This document shows positions 1-64,000 of a DNA stretch of 64,000 nt, in pieces. The translations under genes and the position numbers were made by a program. The notes under the pieces were generated by a model that saw nothing but the letters and a program-made list of their open reading frames with translations, was not told the DNA's origin and did no database searches. This stretch comes from Paramoeba atlantica (Eukaryota; Protista; Discosea): positions 1-64,000 of the forward strand of contig CDRNVI010000003.1 in the NCBI GenBank assembly GCA_977017575.1, read 5' to 3'. Numbering within the stretch: the stretch's first letter is position 1; the number at the start of each line of letters is the position of its first letter.

Positions 1-189
1 CTTCCCAGACGGCACTCGACGCCTTGCGGCCCGAGCACGGCTACCCAACCGTAGCTACCAGGACGGGCGTCCACCCCGTTGCATCGTGTAGGCTGTGTCT
101 CAAGCCTCCTTTGCGTAAGCAGCTCGCAATTTAGCGGCTGCGCTAGAGCCTGGTTCAGCTCGGCGGTTCCGGGTCGGTCTTTCCTTCCC

Positions 190-1435
190 AGTTCCACCTT
201 TCCTTCTTACCCCTTCTGCCCCACCTTCTCTGTTCCTACGTTGCAACGGTCCTTTGTCTCCGCCCTCCTGCCCGGCAACTCACATGTCCATTTCCTCTTG
301 CTCGGGCAGAGGGTGTGTGCTGACTTACAGCCGATGGGGCACAAGAGGCCTTTCAGCTGAGAGACCGCTGGGGGATCCATGTTCGGATTAGTCACGAGCG
401 CTATCGGTGCATTGAAGTCCCCCATGACCAATAAAGGTCTGCGTTTCCGTTCAGCCTTGACCTCACGACACGCCTTGTCCAAGTCACCCAGAAATGCCGC
501 ATGAACAGCTTCTGAGGAGTCCCGTATGGGGGCATAGACATTGAACAAAGTGCCGGTCCCCAGGGTACCCCTCCTCAGCTCCCATCACCCTGTTGCTCAC
601 CATCCAAAACTTCCGAAACGAATGCCGGCTCACTATGGCCATGCCATTATATGAATCGTATGCGGCGGCCGACTGCAAATACAGGTGAAACCTCTCCCCT
701 AGGTTTTCAACATGCCTGTATAGGATTCCATCTTCATGTCCTTCCTTCGAGAAATTGTATCTGGCCTCCTGTAGGCACCATGACGCCAACCCCCCTTACC
801 TGCATGAAAGCAAGCACCTTGTTCAAACGGGTGCATCTTCGAAGAGAGAATTCATCTTCCACCTCGAGTTTTAACGTCGTAACGTTAAGCGTTGCAACGG
901 TTGTGTTCTCCTTCACAGCGGAACCTTTGATGTTCTCCGAATCTCGTTGGGCGTGTGTGCCGCGCGACGCCTAGTGTGACCGAGGGCGGTGACGGGAGCT
1001 CCTTCGTTTTGCCTTTGCCGGGTTACTCACCTGCACCGCGCAGAGCACGACACCTGTATTCGGTAAGGGGGGAAGGGGGAGAGTCGTGTGCGGCCTCGCC
1101 ACGTACCGAACACGAAATGTACCGGTCAAAGGTTCACCTTGAGTTACCGAGGATCCCCCCTTAGTATGCCAGCCTACGCTTTTAAGATAATCCGGCCCCT
1201 CACACACGACCTCGCCCTCCCAAACAAACAAAGTCTCGCAACAGTTGTCGTATCTCCACGCGACGCGAAGATGAGCCCCAACGCGGACAAACTTACAGAG
1301 CGCCCGCACTGCCCTCTGGTGGAGTTTAGCAGGACCTACTCGCTCGGGTGAACGAAAGATGACCCCCCGACCGTGCTTGGTCCGTGTAAGGGTTTCAAAA
1401 GCCTCTGTCACCTTACACGTGCCCCTTACACGTGC
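190..1435 (-). pseudogene. 5' fragment of family-B non-LTR retrotransposon (N-terminal domain + APE endonuclease), frameshifted
   Basis: ORFs 971-1552, 734-916, 484-789 and 207-548 are collinear homologues of the first ~390 aa of the intact ORF at 27375 (AKLHQRAVRALCKF, TVATLNVTTLK, YNGMAI, LLVMGDFNAP). Confidence 0.9.
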
Positions 1436-1444
1436 CCCCTTACA

Positions 1445-1547
1445 CGGTAGAGGACGTCGGCCTCGGAACTTCCAAATCTGTCTGTGAAGGGTCTGGCTTG
1501 CCAGTGACCATCCGGAGCGATCCGGAATGATAAAAAAAAAAAAAAAA
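1445..1547 (+). mobile_element. 3' fragment of structured SINE-like element with poly(A) tail
   Basis: Matches the 3' ~90 nt of the copies at 12199-12590 and 19015-19410; ends ATCCGGAATGAT followed by a long A run. Confidence 0.85.
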
Positions 1548-1548
1548 C

Positions 1549-2295
1549 TCATGCTGCGCGCTTGGCGTTGAAACCTACCACCGCGTTTAACGAAGAGCTT
1601 AAAAAAGAAAATTTGGCTGAAAAGCTGAAGTAAACGGAAAGATTATAGCCAAAAATTGCCCATTTTGTGGCAAAAATGGGGCCATTTTTCCGTATTTTAG
1701 CTGTCAGAGCACTCAATCCGACATTTGCGCTTAGGAAATCACTCGTAGGCATGAATGGAAGCCTACGAACAATTTTTTTTTCAGTTTTGGACCACCGGAG
1801 CCCCCTTTTATATTTTTTTCTTCTATTATATTACTGTGTTCCTCTTTATATTTGCACAGTTTTCGTTCACTTTTTGTTCAATAATCGAGGGTAGAGCGGT
1901 AGTTTTACAACCACCTCAATTTTTATAGTTTGGGACTTATACTAGCTTTATCCGCAGTTGTTTTCGCAGGCTATCGATTCTTCGCTCCGTGGTATGCCTG
2001 CCAAAATGGCCTATTTTTTTCGGACCCCAAGGGGCCTTTTTTGGGTCGAAAAAATGGTATGGTTGGAGTCGTATTCTCTGCCCAATACGTTTGGTAGGCT
2101 TCCATTCTTGCCTGCGAGTGATTTCCCGCCAGTAAATGTCAGATTTAGTGCTCTGAGTGCATAAATACGCAAAAATGGCCTCATTTTTACCCGAAAATGG
2201 GCTATTTTTGGCTATAATAATAAAATAATCATTCTGTTTTCTTCAGCTTTCCAGACCAAATTTTCTTTTTTAAGCTCTTCGTTAAACGCGGTGGT
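1549..2295. repeat. Fused fragments of the ~0.9-kb hairpin-ended dispersed repeat
   Basis: Shares blocks (GCGGTAGTTTTACAACCAC; CTCTTCGTTAAACGCGG; GGACCACCGGAGCCCC) with full copies at 24240, 52408 and 59800. Confidence 0.85.
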
Positions 2296-2334
2296 AGTTA
2301 TACCCCCCTTGATTGGTCGGATCGCATTGGTTGG

Positions 2335-2410
2335 TTAGTGAAGGTGAGGTTCATATGTATATTGATGGCTCTGTTCGGCAGTTGCGGGGGTCCAAGGAAC
2401 AAAGATCCGG
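2335..2410 (+). pseudogene. Short captured RNase H fragment of family-B LINE (inverted copy at ~44390-44465)
   Basis: GEVHMYIDGSVRQLRGSKEQRSGAG versus GEVHMYIDGSVRQMRGSTEHMAGAG in the intact ORF. Confidence 0.85.
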
Positions 2411-2728
2411 TGCGGGAATAAAGTTAAAGACCCTTTTGCCACATCAGAATGCTCTGCAAACCGGGAGATACTCGTGGCCTTCGGCCGCTCGTGCGCAGTT
2501 TGAAAACACTCATGCAAGAAAAAGACTTTTCTTATCGTCAAAAAATACCTATTTCAACTTTTGTTTCGATCAAAAAAATATTTTTGGGTCGCCCCACAAA
2601 TTCTTTTGAAAATTGGGCCGGACACATCCTGCAAGCACAACGCAGAGTTACCACTTGTTGTGTCGGTAAAAAATATTCTTCAAGGCATGTGGTATCACTT
2701 CCCCTAACTCACGTTTGAAAATCGAATA

Positions 2729-3795
2729 CACACCCCCGCCAAAAAGTATTGTAATTTATTAGTATCGACCACGAATATTTGGTCGATACTAATAAATACA
2801 ATACTTTTTGTAGATTTTCACGAGTTGCTACTGGCTTCCAAAATCATCATTCCACATGATGTTCTCAGCTCAGTATCTTAGAGTGAGGCCGCCATGAATA
2901 TTGCGATGAGCGGGTTTGAACTCGCCGTCTGAGCACCATGTGCTTCAAACTTTGAATTCTTGCCACTCCGCCACCTGCGATCCCACTCCGCCACCTCCGC
3001 TCCCACTCCGCCACCTCCGCTCACTCCGCCACCTCCGCTCCCAAATCGCTCCGAACCCAATCGCGTAGTGCGAATACAAATTTCTCCAAAGAGGACACGA
3101 GGAATTTCCGTCACATCCCAAGATGCAGTTACTTGACGCGCACGGAGTTCATTCATTGCCTGGATAATAGAAAGTACCTTGTTTTCACGACAAAACACGC
3201 TTCGACACGGCGGTTGCCTTTTTGACAGCAGTATCAATAGAATTACGGGCGAACAGACGAGACACATAGTCATTGTACAGAGCCTTTGCTCTTTGCTTTA
3301 GTCCGGAAATGACAAATTGGTCTGCAGGTTGGTAAACGTGCGTCAGTTTTGGAGCGATAAAGAGAACACCACAATTTTTTTCAGTGAGCCATTCCGTTAT
3401 TTTTGAGTGCTGGGAAGCTTCATCAATGATTAAAAGAGCCTTGGCATTGTATTGATTAGACGACTCTCGGTCATCCTGCAAAATACCTATGAATTTGTCC
3501 ATAAATTCTTTCCACGTTTCCCGGCTTTGAAAGTGCGTATCCTTACGAGAACATTGGAGCACTCGAGGGTCGTCTCCTACGTTAACAAATTTCTTTTGAG
3601 TGCCCTTGTGGATGAATTGCATGAGCTTTACATCACCGGAAGCATTAGTAAGAAGAGTGCAAGTGAACCCCTCACGATCAGAACGTACCGCAACAGTTCG
3701 GTTTTCTCCTTTTTGAATTCTTTCCGAAGTCCATTTCTGAGAAAAAAAAATTTCTGAGAACTACCGTTGTCCGAAAGAGAGAAACAGACTCGATA
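2729..3795 (-). mobile_element. pogo-family DNA transposon, C-terminal half plus terminal inverted repeat
   Basis: ORF 3185-3622 has LLIIDEASQH and IAPKLTHVYQPADQFVISGLKQ (DDE_1-type motifs); TA+CACACCCCCGCCAAAAAGTATTG at 2727-2751 is the inverse of 43891-43913. Confidence 0.85.
2880..3041 (-). mobile_element. 5' fragment of SINE-like element with its 5'-terminal 20 nt reiterated four times
   Basis: Matches the head of the 19015-19410 copy; unit GAGCGGAGGTGGCGGAGTGG occurs four times (2963-3041). Confidence 0.85.
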
Positions 3796-4159
3796 GATCG
3801 CGCACTAAGAACGTATTACGAACACCAAAGAAATGATACCCCCCTCATACCCCCCTTGATCGCATTTTCTGAACAGGTGAGGGATAGTGTGATAAGGTGA
3901 TATGCTGTTGTTTCTCGTGAAAATATTTTATTAGGTAAACCGATTATGCCGAAAATGAAAAGTCGATTTCATATCACAATTCTTTGACTAAGTACTGGAA
4001 CGTCATCCTCCTCGAATGATTAGGATACATGGAAGTTGTTGCAAGATGTTTTTGAAAGCTTCTGGTGAATATGTTAGTTTTGTGGACACCGCCAAAGTGC
4101 TTTAAGGGTAGGAGAAATTTGTGAAGCTTTCAACTGGGACATAATAATTTATTATCCCA

Positions 4160-4634
4160 GTGATGGTTGGTTGGTTAGTTCAACGATTCGCGTTGGGTAT
4201 GCATGCCACGCAATGCCCGAGGTTTAGGACGGTGACGCGCAATCTTTCGGACCACTTTAGCAGGGTCACTGACTTGAACCGCACAGAGAACTACACCTGT
4301 AGAACGATAGGGGGGGGAAAGGAAGGGTTGTGTTCGTACGCTCCTCGTACCGAACGCGAAGCACACCTGACCACGATTCGTTCCTGAACAATGACACGTG
4401 CACCTCTTCAACTCTCCCCGTCAAAAGATAAAATCTCGAACAAGTCTCATATCTCCACGCAACCCGAAGCACTTGGCACCCAACCTTGGCAATCTTACAA
4501 ATCGCACGCACCGCCCTCTGGCGAAGTTTCGCAAGTCCCTCCCGTACTGGCGGACGAAAGATGACTCCCCAAACACGCTTGGTTCGGTAAAGGGTTTCAA
4601 AGGCCTCTGTCCCCGCGCCGGAAGCATTTGCCAT
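4160..4634 (-). pseudogene. N-terminal-domain fragment of a family-B-like LINE
   Basis: MANASGAGTEAFETL...AKLRQRAVRAICK...VAWRYE...LPFPP is homologous to the start of the 27375 ORF. Confidence 0.85.
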
Positions 4635-4639
4635 CTTTT

Positions 4640-5075
4640 TATAAAGGATTTATAGAAAGTGTGTTGAGGGAGATACGGAGTATCTAACTCGCTTACTAAG
4701 GTTAATTCCAAAACATGAAAATGCCCCTCAAAGAAGCGAGAGATCGAGTTTTTTCAAAATTTTAAAACGTAGCAGTAGCTCATTAGATGAACTCGTTAAT
4801 ACTCGAAAAATCATCTACAACAACCTCATTTCCCAAATTGTAGAACACTTTTGGTAAACAAAAGTGCGTCTGCAAAGGTCTGCGATGCGACAAACTGGTT
4901 GACTAAGGAGAGTCCTTTGAGTAGTCCAGTTGAGTAGTCCGGTTTTTCAGATTTTTTTTCTCTTGAAAAAAGTGGCCAGCTGGCCACCAAAAACACAGTT
5001 TGCATTTTGTATATAGAGAGAAAAATAATGTGCAGGTCCGAGTGGTACAGTGTGTAGCTACAGTGGCCCTTGAGA
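4640..5075. repeat. Dispersed repeat Y (TTGAGGGAGATAC end, tRNA-like segment partly deleted, TGGCCAGCTGGCCA palindrome)
   Basis: Inverted near-identical copy at 42375-42900 and a related copy at 51760-52250. Confidence 0.8.
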
Positions 5076-5560
5076 GAGTAAGTGCACTGCCATGTGAGGC
5101 AGTGATTGCACAGAGTGATGCAGTACAGCTGCAGTGGCACGTGAGAGAGTGAGAGTAGTGCCACGTGAGGCAGTGACTGCAGTGATGCAGCGCAGCTCCA
5201 GCGGCACGTGCGAGCTTAAGATTACTGCCACGTGAGGCAGTGAATGCAGTGTAGATAGAGTGGAATGTGAGAGAGTCAGTTACTGCAGTGTAGCTACAGT
5301 GGCACGTGAGAGAGTAAGATTCCTGCCACGTGAGGCAGTGACTGCAGTGATGCAGTGCAGCTGCAGTAGCACGTGAGAGAGTGAGAGTACTGCCACGTGA
5401 GGCAGTGACTGCAGTGTAGCTCCAGTAGCACGTGAGAGAGTGAGAGTACTGCCACGTGAGGCAGTGATCGCAGTGCAGCTGCATTGGCACGTGCGAGAGT
5501 AAGAGTAGTGTCACGTGAGGCAGCGACTGCAGTGTAGATACAGTGGCACGTGAGAGAGAG
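5045..5560. repeat. Degenerate ~59-bp minisatellite rich in CACGTG and CTGCAG palindromes
   Basis: Recurrent CACGTGAGGCAGTGACTGCAGTG units; inverted, longer copy at 36370-37300. Confidence 0.85.
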
Positions 5561-5656
5561 AGACTGGTTGACTAAGGAGAGTCCTTTGAGTAGTCCAGTT
5601 GATTAGTCCAGTTTTTCAGATTTTTCATTTCAGATACATTCCCCACTGCATACAGC

Positions 5657-8600
5657 TCAGTGTTCGCTTGCCCTGGTAGGTGCCCGCATTTCGTGGTTTC
5701 TAGCGGGGGCGACGCTTTGCTTGGGCTGTTTGATTCCCGTCCGTAGACTACCGCGGCGACAATTGGCACTGGTGTTAGGGATCCTTGCTACCTCTGGCAT
5801 GCGAGGCTCGCAAAGGAGATCAGGATTTTGACCTTCGCTTGTCGCGGCGGAGGTTTCGCGCTTTTTCTTCGAAGGGTTGCGCGAAAGAGCTGCTTTGGCT
5901 ATTAAATCGCACTTCTCGTTGTAAATATTTCCGCAGTGACCTTTCACCTTAAAAACAAAAAGCTGCACACTACGCGCTTCTAAGCCTCGAAAAGCGTGTT
6001 CCAGATCCAAATATATAACGCTATTTGGAAGGCCTTCAAAACCAATAAAATAATACTTTTTTCTAATCACATTTGCAAAATGCCGAACTACCCAGGAATC
6101 CGTAGGCAGTATGATTCTTTCCCTATCTTGTGGTGCCCTTTGTATGGCTGTTAGTGCCGCATATAGTTCCGCCCTCTCCGGTGAGCCGCAGCTTAAAGTT
6201 TCCTTGCAAATGGCAAAGCTTGACACTTCCTTCCCACATTGTACTTCAACCATTCCCAGCCCCATTTTCCCAATAAACCCAGAACTCACCGATGCATCAG
6301 AATAAATATGTAAAGCACCTTCTTCGATTACAAATGGCGTGGTGCCTTCCTCCGCATACTGAAGATCCGATAAATTGGTATCCCGAAGTGCTGTTGAGGT
6401 AACCTTATGCCAACCTTTTCCCCGATAGCTCACGTATGTTTTCTTGCGCCCAAGGCTAGCTTGCAGATTCTCAACTTGGGTCTGCCAATATTTTCGATCC
6501 CCTGCATAGACCAATGCTTGTTCAATCATGATCCCCATATCGCCCATGCATATATCTCCGAATGTCTTATCAGGTGCCCTAGAGGTCGTGCCCGGTTTAC
6601 CTTATGTAGTGTGGAAAATAACGGTGTGTCAACGTAAAGGGCTGTAAGAGGTATACTTTTCCCACGGTGGTCCAATTTTTGGCAACGACATATGATGCGA
6701 CGCATTTTGTTTACCTGAATGTCTACCCAATTTAACGTTTTATCCGGCAATACAAGAGTACCTGAGTTATAGTTCAGAACGGGGTAAACCAGTGTATCGA
6801 AAAGGCGAAGTTTAGTTCTCACAGATAGTGGTAATATCCATATTCCTTGAAATTTTGAGAAGCTTGCCCATGTAAGCCGCACCCTGTACCTAATGCACGC
6901 CTTGGGGTCCTGTTCATGAAAAAGGTGCCCTAGGTAACGGTAACTCTCGACGTGTGGAACCTTTCCCAATGTATCGGATATTATTTCTTCGGTGTTGTTA
7001 TTTTTTCCTATGCTCATCCAGGCGGTTTTGGTGGGCCCAACAGCAATCTTTAAATTGGCAGCAAGGACTTGCTCTGCTGTATCTTCCATTATGCTTTGCA
7101 AGTCTTCCTTGTCGCTCCCAAATAGGAGCAAATCGTCAGCATAATTCAGATCAGTGAGCCGCGTTTCCCGTAACCCTCTGCTACTCGTACCCTTGTATGA
7201 TAATAAGATGCCGTGGGGTTTTGAATCTATTGCCTTAAATAATATTCGATCCAGGACCATAACAAAGAGGTACGGTGCGAGAACGTCGCCCTGTAGAATT
7301 CCTGTCGTGATGGGGAAAGCTTCCGTTAGCCCATACGGTGTACAAACGACGCCTCTCATATTGCGATAGACCGACATAATCATTTCTACTAGCTTGGGGC
7401 CAATGTGGAATGCTACCAGAGATGCCTTGATAGCATCAAACGAAACAGATGGAAAAGCCTTTGCAAAATCCACGAAACCAATGTTGAGCCCATTTTCCCG
7501 CAAAGCTTTAACTCTTGCTTCGTTGAGAATCGCCTGGGCTTGAGTTGTTGAGCGATCTGGTCGAAACCCATATTGATTCTCGCGAAGCACGGGCTCCACA
7601 TAACGTCTCATTCGTTGCAAGATTAAACTGTTCATTAGCTTGACGATGCAATTCACTAAGCAAATAGGTCGCCAGTTTTTAAGAAGACTCAAATCACCCA
7701 TTTTTGGTATAGGAACTTGTAAGACATCACCCCAAACATCCGGAGCCACCCCGGTATCGTGAACTCTGTTTATGACACATAGCAGCCAATCTCGAAGTAA
7801 CTCGTTACCAGCTATGCATTTCAAGGCTTCCATTGGGATTTCGTCTTTTCCTGGCGATTTTCCCCTACTAAAGTGTGAGATGCCAATTTGAAGCTCTTCT
7901 TCCGTAAAAGTGGAGTCGTTAATCGTGTTAGGGGATGGTTTGGCCTCAGGAAATTTTATATTCGTGTGCCCCCCGGCGTCTCCCGCAAAGGCTTCGAAGA
8001 ATGATTTGATTTCCGCCAGCTTTTGTTTATTACAGGTCCCTGAAATCTTAAAATCGGCGCGATGAACTCCACATATTTCTTTCAGAGCTCTCCATGGGCT
8101 GGCATGATTGTTCTTTAGTTTAGTTTCCAGGACATCACATGATTTGGCTATTGCTTCCTCTATTGGCACCTGTGTTTGTAAAACCAATTCATTGAAGTCC
8201 TTGTGCTTTCTGCTTAGCTCAAAGATTCTGCGCAAATAACCAGTTTCGGCTCCTTCGAGCGTTTCCATTGGCGAATCGATTTCAAGAGATATTTTGTTTT
8301 GTGGTTTCGGAATTTCCCTGCCAGACGATCGAAGGCAAGAGGCAAGTAGATCCCAGGAAGGGAAATCCTTGTTCTGCAGTTCGCCATTGACATGATCGCA
8401 GATTCGTTTGTTAAATTTTTCACTATCTTCTGGGTTAGAAAGTTGAAGCCATGGAATCTTATTTCTGTGGGTATTTGTGGAAACTTCCCATTTGATCTTG
8501 ATCCCGGCTCTCACCAGAAAGTGTACAGTTGGTGTTGGTGCGCCAAAAACTTGATGTTTATGTAGGGCAGACGCAAAGCGCGAACACACTGCAATGTGAT

Positions 8601-9708
8601 CGAGCTGTCGCTTAGCATCGTTCGGCAGTATACATGTATATTTACGGCGGCTTGGGCATAAGGTGTGCCCCGATTTACAATCTATTCCTTCTAAAAGGCC
8701 TTCTAATCTTTCCATTGATAGCGCGTCCTCTTCCGTCTTATTTTTAAAAGTGAGCGGTGCATTCAAATCTCCAAGGAGAAGAGCTGGCCGTCGTGAATAT
8801 TTACCAACTGCGTCATGAAACGCAGTGGTGAGAGAAATCTCAAACTCTTCCATTGCATCTTGTGAAGAATCGCGCGTCGGCCCATATACATTCATCATAA
8901 AGGCCGACCCCCCTTCTATAGTAAACTCGGCCCCTATGATCCTGTCACTCACCTTCCAAACCTTCAAAAACGGACGCTGAGAGATAAACCCCATACCGTT
9001 GTACCCATTCACCGCCGACAAAAGGTAGATGAAAAAGTGTTTATCTCCGTACCGTAGTTGCCTGCGCAAAATGTCAGACCCACCCCTAGAAGTCAAAGAG
9101 AATCTTGTTTCCTGTAAAGCCCGAACATGCAAATCTTTCTTAGCCATATATCGCAATGTTTCATGTAATCGGGAGGATGCTTTCAGTCTGAAAACGTCGT
9201 CGCCCTTAAGTTTCAACGAAGTCGTGTTAAGAGTTCCTATAGATAAATACTTCCTCAAAGCAGACCCTTCAGGGTCGTTGTCGCGAAGAGCATGCTTGCC
9301 ACACAGTGCCCTATTTTTACGTACTTTCTTTCGGGTATTCGAACGTCGAGGTTTCCGAATTCGCACCCCACACAGCACTATACGTGGGTCGTACGGCGGG
9401 AAAGGAAGCGTTTCCGATCGCCTGTAGTATTTCACCCGCCAGCGACCTAGCTGAAAGAGAGACCCATAGCCTCTCTGTGTGCCATCCTCCATCCAAACCC
9501 GATACTCAGCAGCCCCCGCATATCGCCAGCACAGCGCGATGCAGTCGCCAGGACGAAGAATTTTACATATTCTCATCACATTACGCAGGCGAAGTTTAGC
9601 ATGTCCATCAAAATCCAAAGTTGGTTCAAAAAGGACACCCCGACCTAACGTGGACCGTACTGGAAGATTCACTATACTCTTCTCGCAAGGCCCGGACGCC
9701 TTCGCCAT
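5657..9708 (-). mobile_element. Family-C non-LTR retrotransposon (N-domain, APE, RT, RNase H), with one deletion/frameshift after the RT
   Basis: ORF 6526-9708: LQETR, LLLGDLNAP, LDHI, WRPICLVN, QYGFRPDRST, DFAKAFPSV, GILQGDVLAPYLF, YADDL. ORF 5657-6547: HIYSDAS, ERAELYA, LPTDSW, KVKGHCGNIYNEKCD. Confidence 0.95.
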
Positions 9709-9722
9709 GTCTTTGAAGAATA

Positions 9723-10086
9723 TTCAAAAAAACAAAGGTCTCCAAAAAACAAAGGTCTTCAAAAAAAACAAAGGTCTTCAAAAAAACAAAGGTCTTCAAA
9801 AAAACAAAGGTCTTCAAAAAAACAAAGGTCTTCAAAAAAACAAAGGTCTTCAAAAAAAACAAAGGTCTTCAAAAGAATCAAAGGTCTTCAAAAAAACAAA
9901 GGTCTTCAAAAAAACAAAGGTCTTCAAAAAAAGAAAGGTCTTCAAAAAACCAAAGGTCTTCAAAAAAACAAAGGTCTTCAAAAAAACAAAGGTCTTCAAA
10001 AAAACAAAGGTCTTCAAAAAAACAAAGGTCTTCAAAAAAACAAAGGTCTTCAAAAAACAAAGGTCTTCAAAAAAACAAAGGTCTTC
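9723..10086 (-). repeat. Tandem array of ~20 x 18-bp unit (sense GACCTTTGTTTTTTTGAA) at the 5' end of family-C LINE
   Basis: Array ends ~14 nt before the ATG at 9708; A-run length and a few bases vary between units. Confidence 0.95.
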
Positions 10087-10087
10087 C

Positions 10088-13050
10088 AAACTTTCCCTAT
10101 ATTTCTCTGTTCGGGCTGACGCTACAAGAGCTTGGCTTTATTTTCTTAAAGAACAAAATGTATTCTACTCAGATATTCACATATTGGAACAGAGAATAGA
10201 GGATTTGGTGAACGAAAGCAAAAGAATACTTGAAGAAACAACTGTTGTCAACAATGCCATTTCAGTGGCAGCTCCACTATTAGCTCATAAACGAAACGCG
10301 ATAGAAGAAGAAAAGCCGGAGGTAGAAAACGTTTTACTATGTGAACCTCCCCAACGAAATGCTGAGGATGAGATAGTCGAAAGCCTAACAAACCTCATAA
10401 AAGGTAATGACCAAAGAAGGCACCATGCCAGAATTCACGTTACAAGTGCAGCTAACGAGTTTAACGAGAATGACAATATTTTGGGAATGGGGTTTCCAGA
10501 TCTTTTTCCAGTTCTTTCTGAAGCGTCTGCCAATCTCCTAAAGCGCCCCCTTACTCCTGACAGCGGCCTGAAGCATTTGTTGTTGCAAAAAGACCCTCGT
10601 TGGTGCAGAAACGGAAATTTTGGTTTCTTACATTGGGATCAAATCAGGCGCCATTCCTTAGCTCGAAGTGTGAGGGTCAAGCCCAATATGTGGAAAAAAG
10701 CAAAGAAACTTTTGGAAAAAGAAAATATAATTGTGCAGTTGAAGGAGGCACAGAAGGACCCTCAACGAAAGGAAAATCGTAAGCTTCTGTTGGAAGCATG
10801 CAATGTCCTGCATATTGTAACTCGTGATGTTCCATTTTCCGACGCAGCTCGGAATGCGTGCTTTAAACAAATGGTGGCAATTCATGGGTTCATGGGTCAT
10901 CCGACACTCTACGTCACCGTATCCCCATGCGATCCAGATATGAAAATTACCCTGGAATACCTATACGCCTCTTCAAAAAGCGTGCAAGAGGATTTTCTAA
11001 TTGACGATGCGTACCAAAGAGTACAAAAAGTGCGAGATCACCCTGCATATGCAGCGCAAACATTTCATTTAATTATTGATGCGTTGCTTACCACGATATT
11101 TGGTGTAGTCCCGCACAAACGATTTAAAAAATCAGGCCAATCGGTCAGTGCTATTTCAGAAGAAATGCCCGTCGGAATTTTCAAGATTATGAAGGGAATG
11201 TTTGGGGTGTTTGAGACACAAGGTAGAGGAAATTTGCATATGCATATTGTTCTATGGGGCATCCCTCTCGCTGAGTATGCTTCCGAAAAGATTCATATGG
11301 AATCAGAAAGAAACAGTATAAGCCAATTAGTTTCTGATTGGATGACGGTTTCCGTGCCGTGGGATAAAGGAGATACGAGAAGCGTCGGGGGAAGAGTGGG
11401 GTTAGAGGCATTCCCGCCATTCGATAATCAGAAAGCCATGGATATCAGAGAGTATCGAGTTACATCAACTGTGCAACAGCATGTGCATACGGAGAAATGT
11501 TTCAAAAATATAGGTGTAGCGCCAACAAAATGCCGATATGCATACCCACGGCAGGTTACGCCATTGAATGCTTTTTATTATTTAAAACAATCAAGTTCTA
11601 CACCAGGAAAAGTAGTGGCAAAAACAGTTTCAGAAAATATGGCGGCCCGTGCTGAAAGTACAGAGCCCTCTTTCTTTGGTTATATGTATGTCACCCGACT
11701 TTCGTCCTCTATTGTACTTGCCTAAGAGATCATCAAGGGATAAAAATACTGCAGAATACAATTCGATAACGTCCTGCCTCCTGGGATTCAATACAAATGT
11801 TGTTTTTCTCGGATCAGGTTGCATTGCAGCGATAACTACTTTCTATCTTTTTAAATATTTATCCAAAAACTTGCTTGATATCAATACTTGTATTGGGGCA
11901 GTTCAAGCAGCAAAACACAAAGAAAAATACGGAAGCCGAAGATCGCACGAGAATTCATCAGACAAGTTGCTCTGCAATAGGCTTGGAAATAGTCAACTAG
12001 GAATGCAAGAAGTGTCGGCCCAGCTGGCCATGTATTGTTGCCTTGGTTATGAGTCGGAAGAATGCAGCCATATAGTTTCCTACTTGGATGTACGGCAGGC
12101 ATCTAAATTAATGGTCAAAGGCGTTGGAGGAGTACAGGAAGACGGAACAGAGACTGATAGCGAAATATCAGACAATGAAGGCCTCTCTGATGTGATTGGC
12201 GGAGGTGGCGAAGTGGCAAGAATTCAAAGTTTGAAGCACATGGTGCTCAGAAGGCGAGTTCAAACCCGCTCATCGCAATATTCCTGGCGGCCTCACTCTA
12301 AGAGGCTGGGCTGAGAACCGACTAGGCCCAGTACTCGGAGGACCGTCCCGGACCCTCCCCTCAGGGAACCAGCTCCCTTACACGGCTTACACCTCTTGGG
12401 TAAGCCGTGTTGACGTACAGTTCGTCGACGCAGCGTGTTGGCAACAGCACGTTGGTGCCGCCTTGGACAAGAGGAAACTGGTAGAGGACGTCGGCCTCGG
12501 AACTTCCAAATCTGTCTGTGAAGGGTCTGGCTTGCCAGTGACCATCCGGAGCAATCCGGAATGATTTGGATTGGATTTTTTTTTTTGGATTTGGAGGGAA
12601 CCAGCTCCCTTACACGGCCCACACCTCTTGGGTAAGCCGTGTTGACGTACAGTTCGTCGACGCAGCGTGTTGGCAACAGCACGTTGGTGCCGCCTTGGAC
12701 AAGAGGAAACTGGTAGAGGACGTCGGCCTCGGAACTTCCAAATCTGTCTGTGAAGGGTCTGGGCTTGCCAGTGACCATCCGGAGCAATCCGGAGTGATTA
12801 AAAAAAAAAATTAGATGTGATTGTAAGGGATGACGGGTCTACTGAAATGTGCAGTAAGGCTCTGGACTATTACTTTCGAGGCACAGAACTTGAGTTCTTA
12901 AATTTTTACCTTTACGACGCCATTATTGCGAGAGTTCGCATATCATCAGTGAAAATAATTGGTAAAACCAAGAAAGGGAGATCAAGAAACACTACATTCG
13001 CATTCAAGAAAGGACATCCGCTGATTGAAACTTTTACTCAGCGAATTTCT
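10088..13050 (+). pseudogene. Helitron Rep (HUH endonuclease) region, disrupted
   Basis: GHPTLYVTVSP, FETQGRGNLHMHIVLWG, QQHVHTEKC...CRYAYP, YNSITSCLLGFNTNVVFLGSG...YLFKYLSK, DYYFRG...HPL; frameshift near 11720 and a SINE dimer inserted at 12199. Confidence 0.9.
12199..12813 (+). mobile_element. Head-to-tail dimer of SINE-like element (full copy + 5'-truncated copy) with poly(A) and 10-bp TSD
   Basis: GATGTGATTG at 12189-12198 and 12814-12823 flanks the insert; A run at the 3' end; the Helitron reading resumes after it. Confidence 0.9.
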
Positions 13051-16000
13051 TTTTTAGGCTCTTCGTTAAACGCGGTGGTTGTTTTCAACTTAGAAGTCAA
13101 AGAAAAAAGAGAATTTAGCCTGGAAAACGGAAAGATTATAGCCAAAAATAGCCGAAATTCGGGTAAAAATGGGGTGATTTTTGGGTATTTTTGCTGTCAG
13201 AGCACTAAATCCGACATTTGCGCGTGGGAAATCACTCGTAGGCATGAATGGAAGCCTACCGAACGTATTGGGTAGAGAATGCGACTCCAACCATACCATT
13301 ATTTCGACACAAAAATGCCCCTTTAGGTCCGAAAAATACTTTTTCACCTTTTTTAGTCAAAAATGGGTCATTTTGAGTGGCGCACCACGGTTCGAAGAAG
13401 GGATACCTTGCGAAAACAACTGCGGATAAAGCTAGTGTAGGTCCCAAACTATCAAAATACAATACGGGAAACGATCTTTTTTTTGTCATTTTTTTCGCCA
13501 AGTTGAATTTTTTTTCCTCCTTCCACAAGCAATCAGCCCACCCCAAACTAGCAAACAATTTCCCCCCATGAAGCCGCCTCCCTGAAGAGGGATGCAGTGA
13601 AAAAGTGACACCCGGAATGTAAAAACACCCGGGGGTTTTTCCTACCCCCCACACTGCGCCCTACCACCCATAATTAAATCCCAGCTCGTACCGGTTGAGC
13701 TCACGAGTAGAAAACCCATTTCGCATGAACATTACTCTTCGATTCCGTATCCATTAATAATCGCGTCGGGGGATGATGTAAGCAGCCGCAATACGAGCAT
13801 ACGAGCTTGTGCCCTCATTAGGGCGACGTTTAGTGTCGTCACGAGTTAGTGTAGTGCTTCCCCCTTCGAGAGCGTGCCCCCGGAGTACGCTGCCCGGGAA
13901 GTGGCGACTTCCTTGAGTATCACGAAGGCACTGGGGCACCATGCCCCATATGACTCCACCGCTATAGCGCCAAACTTGTGACGCGCTGCGTCTTCTTCCT
14001 CTCTTTGTTTCTTCTTGTTCTCCGCAAAAGACCCCGCCGTCACCCAGTTAGCATCACGGACTAAGTCCGTATACTTTGGCTGCTGAACATGCGTGACGGC
14101 GAAGTCTAATACAAGAGACTGGCCTACGTCGAAAGTAGAGAGGAAGACGTCCCCTGGCCTAGTGAGGGCGCTCCCAGGACCCGTGTTCCCCAGGCTCACT
14201 TCTCGCCGCGGGGTAAACCCAGCTTTCGCGCATTCTGAGGAGAACTGTCCCGCTATAGCGTTGTGTCGTGATATGATACCGTTCCCGCACTTGCATACCA
14301 GTGCGTGGTCACCCTCGGGGTCAAGTGACAGCGCGCATTTCTCCATAGGACATGGCCGGGAAGCCGGGTAAATAGCGTCTCCGAGCCACCACCGCACAAG
14401 AGTACGAAATTCAGTTGGTGTGTAGGCCAAGCCGTTTTTCTTAGAGGGGATTACGAAAGCCCACTCTGAGGCCCCTTCCCCCGTTTCCGATATCCATCTG
14501 GCCCTCGTTCGGAGATCGGCACGAGAAAAGGCCTCCCGAAATTCGCGGGAGGCGATGGCATGACTAAGATCACGATGGCGAGGGATTACGAGCTCTTGGC
14601 TAGATTCCTGCTCGTTATTATTTGAGTAAGGAGAGTCCGTCGACAATGCGAGACTTTTCGGTATTAATCCACATTGTTGTAGCACAGTTGTCCCGGAGCT
14701 TTTATTGACCTCCTGTACAGCTTGGTTGAACCCCTCGGCATCCGCCGGGTCCCATCGGTCCTTGTCTGAGGCGAAAGCGACGGAGGCCACGTATGCGGAA
14801 CTCGAGTGTTCCTCCGCTGACCGGAGCCCCAACCCCCCGTACCGCTTTTCGCGTTGTGCCTGGCGTCGGGCCCTATCGCTCAGAGGGCGAAAGAAATGTT
14901 CAGTGGTATGTTGGACAGCATCATCTAAGCGTTTGCAGAGGTCCTGTAGTTCTGCTGTTGGGGTTGTTCTGAGCGAGTGCACCATTTGACAAAAACCCGT
15001 ACAGTGCCGGATCAGAGACAAGGCGATCTGTGGGTCTTCGAGCGCCGTTATAGCCTGCAACGATTCTTCGGCCAAGTCGATCGCATTGTTGAGGATGAAC
15101 TCGCGGCAAAATTTGGTGGACCCAACTGGTTGACTCCCCAAAATATGGAAATTGCCTTCTGTATTTTTATTCAAACCGGGGATATCAGGGAAAAGGGAGG
15201 AACGGTGGGAGGAGGCGGAGTGAGATGTAAGCTCGCACTTGGCGGCATTGAGATGTAAACCCCATTTTGGTCCGGATAATGTAATCACATCCAGTGCGTG
15301 CCGTACGTCGCTAGATGGACCGGCGATTACCCCGTCATCTAAGTACCAGAGGTTTAGGGTGAGTTTCGGGGCGGCCGCACGGATTTCCATGGCAACTTCT
15401 TTCATGACCAGTGAGAAAAGAAGAGGGCCCAGTGGGTCACCTTGCTGTACGCCTTCGGAGGATGCGATGGTGCGGGAACCAAAGGTAAGAACGCTTCCAG
15501 TATTGTAACACCATTCCACATAGGAAGCCAGTTTAGGGAAGTGTTGGCGTGCTCGGGCCGTGAAAGAATCCCGTGAAACATTGTTAAATGCGTTTTTGAG
15601 ATCAACCTTGCACAGTAAAAAATCGTCGTCATCAGTGTGTTCGGCAAAGGTCTTCCGGCAGAGGTGTATCACCCTTTCTGCACCCGCAGGTGTAGCTACA
15701 CCGTACTGGTGCCCTTTGAAAAGTTTGCGGGCCTGCCCCCTAGCAGCGAAGCAGGCGACTTTGCTTGCCAAGCGACGAAGGGTTTCTCCAGCTGCAATCG
15801 GGCGTACGTCATGTTCCCATTTTTTCAAGGCGCACAACCGACCCCCCGCGTAGTGGTCTTGGGCTTCTAAAGGTACTTTTCCTGCGAGCATGTGATTGAT
15901 GAATTTGGTGATTGTGCCCAGAGTGTCGGTATACGCGTCATGATGATACTGCGTTTGAAGTTGAATTTTTTTTCATTTTTTTTTTTCCGAAAAAATCCGT

Positions 16001-16347
16001 ACTTGGAGGACCCGTCCTGCGGATACGCGGGGGGGTCACCCCCGGGTAGGGGGGTGGAAAATGCGCGCCAAGACCCCGGCTACCCTTTCTGCGGTTTTTT
16101 TTCGAAAACTAATTTTTTCGAAAAAATTTGCTCGACCATGACCCCCTCCGGACACCATGACCCCCCCCAGACCCCCCCCTGGACCCCCCATTTTTTTCAA
16201 TTTTTTTTTTCAGTTTTGGACCACCGGAGCCCCCTTCTATATTTTTTTCTTCTATTATATTACTGTGTTCCTCTTTATATTTTCACTGTTTTTGTTCACT
16301 TTTTTTTCAATAATCGAGTGTAGAGCGGTAGTTTTACAACCACCGCA
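13050..16347. repeat. Hairpin-ended dispersed repeat copy split by the CRE-like insertion (13050-13516 and 15958-16347)
   Basis: The two parts join into the consensus seen at 34045-34925 and 59800-60660. Confidence 0.85.
13517..15957 (-). mobile_element. 5'-truncated CRE/SLACS-type non-LTR retrotransposon (RT + Zn knuckle + restriction-like endonuclease); ORF 13846-15891
   Basis: QYGVATPAGAE, VDLKNAFNNVSR, GVQQGDPLGPLLF, WYLDDG, GGLGL, CPMEKC...DHALVC, RHNAI, RPGDVF, LDFAVT, VESYG; 17-bp TSD AAGTTGAATTTTTTTTC at 13500-13516 and 15958-15974. Confidence 0.92.
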
Positions 16348-16479
16348 ATACGGAGCAAATATGTTATCCCATCTCCAGGGTATATACCACACTGTTCACA
16401 TCTCCGGGGTGTCGCCACAGATTGCGATCATTCTACAACTGTTTTAGCAAAAAAACACGCGAAATATTTTTCTGCCCTT

Positions 16480-16700
16480 ATGCGCCCCTTCTCAAAAGAT
16501 AAGAAAATGTCATATAGGCCAAGCGACTGGAAAGAGTACTTGAAGATACTCAAGGAGTGTAGTGAGGGAAAAAAGGTGGAAGGAACGGAATACCCTCCGG
16601 AAATTTGCTCTTGCTTAATTAAGATCATCAATAACTTGAGAATCGGAATTCAGGATTCTTCCTTTGAAGAACCAAGATGCATGATCAACATGTTTCCAAA
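16480..16700 (+). pseudogene. Possible degenerate LINE RT N-terminal fragment
   Basis: PFS...GKKVEGTEYPPEI...LIKIINNL loosely resembles the GKAPGxDxIPxE region of the other RTs. Confidence 0.35.
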
Positions 16701-16704
16701 TCAT

Positions 16705-17095
16705 CAAATTCAAATCATTCCGGATTGCTCCGGATGGTCACTGGCAAGCCAGACCCTTCACAGACAGATTTGGAAGTTCCGAGGCAAACGTCCTCTACAA
16801 GTTTCCGCTTTTCCAAGGCGGCACCAACGTGCTGTTGCCAACACGCTGCGTCGACGAACTGTACGTCAACACGGCTTACCCAAGAGCAAGCCGGGTAAGG
16901 GAGCTGGTTCCCTGAGGGGAGGGTCCGGGACGGTCCTCCGAGTACTGGGCCTAGTCGGTTATCAGCCCAGCCTCTTAGAGTGAGGCCGCCGGGAATATTG
17001 CGATGAGCGGGTTTGAACTCGCCGTCTGAGCACCATGTGCTTCAAACTTTGTGTTCTTGCCACTCCTCCACTCCTCCACACTCCGCCACTCCTCA
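16705..17095 (-). mobile_element. SINE-like element copy with internal deletion
   Basis: Near-identical blocks to 19015-19410; partly reiterated 5' head at 17060-17095. Confidence 0.85.
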
Positions 17096-17472
17096 ACATG
17101 TTTAGGCACCAGGAAGCTACTACTTATGAAGAATGGAAATCAAAAGGCTTAACAGAAACAGCGCAAGATGTTGCAGAAGCTACTGGGTGTTTAGGAAAAA
17201 GAAGCTGCGGATGGAATTCAGGAAGCGAACGATCTCCTTGCACAACATCAAGCAAATTCGAAGAAAGGAAAGAAAAGAAACGTTGAAACTGAACTTTTCT
17301 TGGTTGGTTCAAGTAGAAAGGCTTTTGAAAGATACATGGACATCGGATCAGAGAACATACATACATACATAAACATTGGCAGATAATACATTATTGTCTA
17401 CCAATTGGTAAACTCTCTATTCTCCCCAAAAAGTCACTATACTTTCACTTAAACTCAAGGACCCTTTCACAA

Positions 17473-18078
17473 TTATTCTTCTGCGACTTTCGGTTTTGTC
17501 GCTCTACGTCTTGCAAAATTCTTCTTTTCCTGCGAATCCGTCGATCTCGATTTTTTCTGATTTAGGGATTCTAACGCAATAGAATGTGCCTCGTCGATCA
17601 GCTTTGTTTTCCGTTTCCGGGATAAGCAAGTTCTTTCTGGAATGGTGCAATTCGGTTGTTCCATCATAATCTTTAGGGCCCTGATCCATGCATATTCAGA
17701 AAATAGCACTATTTTCCCCTGAGTATTCGGTTTAATTCTCTTGACACGTGGCTCATTTTCAGTATGTTTTCTTAATAAAGAGTCCGCTTCAGAATTCCAC
17801 TTATTACCGCAGTGTGCTCGAACCTTAATGATATTAATTGTAATTCCATTGTTTTTCAATGATCGTAAGCAAGAGTCAAGAAATTGCAGCAGATCTGAGT
17901 TTGACCCATCGTACCCAACAAGTCTCTCCCTTTTTTGACGAATGTGCACAAAATCCCACACGTAGTAGGAGTCCGTGTGTATGCTGACATGTTTAGAGGT
18001 ATTTATATGACTGAGGCCAACAAGAATAGCATGCACTTCAGCTCGCTCCGGTGAGTTTGTCTCTGCGGCCGATAGCAT
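17473..18078 (-). pseudogene. LINE C-terminal RNase H fragment
   Basis: SPERAEVHAIL, IHTDSYYVW, IKVRAHCGNKWNSEADSL followed by a basic tail, as in the other LINE copies. Confidence 0.85.
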
Positions 18079-18087
18079 ACATGTATA

Positions 18088-18129
18088 TGATTATATATAT
18101 AAAGATACAGTTTCTGTACCTTGTTGGTA
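18088..18129 (+). ncRNA. Spliced-leader (mini-exon)-like sequence, 5' end non-canonical; SL RNA pseudogene or retrocopied SL
   Basis: TATATAAAGATACAGTTTCTGTACCTTGTTG|GTA: exact kinetoplastid/diplonemid SL core ACAGTTTCTGTAC plus TTG|GTA at the canonical spacing; the usual AAC(T/C)AAC start is absent. Confidence 0.6.
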
Positions 18130-18159
18130 CATTTTCCCTTTAGTTCATCTTTTCTTTCC

Positions 18160-18590
18160 CCGGCAACGGGCATAATCTTACTGTTTTATATGCCCGTTGC
18201 CGGCCGGCACTAAGGCCGAAACTGTCCCTCTTTCTCGGCGAAGTAGGGGACGCGCTTCCACCCCATCACCCCTCCCCGGCTCACTCCTTGAGTGGGTTTT
18301 CTTCCCTCCCCGGCTTTCTTCCCTTCGCGCCCTTTTCTTCCCGGGGAGCCATGCGCCATGGTGGCCTCCCTTGAGGACCACTGGGCGTGGCTCTGCCTCG
18401 CATTATCGCGAGGCAGCGGTCGGTTGCAGTGCGCCCCTCCGGCTGCGTAAAGAGGTGGTGAGTTGCCTGGACCACCTCTACCGACTGAGACCGAGTCGGT
18501 TGCAGTGCGCCCCTCCGGCTGCGTAAAGAGGGGGCGAGTTGCCTGGACCCCCTCTACCGACAGAGTCCGAGCTAAACCCCCTTGGTGCGA
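18160..18590. other. GC-rich, strongly self-complementary segment with several hairpins and two tandem ~67-nt three-way-junction units
   Basis: Perfect 15-bp arms CCGGCAACGGGCATA/TATGCCCGTTGCCGG; CTGCCTCGC/GCGAGGCAG; duplicated GTCGGTTGCAG...TCTACCGAC with compensatory differences in one stem. Confidence 0.6.
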
Positions 18591-18619
18591 CATCCGTCAA
18601 TACGGATTGTGCCGATGAT

Positions 18620-18985
18620 ATCGGCTGTCGCATCAAGGGCTGTATCTCTGCGCCAACGAGCGCATGAACATCAAAATGCATTGTGACTTCCTTGTAAAGT
18701 AACGCATCCGACTGCTGGACTCCTCGAAGCAATACTCCGATCCGGAATCGATGCATCGACATATACATGCAACTCCTCAGGCCTAATAGGAAAGAGTTTT
18801 TCACCTTCTTCCACAAATTGAAGCTTACTGGAATCTGGGTCTTTACATAGTCTAGCTTGTGTCGTTTTCCATTTTTTGTTCTTGACCCCCACCAGGGATA
18901 CACTGGGTTCTAAGGACTCTTGCAAATTTTCAAGTAATTTCCGCCAATTCTCCCTGTCAAAAGCGTAAGCAAACATTTCTTCCAT
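18620..18985 (-). pseudogene. LINE post-RT linker and start of RNase H (divergent family)
   Basis: YAFDRENWRKL...LQFVEEGEKLFP...LHVYVDAS parallels YSQDREHWQKL...FQFVEEGPEPFP...VHMYIDGS in the intact ORF. Confidence 0.85.
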
Positions 18986-19014
18986 CTCTATACCAAGGTC
19001 TTGAGCGCACGCTT

Positions 19015-19410
19015 CGAAAAAAAAAAAAAAAAATCCAAATCATTCCGGATTGCTCCGGATGGTTACTGGCAAGCCAGACCCTTCACAGACAGATTTGGAA
19101 GTTCCGAGGCCGACGTCCTCTACCAGTTTCCGCTTGTCCAAGGCGGCACCAACGTGCTGTTACCAACACGCTGCGTCGACGAACTGTACGTCAACACGGC
19201 TTACCCAAGAGGTGTAAGCCGGGTAAGGGAGCTGGTTCCCTGAGGGGAGGGTCCGGGACGGTCCTCCGAGTACTGGGCCTAGTCGGTTATCAGCCCAGCC
19301 TCTTAGAGTGAGGCCGCCAGGAATATTGCGATGAGCGGGTTTGAACTCGCCTTCTGAGCACCATGTGCTTCAAACTTTGAGTTCTTGCCACTCCGCCACC
19401 TCCGCTCTCC
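19015..19410 (-). mobile_element. Full-length ~390-nt structured SINE-like element
   Basis: Starts GAGCGGAGGTGGCGGAGTGG, ends ATCCGGAATGATTTGGA + T run; near-identical to the TSD-flanked copy at 12199. Confidence 0.88.
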
Positions 19411-21230
19411 GCACGCTTCGGCAGGAGACGGGAGCCCAGCTTTTGAACGAAAGTTCCATTTGATGAGCTCCACGTAAATAGAAGAGTGGCGAATTTGATG
19501 TCCAACCAGGCGGGAACGACTTACGAGATGTATGGTTTCGAAACGGAAGAAAGAACTGGTTTCTTCCACGTAAATAGAAGAGTGGCGAATTTGATGTCCA
19601 ACCAGGCGGGCACGACTTACGAGATGTATGGTTTCGAAACGTGGTGTCTTATTGTACAAGGATTCAAGTGGATAACATTTCTGGTGTTCAACTACGCCCA
19701 TCGCATCGCATACAATGCGTCGCATGTGATTTATCTGGACATCTGCACGCCGAATTTGGGATTTAGAGAGATAAAGCGACGAAGAACCATAATTTACAAT
19801 AGGGTAAACTAAGGTATCAAAGAGGCGAAGCTTGGTTTTCGTTCCCAAGGGAGAAATCCATATGCCACGCAATTTGGAGAAGCATAAGATGCTTCTCAAA
19901 ATTCTGCCCAGAACCATGATAAAAAGGTAGGGAGCAAACACATCGCCTTGAAGTATGCCTGATGTAATGGGGAATGATGCAGTTTTGCCGAAAGGCGTCC
20001 GCACCAAGCCCTCCAAATCAGAATATAATGACATTGTAAGTCGTCTGAGCATAGGTCCAACGTGGAAGGCTTTTAAGGCGGCTTCGATAGCAGCATGGGA
20101 TACGGATGGAAATGCGCTGGCGAAGTCCACAAAGGCAAGGTAAAACTTGTCACCTCTTCCTGATTTCGAGAGCAACTCATTTAGCAACACCTGGGCTCCA
20201 TTGGTGGAGCGTTCCGGTCGAAAACCGAACTGGTTTTCTCGAAGAACGCGCTCCACTACAGGTCTTACTCTGTTTAGTATCATCGCATTAATGAGTTTTA
20301 CTATTTTGTTAACCAAACAAATGGGTCTCCAGTTTGCCAGCTCTGCTGTATCCCCTTTTTTAGGGACCGGTACTTGCACGGCCTGTTTCCATACATTGTG
20401 AGTTTTCACGCTTTCATAGGCTTGATTTATCATGTCAAGAACCATTTTTCGGAGTTTATTGTTATCGAAAATGCAGCAGTAGGCTTCCGCCGGGATATCG
20501 TCTAGACCTGGGGCCCGCCCTTTGCCGAGCTGATGCGCCGCTGTAAGCATTTCATGTTCCCCGAAAATTTTATCATCTATTTCACCTATGTAATTATCGG
20601 CTTCAGGAAATATCATTTCCGTGCTGCTAGAACCTCGATTGGCCATTTTGGCGAAAAATGCTCTCACAGTTTCAAGCCTTTTTCTTCTGGATTCACCTTC
20701 TCCGAAATCAAACGTCTTTCTCCTGATACCACAGATTTCCCTTAAGTAATTCCATGGGCTTGAGTGATTTTTCCGTAGTTTGGATTCTAGACTATTACAT
20801 TCATTTTCAATGACGTTTTCAATGTGAGTTTGGTGATTATGAACAAGTTTTTGAAAGCATTTTTTGGAGCGACTGGCTTCGAACACCTTTCGTAGTGTGT
20901 TGGTATTTTCCTGAACCTCTGTCTGTTGCAAAAAGTCTGATTCTATCTTTCCTGTGTCTGAGAGAAACTTCTCCGCCGCCTTGCGCATTGTTCCCGTAAG
21001 CACCTCCCATATTTCACCCTGTTCACCCCCTTCAGCGACCACCGCATCAACAGCATTAGCAGTGTATTCATTAAAAGCTTTCTTAGATTCGTCAGACCGC
21101 AGTTTTTGCCAGGATATCGCAGTGCTGCCTTTCTCTGCGGGGGCTTTCCATTTGATCGCAAGGTGAACTGCAAGGTCATCGCAAGGTCGTCGCCGCGGCA
21201 AAAAGACATAAGGCTCCGCCTTCTGCCTTT
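19410..21230 (-). pseudogene. Family-D LINE linker + RT fragment with internal deletion and a ~75-bp tandem duplication (19470-19640)
   Basis: GKGRAPGLDDIPAE, WRPICLVN, QFGFRPERST, DFASAFPSV, GILQGDVFAPYLF; the YADD segment is deleted. Confidence 0.9.
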
Positions 21231-21450
21231 TTGCCTTGCGCCTCCACCTTCCTCTATGGCCTTGCGTGTCACACACTTCCAGGTAAAGTTTGGCCTTTGT
21301 AGGTGTATTTGCGGAATATCGAGGGGAGGACCGTCCCGGACCCTCCCCTCAGGGAACCAGCTCCCTTACCCGGCTTACACCTCTTGGGTGAGCCGTGTTG
21401 ACGTGAATTCGTCGACGCAGCGTGTTCGCAACAGCACGTTGGTGCCGCCT

Positions 21451-21562
21451 TGATTTCTTCCTATTAAGTTGATTTCTTCCTATTAAGTTGATTTCTTCCT
21501 ATTAAGTTGATTTATTCCTATTAAGTTGATTTCTTCCTATTAAGTTGATTTCTTCCTATTAA
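21451..21562 (+). repeat. Tandem array of 6 x 19-bp unit (GTTGATTTCTTCCTATTAA) at the 5' end of family-F LINE
   Basis: Six units readable, one with a substitution; directly precedes the AEASGPF-type N-terminus. Confidence 0.92.
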
Positions 21563-23156
21563 TGAATATTTCTAGGGAGAAGGCGGAGGCGTCCGGACCT
21601 TTTGCCAGCTTGCTCTCGTTCAAAGAGAAGTTACGGAAGGCCACGTGTCAACGGGGAAACCTCTTTCTGCCTCCTCAGCGGAGAGAGGGAGTAGCGATAC
21701 TCCGGCAGCGGGCCCTGTGTCGAATGCAGTCACTTGTATGGTTCCGGGGAAGAGGTTCGTTATAACCTGGTGCAAGTCATATGAATATAGTACGAGGGTG
21801 TGGGAAGGTTCTGTTGTGTCGGTTGAACCGGACGGTTTTCAAATGGAAAACAGGGCCGTGGGCAGGTAAACATCAAAGGGTTACTTCCTCCAAGGAGGAA
21901 CAATTCGTAGAAGAGGGCGATGTGACGTTCAAAATTCGTGCAAATGAAATGCATTTATATACTGACGGGGCATTGTCTACAAAGAAAAATCAAATAGCAA
22001 CGGGATGTGCGTATGTATCGTTACGAGTTGGGAATCAAAAACTTATGGTAGGGATGCGCCCACCGGAAGATGTACCGCTTACCATTATGGCAGCTGAGGC
22101 GTATGGGGCATTTGCAGCATTGCAATTCACAATGGAATTTAATGGGGATGTTGTGTTGCATACTGATTCTCATAACCTCTGGGAATTTTTCCATATACAT
22201 AGGCATCAAAATCGCTTAGTTGGATTTCAGAAATTTGAGAATTCGGAACTGCTGAGACAGATTAGCCAGGCTTGTCATAAAATTGAGACTGATGCTAGAA
22301 ATGTGTACTGTATTAAAGTTCGAGCTCACGAAGGAAACCCATATAATGAGAGTGCTGATTTGGTGGCAAAAAAGGCAATTGATACAGTTGATATTGGCTC
22401 ATCATTTACTTATCGAGAACCCAAGGAGGTATCGAACGGTAAAAGAAAAGTTCCGAATTGTCCGGACAGAACGGTGCAAATACAGGAGAAAGTTTTAAAA
22501 TCGAATAGTATTTCTAGAAAATCACCCAAAACACCTATGAAAAAAGTCGTAATTACGGAACAAAAAAGGTCCAGAGAAAAGGAAGCTGAGCTGGGAAACA
22601 TTAAGGAACCTAAACTCAAGAAACGAAACAAGGCCTCTGAAGATAATTCACGTTCTGATAAGAAAATTATTCCAAAGGTTAAACTGCCACGGCATCCACA
22701 AATTAAACGAAAAGCCAACGAAGGCAAAAGCCAATCGCAGGCAGATGAGGAAGATAAATTGTCGAACTAACAGAATTTCTCGGTTGTGGGGTGAACGAGG
22801 GGTGGACAAGATTTTTGAAACAGTATTATTATTTATTTATATTTCAATCTAAAAGGTGTGAAACGAATCGACCTAGGTTTCCTGCTTATATGCGTTAATT
22901 TATTATATTTGTTAGTCTGTTTGTATTTGTATTTCATTTGTTGTCAAATTTGGAGGGAGAGGCATTGTTTGTAGAATTAGTTGAGTTTGTAGGTGCAAAG
23001 TTCACCGACGCATGCTAGGAAACGTGCTGCGTAGCCATTTTGATGGATTTACGGTACTTAAACAGGGCAAGTATCCCTTCACTTAATTGGAAACGGGGGG
23101 GGGGCAACTAGAGAGTGAAAGAGTACAAAGACCTCAACTGATATATCAGTGTTGTT
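21453..23156 (+). mobile_element. Internally deleted family-F LINE (array + N-domain fused to RNase H C-terminus + 3' UTR + (GTT)n tail), 15-bp TSD
   Basis: KAEASGPFASLL...AILRQRAL; ORF 21781-22770 has HLYTDGA, AAEAYG, LHTDSH, KVRAHEGNPYNESADLVA; flanking 15-bp direct repeat. Confidence 0.88.
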
Positions 23157-23283
23157 GTTGGTGCCGCCTTGGGAAAGCGGAAACTGGTATAGGACGTCGG
23201 CCTCGGAACCTCCAAATCTGTCTGTGAAGGGTCTGGCTTGCCAGTGACCATCCGGAGCAATCCGGAGTGATTTGGATTGTTTT

Positions 23284-23437
23284 GGGACGAGGGAGATACC
23301 AACAGTGTAGATGCGGCAGTTTCCTCAGGAAAAACGGCATCTCTGCCTTTTTAGGCGCCTGTCTTCATGCCCTAAGGGAGATAACGTTTTTCCTGTGGAA
23401 ACTGCCGGACCTATACTGTTGGTATCTTCCTCGTCCC
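23284..23437. repeat. Imperfect ~150-bp foldback containing GAGGGAGATAC
   Basis: GGGACGAGGGAGATACCAACAG pairs with CTGTTGGTATCTTCCTCGTCCC; inner CGGCAGTTTCC.CAGGAAAAACG pairs with CGTTTTTCCTG.GGAAACTGCCG. Confidence 0.8.
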
Positions 23438-24239
23438 CTTTGCCCTGGGTTACATAGTAAAAACATGTTCCCTAGGACTCCTTACAGCTTCCCACGCGAG
23501 GAAGTCGTCGTCGCTGCGGTAAACGGGAAGAAAGCTCCGCCTTCTGCTTTTTGCCTTGCGCCTCCTCCTTCCTCTACGGTCTTGTGTATCCCAAACTTCA
23601 AGTTGAAAAAAGCATACGTGGAGAATCGGGCTTTGCAAATCGCTTCCGAAGAAGGGGGTCTCGAGTCGTCCAAAAGGTGCTTTTTCTTTTCCTAAAACTA
23701 TCTACATGTATTTATGGTGCTGACTTTCTGTATCTCCCTCAATAAGATCCATTCTTATTGAAAGGAAGCCCCTGCCCCTTGGGGAATGACCTGAATCTTG
23801 TCCGGTACTCCCCATGTACTAAATAACTAGGACGAGATGATGGAAAGTGACAAGTTTTTGCCGTCTGCCATGATGCCAATTTTGGTCGTCGTCGGGCAAA
23901 AACTCCCTTCTCACAAAGGGCGCTAAGGCATTGGTTGCCTTCTTTGAAGGCCGCTGGTGAGCGAGCTTCGCAAGCTCCGCGTACCCTGGCGAGTTACCTC
24001 CCCTGGTGGAAAGTCAAAGTATCGACTTTCTAGCTCATTATTTTAATGAGCTCACGGGAGGTTGAAGAGGGCTTTCTCCCTCGCGTGGATATCGTTTATC
24101 GACACGTGTGTCGAAACCGTAATTACTTACAGCGCAGTCACCGACCCCTTTTTTATCAAGTTTTACCAATTTTATCACTTCTGGAGGCATGAGCCCCCGT
24201 TTGCGAGCAAGGCCCAACTGTGTGCGTAGCCCTGGGACA

Positions 24240-25150
24240 TAATTGCGGTGGTTGTAAAACTACCGCTCTACACTCGATTATTGAAAAAAAAGTGAACAAA
24301 AACAGTGAAAATATTAAGAGGAACACAGTAATATAATAGAAGAAAAAAATATAAAAGGGGGCTCCGGTGATCCAAAACTGAAAAAAAAAATTGAAAAAAA
24401 TGGGGGGTCCATGGGGGAGGTCCAGGGGGGTCCAGGGGGGGTCCAGGGGGGGGTCCAGGGGGGGGGTCATGGTCGAGCAAATTTTTTCGAAAAAATTAGT
24501 TTTCGAAACCAAACCGCAGAAAGGGTAGCCGGGGTCTTGGCGCGCATTTTCCACCCCCCTACCCGGGGGTAACCCCCCTGCGTATCCGCAGGAGGGGTCC
24601 GCCGAGTTCGAAATTGTTCGGATTTTTTTTTTGAAAACAATTTCAACTTGGCGAAAAAAATGACCAAAAAAATATTTTTCCAAAATCGTTTCCCCTATTG
24701 TATTTTGATAGTTTGGGACCTACAATAGCTTTCTCCGCAGTTGCTTTCGCAAGGTGTCCCTTCTTCGAACCGTGGTGCGCCCCTCAAAATAACCCATTTT
24801 TTGACTAAAAAAGGTGAAAAAGTATTTTTCGGACCTAAAGGGGCATTTGTGTGTCGAAAGAATGGTATGGTTGGAGTCGTCTTCTCTACCCAATACGTTC
24901 GGTAGGCTTCCATTCATGCCTACTAGTGATTTTCCACGCGCAAATGTCGGATTTAGTGCTCTGAGAGCAGAAATACGCGAAAATCACCCGATTTGTACCC
25001 GAAATTCGGCTATTTTTGGCTATAATCTTTCCGTTTTCCAGGCTAAATTTTCTTTTTTAGGCTACTCGTTAAACGCGGCGGTAGTTTTCAACGCGAAGCG
25101 CGCAGCATGAGTGACTTCTAAGTTGAAAACAACCACCGTGTTTAACGTTT
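24240..25150. repeat. Full-length hairpin-ended dispersed repeat (Helentron/HINE-like non-autonomous element)
   Basis: Begins ATTGCGGTGGTTGTAAAACTACCGC, has a variable GGTCCAGGGGGG tract, ends in a long GTTAAACGCGG...CCGTGTTTAAC palindrome. Confidence 0.85.
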
Positions 25151-25793
25151 AATGGCAATTAATAAATGGGCGGAGGCGTCCGGACCTTTTGGGGGTTTCT
25201 TGGCGGTCAAAGAAAAACTCCGATTGGCCACGTGTTGTCGGGGAAACCTGTTTCTACCTAAAAAGCGGAAATGGGGAGTAGCCAAACTCCGGCCGCGGGA
25301 CCTGTTTCGAATGTCATGTCTTTTTTCTCCTGGAAAACGCTTTGCTGTTGCCTGGAGTATGTCATATGATTTACGTACGAGGTTGTCGGAGGGGACTGCT
25401 AAATCTATACTTCCGGACGGTAGACGTCTAGTGAAGTATGATTTAGTGGATGATCGCCTTTTCCTGTTTCCTCCGAAAGATGAACGAGTTCAAATTCTGG
25501 GTGGTAGGGTAGGTTTCTTGGGAAAATGGAAATCCAAACGGAATAGGAAACGCACCAACTGTCCTCGAAGTGGCTACCGGGGCCAGGGATCCGAGAAGAA
25601 TGCTAAGAGAGGGGGTTTTACGATAAATACCCTAAACGTGGACACCTTGAAAGTCAAAGCGACTGATACTTTCACGCTTCGGAAGTCGATTAGACTATAT
25701 CAAGTGGCAGGTTTCATGAGGAGTCAACATGTTGACCTCATGGCGCTTCAGGAAACAAGGTTAAAATTTGATGATAAGGATTCTATTTTACAT

Positions 25794-27358
25794 ACCACTT
25801 TTTGTTTTAAGACCACTTTTTGTTTTAAGACCACTTTTTGTTTTAAGACCACTTTTTGTTTTAAGACCACTTTTTGTTTTAAGACCACTTTTTGTTTTAA
25901 GACCACTTTTTGTTTTAAGACCACTTTTTGTTTTAAGACCACTTTTTGTTTTAAGACCACTTTTTGTTTTAAGACCACTTTTTGTTTTAAGACCACTTTT
26001 TGTTTTAAGACCACTTTTTGTTTTAAGACCACTTTTTGTTTTAAGACCACTTTTTGTTTTAAGACCACTTTTTGTTTTAAGACCACTTTTTGTTTTAAGA
26101 CCACTTTTTGTTTTAAGACCACTTTTTGTTTTAAGACCACTTTTTGTTTTAAGACCACTTTTTGTTTTAAGACCACTTTTTGTTTTAAGACCACTTTTTG
26201 TTTTAAGACCACTTTTTGTTTTAAGACCACTTTTTGTTTTAAGACCACTTTTTGTTTTAAGACCACTTTTTGTTTTAAGACCACTTTTTGTTTTAAGACC
26301 ACTTTTTGTTTTAAGACCACTTTTTGTTTTAAGACCACTTTTTGTTTTAAGACCACTTTTTGTTTTAAGACCACTTTTTGTTTTAAGACCACTTTTTGTT
26401 TTAAGACCACTTTTTGTTTTAAGACCACTTTTTGTTTTAAGACCACTTTTTGTTTTAAGACCACTTTTTGTTTTAAGACCACTTTTTGTTTTAAGACCAC
26501 TTTTTGTTTTAAGACCACTTTTTGTTTTAAGACCACTTTTTGTTTTAAGACCACTTTTTGTTTTAAGACCACTTTTTGTTTTAAGACCACTTTTTGTTTT
26601 AAGACCACTTTTTGTTTTAAGACCACTTTTTGTTTTAAGACCACTTTTTGTTTTAAGACCACTTTTTGTTTTAAGACCACTTTTTGTTTTAAGACCACTT
26701 TTTGTTTTAAGACCACTTTTTGTTTTAAGACCACTTTTTGTTTTAAGACCACTTTTTGTTTTAAGACCACTTTTTGTTTTAAGACCACTTTTTGTTTTAA
26801 GACCACTTTTTGTTTTAAGACCACTTTTTGTTTTAAGACCACTTTTTGTTTTAAGACCACTTTTTGTTTTAAGACCACTTTTTGTTTTAAGACCACTTTT
26901 TGTTTTAAGACCACTTTTTGTTTTAAGACCACTTTTTGTTTTAAGACCACTTTTTGTTTTAAGACCACTTTTTGTTTTAAGACCACTTTTTGTTTTAAGA
27001 CCACTTTTTGTTTTAAGACCACTTTTTGTTTTAAGACCACTTTTTGTTTTAAGACCACTTTTTGTTTTAAGACCACTTTTTGTTTTAAGACCACTTTTTG
27101 TTTTAAGACCACTTTTTGTTTTAAGACCACTTTTTGTTTTAAGACCACTTTTTGTTTTAAGACCACTTTTTGTTTTAAGACCACTTTTTGTTTTAAGACC
27201 ACTTTTTGTTTTAAGACCACTTTTTGTTTTAAGACCACTTTTTGTTTTAAGACCACTTTTTGTTTTAAGACCACTTTTTGTTTTAAGACCACTTTTTGTT
27301 TTAAGACCACTTTTTGTTTTAAGACCACTTTTTGTTTTAAGACCACTTTTTGTTTTAA
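25794..27358 (+). repeat. Homogeneous tandem array of ~87 x 18-bp unit (GACCACTTTTTGTTTTAA) at the 5' end of the intact family-B LINE
   Basis: No variant unit seen over ~1565 bp; ends 16 nt before the ATG at 27375. Confidence 0.97.
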
Positions 27359-27374
27359 TTTACTTTAGAACAAA

Positions 27375-30300
27375 ATGGCGGATGCTTCCGGCACGCATGG
27401 GGGGACAGAGGTTTTTGAAACCCTTATGCGGACCAAGCGTGGTCGGGGGGTAGTCTTTCGTTCGCCTGAACGAGAGGGTCCTGCTAAACTCCGCCAGAGG
27501 GCGGTCCGGTCGCTTTGTAAATTTATACGTGTTGGGGCTTTTATCCGTGTTGCATGGAGGTATGAAACCTCTTCTGAAGTCTTTATTTGGGATGGTGAAG
27601 TTGTGGGTGGGGTGCCGGCGAGTCTACAAAATTTCGACTGGGCAAATACAAGTCCTATTTGGCACAATCACTTATCTGGTGCATTTCGTGTTCGATACGC
27701 AAAAAGGCCGAACACAACCTTACCCTTCCCCCCTTATTCGCAAACTGGCGTAGTGCTTTGTGCAACGCAGGTGAGGAACCCGGCGCGGGCAAAATGGAAG
27801 AGCAATCGGCACCGCCCTCGACCACAATGGGCGTCGACTGGCAAACACGCCCAACAAGATTCGGAGAACCACAAAGGTTCCGCTGAGAAGGAGAGTACGA
27901 CCGTCGCCACACTAAACGTTACAACGTTAAAGCTAGAAGGGGAAGATGAATTTGCACTTCGAAGATGCGCCCGTCTGAATGAGGTGCTTGCCTTCATGCA
28001 CGAAAAGGGGGTTGGCGTCATGTGCCTTCAGGAGACCAGGCACAAATTCTTGAAGGGGAACCATGAGGATGGAATCCTCTACAGAAAGGTTGAAAACCTA
28101 GGGGAGTGTTTTCACATATATCTGCAGTCGGCCGACGAACGTGATTCTTATAACGGCATGGCAATAATTAGTAGATGGCCGTTTCAAAAAGTCTGGATGG
28201 TTAGCAAAAGGGTCATGGGAGCGGAGTATCCCCTGGAAGATGGGAAGGGCACACTGTTTAATGTCTATTCCCCAACGCGGGACTCCTTAGAAGCCGTTCA
28301 TGCGGCATTTCTGGGGGACTTGGGCAAGGCTTGTCGCGAGGTCAAGGCTCACGAGAGGCGTCGGCCTTTATTGGTAATGGGTGATTTCAATGCACCACTA
28401 ACGCTGGTAACAAATCCAACCATGGATCCTCCAGCGATCTCTCAGCTTAAAGGCCTACTATGCTCTATTGGATGCAAGTCGGCACATACTCTCTGCCCGA
28501 GTAAAAGAAAATGGACATGCGAGTTGCCGGGCAAGAGGAAGGGGAACTTAGACAATCGCGGGAATCGAACGGAAAGAAAATTAGGGAAAATGAACGGAGA
28601 TACGCAAACATGTGAAACGCAAGGTTTGGATCTACAAGCAGATGCCATAGGACAAGAGAGCATTTTGAAGAGGGATAGGGATAATGAGGGGGTAGGGGGG
28701 AAAATTTCTAGGAGCCAGGAAGATAAAAGAAACAAGATGGGAAAACACAAGAAGGATGACAACAAGGTGCGGAGACAGCTTGATCATATACTGGTTTGCG
28801 AAAGGTTTTCCTCTAGCATTGGGCGTCACAAAGTCTTAAAGGCGCCTGTTCCTACGGTACATTGTGTCGTGATGGCGGATGTAAAAATTAAGTGGCGTTC
28901 TAAACGACCAAGCGGGCAGAGCAGAGTGCCATGGGCCAGGCTAGGGGACGAGGAGAGGAAGGCTTCCTTCCAAAACTCAGTTTGGGACGAGGTTAAAAGA
29001 GAAGGAGAGATTACATGGGAAAATTTATCAGAAACAATGGTTCACACTGCAGAAAAACTATCGAGAAAAGGAGCAGCGACACCGCAAGCGCAATTAATGG
29101 CAGAAACACCGATGAAAATTAATACGGAAACAAAATCGTCTCAAATTTCAGGATTTCGCGACTTGTTTCTGCAAAGCAGAAAACCAGACCACTTCAAAGA
29201 AGTTCTAAAAGAGCACGGAACAGAAATTGAGGCACAAATCCAAAAAGAATGTTCCGAGATTGAATCTGGTTTAAGGAAACATCGGTCTAATCCGTGGCGC
29301 ACGCTGCGGAGGATTTGCGGTTTATACAGGGACACCTTTCGCATAGAGACCTCATCGACGAGAGAGACACTTCATATTGTGAAGGATTTCTTTGCTCGTA
29401 TGGGCTCCGATGATCGTGGAGATAAGAACATTGCCTTCGAAGCGGTGACCTCCATTAAAATACCGATAAATGATGATATCTTTTCCATGGAAGAGCTAGA
29501 AGATGGAATAAGCCGGCTCGCACGCAACAAAGCGCCTGGAATAGACCAAATCCCTGCAGAAGTACTTTCGATTATCACGGAACACAAGGATCTGAGAAAC
29601 GTACTGTTAAATATCATCAATGAAGTTCACCGTTCAGGGGTTTCGCCTGCGTCCTGGAAATTTGTCCTTCAGGTTCCTATTCCTAAAAAAGGCGACCTGA
29701 CACAAATTTCGAACTGGCGCCCAATCTGCCTCGTCAATAGCGCGGTAAAATTAATGAACGCAATGATTCTTCGAAGAATGAGACCAGCCATTGAACCGTT
29801 TCTAAGGGATAGTCAATTCGGATTTCGCCCGGAAAGGTCCACAGCAGGAGCGCAGATAATACTTAATGATGTGAAGATAAGGTCGTCGCGCAACAAGAGG
29901 GGGGTCGCAGTTGCATTCATGGATTTTGCCAAAGCCTTTCCTTCGGTATCTTTTTATGCAATCCGTGCTGCTCTTAAAGCTTTTCACGTCGGATCAGCGC
30001 TCACTAGTATGATAATGTCAGTGTATTCCAATCTAAGAGGCATAGTCAAAACACCGTACGGCAATACGGAATCTTTCCCCATTGAAACAGGAATTCTCCA
30101 GGGAGATGTTCTTGCTCCTTATTTGTTTGTGCTTGTTATTGACAGAATTCTTCATAAAGCGCTCGATAACAAACCTCTAGGGATTCTGTTGAGGAGCAGC
30201 GGGACAAAAAGTAGGGGAATTCAAGAATTTCGAGTGAAGGACATTGATTACGCAGACGATATTGCTCTTCTGGCGGAGACAAAACATGAAATATCCGAAA

Positions 30301-31976
30301 TGATAGAAGCTACGGCTAATGAAGCAAAATCTGCCAATCTAAGGGTTGCTGTGGGAAAAAATAAGACTGCGTGGATGGCCTTCGGGAAGGTTCCGGGGGG
30401 AACAAGAGAACTTCGGGCGGGATCACTGGGAAAGATTCCTCTCGTGGATTCCTACCGACATCTTGGTCACCTTCAAGATGTTACGGCAGCATCCCCCATC
30501 AAAGATCGACTGAGATTAACATGGGCAGCTTTTCGCAAGCTTAATGGAATCTGGGCCTCACCACTGAGTGCTGCTACGAAATTGCGCCTATTTGATTGCC
30601 TAGTCTATCCAATATTGACGTTTGGTGCTGCATCTCTTTATCTTTCTAACAAAATGCTTCGGCAAACGGAAGTGGAGGTAAACATAATGAGGCGATTTGC
30701 TTGCAACTCGGCTAAACTTGATGATTTCGGCCACTGTTACCCGCTAGAGGCGCTGTATCTCGGTACACCTCGCTTTGCGACTGTTCATCGCGTTGCCCGA
30801 GCTAAACTTGTTGGCCACATGCTGAGGCACTCGACCACTTTTCGCGAGCTTGTTCAATGGAATACTAAAGAAAGAGCACGAAGTATTTCCCCCAGCGAGG
30901 CAAGTTTTAACGATCTAGGTATTACGCTTGAACAAGCTCTTGTTTACTCCCAGGATCGAGAACACTGGCAAAAGCTTTGCGACAATCTCCGACAAAAACT
31001 TGAGCCTCTTCCGGAGTACGAAGTATTACGGTCTTCGAAATGGAAAACCAAATATGGTCAAGCACTGAAAAGCAATAGCTCTTATGAATTTCAATTTGTG
31101 GAAGAAGGTCCAGAACCGTTTCCTATGTTTACAGGAGAAGTTCACATGTATATTGATGGCTCTGTTCGACAGATGCGAGGGTCAACGGAACACATGGCAG
31201 GTGCAGGAGTAGTTTTACGAATGAACGGCATGGAAGATGAATATTACTCTATAGCATTAGACGCCGAAACAGCTGATAGAGCTGAGATTGAAGCAATGAT
31301 AGAAGCGCTGGACAGAACACCAGACAAGGCGGAAACAGTTGTTGTCCACACGGATTCATTCTATGTATGGAATTTCTTCCATCTTACACGTTTGCGAAGG
31401 AGAATCATCGGGTACAACAACATACCGAACGGCAAAATCCTTGAAAAACTGGATAAGGAAATCCGAACGCTTCAATCCAGAGGCACAAGGTGTTACGTGT
31501 GCAAAGTTAGATCCCACAATGGGAACAAGCACAACGAGAAGGCAGACACATTGGCGATTGCAGGGTCACGCAAGATTGCTCCAAACCCAGAAACCAAGAG
31601 GAGAAAGACATTGACAAATGCTCAGGCTCAGAAAGGGGAGAGTAGGGGGAGGGTTAGTTCAAAAACTATTCAGACTATGAATCGTCCTCGAAAAAATTGT
31701 AGCCAAATTCCTAAGCCATTAGGTAAGAGACGAGATTACTTCAAGACTGTGGTAGGTGATCCCCTCCCCAAAAAGGGTACCTCGCCTCCTGTAGATGCCG
31801 GAATGAATTCTACCGGGGAGAATGAATGCTTGCCTGAAGAACCTGACTCCGAAAATAAAAACTTGCACGAAGGACGTTCCACGCCCGGTTCAAAGGCCAA
31901 GGAGCATAAAAGTGCAGGTTCACCGGATAGTAAGACGTTGAAACGCAAAAATGACAGATGTACTCTTAACCGATGA
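27375..31976 (+). CDS. Intact 1533-aa non-LTR retrotransposon polyprotein: N-terminal domain, APE endonuclease, RT, RNase H, basic tail
   Basis: LNVTTL/LQETR/NVYSPT/MGDFNAP/LDHIL (APE); WRPICLVN, QFGFRPERST, DFAKAFPSV, GILQGDVLAPYLF, DYADDI (RT); YIDGS, RAEIEA, HTDS, KVRSHNGNKHNEKADTLA (RNase H); (ATTGG)n tail at ~31988-32008. Confidence 0.97.
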   Translation: MADASGTHGGTEVFETLMRTKRGRGVVFRSPEREGPAKLRQRAVRSLCKFIRVGAFIRVAWRYETSSEVFIWDGEVVGGVPASLQNFDWANTSPIWHNHLSGAFRVRYAKRPNTTLPFPPYSQTGVVLCATQVRNPARAKWKSNRHRPRPQWASTGKHAQQDSENHKGSAEKESTTVATLNVTTLKLEGEDEFALRRCARLNEVLAFMHEKGVGVMCLQETRHKFLKGNHEDGILYRKVENLGECFHIYLQSADERDSYNGMAIISRWPFQKVWMVSKRVMGAEYPLEDGKGTLFNVYSPTRDSLEAVHAAFLGDLGKACREVKAHERRRPLLVMGDFNAPLTLVTNPTMDPPAISQLKGLLCSIGCKSAHTLCPSKRKWTCELPGKRKGNLDNRGNRTERKLGKMNGDTQTCETQGLDLQADAIGQESILKRDRDNEGVGGKISRSQEDKRNKMGKHKKDDNKVRRQLDHILVCERFSSSIGRHKVLKAPVPTVHCVVMADVKIKWRSKRPSGQSRVPWARLGDEERKASFQNSVWDEVKREGEITWENLSETMVHTAEKLSRKGAATPQAQLMAETPMKINTETKSSQISGFRDLFLQSRKPDHFKEVLKEHGTEIEAQIQKECSEIESGLRKHRSNPWRTLRRICGLYRDTFRIETSSTRETLHIVKDFFARMGSDDRGDKNIAFEAVTSIKIPINDDIFSMEELEDGISRLARNKAPGIDQIPAEVLSIITEHKDLRNVLLNIINEVHRSGVSPASWKFVLQVPIPKKGDLTQISNWRPICLVNSAVKLMNAMILRRMRPAIEPFLRDSQFGFRPERSTAGAQIILNDVKIRSSRNKRGVAVAFMDFAKAFPSVSFYAIRAALKAFHVGSALTSMIMSVYSNLRGIVKTPYGNTESFPIETGILQGDVLAPYLFVLVIDRILHKALDNKPLGILLRSSGTKSRGIQEFRVKDIDYADDIALLAETKHEISEMIEATANEAKSANLRVAVGKNKTAWMAFGKVPGGTRELRAGSLGKIPLVDSYRHLGHLQDVTAASPIKDRLRLTWAAFRKLNGIWASPLSAATKLRLFDCLVYPILTFGAASLYLSNKMLRQTEVEVNIMRRFACNSAKLDDFGHCYPLEALYLGTPRFATVHRVARAKLVGHMLRHSTTFRELVQWNTKERARSISPSEASFNDLGITLEQALVYSQDREHWQKLCDNLRQKLEPLPEYEVLRSSKWKTKYGQALKSNSSYEFQFVEEGPEPFPMFTGEVHMYIDGSVRQMRGSTEHMAGAGVVLRMNGMEDEYYSIALDAETADRAEIEAMIEALDRTPDKAETVVVHTDSFYVWNFFHLTRLRRRIIGYNNIPNGKILEKLDKEIRTLQSRGTRCYVCKVRSHNGNKHNEKADTLAIAGSRKIAPNPETKRRKTLTNAQAQKGESRGRVSSKTIQTMNRPRKNCSQIPKPLGKRRDYFKTVVGDPLPKKGTSPPVDAGMNSTGENECLPEEPDSENKNLHEGRSTPGSKAKEHKSAGSPDSKTLKRKNDRCTLNR

Positions 31977-32624
31977 AAATCGGTCTTATTGGATTGGATT
32001 GGATTTGGAATCTCACTTCACCTCTACCTGATGAGTGCAATCAACGGGTACAATGGCATGGCATTTTTGAGCACTAAACCTCTATCTGTTCAGAAGATTA
32101 GCGATCGCATTATGAGTGGACACTTCATTCTAGGTGAAACGAAAGCCTGCATTTACAACGTCTATTCACCTACAGCGAAAGCTAGCAAATCGACGCAACA
32201 AAGTTTTGACGAAGACTTATTCGATGCACGGTATGACGATGATAGTATGGTAAGAATCATTAGTGGAGATCTAAATTCGTCGCTACTCAACCCAGGGGGG
32301 AGAAAATGTTAAACAAAGCGTGCAAAACAGTTACGAAAGCTACCATGCTCGCTTGGAGCTCAATCTGTACATGAAGGCTGTTGTGCAAGAAGAAAATGGA
32401 CGTATAGGTTTCCTAAAACGCGTCGGTATCCAGAGGGAATGACCAAGCAACTTGACCACATCGTTGTTAACAAAAGGTTTTTCTCTTCTATACGACCCAC
32501 GAAATGCCACATCGCACCAATACCTACGAGACATTGTGCTTTGACATCGAACTTCAATTTTCGATGGAAAATTCAAAAACTGTCTCAACAAAAACCTTTT
32601 TGGGAGGCATTGAAAAATGATGAA

Positions 32625-32805
32625 AATCACCCGATTTGTACCCGAAATTCGGCTATTTTTGGCTATAATCTTTCCGTTTTCCAGGCTAAATTTTCTTTTT
32701 TAGGCTCTTCGTTAAACGCGGCGGTAGTTTTCAACGCGAAGCGCGCAGCATGAGTGACTTCTAAGTTGAAAACAACCACCGCGTTTAACGAAGAGCCTAA
32801 AAAAG
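32625..32805. repeat. Partial hairpin-ended dispersed repeat (long terminal palindrome end)
   Basis: AGGCTCTTCGTTAAACGCGG...CCGCGTTTAACGAAGAGCCT. Confidence 0.85.
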
Positions 32806-33119
32806 AAATAATGTCGCGCACTGAGAACCTATGTCTGCTACTTCCGCAGGATTGTCAAGTGGCAAGGCTAGTTGACCCGTTCGCGATCAATTTTTCTTCT
32901 TATCACGAAAAAATTACTCCCCTAAAAAAATTGAGTTTTTGTGAACGCATCTTAGAAACTTCACGCCGCTTTTTTTTTGTGGAAAAAAAAAACGCTCGTT
33001 GAAATTTCAGCGAAGTCTCGCCACGTCATTGAAATATTTTTCGATTTCAACGAAGTGTAGTCACGTCGTTGTAAAAAAAACCCGAAACGTACCCCGAAAC
33101 GTATACGGTAGGCGAATGT

Positions 33120-33767
33120 TGGTAAGACCATTTGAATTTTCCACCGCCCCCCTTTCCCACGAGTGATAAGGGGCACAGAAAAAGGATTTACAGCCCAGCT
33201 TTTCATTCACGGCTTTGTAAATTCCGTTCCATTATCATAAGTGATAGTAAAAGTTTTTTACTTTCTTAATCCCTTGATGATTTGATTCGCCACTTCTTCG
33301 GCATGCTTCGATCGCAGAACACGCAGGACAAGGGATCTGCTCTTCAGCTCACACAAGGTCAAAATGTAACCTGAGTCCGAAGAGATTTGTACAGTTTCCC
33401 ACATACGTGCTTATCACGTGCCACGTGGCGATAAACAGTAGCCACAGAAGGCGAATCTTGCGTCCCAACAACTAAAGTGTTGGCAACCTGTTCTGGACTG
33501 TGAAGCTGCCCTAAGCGCTTCTCGATGTGTCGCTCCACGGGCCCAGAGATCAGGCGAGGGCTTGCTTTCCAAGCGTCTCTTGGATACTCTCTCAGCACGG
33601 CTGGCCTCGTACCGCCGACCCCGTTTTTTATTTCGGGCCAGCTCGCGGCTAACGGTGCTATGTGATTTTCCGATAGCCTTGCCGATCTCACGTCTCGTGG
33701 CTCCCGCCTCGAAAATCTCTTGCATTGTGCTTCTCTCTCCTCCACTGAGCCGCCTATACTTTGTCAT
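33120..33767 (-). pseudogene. IS30-family transposase relic (frameshifts, internal deletion)
   Basis: YRRLSGGER...REIGKAIGKSHSTVSRELARN; HSPEQVA...SVATVYR; from manual translation LTLCELKSR, TITYDNGTEF, FFCAPYHSWERG, ENSNGL. Confidence 0.88.
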
Positions 33768-33793
33768 GACGAAGGAAGGAAAAAAATCGAGTA

Positions 33794-33870
33794 CAGTGCG
33801 GGGCTTTATTACGGGGACGGGTTAATTAAGGGACACCCCCTTAAACCCGTCCCTTAATTCTCCATTTTGT
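33794..33870 (+). repeat. Tc1/mariner-type terminal inverted repeat (unpaired locally)
   Basis: TA+CAGTGCGGGGCTTTATTACGGG matches the left end of the MITE at 61465. Confidence 0.7.
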
Positions 33871-34044
33871 TTTCTAAGAATCTCTATACCTTTTTCTTTC
33901 AATTATCTTACTTTATTTATCTTCTTTTCGTTCAGTTATCTTACAAATACACTTTGATGTGTACCTGATAACCTGCGCGCTCTGTTACTTGGGCGCTGCA
34001 TTCGTAGTTCTTTTGTCCCATTCCAAAGGGATGACCCCACCCCT

Positions 34045-34925
34045 ATTTAGTCTCTTCGTTAAACGCGGTGGTTGTTTTCAACTTAGAAGTCACTCATGCT
34101 GCGCGCTTCGCGTTGAAAACTACCGCCGCGTTTAACGAAGAGCCTAAAAAAAGAAAATTTATCCTGGAAAACGGAAAGATTATAGCCAAAAATAGCCGAA
34201 ATTCGGGTAAAAATTGGGTCATTTTTGGGTATTTTTGCTGTCAGAGCACTAAATCCGACATTTGCGCGTGGGAAATCACTCGTAGGCATGAATGGAAGCC
34301 TACCGAACGTATTGGGTAGAGAAGACGACTCCAACCATACCATTCTTTCGACACAAAAATGCCCCTTTAGGTCCGAATACTTTTTCACCTTTTTTAGTCA
34401 AAAATGGGTCATTTTGAGGGGCGCACCACGATTCGAAGAATGGATACCTTGCGAAAACAACTGCGGATAAAGCTAGTGTAGGTCCCAAACTATCAAAATA
34501 GAATAGGGGAAACGATTTTGGAAAAATATTTTTTTTGCCATTTTTTTCGCCAAATTGAAATCTTTTTCAATTTTTTTTTTCCGAAAAAATCCGTACTTGG
34601 CGGACACGTCCTGCGGATACGCGGGGGGGTCACCCCCGGGTAGGGGGGTGGAAAATACGCGCCAAGACCCCGGCTACCCTTTCTGCGGTTTGTTTTCGAA
34701 AACTAATTTTTTCGAAAAAAATTGCTCGACCATAACCCCCCCACGGAAGCCCCCATGGGCCCCCCATTTTTTTCGATTTTTTTTTTTCAGTTTTAGTCCA
34801 CCGGAGCCCCCTTTTATATTTTTTTCTTCTATTATATTACTGTGTTTCTCTTTATATTTTCACTGTTTTTGTTCACTTTTTTTTCAATAATCGAGTGTAG
34901 AGCGGTAGTTTTACAACCAGCGCAA
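34045..34925. repeat. Full-length hairpin-ended dispersed repeat
   Basis: Same organisation as 59800-60660. Confidence 0.85.
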
Positions 34926-35210
34926 CCCGTCACATAATAACACCACGCACTGTAACGTATGCGATGCCCGATCGCATAAGATGCCCGATCGCATATTTAT
35001 TTTATGCGTGCATATTTTTCCCGTGCATTTCGCGTACTTTGTGCCATTGGGGGTACCGCATCGTCTGGCCCCTCAAACTGATAAACAATGTTTCTAATGG
35101 AAGCTTTGCAAGGATGCAGGCAACCTAATCTGTTAAATGCGGCAAAAACAACATACGGACATTTTTTATAAGAACACACTTTTTATAAGGAACACACCTT
35201 TTATAAAGAA

Positions 35211-35407
35211 CAGATTGAAAGGGGCGAGGGAGATACGAAGCAACAGGCGTGGCAGATTCCCAATGAAAAGAAATGGTATCTCCCCGCACGAGAAAAGCCT
35301 TCGCGCTTTCTAGCTCGGAGACAAACTTCGTGCGGGAGATACCATTTCTTTTCAGTGGGAATCTGCCACGCCTGTTGCTTCGTATCTCCCTCGCCCCTTT
35401 CAATCTG
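35211..35407. repeat. Near-perfect ~200-bp foldback (arms ~80 bp) containing GAGGGAGATAC
   Basis: CAGATTGAAAGGGGCGAGGGAGATACGAAGCAACAGGCGTGGCAGATTCCC... is mirrored with 2-3 differences. Confidence 0.9.
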
Positions 35408-35875
35408 GGTTATACGGCGGGCCGTTCGAGGCGGTGCAGACCCGCTGGCGCGGGTGGTGCTTTACCTCGTGACAAGTAATCTTGAAGGAAACAAGCTTCT
35501 GAAATCTTTTTTTTGAGGGGCCCGCCCGGCTAACATTTTGCCTCTGGGAGGTCTATGTTCGATTCTACTTACGTCTTGTTTATGTTAAGCATTTAGACCT
35601 TTATGTTGTACTTTAATAATGCAAAAGTGCACCTATGGGCACGTTCACTGGCTCAGTGAGACGGAACCGAGGTTCCTCCAACACTTACACCAGGCCGTGC
35701 ATACGGAACATTTCGTTCGTTGACAGTTCTTTATGTATCTCTGCTTTGTTAGCCAACAGGCATTAAGCTCAGACGCCGCGTCAAGGAGAGAGATAATTGT
35801 CTGAGGACCCTCTTCTCATGAAGAAGGTATTCAAAATGAATGTTATTTTCGTATCAATTTACTCTAATTTCTTTT

Positions 35876-36110
35876 CTATTTTCCACTGCACATTTCTTGT
35901 TCCACTGTATTTCTTGTTCTTCGCTCTTTTGCCCATACCGCTTCTACCGATTCCCGGCTGACGATCTGAGCAAGTTCCGTACGAGACAGTTCAGGAGGTG
36001 TTTCGAGGCCTGGAGTTGCGCACTGAATCATCCAACGGCAAACGAATAAAGCACAGTCATTGGTGCCATCATCTAGCACCAAGGTTGAGCCCTGTATAAT
36101 CTCCAAGCCA
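35876..36110 (-). pseudogene. Possible Ulp1/SENP-like cysteine protease C-terminal fragment
   Basis: DDGTNDCALFVCRWM resembles the Q-x(3)-DCG-x-F catalytic Cys motif; no upstream His/Asp region visible. Confidence 0.35.
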
Positions 36111-36369
36111 TTTGCTCCGTGAAAGATATTTTGCGCAACAGTTTGCACATCTAAGAGCACTTCAGTTCTTCTCCTCGTATTGTGGTTAGGCAGGGAATGC
36201 TCGTTTTTTTTTCTCTACATATATACAAAATGCAAACCGTGTTTTTGGTGGCCAGCTGGCCACTTTTCGACGAAGCACAAACCGTGTTTTTGGTGGCCAG
36301 CTGGCCACCATCCCATAACATGGCCAGCTGGCCACTATTCCACAACACTCTCCCACCCCCGTGGGGCTC

Positions 36370-37300
36370 ACTCAACGTGAGTCACTGCCCCACGTGGCAG
36401 TACACTTACTCTCTCACGTGCCACTGTATCTACACTGCAGTCACTGCCTCACGTGACACTAGTCTTGCTCTCGCACGTGCCAATGCAGCTGCACTGCGAT
36501 CACTGCCTCACGTGGCAGTACTCTCACTCTCTGACGTGCCACTGTAAGTAGAGTGCCGATGCAGTCACTGCCCCACGTGGCAGTAATCTTACTCTCTCAC
36601 GTGCTACTGCAGCTACACTGCAGTAACTGCCTCACGTGGCAGTACTCTCACTCTCTCACGTGCTACTGCAGCTGCACTGCATCACTGCAGTTACTGCCTC
36701 ACGTGGCACTGCCTGTCACTCTGCCACTGTATCTACACTGCAGTCACTGCCTCACGTGGCAGTACGCTTACTCTCTCACGTGCCACTGCAGCTACACTGC
36801 AGTCACTGCCTCACATGGCAGTAATCTTACTCTCTCACGTGCCACTGTAGCTACACTGCAGTCACTGACTCTCTCACATTCCACTGTATCTACACTGCAT
36901 TCACTGCCTCACGTGGCAGTAATCTTAAGCTCGCACGTGCCGCTGGAGCTGCGCTGCATCACTGCAGTCACTGCCTCACGTGGCAGTAATCTTACTCTCT
37001 CACGTGCCACTGCAGCTACACTGCAGTAACTGACTCTCTCACATTCCACTCTATCTACACTGCATTCACTGCCTCACGTGGCAGTAATCTTACTCTCGCA
37101 CGTGCCGCTGCAGCTTCGCTGCATCACTGAAGTCACTTCCTCACGTGGCACTACTCTTACTCTCTCACGTGCCACTGCAGCTACACTGCATCACTGCAGT
37201 CACTGCCTCAAATGGCAGTGTTCTCTGGCACGTGCCGCTGCAGCTGCACTGCATCACTGTGCAATCACTGCCTCACGTGGCACTGCTCTCACTCTCTCAC
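36370..37300. repeat. Degenerate ~59-bp CACGTG/CTGCAG minisatellite, inverted relative to 5045-5560
   Basis: Recurrent CACTGCAGTCACTGCCTCACGTGGCAGTAATCTTACTCTCTCACGTG units. Confidence 0.88.
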
Positions 37301-40300
37301 TCACTCACTCACTTTACACTAAGCCCCGGAATAGGGCGTTAGTTAAATATCTATCTGTATTTACGCTCAATACATTCATCATCTAACTCTCCAACTGATT
37401 TCGTTTTCACGTCGATTGCCTCGTACTCGGTGCGCTTCGAAAGCGAAACACACAGCACCCTGCGTACACTGGATTTTGTTGTCCCATCTTGGTTTCCGTC
37501 AAAGGGGATATTTTTCCGCGTTATGAGGTCGCGTCTCGTGGTCTACCTTTCTTGGTGCGGTTCGCGGAGGTACTTAATTGTGAGCCAGGCGCGGGGAAAT
37601 GCTGTGATAAGTGCCGTTCTAGTGTAGTAGCCGAGGTCTTGCGCCTTTTCTATGAAAGAGCGCCGAAAAGAGCTGTCTTTGCCAACGTGTCACACTTATC
37701 GTTTTATGGGTTGCCGCAATGCCCCTTTACTTTAATCACGTAGAATTTGACGCCATTCTCCTCTAAGGTCTTTATTGCACCACCTAAATCCCAATAAATG
37801 TCGCTGTTTGGAAGGCCATTGTATCCTATTAGGTAATACTTTCGCCGCGTATTGCGTATAAAATGCCATACTATCCACGAATCCGTATGCAGTACGATTG
37901 TACCCTCAACTTTGGGTGCTCTCTGAATAGCTAGTAGTGACGCATAAAATTCCGCTCTTTCTGGCGATGGTGTGCCAAGAATATCCTTACAAACAGTAGG
38001 ACTAGCCACTTCATGGCCACACTGAACTTCAACAATCCCAATTCCAATCTTTCCGATGTAACCAGAACTAACTGAGGCGTCGGTATAAAGGTGTAGAACG
38101 TTGTTGTCACTTAAGAAAGGTGTTGGACCTTCTTCAGCGTACTGCAGGGCTGAAAGATCATTTTCCCGCTGCGCAGCAGCTGCAATGCGGTGCCAACCGC
38201 TTGATCTATAACCAATATACATTTTAGGATTCTCTAGCCCCATTTGAAGTTTTTCAACATGTTTTTGCCAACATTTTCTATCCTCCGCATATACCAGGGC
38301 TTCCTCGACTACTAGTTCCATATCCCCGGTGCAAGCTTCGGATGGAGAACGAATTCGACTCTTTTCTTTAACGCGCCACTGCATCAGTTCCGAATATATC
38401 TCTGAATGCCGTATTAAGTGTCCTACAAGACGAGCCCGGTTAACTTTGTGCAGTGTGGAAAAAAGTGGGGTGTCTATATATAAGGCGGGTATTGGCACAC
38501 TTTTCCCAGAATGATCCAGTTTCGGACACTTACAAATAATACGACGCATCTTATTTACATGTATATCTACCCATTTCAATGTGGTTTCGCTCAACACTAT
38601 TGTGCCCGAGTTGTAATTTAGGATAGGGTATACGAGGGCACCGAACAAACGAAGTTTTGTCTTGACGCTCAAGGGCGATACCCATATGCCCCGAAATTTT
38701 GAGAAACCTGCCCACGTAAGTCGCAACCTGTCCCTAATACATGCCAATGGTTCAGTTTCATGGAAAAGATGTCCCACATACCTATAGGAAAGTACTTTGG
38801 GAACCGTCCCCAAAGGATCGGATATCATTTCATCGGGGCCTCGTTGCCTTCCTAGTTGCATCCACGCTGTTTTAGCAGGGCCTACTGCTATTCTTAGGTT
38901 CGCGGAGAGGGCTTGTTCCGCTGTATCCTCAATCATACTCTGTAGATCAGCCTTGTTATCTGAAAAGAAAAGGAGATCAGCATAATTTAGATCCGTGAGA
39001 CGTGTTTCCCTCAGGCCTCTGCTCTTGGTAGTCTGCTCGATCAACTCCACATATTTCTTTTACTGCTCTCCATGGGCTGGCGTGATTTTTCTTCAGCTTA
39101 GATTTTAGGACTTCACAAGACCTAGTTATAGCATCCTCGATTGCTCCCCTGTTGTGTGATACTAGTTCATTAAAGTCCTTATGCCTTCTGCTTAGCATGA
39201 AAATGTTGCGTAGGTTATCTGTTTCAGCACCTTGCGATCCTTCAACAGGTGCCTTTATATCAAGAGATATTTTTGTGATTGGTTTCAGAATTTCCTTTCC
39301 CGAAGATCGAAGGCAAGAGGCAAGAAGATCCCAGGAAGGAAGATCTTCTGTATGCAGTTGCGCTGCGACCTGTTCACAAATTCTGTTGTTAAACTTCTCT
39401 GCATGTTCTGGTTTCGATATCTTCCATTTGATTCGAATCTCTGCTCGCACAAGATAGTGCTCTGTCGGCGTAGGGGCGGCAAAAACTTGATGATGTCGCA
39501 GAGCGGATGCAAAGCGTGAGCACACTGCAATGTGATCCAACTGGCGTTTAGCATCATTAGGCAATATGCATGTCCATACTCGCTTGCTAGGGCATAAGGA
39601 GTGTCATGATTTGCAATCTATCCCTTCCAAAAGCCCCTTCAACCTTTCAACAGCAAGTTCGTCTTCTTCTGTCGTTTTGCTGAAAGTGAGAGGTGCATTT
39701 AAGTCCCCAAGTAGAAGTGCGGGTCTTCGGGGGGCTTTGCCTACTGCTTCGTGAAACGCGTTTGTCAAAGAAATATCAAACTCTTGTTTGGCCTCCTCTG
39801 GGGAGTCACGCGTCGGCCCATATGCGTTGAGCATAAAGGCTGACCCTCCTTCGATGTTGAACTCGCCGGCCATTATCCTATCATTTACTTTCCACGCCTT
39901 TATTGGCTCTTGCGTGATGAACCCCATACCGTTATACCCGTTCACTGCAGACATAAGGTAGATGAAAAAGATTTTATTCCCGTGTCGAAGCTTGCGCTTT
40001 AAAATATCAAATCCTTCGCCAGAAGTAAAAGTAAACCTTGTCACCTGGAGAGCCAGTATATGCAAGTTGGTTTGTGCCATGTATCGCACAATCTCGTGCA
40101 ATCGAGCAGAAGCTTTCAGTTTGAAAACGTCGTCACCTTCAAGTTTCAATGATGTCGTATTAAGAGTGCCTACAGCCAGACACTTCTTCACAGCAGACCC
40201 TTTCGGGTCGTCGTCGCGTAGGGAATGCTTGCCACACAGTACCCTAGTTTTCCGTGCTTTTCTACGGTTGTTCGAACGCTCAGGTTTTCGAATGCGTGCT

Positions 40301-40641
40301 CCGCATAACACGATTCGCGAATCATACGGCGGAAAGGGAAGCGTTTCCGATCGCTGGTGGTACTTTACCCGCCAGCGAACTAGCTGAAAGAGGAAACCAG
40401 GTCCTCGTTGAGTTACAGTGCCCTTCCAAATCAGAAACTCCGCACTGCTCGCGTATCTCCAGCAGAGTGCGATGTGGTAACCTGGGCGAAGAATTTTACT
40501 AATGCTCATCACTGCACAGGGGCGAAGTTTAGCATGCCCGTCTGACCCCAACATCGGGTCAAACAGAGCACCCCGACCTAACGTGGACCTAACCAGAAGG
40601 TTAATAATTCCTAGCTGTGCAGGCCCGGACGCCTCCGCCAT
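37300..40641 (-). mobile_element. Second family-C LINE copy, RT core deleted (junction ~39040), with 3' UTR and (TGAG)n tail
   Basis: ORFs 39604-40827, 38977-39564 and 37704-39050 align with the 5657-9708 copy; ATG at 40641. Confidence 0.92.
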
Positions 40642-40654
40642 ATTTTTGAAAATG

Positions 40655-42363
40655 TTCAAAAAAACAAAGGTCTTCAAAAAAACAAAGGTCTTCAAAAAAA
40701 CAAAGGTCTTCAAAAAAACAAAGGTCTTCAAAAAAACAAAGGTCTTCAAAAAAACAAAGGTCTTCAAAAAAACAAAGGTCTTCAAAAAAACAAAGGTCTT
40801 CAAAAAACAAAGGCCTTCAAAAAACAAAGGTCTTCAAAAAACAAAGGTCTTCAAAAAAAAAAAGGTCTTCAAAAAAACAAAGGTCTTCAAAAAAACAAAG
40901 GTCTTCAAAAAAACAAAGGTCTTCAAAAAAACAAAGGTCTTCAAAAAAACAAAGGTCTTCAAAAAAATAAAGGTCTTCAAAAAAACAAAGGTCTTCAAAA
41001 AAACAAAGGTGTTCAAAAAAACAAAGGTCTTCAAAAAAAACAAAGGTCTTCAAAAAAACAAAGGTCTTCAAAAAACAAAGGTCTTCAAAAAACAAAGGTC
41101 TTCAAAAAAACAAAGGTCTTCAAAAAAACAAAGGCCTTCAAAAAACCAAAGGTCTTCAAAAAACCAAAGGTCTTCAAAAAAACAAAGGCCTTCAAAAAAA
41201 CAAAGGTCTTCAAAAAAACAAAGGCCTTCAAAAAACCAAAGGTCTTCAAAAAAACAAAGGTCTTCAAAAAAACAAAGGTCTTCAAAAAAACAAAGGTCTT
41301 CAAAAAAAACAAAGGTCAAGAAAACAAACATCTTCAAAAAACCAAAGGTCTTCAAAAAACCAAAGGTCTTCAAAAAAACAAAGGTCTTCAAAAAAACAAA
41401 GGCCTTCAAAAAACCAAAGGTCTTCAAAAAACCAAAGGTCTTCAAAAAAACAAAGGTCTTCAAAAAAACAAAGGTCTTCAAAAAAACAAACATCTTCAAA
41501 AAACCAAAGGTCTTCAAAAAACCAAAGGTCTTCAAAAAAAAAAGGTCTTCAATAAAACAGAGGTCTTCAAAAAACAAAGGTCTTCAAAAAAAAAAAGGTC
41601 TTCAAAAAAACAAAGGTCTTCAAAAAACAAAGGTCTTCAAAAAAAAAAAGGTCTTCAATAAAACAAAGGTGTTCAAAAAAACAAAGGTCTTCAAAAAAAC
41701 AAAGGTCTTCAAAAAAACAAAGGTCTTCAAAAAAACAAAGGTCTTCAAAAAAACAAAGGTCTTCAAAAAAACAAAGGCCTTCAAAAAAACAAAGGTCTTC
41801 AAAAAAACAAAGGTCTTCAAAAAAACAAAGGTCTTCAAAAAAACAAACATCTTCAAAAAAACAAAGGTCTTCAAAAAAACAAAGGTCTTCAAAAAAACAA
41901 AGGTCTTCAAAAAAACAAACATCTTCAAAAAAACAAAGGTCTTCAAAAAAACAAAGGCCTTCAAAAAACCAAAGCTCTTCAAAAAAACAAAGGTCTTCAA
42001 AAAAACAAAGGCCTTCAAAAAAACAAAGGTCTTCAAAAAAACAAAGGTCTTCAAAAAAAACAAACATCTTCAAAAAAACAAAGGTCTTCAAAAAAACAAA
42101 GGTCTTCAAAAAAACAAAGGTCTTCAAAAAAACAAAGGCCTTCAAAAAAACAAAGGTCTTCAAAAAAACAAAGGTCTTCAAAAAAACAAAGGTCTTCAAA
42201 AAAACAAACATCTTCAAAAAAACAAAGGTCTTCAAAAAAACAAAGGTCTTCAAAAAAACAAAGGTCTTCAAAAAAACAAAGGTCTTCAAAAAAAACAAAG
42301 GTCAAGAAAACAAACATCTTCAAAAAACCAAAGGTCTTCAAAAAACCAAAGGTCTTCAAAAAA
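40655..42363 (-). repeat. Tandem array of ~95 x 18-bp unit (sense GACCTTTGTTTTTTTGAA), heterogeneous, at the 5' end of the second family-C LINE
   Basis: Same unit as 9723-10086 with recurring variants (GGCC, AACC, CATC); probable 9-bp TSD ACTCTCTCA at 37291-37299 and 42364-42372. Confidence 0.95.
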
Positions 42364-42374
42364 ACTCTCTCAAG

Positions 42375-42900
42375 GGCCACTATAGCCACACACTGTACCA
42401 CTCGGACCTGCACATTATTTTTTTCTCTACATATATACAAAATGCAAACTGTGTTTTTGGTGGCCAGCTGGCCACTTTTTCGAGAAAAAAAAATCTGAAA
42501 AAATCGTTCCGAATTTGTTGTTTTTGCGATTTTGAGCATATAATTTTTTTTGTTCAAAAATGTCGATGCCGGGAATCGAACCGCGGACATCCAGCGTCAA
42601 AATGGAACCCCTTTACCAACTGGACTACTCAAAGGACTCTCCTTAGTCAACCAGTTTGTCGTATCGCAGACCTTTGCAGACGCACTTTTGTTTACCAAAA
42701 GTGTTTTACAATTTGGGAAATGAGGTCGTTGTAGATGATTTTTCGAGTATTAAAGAGTTCATCTAATGAGCTACTGCTACGTTTTAAAATTTTGAAAAAA
42801 CTCGATCTCTCGATTCTTTGAGGGACATTTTCAAGTTTTGGAATTAACCTTATTAAGCGAGTTAGATACTCCGTATCTCCCTCAACACACTTTCTATAAA
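42375..42900. repeat. Dispersed repeat Y, inverted copy of 4640-5075
   Basis: Reverse complement matches 4640-5075 and retains the tRNA-like segment. Confidence 0.85.
42560..42634 (-). pseudogene. Degenerate tRNA-derived segment inside repeat Y
   Basis: A-box-like TAGTCCAGTTGG and B-box GGTTCGATTCCC at tRNA spacing; acceptor and T stems do not pair properly. Confidence 0.55.
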
Positions 42901-42914
42901 TCCTTTATAAAAAG

Positions 42915-43115
42915 ATGGCAAATGCTTCCGGCGCGGTAAATGGGACAGAGGCCTTTGAAACCCTTTACCGAACCAAGCGTGTTTGGGGAGTCATCTTTCG
43001 TCCGCCAGTACGGGAGGGACTTGCGAAACTTCGCCAGAGGGCGGTGCGTGCGATTTGTAAGATTGCCAAGGTTGGGTGCCAAGTGCTTCGGGTTGTGTGG
43101 AGATATGAAATATAC
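42915..43115 (+). pseudogene. LINE N-terminal fragment, inverted duplicate of 4430-4634
   Basis: MANASGAVNGTEAFETLYRTKRVWG...VVWRYE. Confidence 0.85.
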
Positions 43116-43147
43116 TATACTTTAATTATTATAAACTATAATCAAAT

Positions 43148-43911
43148 TTCTGAGAACTACCGTTGTCCGAAAGAGAGAGACAGACAAAAAATTCATCAGC
43201 ATTGTATGTAAACGGTTTAGAAACTTGCCCTTTGTACTTTTCTAGGTCAGAAAAAAAACCAACCGATGAGTCCACTACCTGCTTTGGGGTGGCCGTTCGA
43301 TCAGTAGTGACGAATACGTATTCCATTCTGCTGCATCCATTCCTTAGCCCACGAGACAGAAAATTTCAGCCTTCCACCGTCGATTGTAGTAGAGCCTGGG
43401 GTGCTCTTTTCTTTGATGCCACGCGCGGCGCCCGCCACTAAAGATGCACGTACGGAAGTTCCAGTTTCTCGAAGCTTTAGAAAAGCACTGAGTAAAAGTT
43501 CATTTTCAGATGGAGAAAGCATAGGGACACGACCTCGATTTCCAACTTTATTTAATGAATTCAAGCCTTTGTAGAAACTTATTGTTGAGGCAGAAACGTT
43601 GCGCTTGAATTTTTTCTCGAACGTAACCTTCACGTTGTCGCGGTTGAAGCTTCCACGGGTCTGCGCGAACAACCATTCGCGGTGATCATCACTCAGCTGC
43701 CCTCGAGATGAAGTTGCGTCTTGGATAAGCTCTGAAACGACGCTCTCCACGATCAAGTGGCCGCGTATATCAGAACCCATTATGCAAATTTCTGGAAAGC
43801 TCGAGAAAAAAACTAAAATTCTGGTCAAAACTCAAAAAAATGGTCGATACTAATAAATACAATACTTTTTGCGTCGGCCATTTTTGTGGACAATACTTTT
43901 TGGCGGGGGTG
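43148..43911 (-). mobile_element. pogo-family transposon, terminal inverted repeat plus N-terminal half (CENP-B-like HTH, first catalytic D)
   Basis: LKFSVSWAKEWMQQNGIRIRH, TYNADEFFV; TIR 43891-43911 followed by TA. Confidence 0.85.
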
Positions 43912-44499
43912 TATTTGTTTTCGCTAAAAAGGAATCGGCAAAAAAACGGGCCACGTCCGGGCCAAATTTGGGGAAAAAGTGAACAAACTCTTTGGCGACC
44001 AATTAATAGGTATTAGGTATTAATAGGTTATTAAGTTTTTTTGCCGATTCCTTTTTAGCGAAAACAAATATATTTGATTTTCAAACTTGAGTTAGGGGAA
44101 GTGATACCACACGCCTTGAAGAATATTTTTTACCGACACAACAAGTGGTAACTCTGCGTTGTGCTTGCAGGATGTGTCCGGCCCAATTTTCAAAAAAATT
44201 TGTGGGGCGACCGTGAAATATTTTTCTGATCGAAAAAAAAGTTAAAATAGGTATTTTTTGACGATAAGAAAAGTCTTTTTCTTGCATGAGTGTTTTCAAA
44301 CTGCGCACGAGCGGCCGAAGGCCACGAGTATCTCCCGGTTTGCAGAGCATTCTGATGTGGCAAAAGGGTCTTTAACTTTATTCCCGCACCGGATCTTTGT
44401 TCCTTGGACCCCCGCAACTGCCGAACAGAGCCATCAATATACATATGAACCTCACCCTCACTAACCAACCAATGCGATCCGACCAATCAAGGGGGGTAT

Positions 44500-45310
44500 A
44501 ACTACCACCGCGTTTAACGAAGAGCTTAAAAAAGAAAATTTGGTCTGGAAAGCTGAAGAAAACAGAATGATTATAGCCAAAAATAGCCCATTTTCGGGTA
44601 AAAATGGGGCCACTTTTGCGTATTTATGCACTCAGAGCACTAAATCTGACATTTACTGGCGGGAAATCACTCGCAGGCAAGAATGAAAGCCTACCAAACG
44701 TTTTGGGAAGAGAATACGACTCCAACCATACCATTTTTTCGACCCAAAAAGGCCCCTTGGGGTCCGAAAAAAATAGGCCATTTTGGCAGGCATACCACGG
44801 ATCGAAGAATTGATAGCCTGCGAAAACAACTGCGCAGCAAGCTAGTATAAGTCCCAAACTATAAAAATTGAGGTGGTTGTAAAACTACCGCTCTACCCTC
44901 GATTATTGAACAAAAAGTGAACGAAAACAGTGCAAATATAAAGAGGAACACAGTAATATAATAGAAGAAAAAAATATAAAAGGGGGCTCCGGTGGTCCAA
45001 AACTGAAAAAAAGAAAATTGAAAAAAATGGGGGGTCCATGGGGGGGTCTGGGGGGGGTCATGGTGTCCGGAGGGGGTCATGGTCGAGCAAATTTTTTCTA
45101 AAAAAATTAGTTTTCGAAAAAAAACCGCAGAAAGGGTAGCCGGGGTCTTGGCGCACATTTTTCACCCCACTACCCGGGGGTGACCTCCCTGCGTATCCGC
45201 AGGACGGGTCCGCCAAGTTCGGATTTTTTCGGAAAAAAAATTTGAAAAAATTTCACCTTGGCGAAAAAAATGGCAAAAACAATATTTTTCCAAAATCGTT
45301 TCCCCTATTC
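44500..45310. repeat. Fused hairpin-ended dispersed repeat copies (partly the inverted duplicate of 1775-2295)
   Basis: Shares the same fusion junction and variants as the left-hand copy. Confidence 0.8.
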
Positions 45311-45469
45311 TATTTTGACAGTTTGGGAACTCATTCGGTTTCGGTATTTTCTAGGTACCTCCTGCATTACAACTCGCAAGCTTCTCAACGGATACCTGAA
45401 AATGAACGATTTTATACCCCAAAAGAATCCGGAGCAATCCGGAATGATTTGGATTTTTTTTACACCTTT

Positions 45470-46125
45470 CTCTACGGCCTTGCGTGTCACACACTTCCAG
45501 GTAAAGTTTGGCCTTTCTAGGTGTATTACCGGAACAAGGTGGAGAAATATCAAATGAAACCAAAGCGTATACACGTATATCAGGCCCCGGACTCTCAAAA
45601 AACGGTCTAGGAGTTGATTTGGGAAAAATATTTTTTTTGACTTTCACCTATAATTTTTCAGTTCATTTTTTCAAAATTTCAAAAATTGCTATGATCACCC
45701 TGGTGGGGAGGTGGTGGCAGGGGGTACCCATCGGAATTGTTGAAAAACTAGTTATTTTGTCATTCAATTCGATTCATACGTCTGCCTTTTTTCCTTGCGC
45801 CTCCTCCTTCCTCTGCGGCCTTGCGTGTCACACACTTCCAGGTAAATTTTGGACTTTGTAGGTGTATTATCGGCGCAGAGGAGGAATATCGGATGAAATC
45901 AAAGAGTATACAGGTATATAAGGCTCCAAACTCTCAAAAAACGGTCTAGGAGTTGATTTGGGAAAAGTATATTTTTTCACTTTCACCCATAAACTTTTAG
46001 TTTTTTTTTGCAAAATTTCAAAAATTACTATGATCACCCTGGGAGGTGGGGGGGGGGGCAGGGGGTACCCATCGAAATTGTTGAAAAACTTATAATCTTG
46101 TCACTCAATTCGATTCATACATCTT
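45470..46125. repeat. Two diverged tandem ~330-bp units; the unit start also occurs at ~21250 and ~23550
   Basis: CTTGCGTGTCACACACTTCCAGGTAAA...GGAGTTGATTTGGGAAAA...GGGGTACCCATCG...CAATTCGATTCATAC occurs twice. Confidence 0.75.
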
Positions 46126-47206
46126 TGTAAACATTTTTTTTGAAAACTCACCTGAAACGATATCGGGCCACAAATCGGGGACGACGAATTAACCTACCTA
46201 TGGTAGCGAGGGGGTAGTATCTCCCTCAATTATTCGTAGTTATCTCCCTACAATCTTCGCGTGTATTGTGCGCATTATGTTCTGCAGTAAGAAGCATTTT
46301 TTTTTGTTAGATAATGATCGAAGGGAAAATATCGTCTTTTTAAAAATTCTGAAAACTGAAATTTTGTATATTCGTTCAATCCGACCACAAGAAGTGAGTT
46401 ATAATTATAAAAATTAATGATCCCGTATAAATGACCGCTATTCCAAAAAAAGGTCGGCGTTAGTACGATCTGTAAGATGGTAGTGCCAGGGAAGACCGCG
46501 AGTAGGTCCCGACCATGCTTCCCCATGCTGTTTTTTTTCAGTGAATCGCGTTTTACAAAAATCAGTATCTTCATCTCAGAAAGAAAATCCCCCCCAAAAA
46601 GATTGTCTTTTCCCCTACATGAGCATTTTTTCACGAATCAATCTAATATCTGAAGCTGAGCGGGTTGAAACTAGAGATTTACGATCCCGACCGATCCCAC
46701 CTGTCCTGGTTGAATTTACGTGGAAGAAAAGACTTGGTGAAAACGCGAGTTCTAGAAGAACTCCTAGGATCCGGCAGTGCAATATGCATTACGACATAGG
46801 ATTGCGACCGAGCAACGAAGACGCTCCTTCGGACAAATTAGGCCCGCAGTCGGCTGGGCGACTTATCCGCTTTTTCCTATTTTTTCGACTTTTTGGCAGG
46901 CTAAGTCAAGGGAGGGGGGGTGACGGTACATCTAAAAACGCATAAAAGAAACATTTCTTTAAGAAAGTAAGTGATATTACATGCCTTCTATGCCTCCAGC
47001 ATAGAAATCAACCATTTGCGCTTTTCTGTAAGAAATTTCTTCGAAGCGCGTCCATCCACGTTCACAAAATAATCCATCTTAAGTAGAATAACAGAAAAAA
47101 TTCTTTGGTTTACAAAAAAATTAAGAAATAGCGTTCGATAAATTTCATGGTCGAGCAATTGACATTTCATGTCATGGTCGAGCAATTTTTTATGAAAAAA
47201 ATATTT

Positions 47207-48776
47207 GGGTCAACTGCAGTCAAAATGTACCCTAAATTTGTTTTTTCTAAAAACTGTATATTTCCATCACATATGTGTTCCTTTTTTGTTTTTACGCAAA
47301 TTTGCATATGAATAAGACAATTTACCGATAATTTCTGCCTCGTCTACAACAAATTCGATAGGTCTTCTGATGAAAATTCCGATTTTAATAGAACTGAATG
47401 GTTTTCATCCACCCCAAGTTCCCGCATCAAAATGAAATATATATGCTTACATCGATTGCCCAGACGTCCGTCACGGCAAGTGCATCGAGCACCACCAGGA
47501 CCAACATAAATAGTGTAGTGGCGGTCAGTGGCACTTTTTATCATATACTTGTGGAATCCCATTTCATCCCTTCCATATCTGCGTTTGAGTCTTATATGTT
47601 CAGTGAGCGCTCGACCTAGTCGCGTGGTTGGGCTTTCATAATCTTCCTGAAGGTCCGCACTAGAGTCACTGGAAACTTCCGCATCTTCTTCATTTGACTG
47701 ATCTCCGTATACCGCGCTATTGTCAGAGGAGTATCTCGCCATAACAGTCATAAGGTTCTGAAAACGCTTTTTAGCTTCCGCCTTGAAGAAGACCGTGCAA
47801 ATAAAATGCGCTCGTGCCTGACAGCTTTCCAAACTTCTGCCCCATTTGTGAAAAAAACGCTTGCAGTAACCCTTTACACTGGCATGGGCAGACTCTGCGT
47901 TGTTGATATGAATGTTGACGTGCGGGGAGTGCTCTCGCGAGAATGCATCAGCGTGGCAAATAGTGTAATGTCGGCAAAAGGCATCGATTCCACGATATGC
48001 AGCCCACTCATCAGTAATTACCATGGCATTTCTATTTTCTATGACTGATCGGACAAACCTGTGGCAAACCTCTCTCGTTCGGCGAACCGTTGCCTCCCAG
48101 TATGTTTGCAATGATTTCCCGGTGTTTGGATCAACCTCTGTAGCCGTCATAAACCAGAACTTTTGTTTGCGGACTTGTCTCCCGCGATGGTGCAGGCGTT
48201 TCCCAATGTATGTCTCATCCACCATAACGTACTTCATGAGCATGTGCGGGGAACGGGGAATGCTGAATATGCGTTCAATTTCACTTAGGTCTGTAAGAAC
48301 TGAACGAAGAGACCTGAGCGCTTCCAAAGCTGCGTTCAAGGGCAGGTTACCTTGCGCTAGAAGCAGCCAACATCGAAATTTATCAACAATTCGACAGTTT
48401 AAAGGAAAAAAGGGGCCAAATTTCGGAATTTTTGGCGGCACTTCGAACCGTCTTCGAGTTTTTTGAAGCATTGATCGCTTCTCGGTTTCTCTTTGCAGCG
48501 AAGACACTGTGTATAAGCCCCGAAAGAGTGATTTACTAGCCAGGAAACAACATTCTCTGACGTTATTTGCAAAATTGACGTAACTAGCGTCAAGCACGCA
48601 AAAGTTCTACACCCTGAGCAGTCCATTCAATGGTTTAAGACGTAAACAAAGCTTAAAAGTGGGTGAAAATGACTCAAAACTATCAAGTAAATAATTAATC
48701 ACACATATTTTTTTGACAAAAAAAAGTAAAAAGTAAAAAATGAAATTTAGGGTACAGTTTGACTGCATATTACCCA
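47207..48776 (-). mobile_element. Merlin (IS1595-like) DNA transposon; transposase with C-terminal SWIM-type Zn finger; one frameshift near 48410
   Basis: VMVDETYIG...RGR, VITDEWAAY, HYTICH, HINNAES; C-terminal RCTCRD...RCKHIYFIL; ~35-bp imperfect TIRs starting GGGT; 8-bp TSD AAATATTT. Confidence 0.9.
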
Positions 48777-49350
48777 AATATTTTTCGAAATAAAGTCGCA
48801 GGAGGGGTAGCCGGGCTCTTGGCGCGTATTTTCCACCCCCTACCCGGGGGTGACCCCCCTGCGTATCCGCAGGACGGGTCCACCAAGTCCAGATTCTTTC
48901 GGATTTTGTTTTTGAAAAAAAATTCAACTTGGCGAAAAAAATGGCAAAAAAAATATTTTTTCAAAATCCTTTGCCCTATTGTATTTTGATAGCTTGGTTT
49001 CCGCACCGTTGTTTTCGCAAGATATCCCTTCTTGCATCCGTGGTAGGCCTCCCAAAATAACCCATTTTTGAATAGAAAAAGTGAAAAAGTATTTTTCGGA
49101 CCCCAAGGGGCTTTTTTGTATCCAAAGAATGGTGTGGTTGGAGTTGCATTCTCTACCCAATATGTTCGGTAGGCTTTCATTCATGTCTACGGGTGATTTC
49201 CCACACGCAAAGGTCTGATTTAGTGCTCTGAGAGCAAAAATACGCAAAAATGACCCCATTTTTACCTAAAAATCGGCTATTTTTGGCTACGATCATTCCG
49301 TTTCTTCTAAGTTGAAAACAACCACCGTGTTTAACGAAGAGCCTAAACAA
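48777..49350. repeat. Diverged hairpin-ended repeat copy hosting the Merlin insertion (left remnant ~47140-47206)
   Basis: CATGGTCGAGCAATTTTT left of the element continues as TTTTTCGAAA...GGGTAGCCGGG right of it, as in the consensus. Confidence 0.75.
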
Positions 49351-49444
49351 AATTGCGGTGGTTGTATAGCTACCGCTCTACCCTCGATTATTGCCAAAAA
49401 AAGTGAACAAAAACAGTGAAAATATAAAGGGGAACACAGTAATA

Positions 49445-51230
49445 CATAGCTTGGACTAGTAAACTAGTAATTACTAAAAGTAGTAAACAGGCTAGTAATT
49501 ACTACTAGTAATTACTAAAGTTACTACTTTTTTGGTCACGTACTTTTGGTCAGATTTAGGTAACATGTTAAGCTTTGGAAGAGCTCTACTTTACAGAAAC
49601 GGTATTTTTATTGTTGTGGAGACTGAATATCACCATCCTCCATTCATCTGAATATCTCAATACTATTCTCAACATTAATATTTCAATATTGATGTGTACT
49701 ACAAAACATACTCCAAAACGTAAGCTCCGATAAATAAACTGATATCGATTTTTAAACTTAGTCATTCTGTTCACATGGGGGAGAACAAAGCGATTGAATA
49801 GAGCCCACGGAAAAAATCCACATGAAAACAGAAGCAAAACTCGTAAGCACAATCGAGCACATAATTTAATTTTTACCAGCTCCGAAAATGACATGCTCGC
49901 CCAAGTTCAAAGTCCGTCCTGCATATCTCGCACAATGATGCAAAAAGAATAAATGATGATAATTCAAAATCGGGGGTTCGCCCAAGTTCGGAATCCTTCG
50001 TACAGTTTGCGCACAATAGAGTAATGCAAATAAGAGTTCTACAAAACCCGTAAATTACCTCGAAGAAACATCTGCGTTGACACAACGTCAGTACCAATAG
50101 AAGCTTGGCGAGCTGAGTACTTGTGACCTAATATGGAGAGTATAGAGTCACAGCCACAAAGTAGCCTTTGTGCTTGGGGTGGTAAATCGGGGGCAGTACG
50201 AAATGCTTACGACCAACGTACAAAATCGCAATCAGGACATGCTCATGTAATACGGTATCAACCCCACCATCCACTGCCATGCCAAAAAACGTTGCTCGAT
50301 CAAGCTGTTCATTGACCAAGGCCCACACCTTGTCGGCGACGCGGCGTTCGTAGCGGTGAAACACCTTCGCACTAGGTGTTGCGTCGATGGCATCCTTTGA
50401 AACTATTTTAGAGGGGCGGAGAGCTTCATATTCTGCAACGAACTTAAGGAAAGCATCCGTCGACAGACTATGTTTCGCGGCAAGACGTGGCCAATCAATT
50501 TGTACAAACTGCTGGACTTGGGCTTTCTGTGATTTCGCATCTACTTGTGCGTCGTTGTCGCTGATTGCGCCTGTGCAAGTCTTTAAGTGCTTATAGCACA
50601 ATGCTTCAATCCTACTGTGTGTTATAAAAGAGCATTGCGTACATTTCACGTGTCTAGCGTGGCCCATGCTGTCGCATTTAATGGTGTTGACGGGGTTTTC
50701 GGCATTTTTTACGGCCCAAGCTTCACATCCTTTTTCAGCGCATGTGAAGTCACATCTCTCATAAACCAAGATGTTTTGATTTCTGAGAGAATCGAACGAT
50801 AGGGGGTCATTTCCAATATTGCTTCTTCCTCTACGAGGGCGAGGAGAATCCTGGATCAACGCATTTTCCGCGTTAACCGCTATTTGTGTTGGAGTTGTTT
50901 CTAGTCGCTCCATTACGGCAGCCGCGTTTTCTCGATGAGCTTGCGCAGTGGCGTTCCTGCGTCTTCGAGTGTTCGGGGGAGAAGGGTACTCGATCGGACT
51001 TTTCATTTATGTGAAAAAGTGCTGGAGCTTAAAATAAGTTTAGAACGTCAAATAATGAGGATGTCACGTACATTCTATTTTCTTCGCATTAAATTATTTA
51101 ATACAATGTATATTTAAAATATACATTGTATGCAAAATTTACGTGTGGGAAAAAAGTAGTAATTACTACTTTTTAAGTAGTAACTTTAGTAACTACTATA
51201 GTAATTACTAGTTTACTAGTCTAAGCTATG
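49445..51230 (-). mobile_element. Truncated hAT-like DNA transposon with BED-like Zn finger; ORF 50128-51006
   Basis: VKCTQC...YKHLKTC, FFGMAVDGGVD; TIRs CATAGCTTGGACTAGTAAACTAGTAATTACT / AGTAATTACTAGTTTACTAGTCTAAGCTATG; 6-bp TSD GTAATA in a hairpin-ended repeat host. Confidence 0.75.
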
Positions 51231-51759
51231 GTAATATAATAGAAGAAAAAAATATAAAATATTAGATATGGGATCGGGTGGTCCAAAATTGAAAAAAATA
51301 GAGGGTCCATGGGGGGGGTCCAGGGGGGGGCATACGTCGTTTTTTGAAATTTGCAAACTCTCGATTTTCGAAATCGAGCGCTGGGGTCCGACAAGGTGAA
51401 AATTTCCGAAATGTTTGGGGTGACCAAAAAAAATATTTTTTTGACACAAAAAAGAGTAGAAATATTAATTTTACAAAATCGTGTCCTAAAACGTATTTTA
51501 AGAGTTTGGGACCTCAGCTACCATTTTACGACGTTTTTGTCGACAGATTCGACTACTGCTCCCACTGGTAATACATCAAAAACGGCCCAAATTCGGTTTG
51601 AAATTTCGCAATTTTCGCCGAAAAATCCAGCTTTTTCACCCAAAAAAATAGATTATTCATCTATTATATGAATATTTATCTATTATATGAATATGAAATT
51701 TTTTTTTCACCCTTTCTTTTGACCCGGCTACTTAAGCGCAATTTTAGGCCAAAACCTGG

Positions 51760-52250
51760 TTGCGTCTAAGTGGGGGGGACAGTATGTACAAAATGCAAAC
51801 CGTGTTTTTGGTGGCCAGCTGGCCACTTTTTCGAGAAAAAAAAATCTGAAAAAAAATTTGTTCCGAATTTGTCTTTTTGGCGATCTTGAGCAAATAATTT
51901 TTTTTTCGATTTTTTTAGTAAAGTGTCGATGTCGGGAATCGAACCGCGGACTTTCGGCGTCAAAATGGAACCCCTTTACCAACTGGACTACTCAAAGCAC
52001 GCTCCTTAGTCAACCAGTTTGTCGTATCGCAGACGTTTGCACACGCACTTTGTTTTACGAAAAACGTTCTAAAATTTGAGAAATAAGGTTGTTTTAGATG
52101 ATTTTTAGAGTATTTAAGAGTTCATCTAATGACCTACTGCTACGTTTTGGAATTTTGAAAAAACTCGATCTTATGCTTCTTTGGCGATCTTTTTCAGTTT
52201 TTGGAATTAACATTAGTAAGCGAGTTAGATACTCCGTATCTCCCTCAATT
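51760..52250. repeat. Third copy of dispersed repeat Y including the tRNA-like segment (51923-51997, minus strand)
   Basis: Collinear with 42440-42885. Confidence 0.8.
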
Positions 52251-52407
52251 TGAATATTATAGTGTTAATTTGAATAAAGTAGCGCCCTGATTAGCGAAAA
52301 ATATGATTTTGGTGGATGACAAAGCAAAGGTTTGTCTAAAATCCGGTTCATCATGCCAAAAATTAGCGATTTGAATATTATAGCGTTATTTGAATAATAT
52401 AGTGTTA

Positions 52408-53312
52408 ATTGCGGTGGTTGTAAAACTACTGCTCTACCCTCGATTGTTGAAAAAAAAGTGAACAAAAACAGTGAAAATATAAAGAGGAACACAGTAATAT
52501 AATAGAAGAAAAAAATATAAAAGGGGGCTCCGGTGGTCCAAAACTGAAAAAAAAAATTGAAAAAAATGGGGGGTCCATGGTGGGGGGGGTCCAGGGGGGG
52601 TCCAGGGGGGGGTCCAGGGGGGGGTCATGGTCGAGCAAATTTTTCGAAAAAATTAGTTTTCGAAAAAAAACCGCAGAAAGGGTAGCCGGGGTCTTGGCGC
52701 GCATTTTCCACCCCCCTACCCGGGTGACCCCACTGCGTATCCGAAGGACGGGTCCGCCAAGTTCGAATTTTTTCGGAAAAATGTTTTTGAAAAAAATTTC
52801 AACTTGGCGAAAAAAATGGTAAAAAAAATATTTTTCCAAAATCGTTTCCCCTATTGCATTTTGATAGTTTGGGACCTACACTAGCTTTCTCCGCAGTTGT
52901 TTTCGCAAGGTATCCCTTCTTCGAACCGTGGTGCGCCCCTCAAAATGACCCATTTTTGATTAAAAAAGGTGAAAAAGTATTTTTCGGACCTAAAGGGGCA
53001 TTTTTGTGTCGAAAGAGTGGTATGGTTGGAGTCGCATTCTCTACCCAATACGTTCGGTAGGCTTCCATTCATGCCTACTAGTGATTTCCCACGCGCAAAT
53101 GTCGGATTTAGTGCTCTGAGAGCAAAAATACGCGAAAATCACCCGATTTGTACCCGAAATTCGACTATTTTTGGCTATAATCTTTCCGTTTTCCAGGCTA
53201 AATTCTCTTTTTTAGGCTCTTCGTTAAACGCGGCGGTAGTTTTCAACGCGAAGCGCGCAGCATGAGTGACTTCTAAGTTGAAGACAACCACCGCGTTTAA
53301 CGAAGAGCCTAA
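52408..53312. repeat. Full-length hairpin-ended dispersed repeat
   Basis: Both terminal hairpins present. Confidence 0.87.
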
Positions 53313-53433
53313 AATATTATAGCGTTATTAAATAATATACCGTTCCCCGGGTTATATGTTGCAGCAAAGTCAGTATCCACCCATTGCAGACAAGAAGTAC
53401 ACCCGGAAGGAATAATGCAGGGCATGCAACCTA

Positions 53434-55784
53434 CACCCCAGTCAAATTTTATTGTCGCTAATATTCATGGTACAAAAATTATTGAATTTTTAATTAAAAA
53501 TGGTCGTTTTTTGCCTGCGTTTTATTTATTTTTATTTTTTGTCAACCGCTCGAGATGGTCAACCAGGACATTGCTCAGCATTTTTTGGTAGCGAATTCGT
53601 TCCATCAGACGAAGAAAAGTCAGCCGTCCTCGACAGGTTTAGCGCCGGACGAGCGCGAATGGCTTTTTGACAACACTCGAGGTGCATGTAAAAATGCACT
53701 AGTTATGGAGAGATTTTTGGATCAATTTGGACGAGTAATTTCGGCTGCTTGCGTTTCTTAATATAAGGGCATGCGCTCGCTAGAAAACATCGGTAGTCGC
53801 GGCCGGCGTGGCCTACTTACGGGAGAGGAATCTTCACTTGTCCAAGCTTTCGACAAAATGAGGGAGCAAGCTGTCCCAGTGTACGCGGCTCTTGTAGATA
53901 GTGTGGCCCGCGGTATCAAAGAGCAATCTTCCCCGAAATCCACATCCCTAAAGAGGGGTCCTCTGAAGTTTTCGCTATCATGGGCAAAGGACTGGATGAA
54001 GCAAAATAACATTCGTGTCCGCCACGCTACTAGCGATCGAACTGTTACGCCGAATGAAGTTGTTGAGGCATCTAAAACATTCTTTTCACAGCTTGAAAGC
54101 TATAAAAATGGTTGCGAAAAAGGGCTTGTGTTTAACACAGACGAATTCTTTGTGTGTCTGGGATTAGGACAAGCAAATGCCACTTGGACCTGGGAACGCA
54201 TTGATCCAGGCGAGTCCCGCACAATTTCAGTTCGTCGTGAAAAGCAAGGTTTCACTTGCAACGTTCTTTCACCTGCAGCTGGAGAAATCAAAATGTTACA
54301 GTCTATATTCCAGGGAACGAGTCGCGTATTCGTCAATGTTGGTAGCGACCCACGTGTTCTACAATGTGCCCCGAAAGGATCTCATTTTCAAGACGCCTCG
54401 ACGTGGGCAACTTTTTTGAGTCGCTTTAAGGAGAGACTTGCCTCCGAACGTGAAGCTATGAAGAAGCCCGTTGCCCCCGCCCTTTTGATTATTGATGAAG
54501 CCACTCAGCATAGTGGTACTGATGAGATTCTTATTGGCTCTTCTTGCGACGTAGTTCGTATTCCCAAGAAAATGACGCATGTCTTTCAACCTGCAGATCA
54601 GTTTGTAATCTCTGGCCTAAAACAACGCGCTATTCAGCTCTACAACGATGATGTATCCCGCATCTTTGCGCGTTCCGACCTCAATTCAGCCATCTCCAAC
54701 GTTATTTGCACATCGCGAACACTTTTCCGAGAGAAAAAAGTGTCGTACATTGTGCAGGCTATGCAAGAACTTCCCCAAGCTCAGATTATGGCCTCCTGGG
54801 AAATAACCGAAATTCCAGTGGTCTTATTTGGCAGCAAAAAAACCGACCGTCACGTCTCGATGCCTACAAGCATTTGCAAACTCATTTACATATGTCTAGT
54901 GGTGCGATTTTCTTGGATGATGAAGGTTCCGACGAAATTAATACCTCATCCATGGGGAACGCAGAAGGGGACGTCAATATAATAGAAGAGAACGAAAATT
55001 CGATAGCAAGCGCCACAATCGAAAGAAGCGCACCTGGAGAAAAGCGAAAACGCGGCCGACCTCGTAAGGTACTCTCAACTGAAGAACTGGAACTCCAGAG
55101 ACGAGAGGCTGAAGATATCACGAATCTACGCCAGCGACTTCGTGGAATGACGCGAAGACAAAAGGAGCGCTATAAATCCGCTCAGAGTCTGCCGTTTACT
55201 CCTCTCTCATTGTACGGAATCGGTCCTAAAGTTTAGTTGCTGTGACTCCCCTTTTGATGAGCACCTCCAAAATATTTTTGAGTGTATTGAATTTTCTGAT
55301 GGTATTGAATTTTCTGATGGTATTGAATTGTGAAAGTGCGCAATAACATTTACTCAGATTTTATGCTGATATTTTGTGGGTTTTTTTCCATGTTTTGTTC
55401 TATCGGTCTACACTTTTTCCCCGCACTAGATATTAAAATGAAATATTTTAACGCGCGCTCTTTTTTGTTATTCACCTTTGTACGCAACATTAGCTGCATT
55501 GTTTCAATACATGCATTGCTTTTATCTACCAATAAGAGTACAATGATAAATTCTCTGTTGGAATGCACCCTCGCACCATTTCACTCCTACCTGACGAAGG
55601 CCATGAGACGAGCAACCCGCCAGCCCACGGTAGTCAATAAGAACGTGAAAACACTACGACGGGCGCTTAATTTCCCACAGCCCAAGATTTGCGCATGTAC
55701 ACATTTCTACAAAAATTGAATTTTAAATTAAAAGTTGTCCGGCTTCGACACCAATTAAAAATTCAATAATTTTTGGCGGCAGTG
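53434..55784 (+). mobile_element. Near-complete pogo-family transposon with two frameshifts; C-terminal AT-hook
   Basis: LKFSLSWAKDWM, VFNTDEFF, LLIIDEATQH, IPKKMTHVFQPADQ; KRGRPRK in ORF 54706-55236; ends TA+CACCCCAGTCAAATTTTATTG and inverse TA+CACTGCCGCCAAAAATTATTG. Confidence 0.87.
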
Positions 55785-55924
55785 TATTTCGCAAAGACCG
55801 TTGAGCGAACCTTCTGTTAAGTGAACTCGGCAAGAATCCAAAACTGCAATGCCGCGCTCAAGGTGGAGATGTCCCAATTTATGTTTCAAAGAAGGAAGAA
55901 ATTTATTTTGATAAAATTCAGCGT

Positions 55925-56250
55925 TCACAACACCCTTGGGTGTCCAGGCCCTCCAATGTGAATAATAAAAAATGTGAATAATAACTGTATTTGTGAATAA
56001 TAACTGTATTTGTGAATAATAAAAAATGTGAATAATAACTGTGAGGGGGGTTTACTTTTTTGTCTATCTGATGAACCTTCACCTGCACGCTCGGCCGATA
56101 AGGCAGACTTTCCTTGTTCATCCAGAGCTCGCCACATGTTCTTAATGAGGAGAGACATGGGACGCTCATCGTCTGGATGAAGAGCTGTCTTGAAATGATA
56201 AAGCGCGAGGAAACGTGATGCACGAATATAGGCATCTTGCGGCCCCATTT
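55925..56250 (-). pseudogene. Possible HMG-box fragment
   Basis: FLALYHFKTALHPDDERPMSLLIKNMWRALDEQGKSALSAERA fits the HMG-box helix pattern (W-x-x-L-x-x-x-x-K). Confidence 0.4.
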
Positions 56251-57164
56251 TTTTGCACGTAGTTCCTTGCCAAAGAATTTAGGCGACATCATCGGAAGTC
56301 AGCTGTTTCATGCACAACCTGTATTTACTGTATGTGCAGCAAACCCGTTGTGCGCTTTCCACATTGATGCCCACGGCACTCAGCTTTTCCTTGAATGCAC
56401 GAGATATCTCCTCAATATTTTTAGGAGCGGTACATACGGGACATACAGGGGTGTAAACTTCCATCTGGGGGGGTCTAAAATGGTTGTTCTTTAATCTTCC
56501 CTGGCAAAGCATAAGAACGGGCGTTCGAAACACCATGAGAATTCCTTGAGCGAAGTCGCTTTTGGGGCGTAAAATGGGACAAAAATGAAAAATTGCCATA
56601 TTTTAACAAGAAAAAAAACATGTTTTTTTCTCATCTGGTTAAATCTTTCAAGCCGAGCGTTCCGAATACGCCAAAGACATACAACTCTGCGAGATCTCTC
56701 CAATGCGCTATTATTTTCCAAAATTGGACAATTTTTACAAAATTTAGATCCCCCCCAGATGGAAACCTGTATGTTGGCGGTGGCGGGCACGTTTTTGTAG
56801 TTACAGCGCAGGCATGTCTCTACATCCACAATGGTAGATGCTGTGTCTTCTGGTGCTTGACACACGAGACAGCGCCTAGGCGCCAACATGAAAAAAAAAC
56901 GTTTTCTTTTCGCATTCCGTACAGTACAGCTGCGGAAGAGAATCTTGCCCAGACATAGCCACAGAGGAGGAAATCATGATACAGAGTTTGCTTGGTAAAT
57001 TATTTTCTCTTCTTTTGTATTCAGAAACGTAATCTCAAAGAGTACCAATTTCAAAAATATTAATTAAAGAAAGATTTTTTTTGAAAATAATTTACCCAGT
57101 GCAACCTGTGCTACCCAGTGTTACCCATAGAAACTTCTAAAAAGGCGAACTTGTAGAAGGTCCA

Positions 57165-57235
57165 ATTACCGGACACTTTTGACCAAAAAGGGAGTGTCCC
57201 TTAATTAGGGTGTCCCGTAATAATGTTGCGCACTG
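57165..57235 (-). repeat. Tc1/mariner-type terminal inverted repeat (right-end type)
   Basis: GTGTCCCGTAATAATGTTGCGCACTG+TA matches the right end of the MITE at 61465-61829. Confidence 0.75.
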
Positions 57236-58216
57236 TACATTTAGAAATTCTTCCCAATAGTGGGTGTACCCCCCTTTATATCCTTGCGTTTCTTCAATTC
57301 TTTACTTTTGGTAGCCCATACATACATAAAAATTAGTCATCCGCTGCCATCCAGTGCCATCCAGATCTTTATAGTGTCCATTCGTTCCTGATCTTACGTT
57401 TCTCATGTCTCTGCTGTGACTCATTGCGAATGTCCGGTTGGGCTGCTCATCTGAAGGTTGGACGCCTTCATCGGATAGATTTTCCGATGAGTGTTCGGGA
57501 GCGCCTCTTGAGTCGTAGGAACTGCTTTCATCGCGTTTTTGTAATTTGCTTCAGTGCCATTTTTCAAAAATTTGAGAGATTAAAAGCCATGTAAATAATA
57601 AAAGTGTGTAAATATTAAGTGGGAGGGGGGTTTATTCTTTTCATCTCCCTCGCTCACTTTAGCCTGTTTTTTTGATGAAAAAATAAGGAAAAATGAGAAT
57701 CCATTCAATTTTTACGAAAAAAAGAGCTGCCAACGTGCACCAGGTCAATTCTGAAAATAGTGAAGAAAATTCGCAAAGAAGTGCTTTTTTACGCGGCAGT
57801 GTGCAACTGACCATTCTCAAAATTGGGACTTTTACTGTATACAACCACCGCAATTATCCAGAAATAAATGCTATCGTAAATACCTCTTCACCTGGAAACA
57901 TGGTTCAGGCACACAACATTGTCTTCACCCGGTACATTTGCCCAAATGGTTTCCACGTAAACTATAACTTAACCACGTAAACATTAACTTAACCGCAGAC
58001 TGTAAGATAAAATTCGCAATGGCAAGAAAAATTCCCAGACGCCAGAATCGTGCTGTATTCGCACGGACAGACGATAAAGTGAAGGCGTGTGCGGAAAGTT
58101 TCTACAGAAGATTTGCGAAAGCTCGTTCAATGGACTCTGTTGCAAAGCTCGATTTTTCTTGTGTAAAATCTTTAGATCCTAGGTGTAAATATTCGACGTT
58201 ACACGCTGTGTACTGC

Positions 58217-59119
58217 TTATCCATGTAGCTCATAATTCGATATGGCTTGATGGGGCCTTCCGTCGAAACCACAGTAACCGAAGTGTAGTACAGGTACCGA
58301 GACACCAGAGACTAGATTACCTTCATGATTATGAACACGGAGTAAGTCAAAATGAGTACCATGTTGTGTCTGACACTTTACGAGATAAGGAGTATCATTC
58401 TTTGTAACCTGCACAGATTCTTGCACTAACCTAGGGCTGAATTGAAAGACGGGACGGTCAGAGGTAAATGTACTCCGAGCAGCGACAAAGCGGGCTGCGT
58501 TAAACACAACACCAGTACTCCCGTGAGGTCCAGGTATCCCCCGCGTGTTTCGGTGAAACAATGAGGCAACCTCTTCGTTCAATATAGTAGAGGTATACTG
58601 TGCACAGTAAATATTTTCGAAACGCTTTTTACCAAATAACAACCACCACAGACCCTTGGCTCTATCCTCTATAGGAGTCGAACAGGACACGTGTATAGGA
58701 CAACGATGATGTAGAGAGGAGGGAAGGATATCAAGCAGATGCAGTCGCATGTTGCGTAGGATATGTTCTGTCGTGTGGTTAGGAGTTTCCGAAAAAAGCG
58801 CATGAGTACATTGCGCTAAAGAGAATGTAGAATCTAACGCGGTCCAACAAAGTTCAGCATCAATTTTGAGATGTGGTACCTCCGAACGGTTGAGCAAAGC
58901 GCGAAATGGCTCAAATAACATGCTGAGCGGATGCTTTTGGCGAGGCGTAATTCTACTATACGGACTAGGAAACGGAAATTTGATTTCTTGATAAGAAATG
59001 ACGCAAGGGATGCCGCAGGTAAGAGGTATTGTCATCCATTTGTTCTTTCGTATCCACGGAGTGTCAAGGGTCAGGTAATCCCATGTGGGAAGTCGGACAG
59101 GTGTTCTTCCAGGAATCAT
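58217..59119 (-). CDS. Hypothetical 300-aa protein, no recognised motif
   Basis: ATG-initiated 300-codon ORF in non-repetitive sequence; no family assignment possible by eye. Confidence 0.35.
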   Translation of the reverse strand: MIPGRTPVRLPTWDYLTLDTPWIRKNKWMTIPLTCGIPCVISYQEIKFPFPSPYSRITPRQKHPLSMLFEPFRALLNRSEVPHLKIDAELCWTALDSTFSLAQCTHALFSETPNHTTEHILRNMRLHLLDILPSSLHHRCPIHVSCSTPIEDRAKGLWWLLFGKKRFENIYCAQYTSTILNEEVASLFHRNTRGIPGPHGSTGVVFNAARFVAARSTFTSDRPVFQFSPRLVQESVQVTKNDTPYLVKCQTQHGTHFDLLRVHNHEGNLVSGVSVPVLHFGYCGFDGRPHQAISNYELHG

Positions 59120-59799
59120 TTTATAAGGGCTTAAAATAAAAAAAGCAAAGCGTAAAAATAAAAAGAAATAGAGATACCGTGACCCCCCCTTAGTTATCTG
59201 TCATTTTTGGTCCAAAATCGGATTTTTTTGATAAGTAGCGTACGTATCGAAAAAACTGCTCAAAGGGATGACTTATCCAAAAATCTCTGATCTCGAAATT
59301 TAGTAATCTGCTGGGGTCTTCAAGTTTTTTTTAGCACCACATGCTGCAGCATCAGTGAGTATGAATATACGAAACCCTTATACGCTCACAGTTGGGCCTT
59401 GCTCGCAAACGGGGACTTTTGCCTCCAGAAGTGGGCTTCGCTGACAGTTGGGCCTTGCTCGCAGACGGGGGCGTTGATTGCAGACTTGGGCTTCGCTGAC
59501 AGAACGCACTGCCCGTTCGATGAATTTTCATCGAATGCCCCCCCTGCCCCGCACCCTCAGGGGAGACACCCCATTACAGGGTACTCGCTCCCTACACACT
59601 CTCTGCACCATCCTATATAATAAATCCTAATAAAATCCTAATAAAATGTCGGCATGGGTTTCGCGCTGCAGCTCCTATAAATTTCGAACACTCATTCAGA
59701 TGAGTGGCTGCGGGTGGGGAGGTTTCACGAGGTTTCACCCGTAGCCCCTCAGATATGCAAAAGGAAAAAGAAATAAAAAATACAAAAAAATGCGAATAA

Positions 59800-60660
59800 T
59801 TTTAGGCTCTTCGTTAAACGCGGTGGTTGTTTTCAACTTAGAAGTCACTCATGCTGCGCGCTTCGCGTTGAAAACTACCGCCGCGTTTAACGAAGAGCCT
59901 AAAAAAGAAAATTTAGCCTGGAAAACGGAAAGATTATAGCCAAAAATAGTCGAATTTCGGGTACAAATCGGGTGATTTTCGCGTATTTTTGCTCTCAGAG
60001 CACTAAATCCGACATTTGCGCGTGGGAAATCACTAGTAGGCATGAATGGAAGCCTACCGAACGTATTGGGTAGAGAATGCGACTCCAACCATACCATTCT
60101 TTCGACACAAAAATGCCCCTTTAGGTCCGAAAAATACCTTTTCACCTTTTTTAATCAAAAATGGGTCATTTTGAGGGGCGCACCACGGTTCGAAGAAGGG
60201 ATACCTTGCGAAAACAACTGCGGATAAAGCTAGTGTAGGTCCCAAACTATCAAAATGCAATAGGGGAAACGATTTTGGAAAAATATTTTTTTTACCATTT
60301 TTTCCGCCAAGTTGAACTTTTTTTTTCCGAAAAAATCTGAACTTGGCGGACACGTCCTGCGGATACGCGGGGGGGTCACCCCCGGGTAGGGGGGTGGAAA
60401 ATGCGCGCCAAGACCCCGGCTACCCTTTCTGTGTTTTTTTTCGAAAACTAATTTTTTCGAAAAAATTTGCTCGACCATGACCCCCTGGACCCCCCCATGG
60501 ACCCCCTATTTTTTTCAATTTTTCAGTTTTGGACCACCGGAGCCCCCTTTTATATTTTTTTCTTCTATTATATTACTGTGTTCCCCTTTATATTTTCACT
60601 GTTTTTGTTCACTTTTTTTTCAATAATCGTGGGAAGAGCGGTAGTTTTACAACCACCGCA
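59800..60660. repeat. Full-length hairpin-ended dispersed repeat
   Basis: Long palindrome at the left end, GCGGTAGTTTTACAACCACCGCAAT at the right end. Confidence 0.87.
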
Positions 60661-60736
60661 ATGGTGTATTTGCGAATAATACGTGTATTGCGAATAATAA
60701 AAAAAATGCGAATAATATCTGTATAGTTGGTTTAAA

Positions 60737-60955
60737 AGGCTCTTCGTTAAACGCGGTGGTTGTTTTCAACTTAGAAGTCACTCATGCTGCGCGCTTCGCA
60801 TTGAAAACTACCACCGCGTTTCAAAAAAAAGTTTCCGAAAAAATCCGAACTTGACAGATCCGTCCTGCGGATACGAGGGGGGGTCACCTCCGGGTAGGGG
60901 GGTGGAAAATGCGCGCGGAATAATTGCGGTAGTTATACAACCACCGCAATTATTA
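60737..60955. repeat. Short internally deleted hairpin-ended repeat retaining both termini
   Basis: Left palindrome plus terminal AATTGCGGTAGTTATACAACCACCGCAATT. Confidence 0.8.
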
Positions 60956-61464
60956 GTCTAATAACTGTGTACACTGTATCTCCCTGCACGAAGTTCTCTC
61001 CGAGCTAGCAAGATCAAAGACAATTGTAAACTACTCTGTATATTTTAGTTTAAAGTAGCTACAGGGGGGAAATTAAGTTATGTCAACAAAAGTCGTGTTA
61101 ATTTCTGAGATTAGCACGACTTATGTTGACACATCTTATGTTGCGACAACATATGTTCACTTTTTTACCAAACTTTACCAATCCTTATTGTTTGTTAGAA
61201 AAACACGCCCATTGAAGAACATTTTCATTTAGTCACTCATTTTACAAAGAAAATTGGAAACTTCAAACGCAATAAAATATTTATTAGAGCACGGGTCCAT
61301 TTACAGAAGATTCCAAAAATATATATTACAATTTACAAAAGACAATTACCAATCAATCGAGTGACATTTTGTAGCGGAACTCGCGCTCTTTAGCCGCTCG
61401 GACTATCAAAGGTGACCGTTTTAAGATGTGTCATCATGAACTTTTCCTCTAGGAAAGAAGGGTA

Positions 61465-61829
61465 CAGTGCGGGATTTTATTACGGGACACGCTAATTACG
61501 GGACAACTCAATTACGGGACAACTCAATTACGGGACACTTAATTAAGGGACACTTGGGTCTTGGAGTGAGTTTCGCTCCCACTTCCTGGAACGAAGTGTG
61601 TAGGATCAGGCTAGGCCGGCGTATTCTCCGCAAAACAGTTTTACATGCCCAAATAAGCAGTGTATAAAAATAACAAAAAATATAACAACAGAACCTTTAG
61701 TACAATCACTCACTACATTTCACAGATCATCTCACAGGTCAAAGCTAAGGGACACTTAATTACGGGACACTTTTGACCAAAAAGGGGGTCTCCCTTAATT
61801 AAGGTATCCCGTAATAATGTTCCGCACTG
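61465..61829. mobile_element. Tc1/mariner-type MITE (365 bp)
   Basis: CAGTGCGG...CCGCACTG termini, TA on both sides, subterminal AATTACGGGACA repeats. Confidence 0.85.
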
Positions 61830-62043
61830 TACTGATTTGGGGTCTCTATGGAATTTAGGTCGCCCAAGACCTTCGCTTCAAGGGGGGTGAGCAAATATGC
61901 ATCCATTTTTTAAAAAAAGAAAACAAAATCTATTTTTTAACATACTTTTGTTCCTCACCACCTTTTTCGCATTAACACGACTTTTGTTGACACAACTTTT
62001 GTTGCTTCGACTTTGTTGCGATAACCTTTTTTCCCCCCTGTAA

Positions 62044-64000
62044 TTAGCAAGCATTAACCACTTCCTGTACCAATGTTAAGACCGAATCAAAGGCAAGATG
62101 GGAAAGCCTACACCAGTACGGAGCCAAACAGCCGATACCTCTATGTATTGAAGGAGTCGAAATGCCGTAAAGAACTTTACAATATTGAATTGGAGAAAGG
62201 GTCAACTCCTTTGCACTTTTTACCAAAGAACGTACACACGATTCATTCTCATTGCTGATTGTTTGGGAGTTAAGCATGTACATATAATTATCGGAAATAT
62301 CATCTTCGCCAGAACAACTTGGGCGAAGAGAACTCATGTAATGACTCAAAGACTCGTGAGATTTTTCAGAATCTTGATTCAAGAAAAGCGAAAGCAATAT
62401 TCGGTAAAGTTTATCTAATCGTGTGAAATCCAAAGCTCTACGATCAGAAAGCGCACGAACGAGATTACGAGATAGAAAGCTTAGTGTATCAACTTGAACA
62501 TCCTTTGAGAGAACTACACTAGGTAGTGGACGGTAAAATCGTACGTAAAGATTTCGTTCTTTTGCGTACTGCCGCAATCGCTCGGATAAATTGTCGTACT
62601 GCAGTTGGGTAACACAGCAAGCATGATAGAGATCAATTTGTTGAGCGGCCCCAGTTTGAAGAGCGCCTTCGAGTTCTTGCATATAGGATAAGAAATAATC
62701 GGGAATAGCTAGTTGATTAAGAATTGAACTAACCCCTATATCCTTTGTACACGCGGATGACAGAATAGATTTACGGAAGGATTGGCTGCGACGAGCGCAA
62801 AGTGTCGCAAGTGAAGCACGACAGGGGCCAATTCGTAGAGCAGAGGGCAACATGCGATATAAGATATAACATATTCCCATGACGTGGGATTCATCCACGT
62901 CCGCTACAACAGAGAGATCAGAAACATCAAGTGCGGCTTCAAAAGGATATTGAACTTTGCTCCTCTGATGGGAGGGTTTCATCAATCGTACGCAAAGTGC
63001 CTCGGCATGCGGACAATCCAAAGCAGGGGAAATAAAGCGCCTGAGATGATTGGCATAGGTTGCACGATCTATAATAACATGACAGTGTGAAATCTTACCG
63101 TCACGCCCAGCGCGTCCGATTTCTTGAATATATTCCTCTATGGAAGAGGGCATGTAAAAGTGAATTACGGCCCTAACGTCCGGTTTGTGAATACCCATAC
63201 CGAACGCTACGGTGGCCACGACGATTTGTGTATCATTCTTAAGAAACGATGATTGACATTCCATACGATTTTTGCGCGACATACCCGCATGATAACATCG
63301 AGCCAGAAAAGTGTGCTGCTTCGCCAAAAATGTCGCTACCTCTTCCGACAGTCGCTGTGTTGATACATATATAATTATGGATTCTGACGAATTAACGCTT
63401 TGAAGAATCGAAAGCAGCAAATCAAGCCTTTTTTGGAATAGAAACGAATTTTCCACGAAAACAGAGCCGTATGCGGAAGTATCCAATAGGTGAGAATGTA
63501 AAAGTAAATTGGTGCGTAGTGAGAGCTGAGAAACCACTGAGCACGGCTTCAACATACGTTGCAGGTCTTGCGTCACTCGGCAAGTAGCAGTGGCCGTCGT
63601 TGCCAATATAGGCTTTGTGGCCGTCAAAATTTCTTGGATACGTGAACACAAGCCCAAATAGCTAGGGCGAAACTCGTAACCCCACTGGCTAATACAATGA
63701 GCCTCATCAACACAAACAAAGGCGCATAACTCGCGAATCTGAAGCAGTCCCTGAAGAAATATTTGATCGGTCGAAAAGCGTTCCGGTGAAGTAAATACTA
63801 CGGCACACTTTCTCGAGCGTATGTTATTAAAAACATTTTCCGTTTTTCGCGAACCTGTCAGCACTACACCAGGAATAGAAGCAGGGAGATGACCAACTTG
63901 GTCATGCATCAACGAAACTAGAGGAGAAATCACTAAGCAGAAACACGAAGGATGGTGCTCTCGAAGGATGGCCACTGGAAGTTGATAACATAATGACTTT
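62044..64000 (-). CDS. RECQ: RecQ-family DNA helicase (possibly RECQ4-like), intronless, 5' part outside the window
   Basis: KSLCYQLP at the window edge, LVISPLVSLMHDQV, VDEAHCISQWGYEFRPSY, TATAT, YHAGM, VATVAFGMGIHKPDVRAVIH, YIQEIGRAGRDG. Confidence 0.95.
   Translation of the reverse strand, partial: KSLCYQLPVAILREHHPSCFCLVISPLVSLMHDQVGHLPASIPGVVLTGSRKTENVFNNIRSRKCAVVFTSPERFSTDQIFLQGLLQIRELCAFVCVDEAHCISQWGYEFRPSYLGLCSRIQEILTATKPILATTATATCRVTQDLQRMLKPCSVVSQLSLRTNLLLHSHLLDTSAYGSVFVENSFLFQKRLDLLLSILQSVNSSESIIIYVSTQRLSEEVATFLAKQHTFLARCYHAGMSRKNRMECQSSFLKNDTQIVVATVAFGMGIHKPDVRAVIHFYMPSSIEEYIQEIGRAGRDGKISHCHVIIDRATYANHLRRFISPALDCPHAEALCVRLMKPSHQRSKVQYPFEAALDVSDLSVVADVDESHVMGICYILYRMLPSALRIGPCRASLATLCARRSQSFRKSILSSACTKDIGVSSILNQLAIPDYFLSYMQELEGALQTGAAQQIDLYHACCVTQLQYDNLSERLRQYAKERNLYVRFYRPLPSVVLSKDVQVDTLSFLSRNLVRALSDRRALDFTRLDKLYRILLSLFLNQDSEKSHESLSHYMSSLRPSCSGEDDISDNYMYMLNSQTISNENESCVRSLVKSAKELTLSPIQYCKVLYGISTPSIHRGIGCLAPYWCRLSHLAFDSVLTLVQEVVNAC

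Follow-up and report, generated by a model that had tools for sequence, protein, structure and literature searches.

Template jumping, untemplated nucleotide addition and chimeric retrocopies are all familiar phenomena (PMC2104539, PMC8594491, PMC8857657, PMC6789731). In template jumping by LINE reverse transcriptases, the enzyme passes from the 5' end of one RNA to the 3' end of another, as in chimeras of the U6/L1 type, the tripartite MGL pseudogene of Magnaporthe (PMC2104539), and R2 and related elements (PMC8594491, PMC8857657). Telomerase and DRT2-type enzymes copy a short stretch of RNA repeatedly into tandem DNA (PMC12039810), tandem units stand at the 5' end of retrotransposons as the monomers of mouse and rat L1 and as other LINE promoter repeats, and there are tRNA-derived SINEs with LINE-like tails. 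Of all steps in target-primed reverse transcription, the least understood is what a LINE enzyme does when it runs off its template. In the literature that we searched, we found template jumping and chimeras, and no published tandem re-copying of the terminal 16-20 nt of a template.

We analysed a window of 64,000 nt from Paramoeba atlantica (contig CDRNVI010000003.1, positions 1 to 64,000), together with genome-wide searches (45.7 Mb, 248 contigs), and describe what appears to be a natural record of that step. Taken as a whole, we think the following explanation is probably correct: (i) the element concerned is a young SINE with a tRNA-like head, ~390 nt long and with roughly 200-260 intact heads, which is moved by resident LINEs; and (ii) the multimers at its 5' end are a by-product of the reverse transcriptase at the 5' end of the RNA template, and are neither inherited nor a feature of the SINE RNA.

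The SINE family, its LINE partners and a four-unit copy

The reference full-length SINE lies on the minus strand at 19017-19409. It has a single 5' unit and, after GGATTTGG, an oligo-T tail, and is flanked by an 11-bp duplication, CGCACGCTTCG, at 19006-19016 and 19410-19420. A second full-length copy (12199-12586, plus strand) has one unit that lacks its first 2-3 nt, and a third (16696-17092, minus strand) begins, immediately after the duplication AAACATGTTGA, with a jumble of partial units (17060-17092). A sequence-only reading of the window had described these heads as a single unit at 19015-19410, a slightly truncated one at 12199 and partial units at 17060-17095, and the sequence bears it out. 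The copy at 12199 is followed head to tail by a second, 5'-truncated SINE (12595-12799; joint region 12587-12799). Similar joins, to SINE copies that are often 5'-truncated, occur at C71:11118, C50:103236 and C60:4210; they could be serial template jumps or repeated insertions at tails. A SINE 3' fragment on the plus strand (1446-1547; SINE positions 287-372) ends in GGAATGAT and 16 A, as against the usual TTGGATTTT tail.

A first look through the genome gave 495 SINE candidates, of which 40 scored at 97-100% identity, and there are 192 exact matches to a 16-nt motif of the SINE head. The element is short, non-coding and dispersed, with duplications of 6-14 bp at most inspected loci. In its head, TGGCGGAGTGG matches the A-box consensus and GAGTTCAAACC is B-box-like; judged by these motifs, the SINE most likely has a pol III promoter of its own. 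ARAGORN found no tRNA in the window, and no Rfam tRNA match reached the gathering threshold. An SL-like motif, CAGTTTCTGTAC, occurs at ~18108-18119 of the window and a complete SL RNA adjoins one SINE copy (L056), both of which fit a kinetoplastid-type host.

By Pfam, the window's LINEs have AP-endonuclease, reverse transcriptase and RNase H domains, and they too carry tandem 5' arrays. LINE A (plus strand) begins with 87 copies of an 18-nt unit, all 100% identical (25794-27358; Tandem Repeats Finder and sequence), which abuts a 16-nt leader; its open reading frame (27375-31976) encodes all three domains (PF03372, PF00078 and PF00075), and its tail (31975-32010) consists of a hairpin and (ATTGG)3 ATTTGGA. 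LINE C has an 18-nt unit repeated 20 times at 9723-10090 (minus strand) and a second array of 95 units at 40655-42365. LINE B has a 19-nt unit repeated six times at 21450-21562 (plus strand), and sits within a SINE copy that is split into 21325-21452 and 23157-23283. With a fourth family found outside these three, unit length is 18-19 nt in four LINE families. AT-rich units in the LINEs amount to 20-95 copies, whereas the SINE and 5S rRNA units described below are GC-rich and present in 2-8 copies. The SINE 3' end, a hairpin and ATTTGG/ATTGG repeats with T runs, resembles the LINE A tail by eye, without alignment statistics. This resemblance makes the window LINEs likely partners of the SINE, and LINE A probably represents the type of enzyme that mobilises it. 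The window has further short tandem arrays whose period is 18-20 nt (35159-35212, 55284-55329, 55973-56022 and 57953-57994); the units of some are 100% identical, and none of these arrays was linked to an element.

The minus strand at 3040-2963 reads as four head-to-tail 5' units of the SINE, of 20 nt (3040-3021), 18 nt (3020-3003), 20 nt (3002-2983) and 20 nt (2982-2963), confirming an earlier report of four tandem units at 2963-3041. Tandem Repeats Finder placed the array at 2963-3043 (period 20, 4.2 copies, 90% matches, score 134). A 20-mer pattern with up to three mismatches matched the window six times, compared with none in 100 shuffles: four matches at 2963-3040 (minus strand), one at 12197 (plus) and one at 19388 (minus). 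Each of the four units contains the A-box-like TGGCGGAGTGG, and the innermost differs from the others by two mismatches. The fourth unit is followed by CAAGAATTC, and the remainder of the tRNA-like head (2861-2962, minus strand; SINE positions ~21-127) has the B-box-like GAGTTCAAACC ~45 nt downstream of the last unit. In a BLAST comparison with the reference SINE, query positions 4-125 aligned at 92.6% identity over 122 nt.

At position ~127 the head is fused to a short, 24-nt tail-like end (GGAATGATGATTTTGGA; 2837-2860, minus strand), so that the copy consists of head positions 1-127 and this end, with ~230 nt deleted internally. A search for the deletion junction gave a single match genome-wide, which makes this the sole copy of such shape. 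It is an old, internally deleted and unique SINE copy; the earlier description of a SINE holds for its head, and does not hold for a standard copy. We considered a separate short SINE family and rejected it, as the junction is unique and a full-length copy at C3:74226 has the same body variant. No convincing target-site duplication was found in the upstream flank, a DDE_1 relic, or in the downstream flank, which we call repeat X. The former is a fragment of a pogo/Tigger-type transposase directly upstream of the copy (3185-3622, minus strand; Pfam E = 9e-8). Repeat X (2740-2810) adjoins the copy, has a ~30-bp hairpin, and also occurs at 43841-43871 and at L028, where a SINE was inserted into it with a 12-bp duplication; it may be a LINE tail, a MITE or a foldback element. 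In so old a copy, any number of the four units may date from insertion. Its age, the two differences in the innermost unit and the failure to find a duplication count against our explanation, and the evidence that follows comes from other copies.

Frequency, period and position of the SINE arrays

A second A-box-like unit stands 9-15 nt upstream in 40 of the 192 exact heads, including two 9-nt slips; a reversed-pattern control gave none. A stricter pattern, two A boxes 4-20 nt apart, found 42 unit junctions at ~23 places, again with none in the reversed control. We also counted by eye, using the 55 nt upstream of 183 listed heads in 80-letter rows and merging copies that share flanks, and found multimers at ~27 of ~114 distinct loci. 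The full sequence was read at 60 loci; further cases (C21:753463, C51:48558 and C32:9528) come from 80-letter rows of the pattern search and were classed by eye. A single unit had been taken as the normal state of the SINE, and this is true of only ~75-80% of copies.

The arrays have a period of 18 nt at ~14 loci and 20 nt at ~9, with single cases of 17, 19, 24, 31 and ~39 nt. Most contain two or three units, some four or five, and one eight. They lie within the target-site duplication at all 11 loci where this could be read (L006, L027, L034, L037, L041, L042, L051, L052, L053, L057 and window 16696-17092), starting 0-9 nt after its upstream copy, and their units are in phase with the 5' end of the RNA. 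Two checks proposed with the earlier reading, that expansions equal the terminal 18-20 nt and that they start at the junction, therefore held, apart from the rarer periods. Expansions of arbitrary length or position, which would have spoken for ordinary slippage, were not seen: no insertion of 6 nt or more was found in SINE positions 21-391 among 45 distinct full-length copies, contrary to the arbitrary position and phase expected of a minisatellite.

The arrays recur across subfamilies, and their period tracks the subfamily leader. GA-, AA-, AC- and GG-led copies have 20-nt units; GGGCGG-type copies have 18-nt units with a GG overlap. The restart point is thus constant, after ..GGAGTGG and ~18-20 nt from the RNA end. 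A SINE restart fixed by sequence, and not by strict distance from the RNA end, counts against our explanation. At least four body haplotypes contain both multimers and single-unit copies with the same leader (e.g., L005 vs L027; L003 vs L006). We rejected a model in which an 18-nt core receives random untemplated letters: single-unit copies of the same subfamily have the same leaders (GA, GG, AA and others), which are therefore templated. Unit joints have 1-2 extra letters, which are the same throughout an array but vary from one array to another. Such constancy is not predicted by independent jumps with random untemplated addition; it fits the re-use of one template or the later amplification of a first duplication.

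Two kinds of array bear marks of synthesis by an enzyme. At L027 the outermost unit lacks its first 5 nt and the three inner units are complete, and L036 is similar; later duplication of an existing end cannot make this pattern. At C32:9528 a 38-nt upstream unit differs from the downstream copy at positions diagnostic of the subfamily, which indicates that two different RNAs were copied.

Some 5' junctions have other structures. At L002, L004, L022 and L023 the SINE 5' end is separated from the upstream duplication by 8-31 nt of unexplained filler; the filler TTCTCTTA occurs at two independent loci, and at L023 a piece of target and the first 7 letters of the insert are repeated. At C11:9844 and its paralog C24:263881 the first 26 nt of the SINE head also occur upstream of it as their reverse complement, with TA between; unlike the direct repeats, this 5' structure is a snap-back (self-templated) product.

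Could all arrays have arisen after insertion, by ordinary replication slippage or unequal exchange, with the purine-rich head and its internal 9-nt quasi-repeat as a hot spot? Paralogs do show such changes. In three pairs the difference is 9 nt, equal to the period of the quasi-repeat within the unit (including C11:274065 vs C24:3376 and C50:104113 vs C62:11714), two groups differ by whole units (four at L037 and three at L049; two and three in the two L036 copies), and L042 has blocks of identical neighbouring units. These differences imply that some units are younger than the insertion, and that slippage acts on existing arrays. As the sole cause, however, slippage is disfavoured, and we regard it as improbable that it made them all. 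The first 18-20-nt duplication would have to form with no more flanking homology than GG. All units keep phase with the RNA 5' end, no duplications occur elsewhere in the 45 copies, and neither the truncated outermost unit at L027 nor the foreign upstream unit at C32:9528 is expected from slippage. Ends of 5S rRNA and of a truncated SINE, which have no quasi-repeat, are duplicated likewise. Most paralog groups keep their unit number, and it is constant in at least seven: C87 (5 and 5), C21 (nine copies, all 3), C88 (six copies, all 2), C61/C71, C3/C30, C8/C52 and C65. The earlier claim that the multimer is made at insertion is supported by the position and recurrence of the arrays and from the 5S and truncated-SINE ends, and must be qualified for the two paralog pairs whose unit number changed later.

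Reiterated ends of other templates and chimeric joints

Template ends unrelated to the SINE head are reiterated as well. At L012 a full 5S rRNA (Rfam, 99 bits) abuts a SINE, and the duplication AAGGCGACC encloses both. The 5' end of this 5S is reiterated with a period of 18 (2.6 copies), its outer unit being truncated and joined via a 5-nt microhomology. In a second 5S retrocopy (C21:753622) the first 18 nt plus A, a 19-nt unit, occur three times. The same 5S, after TTTT, is followed at C21:753463 by an 18-nt array of the fourth LINE family and then the LINE body. At C51:48558 a 5S and TTTTT precede a SINE truncated at ~position 108, whose new first 20 nt plus AA are duplicated. The duplication TGAGCTCAGA at L056 encloses a complete SL RNA, a two-unit SINE array and the SINE body, in that order. 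The reiterated units of SINE, 5S and truncated SINE are unrelated in sequence. Since the ends of 5S and of the truncated SINE are reiterated, the units are most likely made in reverse transcription, independently of sequence. The sequence-only reading had favoured an enzymatic property over inheritance and a sequence-independent process; the unrelated template ends speak for the first, and the 5S 5' ends and the new end of the 5'-truncated SINE for the second.

The 5S partners in these fusions stop after 2-5 T, whereas genuine 5S genes, which form tandem arrays with a period of ~2.56 kb (C97, C107, C74 and C11), continue with TTTTTAAATGC. Four different SINE leaders are found at 5S-SINE joints. 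The switch after 2-5 T and the four leaders indicate that the partners were joined at RNA ends, and for the same reasons we rejected read-through of a 5S gene as the source of the adjacency. Two 5S copies at C39:717897 are joined as 5S-TTTTT-AAAAAAAA-5S. At L025 (C9:239435) the last 20 nt of a tRNA with CCA precede a SINE inside the duplication GTTTCCTTC. This tRNA fragment lies 23 nt upstream of the SINE head and differs from a similar tRNA gene (C20:581395) at tRNA position 58, which is T in the fragment and A in the gene; the T could be a misincorporation opposite modified A58, or the fragment could come from a different tRNA gene. A search with one pattern found no reiteration of the SL RNA 5' end. 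We speculate that a heavily modified cap might block the enzyme there.

These findings also bear on whether the arrays are inherited, that is, whether master SINEs with several A boxes are transcribed from an upstream unit and their progeny copy the multimer RNA. Every unit has an A box, which makes upstream initiation conceivable; the commonest array, two 18-nt GGGCGG units, is found at at least six loci; and the junction letters are constant within an array. Yet idiosyncratic arrays (AC, AA and GG leaders, the 24-nt unit, and the C4 and C21 types) are each seen at a single locus and its paralogs at most, body haplotypes vary among the loci with two GGGCGG units, and 5S rRNA and the truncated SINE show repeats that they cannot inherit. 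We therefore consider inheritance quite improbable.

It is most improbable, finally, that the repeats formed outside first-strand synthesis, whether through second-strand priming, through repair of the 5' junction by the host or through ligation of RNAs ahead of reverse transcription: 5' junctions do have fillers of 2-31 nt and microhomologies, and RtcB RNA ligation is a published route to U6/L1 chimeras (PMC6789731), but arrays occur at internal chimera joints far from the target junction (L056, C21:753463 and C51:48558) and ligation makes no tandem copies of a terminal 18-20 nt. Telomerase-like realignment does not describe the data either, as LINE A, B and C, 5S and most SINE leaders have no match between their first letters and the letters after restart, the sole overlap being GG in GGGCGG-type SINEs; and no Rfam family, hence no HDV-like ribozyme at the 5' end, reached the gathering score anywhere in the window.

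A possible mechanism and its relation to known systems

We return to the reading that the arrays are a by-product of the reverse transcriptase. The data show where the units lie, their phase and length, that they recur across subfamilies, that they do not depend on sequence, and that they also stand within chimeric insertions. During target-primed reverse transcription, the enzyme would run to the 5' end of the RNA and, in roughly a fifth of events, would copy the terminal 16-20 nt again, once or several times. The cDNA would then be joined to the target, or the enzyme would jump to the 3' end of a 5S rRNA, a mature tRNA or an SL RNA. The length of the unit may be set by the RNase H of the LINE, which would cut the template ~16-20 nt behind the polymerase site at the RNA end; the terminal oligonucleotide so released would become the next template via end-to-end jumping. 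Once a tandem existed, ordinary slippage or unequal exchange would alter its unit number.

The RNase H ruler is inferred by analogy with retroviral enzymes: HIV-1 reverse transcriptase cleaves RNA ~18 nt behind the DNA 3' end (PMC5389522). Three observations fit such a model, namely (i) the absence of microhomology at restart, (ii) the presence of RNase H in the LINEs, and (iii) longer arrays for the AT-rich LINE units than for the GC-rich SINE and 5S units. In its most specific form, an RNase H-bearing LINE enzyme would measure off the last 16-20 nt of any finished RNA, release it and re-use it as a free template, giving 2-95 identical units on LINEs, SINEs and retrocopies of cellular RNAs, with the longest arrays where AT-rich units dissociate easily. 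We offer this form tentatively, as a possibility that deserves attention although we would not bet on it.

Template ends of at least seven unrelated kinds contribute to the record: those of four LINE families, of one SINE family in several leader variants, of 5S rRNA and of a broken SINE RNA. The common unit of 16-20 nt points to a physical ruler in the enzyme. Because the SINE, most likely transcribed from its own pol III promoter judging by its sequence, and 5S show the same unit length, a property of the enzyme explains the long LINE arrays better than a ribozyme fold or inheritance. Through the arrays, SINE heads also gain additional A boxes and insertion sites acquire minisatellites of 18-20 nt.

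The SINE itself is like tRNA-derived SINEs with LINE-like tails in its A/B-box-like head, its length of ~390 nt, its lack of coding capacity, its 6-14-bp duplications and a tail that mimics a LINE. It is unlike them in its oligo-T-rich tail, its kinetoplastid-type host and its frequent 5' reiteration. The monomers of mouse and rat L1 share with these arrays the tandem arrangement at a retrotransposon 5' end, but they are ~200 bp long, are inherited promoter modules, and are absent from SINEs and from retrocopies of cellular RNAs. With template jumping by LINE enzymes, the present system shares head-to-tail fusions within one target-site duplication and few extra letters at the joints, the fusions here being 5S-SINE, 5S-LINE, tRNA(CCA)-SINE and SL RNA-SINE. 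It differs in that the enzyme usually continues on the last 16-20 nt of a template of the same kind, with arrays of up to 8 units on SINEs and 95 on LINEs. Telomerase and DRT2-type enzymes, in turn, resemble it in their tandem product, whereas here there is no dedicated template RNA and no realignment by base pairing, and the unit is whatever the 5' end of the template happens to be. If a template released by RNase H is indeed re-used, this would amount to telomerase-like tandem synthesis that needs neither a dedicated template nor realignment.

What the first reader, a model, noticed from the sequence alone, without database searches (positions are those of the whole stretch)
21438..23171. 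A 19-bp x6 array lies inside a 15-bp target-site duplication
Seen: a SINE copy is split by a 1.7-kb family-F element flanked by GTTGGTGCCGCCTTG on both sides. The six 19-bp units are the first bases inside the left TSD, and a (GTT)n tail is the last sequence inside the right TSD. This is the cleanest evidence that the array is laid down during target-primed insertion and is not a pre-existing target. The 19-nt unit also shows there is no codon constraint.
Basis: seen in the sequence. Interest (0 to 1): 0.8.

Follow-up and report, generated by a model that had tools for sequence, protein, structure and literature searches.

The report
Jumping gene with six repeated heads
A shortened jumping gene (LINE) landed inside another repeat and brought six tandem copies of its own first 19 letters; each copy begins a predicted self-cutting RNA fold, so the repeats came with the element, not from the landing site.

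Summary
GTTGGTGCCGCCTTG flanks a 1,704-bp insert (window 21453-23156). Four uninterrupted copies of the host repeat carry that 15-mer once, so it is a true target-site duplication. Its outer 3 bp on each side are shared with the element's ends.

The insert is a non-autonomous, internally deleted copy of an APE/RT/RNase H LINE in a kinetoplastid-like genome. It has 5.9 units of 19 bp at its 5' end and a (GTT)n tail.

- **The array belongs to the element.** The only other independent family-F insertion (contigs C54 and C45) has the same unit, about 51 and about 735 times.
- **Each unit is a predicted RNA head.** It starts with G and a strand (GUUGAU) that pairs with GUCAAC about 100 nt downstream. 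This lies in a covariation-supported, HDV-ribozyme-like double pseudoknot shared by nine related families.
- **Each unit is therefore a potential RNA 5' end.** Most likely an RNA with six heads was copied whole.

DNA-level length change is documented.

This scan already reported ribozyme-head arrays elsewhere in this genome (s1-369992, s1-369784, s1-396094, s1-386227). This locus adds a clean empty-site control. I found no description of such arrays in the literature I searched.

The parts
21320..21452 (+).
   Evidence: Aligns to intact copies up to and including the 15-mer (alignment A1)
21438..21452 (+). Left copy of the target-site duplication GTTGGTGCCGCCTTG. Its last 3 nt (TTG) equal nt 2-4 of the array unit.
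21450..21562 (+). 5' head array of 5.9 x 19 bp. In the frame set by the last unit the unit reads GTTGATTTCTTCCTATTAA, with G1 at 21468, 21487, 21506, 21525 and 21544. The first unit (from 21449) has C in place of G1. The unit starting at 21506 has one C>A change.
   Evidence: TRF; unit list
21544..21706 (+). Predicted HDV-ribozyme-like nested double pseudoknot:
- P1 21544-21549 with 21647-21652
- J1/2 hairpin arms 21550-21556 with 21575-21581
- P2 21584-21588 with 21700-21704
- P3 21589-21592 with 21643-21646
- P1.1 CC 21593-21594 with GG 21653-21654
- hairpin inside L3 21595-21642
- P4 21660-21670 with 21678-21688
- invariant C in J4/2 at 21695
   Evidence: P1 covariation across 10 sequences from 9 families (script). 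P2, P3, L3 stem, P1.1 and P4 counted on alignment A2. Coordinates. Nested helices also appear in the MFE fold.
21562..21765 (+). Short ORF (67 aa), the N-terminal remnant of the LINE ORF. Its ATG overlaps the last base of the last unit.
   Evidence: homologous to the start of the long LINE ORFs
21838..21839 (+). Internal deletion junction. Bases on either side are 8.7 kb apart in the C54/C45 copy (APE and the RT region are missing here). No GT-AG and no microhomology.
21781..22770 (+). ORF of 329 aa holding a complete RNase H domain and a basic tail. It is the only recognisable domain in this copy.
   Evidence: Pfam PF00075, E 4.9e-14
22771..23156 (+). 3' untranslated region ending in the palindrome CTGATATATCAG (23138-23149) and a (GTT)2 tail (23151-23156)
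   Evidence: The C54/C45 copy ends in the same sequence with (GTT)5.
23157..23171 (+). Right copy of the target-site duplication. Its first 3 nt (GTT) continue the tail repeat.
23157..23290 (+). Right part of the split short interspersed repeat
   Evidence: alignment A1

Best explanation
The insert is a non-autonomous, internally deleted copy (comparable to RIME or NARTc) of an ingi/L1Tc-like LINE, family F. It keeps the 5' head, a complete RNase H domain, the 3' UTR and the (GTT)n tail, but has no endonuclease or reverse transcriptase. It must therefore have been copied in trans by target-primed reverse transcription.

Inferred steps at the target:
- The bottom strand was nicked at the left edge of the 15-mer, and its ...CAAC-3' end paired with the GUU-repeat tail of the RNA.
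- The top strand was cut 15 bp downstream, and its ...CTTG-3' end paired with the cDNA copy of the RNA's first bases, (G)UUG.
- Repair produced the duplication.

The six 19-nt units are tandem copies of the element's own first 19 nt. Each begins with G and the 6-nt strand that forms helix P1 of a conserved double-pseudoknot fold of the HDV-ribozyme type, which overlaps the start codon. Each unit is thus a spare RNA 5' end: a predicted self-cleavage site, or a defined start.

Most likely the source element carried a long array, like the C54/C45 locus. Its transcript was ended at the sixth unit from the body, and the whole RNA with six heads was reverse-transcribed. Arrays then grow and shrink at the DNA level.

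Shown here: the duplication, the empty site, that the unit belongs to the element, copy-number variation, the internal deletion, and covariation of the fold. Inferred: self-cleavage, which unit set the RNA end, and copying in trans.
For: - **Duplication and empty site:**
- **Coding content:** the only domain is RNase H. Segments 1-386, 387-670 and 667-1704 of the insert are 8.7 and 4.7 kb apart in the C54/C45 copy. That copy retains APE-like and RNase H-like coding sequence. The 4.7-kb block there holds a foreign RT_RNaseH ORF, so it is a nested insertion.
- **Same unit at the other locus:** about 51 units on C54 and about 735 on C45. The two share 5' flank (98% over 960 bp), 3' flank and nested inserts.
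- **Related families have the same layout:** families in the window and genome (B, C, A, D, G, H, I, J) have 18-nt head arrays followed by an APE-RT-RNase H ORF.
- **P1:** in all 10 sequences the first 5-8 nt of the unit pair with the bases just before an invariant GGGG. There are 3-4 pair types per column, 97% of cells are paired against 23-47% when slid, and cross-family pairing fails.
- **Rest of the fold:** P2, P3, L3 stem, P1.1 and P4 give 93.6% paired cells against 39-55% when slid. Six pairs change on both sides, and 0 of 500 shuffles reach the covariation score. An invariant C followed by N-A-A/U-A precedes the 3' strand of P2.
- **Distal junctions:** 11 of 17 independent arrays start at unit nt 1-3, including this one (scored by eye; binomial P about 1e-5).
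- **Precedent:** L1Tc and ingi elements have an HDV-like ribozyme and promoter in their first 77 nt that cleaves 5' of +1 (PMC3185411, PMC4035085).
Against: - No Rfam ribozyme model matches.
- The predicted fold has two large insertions, a hairpin in J1/2 and one inside L3. The L3 insertion is, to my knowledge, atypical for HDV-like ribozymes. Cleavage is untested.
- Only two independent family-F insertions exist in this 45.7-Mb assembly, so parent-daughter comparison of arrays is impossible for F.
- The distal unit of the C54/C45 array starts at nt 10, not at G1.
- Near-identical sibling copies of family J have either 2 or fewer units, or more than 83. Long arrays are nearly perfect. Both facts fit synthesis at insertion at least as well.
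- The 51 versus 735 difference could partly be assembly collapse.
Confidence: 0.55

Rival explanations
1. Reiterative reverse transcription at insertion. The RNA carries one or few heads. On reaching the 5' end, the reverse transcriptase repeatedly re-copies the terminal 18-19 nt, so the array is built during this insertion. It could do this by realigning the cDNA end, by end-to-end template jumps onto a released 18-19-nt terminal RNA fragment, or on a circularised fragment.
For: - Unit boundaries lie exactly at the RNA's first nucleotide in every family.
- Family J siblings at 99-100% identity have <1, <1, <1, 1, 2 or >83 units, with nothing between.
- Arrays of 83-87 units are 93-100% identical: B 86.9 units at 100% matches by TRF, and J-family arrays with 83/83, 82/83 and 77/83 consensus units.
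- Distal blocks of units carry one extra A exactly at the unit joint, in F (C54) and in I (L075).
- Flank-plus-unit-start duplications occur at two 5' junctions, L023 and L027.
- The short interspersed repeat also shows reiteration of its first 20 nt.
- The unit length is about the polymerase-to-RNase H spacing of retroviral RTs (my own knowledge, untested here).
Against: - Nothing at this locus distinguishes it from copying a six-head RNA.
- There is no homology between the cDNA end and position 19-24 to guide a first jump.
- Long arrays exist in potential source loci.
- DNA-level change of array length is documented.
- AA>AAA is a common slippage mutation.
- Blocks of variant units, rather than scattered ones, suggest amplification of variants.
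Confidence: 0.27
2. Post-insertion minisatellite expansion. The element inserted with one or two heads, and the six units arose later by replication slippage or unequal exchange at this locus.
For: The same ancestral insertion has about 51 versus about 735 units on C54 and C45. Higher-order repeats of variant units occur in the C54 array.
Against: - The first unit abuts the duplication in the G1 phase.
- Five of the six units are identical to the proximal units of C54.
- Expansion cannot start from a single unit.
- Young family J copies with 1-2 units have not expanded.
Confidence: 0.12
3. The array is a pre-existing satellite or target into which the element inserted.
For: None beyond the general fact that some LINEs target simple repeats.
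Against: Four intact copies of the host repeat have no such array at this site. The array lies inside the duplication. The unit occurs only with family F elements.
Confidence: 0.01
4. The units work as promoter monomers or as trans-splice acceptor sites (pyrimidine tract + AG), not as ribozyme heads. The pairing with the downstream strand serves another purpose.
For: - Every unit has a T-rich tract followed by AAG.
- The genome has a kinetoplastid-type spliced-leader-like motif.
- Pr77 of L1Tc is also an internal promoter (PMC1874656, PMC4748587).
- Mouse L1 promoters are monomer arrays (my own knowledge).
Against: - A trans-spliced RNA would carry a spliced leader at the 5' end of new copies. 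This copy starts directly with a unit.
- P1 covariation with a single downstream strand, and the full double-pseudoknot topology, are not explained by a promoter or acceptor role.
- The two roles are not mutually exclusive.
Confidence: 0.1

Closest known systems
L1Tc / ingi LINEs of trypanosomatids, with the Pr77 hallmark and the L1TcRz HDV-like ribozyme
   Same: - APE-RT-RNase H in one long ORF (seen in family B of the window).
- A conserved structured 5' end that overlaps the start of the element and sets the RNA 5' end at +1.
- Target-site duplications.
- Kinetoplastid-like host.
   Different: - Here the first 18-19 nt (P1 strand plus one hairpin arm) are multiplied 1 to more than 700 times.
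- The fold is about 163 nt, with hairpins inserted in J1/2 and L3, against 77 nt.
- The tail is (GTT)n or (ATTGG)n, not poly(A).
- RT phylogeny and Pr77 sequence similarity were not tested.
RIME / NARTc / SIDE (short internally deleted derivatives of ingi and L1Tc)
   Same: The window copy keeps the 5' head and the 3' end of its LINE, lacks RT, and was mobilised with a proper duplication.
   Different: It retains a whole RNase H domain (1.7 kb). Only one such copy was found, so it is not an amplified family.
R2 and other LINEs with 5' HDV-like ribozymes
   Same: A ribozyme at the 5' end releases the element RNA from longer transcripts. Cleavage is 5' of the first nucleotide of P1.
   Different: As far as I know and as far as my searches reached, those have a single head and no tandem multiplication of the P1 strand.
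Mouse L1 5' monomer arrays
   Same: A variable number of tandem units forms the 5' end of a LINE and travels with it.
   Different: Mouse monomers are about 200-bp promoter units. Here the units are 18-19 nt and are phased on an RNA fold.
Telomerase-type reiterative copying, and template jumping of LINE reverse transcriptases
   Same: Would give phased, homogeneous short-unit arrays at a cDNA end (rival mechanism).
   Different: No evidence here for a dedicated template or for reiteration at this insertion.

Membership tests
Non-LTR retrotransposon inserted by target-primed reverse transcription | Target-site duplication flanking the whole insert, with an empty site in paralogous copies | tested here: met
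   15-bp duplication; four intact copies have the 15-mer once
Non-LTR retrotransposon inserted by target-primed reverse transcription | 3' end with a simple-repeat or A-rich tail, and no terminal repeats | tested here: met
   (GTT)n tail after a palindrome. The C54/C45 copy has the same end.
Non-LTR retrotransposon inserted by target-primed reverse transcription | Family encodes APE endonuclease and reverse transcriptase | tested here: inconclusive
   This copy has only RNase H. The C54/C45 copy has APE-like and RNase H-like parts but the RT region is replaced. Sister families B and C in the window have APE+RT+RNase H. No intact F copy was found.
ingi / L1Tc clade | APE-RT-RNase H order in one ORF | tested here: met
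   Family B ORF of 1533 aa: Exo_endo_phos 194-346, RVT_1 769-999, RNase_H 1255-1397. For F this is only inferred through homology.
ingi / L1Tc clade | RT groups with ingi/L1Tc in a phylogeny | not tested
   No named reference sequences were returned, and none could be fetched.
ingi / L1Tc clade | Pr77 hallmark sequence at the 5' end | not tested
   No Pr77 reference sequence was available from a tool. Only the functional analogy was examined.
ingi / L1Tc clade | Poly(A) tail | tested here: not met
   The tail is (GTT)n in F and (ATTGG)n in B. INGI elements are described with poly(A) (PMC12278014).
HDV-like self-cleaving ribozyme | Nested double pseudoknot P1-P2-P3-P1.1-P4 in the canonical order | tested here: met
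   Order P1, J1/2, P2, P3, L3 (CC), P3', P1', GG, P4, J4/2, P2'. Covariation in P1, P2, P3 and P4.
HDV-like self-cleaving ribozyme | Conserved C in J4/2 just before the 3' strand of P2 | tested here: met
   C is invariant in all 10 sequences, followed by N-A-A/U-A. Window position 21695.
HDV-like self-cleaving ribozyme | Short L3 loop and a compact core matched by the family's covariance models | tested here: not met
   L3 carries a hairpin of about 45 nt. No Rfam hit even at E up to 10.
HDV-like self-cleaving ribozyme | Self-cleavage 5' of +1, giving a 5'-OH | not testable with these tools
   Needs in vitro transcription and end mapping.
SIDE-type non-autonomous derivative (RIME/NARTc-like) | Both ends of the parent LINE retained, internal coding region deleted, mobilised in trans | tested here: met
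   deletion; duplication

The most novel reading that the evidence does not exclude
The reverse transcriptase of these RNase H-bearing LINEs builds the head array itself. After reaching the ribozyme-defined 5' end, it repeatedly re-copies the terminal 18-19 nt, producing from a few to hundreds of heads in a single insertion. The template could be a released or circularised terminal RNA fragment whose length is set by ribozyme cuts or by the polymerase-to-RNase H distance. This would be a telomerase-like way for a LINE to renew and buffer its own 5' end.
Probability: 0.25. Interest if true: 0.85.

Novelty: new variant of a known kind. Interest (0 to 1): 0.6.

Why it matters
LINEs lose their 5' ends at almost every insertion, and how they keep a working 5' end is a long-standing question. 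These elements carry tandem spare copies of the first strand of a ribozyme-like head, so a copy truncated by a few bases still has intact heads further in.

This locus gives the cleanest proof, with empty-site controls, that the heads travel with the element. It also shows that a deleted, RT-less derivative is mobilised with them. The system could test directly whether a LINE reverse transcriptase can reiterate its template end, and whether one ribozyme core can use any of many upstream P1 strands.

I found no description of such arrays in the papers I could search.

Tried and rejected
- **Splicing as the cause of the internal deletions:** rejected. Junction 1 has no GT-AG and no microhomology. 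Junction 2 is a 4.7-kb nested insertion in the C54/C45 copy holding an RT_RNaseH ORF.
- **Independent 5'-truncated F copies, to see whether they lack arrays:** the candidate at C45:322002 shares the 3' flank of the C54/C45 insertion, so it is a segmental duplicate. The C32 fragment shares the window's right junction. No independent truncated copy exists.
- **Rfam ribozyme models:** no match.
- **tRNA origin of the host repeat:** ARAGORN finds nothing, so I make no such claim.
- **MAFFT alignment A2:** it misaligns the unit heads, so P1 was tested with my own anchored script instead of the counting tool.
- **An early P1 guess (GAUUUCU/AGAAGUU):** dropped once the G1 frame and cross-family covariation pointed to GUUGAU/GUCAAC.
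- **Naming the LINE clade or the organism from protein hits:** the relatives are unnamed metagenome proteins.
- **Literature:** searches found the L1Tc/R2 ribozyme work but nothing on tandem head arrays.

Full report
**1.
The 15-mer GTTGGTGCCGCCTTG occurs at window 21438-21452 and 23157-23171, and four more times in the window, always inside copies of one short interspersed repeat.
- Reading those copies shows one 15-mer per copy. The pair at 12451 and 12683 belongs to two adjacent copies, the second 5'-truncated.
- In alignment A1 the left half of the split copy ends, and the right half resumes, on the same 15 columns. It is therefore a real target-site duplication around a 1,704-bp insert (21453-23156).
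- TRF gives 5.9 copies of a 19-bp unit at 21450-21562, with 97% matches.
- The last TTG of the left duplication is also nt 2-4 of the first unit. The GTT that opens the right duplication continues the (GTT)2 tail. The unambiguous duplicated core is therefore 9 bp, with 3 bp of microhomology at each junction. That is what annealing of the nicked target ends to the RNA tail and to the cDNA end would leave.

**2. What the insert is.**
Its only recognisable domain is a complete RNase H (Pfam). A search of the window's own assembly (45.7 Mb, 248 contigs) finds the family at one other locus, present on contigs C54 and C45.
- There, bases 1-386, 387-670 and 667-1704 of the insert lie 8.7 kb and 4.7 kb apart.
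- The junctions are not introns.
- The C54/C45 copy has APE-like coding sequence beyond the first junction, so the window copy is an internal-deletion derivative.
- The 4.7-kb block is a foreign nested element with an RT_RNaseH ORF.
- The window copy is thus an RT-less derivative, comparable to RIME or NARTc, that still acquired a proper duplication. I infer it was mobilised in trans.
- Sister families in the window have the full APE-RT-RNase H ORF (1533 aa in family B).
- The host looks kinetoplastid-like. A motif ACAGTTTCTGTAC at 18108-18120 resembles the spliced leader, and the SSU rRNA genes are about 2.1 kb. This agrees with earlier scan notes but was only partly checked.

**3. The array belongs to the element and varies in length.**
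The same 19-bp unit heads the C54/C45 copy, about 51 units on C54 and about 14 kb (about 735 units) on C45.
- The two contigs share the 5' flank (98% over 960 bp), the 3' flank and the nested inserts. They descend from one insertion as haplotypes or a segmental duplication.
- Array length has therefore changed more than ten-fold at the DNA level, unless one assembly is collapsed.
- The C54 array has perfect 19-mers next to the body and 20-mers with an extra A distally, with higher-order repeats between.
- The apparent truncated copy at C45:322002 shares the same 3' flank and is not independent. Only two independent family-F insertions exist in this assembly.

**4. The same layout recurs in related families.**
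In the window:
- Family B has 86.9 perfect 18-bp units before its ORF.
- Family C has 20 and 96 units.

Elsewhere in the genome, families A, D, G, H, I and J have 18-nt units. Eight family J copies with 99-100% identical bodies carry <1, <1, <1, 1, 2, >83, >83 and >83 units.

**5. Each unit is the head of a conserved RNA fold.**
In the frame set by the last, body-adjacent unit, every unit starts with G.
- **P1:** in all 10 sequences tested, the first 5-8 nt are complementary to the bases just before an invariant GGGG about 100 nt downstream.

| Family | Unit head / partner strand |
|---|---|
| F | GUUGAU / GUCAAC |
| A | GAUAACA / UGUUGUC |
| H | GACAACAC / GUGUUGUC |
| D | GCUUG / CAAGC |
| B, J | GACCAC / GUGGUC |
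| I | GAUCAC / GUGGUC |
| G | GAGAAC / GUUCUC |
| C | GACCU / AGGUC |

  Heads do not pair with the partner strands of unrelated families, and sliding the partner destroys pairing.
- **Rest of the fold:** it follows the HDV-ribozyme order.
  - P2 is CGGAG/CUCCG, with CGAAG/CUUCG in family G.
  - P3 is 4 bp whose third pair is G-C, U-A or C-G.
  - CC directly after P3 can pair with the GG after P1 (P1.1).
  - P4 is a hairpin with compensatory changes.
  - An invariant C followed by N-A-A/U-A lies before the 3' strand of P2.
- **Counting tool:** on alignment A2 these helices give 93.6% paired cells against 39-55% when slid. Six pairs change on both sides, and no shuffle of 500 reaches the covariation score.
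- **Context of the cleavage site:** the base before each G1 is A, which cannot extend P1 onto the GG. Such extension is known to reduce cleavage in L1Tc and R2 (PMC3185411).
- **Departures from the family:** a hairpin in J1/2, made from the unit's T-rich arm and the bases before the ATG; a hairpin of about 45 nt inside L3; and no Rfam hit.
- I therefore call it HDV-like in topology, with cleavage unproven. In the window copy the fold spans 21544-21706.

**6. Where arrays begin.**
Eleven of 17 independent distal junctions, scored by eye, start at unit nt 1-3, including this one. Under random phase the binomial P is about 1e-5. The RNA end is usually at a unit boundary whatever the number of units.

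**7. Mechanism.**
- *Shown:* the array came in with the element, and it is not a target.
- *Most likely (about 0.55):* a source with a long array produced an RNA whose 5' end was set at the sixth unit, and that RNA was copied whole.
These are the all-or-nothing unit counts among family J siblings, near-perfect long arrays, extra-A joints in distal blocks, flank-plus-unit duplications at two junctions, and 5' reiteration in the host repeat itself.
- *Later expansion at this locus:* about 0.12.
- None of these is excluded by this locus alone.

**8. Comparison with known systems, and novelty.**
L1Tc and ingi elements have a 77-nt 5' hallmark that is both promoter and HDV-like ribozyme (PMC3185411, PMC4035085, PMC4748587). 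R2 has a 5' ribozyme. Mouse L1 has monomer arrays. I found no report of tandem multiplication of a ribozyme's 5' strand.

The scan has already reported the phenomenon on other DNA of this genome (s1-369992, s1-369784, s1-396094, s1-386227). I re-derived the fold independently for family F.

This locus adds four things:
- the empty-site control;
- an intermediate copy number;
- a deleted derivative mobilised with its heads;
- the C54/C45 comparison.

**9. Limits.**
The LINE clade and the organism are not established by phylogeny.

Noticed in passing
G000 C32:9270-9380 (-), loci L037/L040: A copy of the host repeat with a full 5' head. It contains the last ~85 bp of family F (with a 12-bp gap), then the identical junction GTTGTTGTT|GGTGCCGCCTTG and the same right-half substitutions as window 23157-23195. 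It looks like a chimeric retrocopy made by template switching on a read-through transcript of the window locus.
   Followed up: partly
G000 C45:250315-264325 versus C54:157000-157980: One ancestral family-F insertion has about 735 units on one contig and about 51 on the other. This is minisatellite-like instability or assembly collapse.
   Followed up: partly
window 2963-3043 (-) and 17060-17098 (-): The short interspersed repeat itself shows reiteration of its first ~20 nt (GAGCGGAGGTGGCGGAGTGG x4 in one copy, irregular 8-10-nt repeats in another). Other copies have one head.
   Followed up: partly
window 31990-32010 and repeat 3' ends (e.g. 12570-12590): Family B ends in a hairpin plus an (ATTGG)n tail. 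The short interspersed repeat ends in GATTTGGATT(GGATT). It probably borrows a B-like LINE for its movement.
   Followed up: no
loci L023 (C17) and L027/L028 (C86, C40): At two 5' junctions the flank is duplicated together with the start of a unit. In L023, AGAAAGGCCCAAGAGAG+TGTAAAT is then repeated. In L027, TATATGTCGATAG occurs about 3.6 times before GATAAC. These are possible traces of template switching at the 5' junction.
   Followed up: partly
locus L075 (C44) and C54 array: Distal units carry one extra A exactly at the unit joint (23 of 34 units in L075; the distal ~14 in C54). Proximal units are canonical.
   Followed up: partly
window 18108-18120: The motif ACAGTTTCTGTAC resembles the 3' half of kinetoplastid spliced leaders. 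SSU rRNA genes in the assembly are about 2.1 kb long.
   Followed up: partly
window 25040-25150 and 32640-32790: A foldback element of MITE type (…CGTTAAACGCGGCGGTAGTTTTCAAC…GTTGAAAACAACCACCG…) sits directly at the 5' end of the family A copy at 25160 and again inside it. The same arrangement occurs on C30 (L029).
   Followed up: no
window 25160-25793 and 32011-32620: The family A LINE is split in its endonuclease domain by the family B element (array 25794-27358, ORF 27375-31976). This is a second nested case where a head array arrived with its element, though no clear duplication is visible.
   Followed up: partly

Follow-up and report, generated by a model that had tools for sequence, protein, structure and literature searches.

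Why does an intact LINE in the window analysed here (64,000 nt, positions 1 to 64,000 of contig CDRNVI010000003.1 in the Paramoeba atlantica assembly GCA_977017575.1) begin with a long row of identical 18-nt repeats, and how does such a row arise? For the array of this element (family A), TRF reports 86.9 copies with 100% matches and 0 indels, and in element phase 86 units read GACCACTTTTTGTTTTAA while the distal unit lacks only the first G. An earlier note, made from the letters of this DNA alone, had described about 87 invariant copies, the last of them 16 nt short of the start codon of an intact APE-RT-RNase H ORF, and an older LINE whose APE lies on both sides of the insertion. Both descriptions are borne out, the first by TRF and Pfam and the second by the APE frame of the older LINE, which halts at 25793 and picks up near 32010 with orientation and order kept. 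The best solved-structure match of the family A RT is to R2 proteins, and Pfam finds no zinc finger in the protein at E ≤ 0.001. Relatives of family A have the same 3' stem-loop, followed by AGGAT tails. The answer favoured here, with moderate confidence, is that the LINE starts with a structured, ribozyme-like RNA domain, predicted to self-cleave, whose 5'-terminal module is the 18-nt unit. The features on which the argument draws are collected in Table 1.

Table 1. Array-bearing LINEs of the window, their 5' RNA domains and their flanks, in order of position.
Feature	Position	Strand	Description
Second family E 5' fragment	4517-4650	-	One unit; upstream neighbour the same as for the copy at 42883
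Family B1 body	5852-9722	-	APE, RT and RNase H homology; coding broken by at least 2 frame changes; 3' limit provisional
Family B1 5' array	9723-10090	-	20 x 18-nt units, modal unit GACCTTTGTTTTTTTGAA
19-nt array	21450-21562	+	5.9 units, GTTGATTTCTTCCTATTAA in element phase; belongs to a plus-strand LINE 5' fragment
5' RNA domain of plus-strand fragment	21580-21709	+	P1 3' strand GTCAAC pairs with unit start GTTGAT
Older LINE, upstream piece	25152-25793	+	N-terminus and start of APE; host of the family A insertion
Older LINE's own 5' domain	25166-25296	+	No array; within the upstream piece
Family A 5' array	25794-27358	+	87 x 18-nt units, also 87 in the L026 assembly; the first 6 nt of a unit supply the P1 5' strand, the remainder the leader hairpin's 5' arm
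Family A 5' RNA domain	27341-27498	+	From covariation, fold and covariance model; P1 27341-27346 with 27439-27444; P2 27377-27382 with 27490-27495; between P1 and P2: P3, invariant CC/GG (P1.1), inserted stem-loop, P4, invariant GC-N-AA junction
Family A leader	27359-27374	+	16 nt, last unit to ATG (27375); 3' arm of the J1/2 hairpin, partner the T-rich part of the last unit
Family A ORF	27375-31976	+	1533 aa, uninterrupted; Pfam Exo_endo_phos, RVT_1 and RNase_H; APE residues 194-346, RT 769-999, RNase H 1255-1397
Family A 3' end	31977-32009	+	Short stem-loop over the stop codon, then TGGAT-like pentanucleotide tail
Older LINE, downstream piece	32010-32621	+	Remaining APE; start coordinate approximate
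Family-E-like units	35159-35212	+	3.1 units; no LINE body behind; foldback element next
B2 target-site duplication, left copy	37291-37299		ACTCTCTCA; 7-9 bp, 2 nt ambiguous with array
Family B2 body	37300-40654	-	GTGA-type 3' tail; broken by at least 2 frame changes and, compared with B1, by one internal deletion
Family B2 5' array	40655-42365	-	About 95 x 18-nt units, modal unit that of B1; distal end a partial unit
B2 target-site duplication, right copy	42364-42372		Directly adjoins the distal array end
Family E 5' fragment	42883-43109	+	One unit; 5' domain at 42915-43038

Around the family A insertion no target-site duplication was seen, about 8 codons of the older LINE are perhaps missing at the junction relative to other families, and the search for an empty site, in the form of another copy of the APE region of the older LINE, found none. 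A near-identical match to the family A protein (P0159) was considered as a sibling copy and rejected, being the same locus in another assembly; an exact look-up of the protein in the contig collection returned 0 records. The independent assembly of the locus (L026, ERZ24900291) matches the window at 99.74% identity across 13.5 kb (2 mismatches, 31 gaps) and is the more error-prone of the two assemblies. Since both hold 87 units, the length of the family A array is not an artefact of one assembly.

Long perfect arrays are difficult to assemble, and both site-specific LINEs in repeats and stacks of relic leaders are known elsewhere. An assembly artefact, a pre-existing satellite targeted by the LINE or a stack of spliced-leader relics would nevertheless be scarcely credible here. 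Besides the agreement of the two assemblies, short-read contigs from four other samples break off inside such arrays. Against a satellite stands the family B2 copy, in which the LINE and its array are together bracketed by a 7-9-bp target duplication, the array lying on the 5' side only, and two empty paralogous sites of this insertion (L001 and the window at about 4940-5060) are both without the array. Against relic leaders, the units are family-specific within one genome. The earlier note's claim that the array had arrived with the insertion is thus supported by the B2 duplication, and the identical arrays at empty sites that would have spoken against it are not seen at the two B2 sites. The array is a part of the element, anchored on its 5' terminus, and the evidence supports its entering with the insertion or growing out of it.

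The same layout recurs in the window, as had been claimed, in the two 18-nt minus-strand arrays of B1 and B2 and in the 19-nt array at 21450-21562. The claim is not borne out for the 2.1-copy, 20-nt array at 57953-57994 or for any SINE, for which no tie to the layout of LINE starts was found. The B1 array stops 14 nt before an ATG at 9708. For the 19-nt array, assignment to the adjacent minus-strand LINE was overturned by the covariance model described below. Short 18-20-nt arrays also occur at 51654, 52369, 55284, 55973, 57953 and 60664, for which reading gave no explanation, and likewise for the 19-20-nt arrays of locus L003.

Across the clade, units of 17-19 nt make up 5' arrays in ten or more related LINE families, and some of these are from four other metagenomes (the metagenome scan returned 17 loci, two of them with the N-terminus). 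The fixed unit length asserted in the earlier note therefore holds within a narrow range. Tandem-repeat periods over 145 kb of this genome show a sharp peak at 18 and 19 nt, with 12 and 9 arrays respectively, and units differ among families inside one genome. No earlier description of such short 5' tandem repeats in LINEs was found in the open-access literature.

What sets the unit apart from an arbitrary repeat is its pairing. The first 5-6 nt of the unit form P1 with a hexamer of the ORF about 80 nt downstream (codons 21-23), just before an invariant GGGG, and the leader (13-16 nt) pairs with what follows in the last unit, a T-rich stretch. Together these pairings belong to a domain of about 160 nt that folds as a nested double pseudoknot supported by covariation, with the helices in the order of HDV-like ribozymes (P1, P2, P3, (P1'), P1.1, P4, (P2')) and compensatory changes in all of them. 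Among 8 sequences from 7 families, 92.5% of the cells are paired, compared to 33-47% with slid partners, and two-sided changes occur at 15 pairs, one position of P1 showing three pair types; 0 of 500 shuffles match the score, a count that overstates independence because the families share common ancestry. Adding three distant relatives (32-35% protein identity) leaves 88.9% paired against 30-48% when slid. The CC in L3 and the GG after P1 are invariant in 11 of 11 sequences, and the GC-N-AA ahead of P2' is invariant too. As a single sequence, the family A domain has a minimum free energy fold of -73.3 kcal/mol (z = -5.4) in which P1 and the leader hairpin are present. A covariance model (R1) built from natural 5' domains scores it at 120 bits and finds 22 cores in 232 kb.

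The match between unit and pairing partner is found in every array-bearing family: in ten out of ten, the unit bears the complement of the family's own P1 3' strand, and the first base of each unit is also where P1 begins. The distal array end lies on a unit start (within 1 nt) in five of eight long-read arrays. The matches between unit and P1 3' strand comprise 7-8 different helices, with per-family shuffle p values of 0.0002-0.16. Copies without an array, including two that have a spliced-leader relic as their 5' end, have no matching hexamer nearby. The weaker cases are B1/B2 and L004, where P1 has just 5 bp, and L010 and L007, the cores of which score about 25 bits. What is new is that the unit start pairs with an ORF hexamer and the rest of the unit with the leader, within a conserved double pseudoknot. 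Unit and partner co-evolve over families at 30-40% protein identity.

By sequence and position, the GC-N-AA and the CC/GG would correspond to the catalytic cytosine in J4/2 with its adenosines and to P1.1, respectively. On the other hand, the P3/L3 region is not compact, as L3 holds a covarying stem-loop of about 45 nt (about 7 nt in canonical HDV-like ribozymes), and J1/2 is long; given this insert and the long J1/2, ribozyme activity is not to be assumed. Rfam gives no match at gathering score on the window, and its HDV-family models give none on 27200-27750 even at E ≤ 10. The fold could also have another role, such as in translation or protein binding. By analogy with the L1Tc/ingi ribozyme, the domain may self-cleave just 5' of the unit's first G, which would make each unit start a predicted cleavage site and the array a series of P1 strands and cleavage sites that can stand in for one another. 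Cleavage would free the element RNA from read-through transcripts, host transcription being polycistronic. The arrays enter the genome inside the insertion. If the unit is a P1 strand plus a cleavage site, this would explain why the array is in phase with the element terminus, and if it is a structural module, why it stays at 17-19 nt while its sequence shifts jointly with that of its partner. The arrays may be kept as a buffer of this indispensable 5' strand against erosion in copying.

Could the units instead be regulatory signals? They might form a tandem internal promoter, as mouse L1 monomers and Pr77 do, or serve as successive trans-splice acceptors. Almost all units close with a T-rich run and (A)AG at the junction with the next, an ATG lies 0-16 nt past the array, and kinetoplastid mRNAs require trans-splicing. 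Moreover, in L1Tc the Pr77 sequence acts as a promoter as well as a ribozyme (PMC3383444). A regulatory function of this kind would leave unexplained why the unit start covaries with a hexamer in the coding sequence; in addition, in none of the copies was a spliced leader found attached to units, and the leader-capped copies are without units. As the explanation of the arrays it is unlikely, and a regulatory role may be an additional role of the RNA module rather than its rival.

The earlier note had attributed the unit length to RNase H, which would trim the template to an 18-20-nt 5' remnant as long as the distance from polymerase to RNase H, the RT then recopying this remnant repeatedly to build arrays de novo. 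Such a process would fit the 87 identical units of the youngest copy and a unit that is the element's own terminus. The RNase H of family A also appears catalytically intact, with all four catalytic residues (DEDD) kept in an alignment with E. coli RNase HI, and U-rich units would make a weak RNA:DNA hybrid. The ruler is not supported, however: L010 has a perfect 19-nt array (at least 6.5 units) and an intact APE-RT ORF with RNase H absent. Its 3' tail follows directly after the stop codon, and no RNase H was found in it by Pfam, tblastn or a six-frame search with a profile of five natural RNase H segments, in which the positive controls were recovered. L006, in turn, has RNase H but no array. 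Repeated copying of a single remnant also fails on the B2 array, in which eight unit variants recur and a block of at least seven units is present twice, as such copying does not yield either. Trimming by RNase H is thus quite improbable, and the RNA module, which already accounts for the unit length, explains its constancy better.

The RNA module alone, however, leaves the origin of 87 identical units unexplained. Since the nearest unit would be favoured for P1, most RNAs would carry few units, and some process that adds units is still needed. One tentative possibility is that the RT requires no ruler: on arriving at the RNA 5' end, it would add whole in-phase units by realigning on a template of several units or by jumping to one-unit RNAs that the ribozyme-like domain would free by cutting at successive units. 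This is compatible with the unit as an RNA module and bears just on array growth. Reiteration by the RT would fit the perfect or nearly perfect homogeneity of young arrays (87/87, 58/59, 12/13 and 22/26 units), the wide range of unit counts per copy within one genome (1 to about 96) and the whole-unit phase at both array ends. It would also fit B1 and B2, whose units are identical although their bodies have diverged to just 67-72% identity. The same enzymes leave family-specific microsatellite tails of 3-7 nt at the element 3' ends, after the stem-loop; such 3' tails of LINEs are ascribed to slippage at initiation. The block duplications of B2, however, require another process or long back-jumps.

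Changes at the DNA level offer a further tentative possibility, in which RNAs cut at distal units pass the arrays on, array lengths change only by slippage and unequal exchange, and selection keeps long arrays. The old B2 array is not a perfect array that decayed: its recurrent variants and twice-present block lie beside uniform units adjoining the ORF, a pattern that favours such changes. Variants of 17 and 19 nt within 18-nt arrays point in the same direction, as do the partial first units of three arrays, which are expected of 5' truncation inside a transcribed array. On the other hand, 87 units with 0 substitutions would require a very recent sweep, the old arrays indicate that homogenisation in place is inefficient, and nothing in this process gives a reason for the duplication to begin exactly at the element's first base. 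Unequal exchange has left traces in one old array, and reiteration by the RT is also a possible source of units. A more specific proposal, namely that the RT restores every new copy's 5' end through telomerase-like reiteration on units released by the ribozyme-like domain, generating tens of in-phase P1 modules de novo, is rather doubtful; if true, it would be a dedicated answer to the erosion of LINE 5' ends.

LINEs lose 5' sequence on copying yet need to retain what defines and processes the start of their RNA, and how they restore it is a standing question even for mouse L1 monomers. The elements described here keep, as a long array of in-phase copies, the 5' strand that their ribozyme-like fold cannot do without. 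They thereby offer a natural setting for following sequence, structure and copy number together and for weighing passive buffering of 5' ends against active rebuilding. The 17-19-nt arrays are also a marker of these elements, at which they break short-read assemblies.

The host of the LINEs is probably a Perkinsela-like endosymbiont of Paramoeba atlantica; the kinetoplastid signs are spliced-leader relics, intron-less genes and a prokinetoplastid best match for a RecQ4-like gene. The window contains no tRNA genes and, with up to 3 mismatches allowed, no match to the published Perkinsela leader primer, while a related leader relic of this organism was found through the core motif. A spliced-leader origin of the units was considered and rejected, the best ungapped matches to the leader relic being 9-12 of 18 positions (shuffle p 0.12-1.0). 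The Perkinsela ingi-like protein (PMC5601477 supplement) has a start quite unlike that of family A.

Several known systems resemble parts of this layout. R2 and other LINEs carry a double-pseudoknot HDV-like ribozyme from their first base, which performs 5' processing of co-transcribed RNA. The predicted domain here likewise begins at the element's first base as a double pseudoknot; in contrast to those ribozymes, which are single-copy and found by structure descriptors, its P1 strand is multiplied and it has no Rfam match. To our knowledge, tandem multiplication of a ribozyme P1 strand has not been described. In the 3' tails of stringent-type LINEs, and in telomerase, the RT adds short in-register units at the template end. 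The elements here share the 3' microsatellite tails after a stem-loop, whereas their arrays are at the 5' end, the unit has 18 nt and the RT is a candidate author.

Mouse L1 5' UTRs contain monomers, promoter units of about 200 bp that usually number few per element and are credited with keeping the 5' end functional although copying is prone to truncation (PMC6454616; PMC9022269). A variable number of tandem 5' units, and the question of how units are regained, are common to both systems, although the units here are RNA-structure modules of 17-19 nt, with up to about 96 per element. The closest comparison is with the trypanosomatid retroposons L1Tc/ingi, NARTc and SIDER, which bear the Pr77 hallmark, or L1TcRz, at the 5' end, the HDV-like ribozyme of L1Tc/ingi cutting 5' of position +1 (PMC4035085; PMC3383444). 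As in ingi/L1Tc, Pfam identifies APE, RT and RNase H in a single ORF in a kinetoplastid genome, and a structured RNA with P1, P2, P3, P1.1 and P4 in HDV-like order stands at the extreme 5' end. A cut 5' of +1 that frees the element RNA from co-transcripts would be a further likeness, here predicted only. Unlike Pr77, which is single, compact and about 77 nt long, the domain here has about 160 nt, its 3' part taking in 40 codons of the ORF, and contains the L3 stem-loop insert and the J1/2 hairpin, with the P1-strand module present from once to about 96 times. With its activity predicted, the 5' ribozyme hallmark of trypanosomatid retroposons would extend to kinetoplastids that branch early or are free-living, although its form there is very different.

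The family A LINE was described in the earlier note as an intact ORF with a perfect 18-nt array just before its ATG, and this description holds. Read in the phase of the element, the array comprises 86 identical units and a distal unit that is short of its first G only, and the ATG lies 16 nt 3′ of the array end. All four catalytic residues of RNase H are present in an alignment to E. coli RNase HI, and comparison with solved structures places R2 and L1 ORF2 proteins equally near to the reverse transcriptase. The array is not an accident of one assembly because the same locus in a second, more error-prone assembly (L026; ENA analysis ERZ24900291), which is 99.74% identical over 13.5 kb (2 mismatches and 31 gaps), also has 87 units, with single-base deletions as the only differences in its array.

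The proposal that arrays arrive with the insertion is borne out by B2, a minus-strand LINE whose target is a composite repeat with two uninterrupted paralogues, one in the window and one on another contig (L001). Aligned with the filled site, both empty sites hold ACTCTCTCA once, and at the filled site it flanks the 3′ tail, LINE, and array together; the B2 array is part of the insertion. At family A, the claim that host sequence reads through stands insofar as the endonuclease frame of the older LINE halts at 25793 and restarts near 32010, but this is weaker evidence than the B2 empty sites and duplication. No target duplication was visible at either family A junction, and about eight codons of the older LINE are possibly missing. 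On both sides of a 3′-truncated fragment of the older LINE lie direct repeats of 169 bp (98% identity), which represent either a duplication of unusual length or the outcome of recombination; the repeated sequence belongs to a multi-copy element that ends in a long hairpin and has approximately 10 occurrences in the window. A CACGTG-rich satellite (59–67-nt units) adjoins a repeated composite with a tRNA-like fragment, which in turn adjoins the start of a family E LINE at three sites, and microsatellites of 11–13-nt G-run/TCCA units recur inside a repeated element. L001 (ERZ24900291 ctg3719c; 28 kb), flagged circular, consists of nested LINE copies repeated head to tail with a 10.7-kb period, and a tandem segmental repeat is a more probable reading than a circle.

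The layout is also found in other LINE families, as the earlier note had reported. Beyond B1 and B2 in the window, arrays of 26.5, 59, and 4.9 units of 18 nt and 13.9 units of 17 nt lie immediately 5′ of homologous ORF starts on other contigs of the same organism. More distant relatives (31–38% protein identity) occur on short-read contigs from four other metagenomes; four of the five contigs holding the N-terminus start within a perfect array of 18- or 19-nt units, pointing to assembly breaks inside the arrays. Tandem-repeat periods in 145 kb of this genome peak at 18 and 19 (12 and 9 arrays, respectively), against one to four arrays for each neighboring period. Additional short arrays (period 18–20 nt, 2–7 copies, several perfect) adjoin no recognizable LINE 5′ core, and in L003 one 19-nt unit abuts different breakpoints of another repeat.

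An alignment of seven families from the last unit to ~165 nt downstream points to the unit as one strand of an RNA fold. Its first six bases are complementary to the hexamer preceding an invariant GGGG at codons 21–23 of the ORF, and the two vary jointly between families (GACCAC/GTGGTC, GAACAC/GTGTTC, GATCAA/TTGATC, and GACCT/AGGTC), the partner changes within the coding region being amino-acid changes. The leader forms a hairpin with the remainder of the last unit, and RNAalifold identified three more covarying helices. The helix order is that of HDV-like ribozymes: P1 from nucleotide 1, a hairpin within J1/2, P2 closing the domain, P3, an invariant CC able to pair with GG after P1 (P1.1), and P4, with an invariant GC-N-AA junction preceding the P2 3′ strand. 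Across eight sequences, 92.5% of cells are paired (slid controls 33–47%), with both-sided changes at 15 pairs; with three distant relatives added (11 sequences), the value is 88.9% (controls 30–48%), and 0 of 500 shuffles reached the score in either set. The single-sequence fold of family A (–73.3 kcal/mol, z = –5.4) includes P1 and the leader hairpin in its optimal structure, and a covariance model of the core found 22 copies in 232 kb. The P1 partner in each of the 10 array-bearing families has its complement in that family's own unit (unit/partner, e.g., GGGTGT/ACACCC, GGAAAA/TTTTCC, GTTGAT/GTCAAC, GTCTTT/GAAGAC, and GCCGT/GCGGC); per-family shuffle probabilities of 0.0002–0.16 combine by Fisher's method to < 1e-8, with the caveat of incomplete independence among families. 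This analysis also assigned a 19-nt array in the window to a plus-strand LINE fragment. No matching hexamer was found near array-less copies, including a family A relative, the older LINE, and two copies with a spliced-leader relic at the 5′ end.

The unit comprises a P1 strand and one hairpin arm, with helix lengths kept while sequences drift, and its fixed length no longer requires a ruler. The interpretation in the earlier note is partly supported: the terminus-anchored array coming with the insertion stands, and the proposed RNase H ruler is unsupported. On another contig (L010), an intact APE-RT ORF ends at the expected RNase H start with the 3′ tail immediately after, and nevertheless has a perfect 19-nt array. 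A predicted cut at each unit start would explain why five of eight long-read arrays start within one base of a unit boundary (chance ~7e-4 by our arithmetic, counting two of 18 phases). Decay from a perfect array does not describe the B2 array, in which eight variants of the unit each appear repeatedly, a stretch of seven or more units is found at two places ~49 units apart, and the ORF-proximal eight units are uniform. Since B1 and B2 share a modal unit despite bodies only 67–72% identical, the unit is either strongly constrained or exchanged between families.

Should P1 pairing favor the nearest unit, few units would be carried by most RNAs, and some process of addition would be needed for arrays of 59–96 units. 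Reiterative copying at the 5′ end by the reverse transcriptase is a live possibility because young arrays are almost perfectly homogeneous and the same enzymes produce family-specific 3–7-nt microsatellite tails, which in close families follow a conserved stem-loop overlapping the stop codon; such copying might use unit-length RNAs freed by serial cutting. The observations fit equally well with inheritance of arrays via RNAs cleaved at distal units and later exchange at the DNA level. The T-rich-AG junctions may have a second role as trans-splice acceptors or promoter parts. In L005, the microsatellite tail is followed by an 18-nt array of a different unit, perhaps the start of a neighboring element. 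One relative (L006) has a PHD finger after RNase H; none of the others showed a zinc-finger match.

Several retroposed sequences have spliced-leader-like relics with the core CAGTTTCTGTA at their 5′ ends. One relic sits within a minus-strand LINE; another directly follows a poly(A) run where an intact LINE ORF of 1627 aa begins, and this ORF retains the 5′ RNA core ~800 nt downstream. Trans-spliced mRNAs were evidently the source of some LINE copies, and the copies with leader relics have no unit array. The relics, compared with the leader primer given in the PMC5601477 Methods, carry the kinetoplastid core motif and indicate a kinetoplastid host. Together with long, intron-less genes, a PWWP-TFIIS gene, and a RecQ4-like helicase whose sole full-length named relative is prokinetoplastid (36% identity), they make a Perkinsela-like endosymbiont of Paramoeba atlantica the most likely source, with the amoeba nucleus a less likely alternative. 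On a sister contig, the gene for elongation factor 1-alpha matches a Paramoeba atlantica EukProt entry at 100% identity. Abundant ingi-type LINEs and fragments of the leader have been reported from the genome of a Perkinsela-like endosymbiont (PMC5601477).

Coordinates of features in the window (no prefix) and on other contigs (L prefix)
Feature	Location	Strand	Details
Family A array	25794-27358	+	18-nt unit; 86.9 tandem copies; matches 100%, indels 0
Family A ORF	27375-31976	+	1533 aa, uninterrupted; endonuclease, reverse transcriptase, RNase H
B1 array	9723-10090	-	GACCTTTGTTTTTTTGAA; 20 units, last 14 nt before ATG
B2 array	40655-42365	-	GACCTTTGTTTTTTTGAA; ~95 units
ACTCTCTCA at B2	37291-37299, 42364-42372		
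Empty B2 paralogue	~4940-5060		
19-nt array; its LINE core	21450-21562; 21580-21709	+	
169-bp repeat	24979-25147, 32622-32790		
CACGTG-rich satellite	5056-5558, 36380-37300; L001:3044-3941		
tRNA-like fragment in composite	e.g., 42560-42640, 51930-51990		
G-run/TCCA	24402-24465, 52568-52626; L001:7849-7891; L003:7840-7897		
Short 18-20-nt arrays	51654-51694, 52369-52411, 55284-55329, 55973-56022, 57953-57994, 60664-60699; L003:5368-6825		
CAGTTTCTGTA relics	18080-18130 (+); L028:7626-7665 (-), ~18560-18605 (+); L006:40-68		
LINE containing a relic	17713-21162	-	
3′ ends	31967-32009; L001:13690-13745; L002:12560-12598; L004:5810-5865; L005:4395-4420; L006:4555-4585; L007:4795-4822; L010:4080-4107		
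PHD finger	P0006 residues 1290-1338 (L006)		
Helitron-like N-terminal domain	10100-11725	+	
Merlin/IS1595-type transposase	47344-48597	-	SWIM finger
pogo-type DDE_1 ORF	53771-54982	+	
RecQ4-like helicase ORF	62044-63975	-	

On the best-supported account, each array is a tandem repetition of the 5′ module of a ribozyme-like RNA domain. In trypanosomatids, L1Tc/ingi elements and the elements derived from them start with the Pr77 hallmark, which folds as an HDV-like ribozyme, cuts 5′ of nucleotide +1, and releases element RNA from co-transcripts (PMC4035085, PMC3383444). The domain described here shares its position, helix order, and host group with Pr77, and we infer that it would self-cleave. 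Its length is approximately double, L3 contains a stem-loop, and no Rfam model matched it, so its predicted membership of the ribozyme class is plausible only. It would represent a variant form of the 5′ ribozyme hallmark already known from kinetoplastid LINEs.
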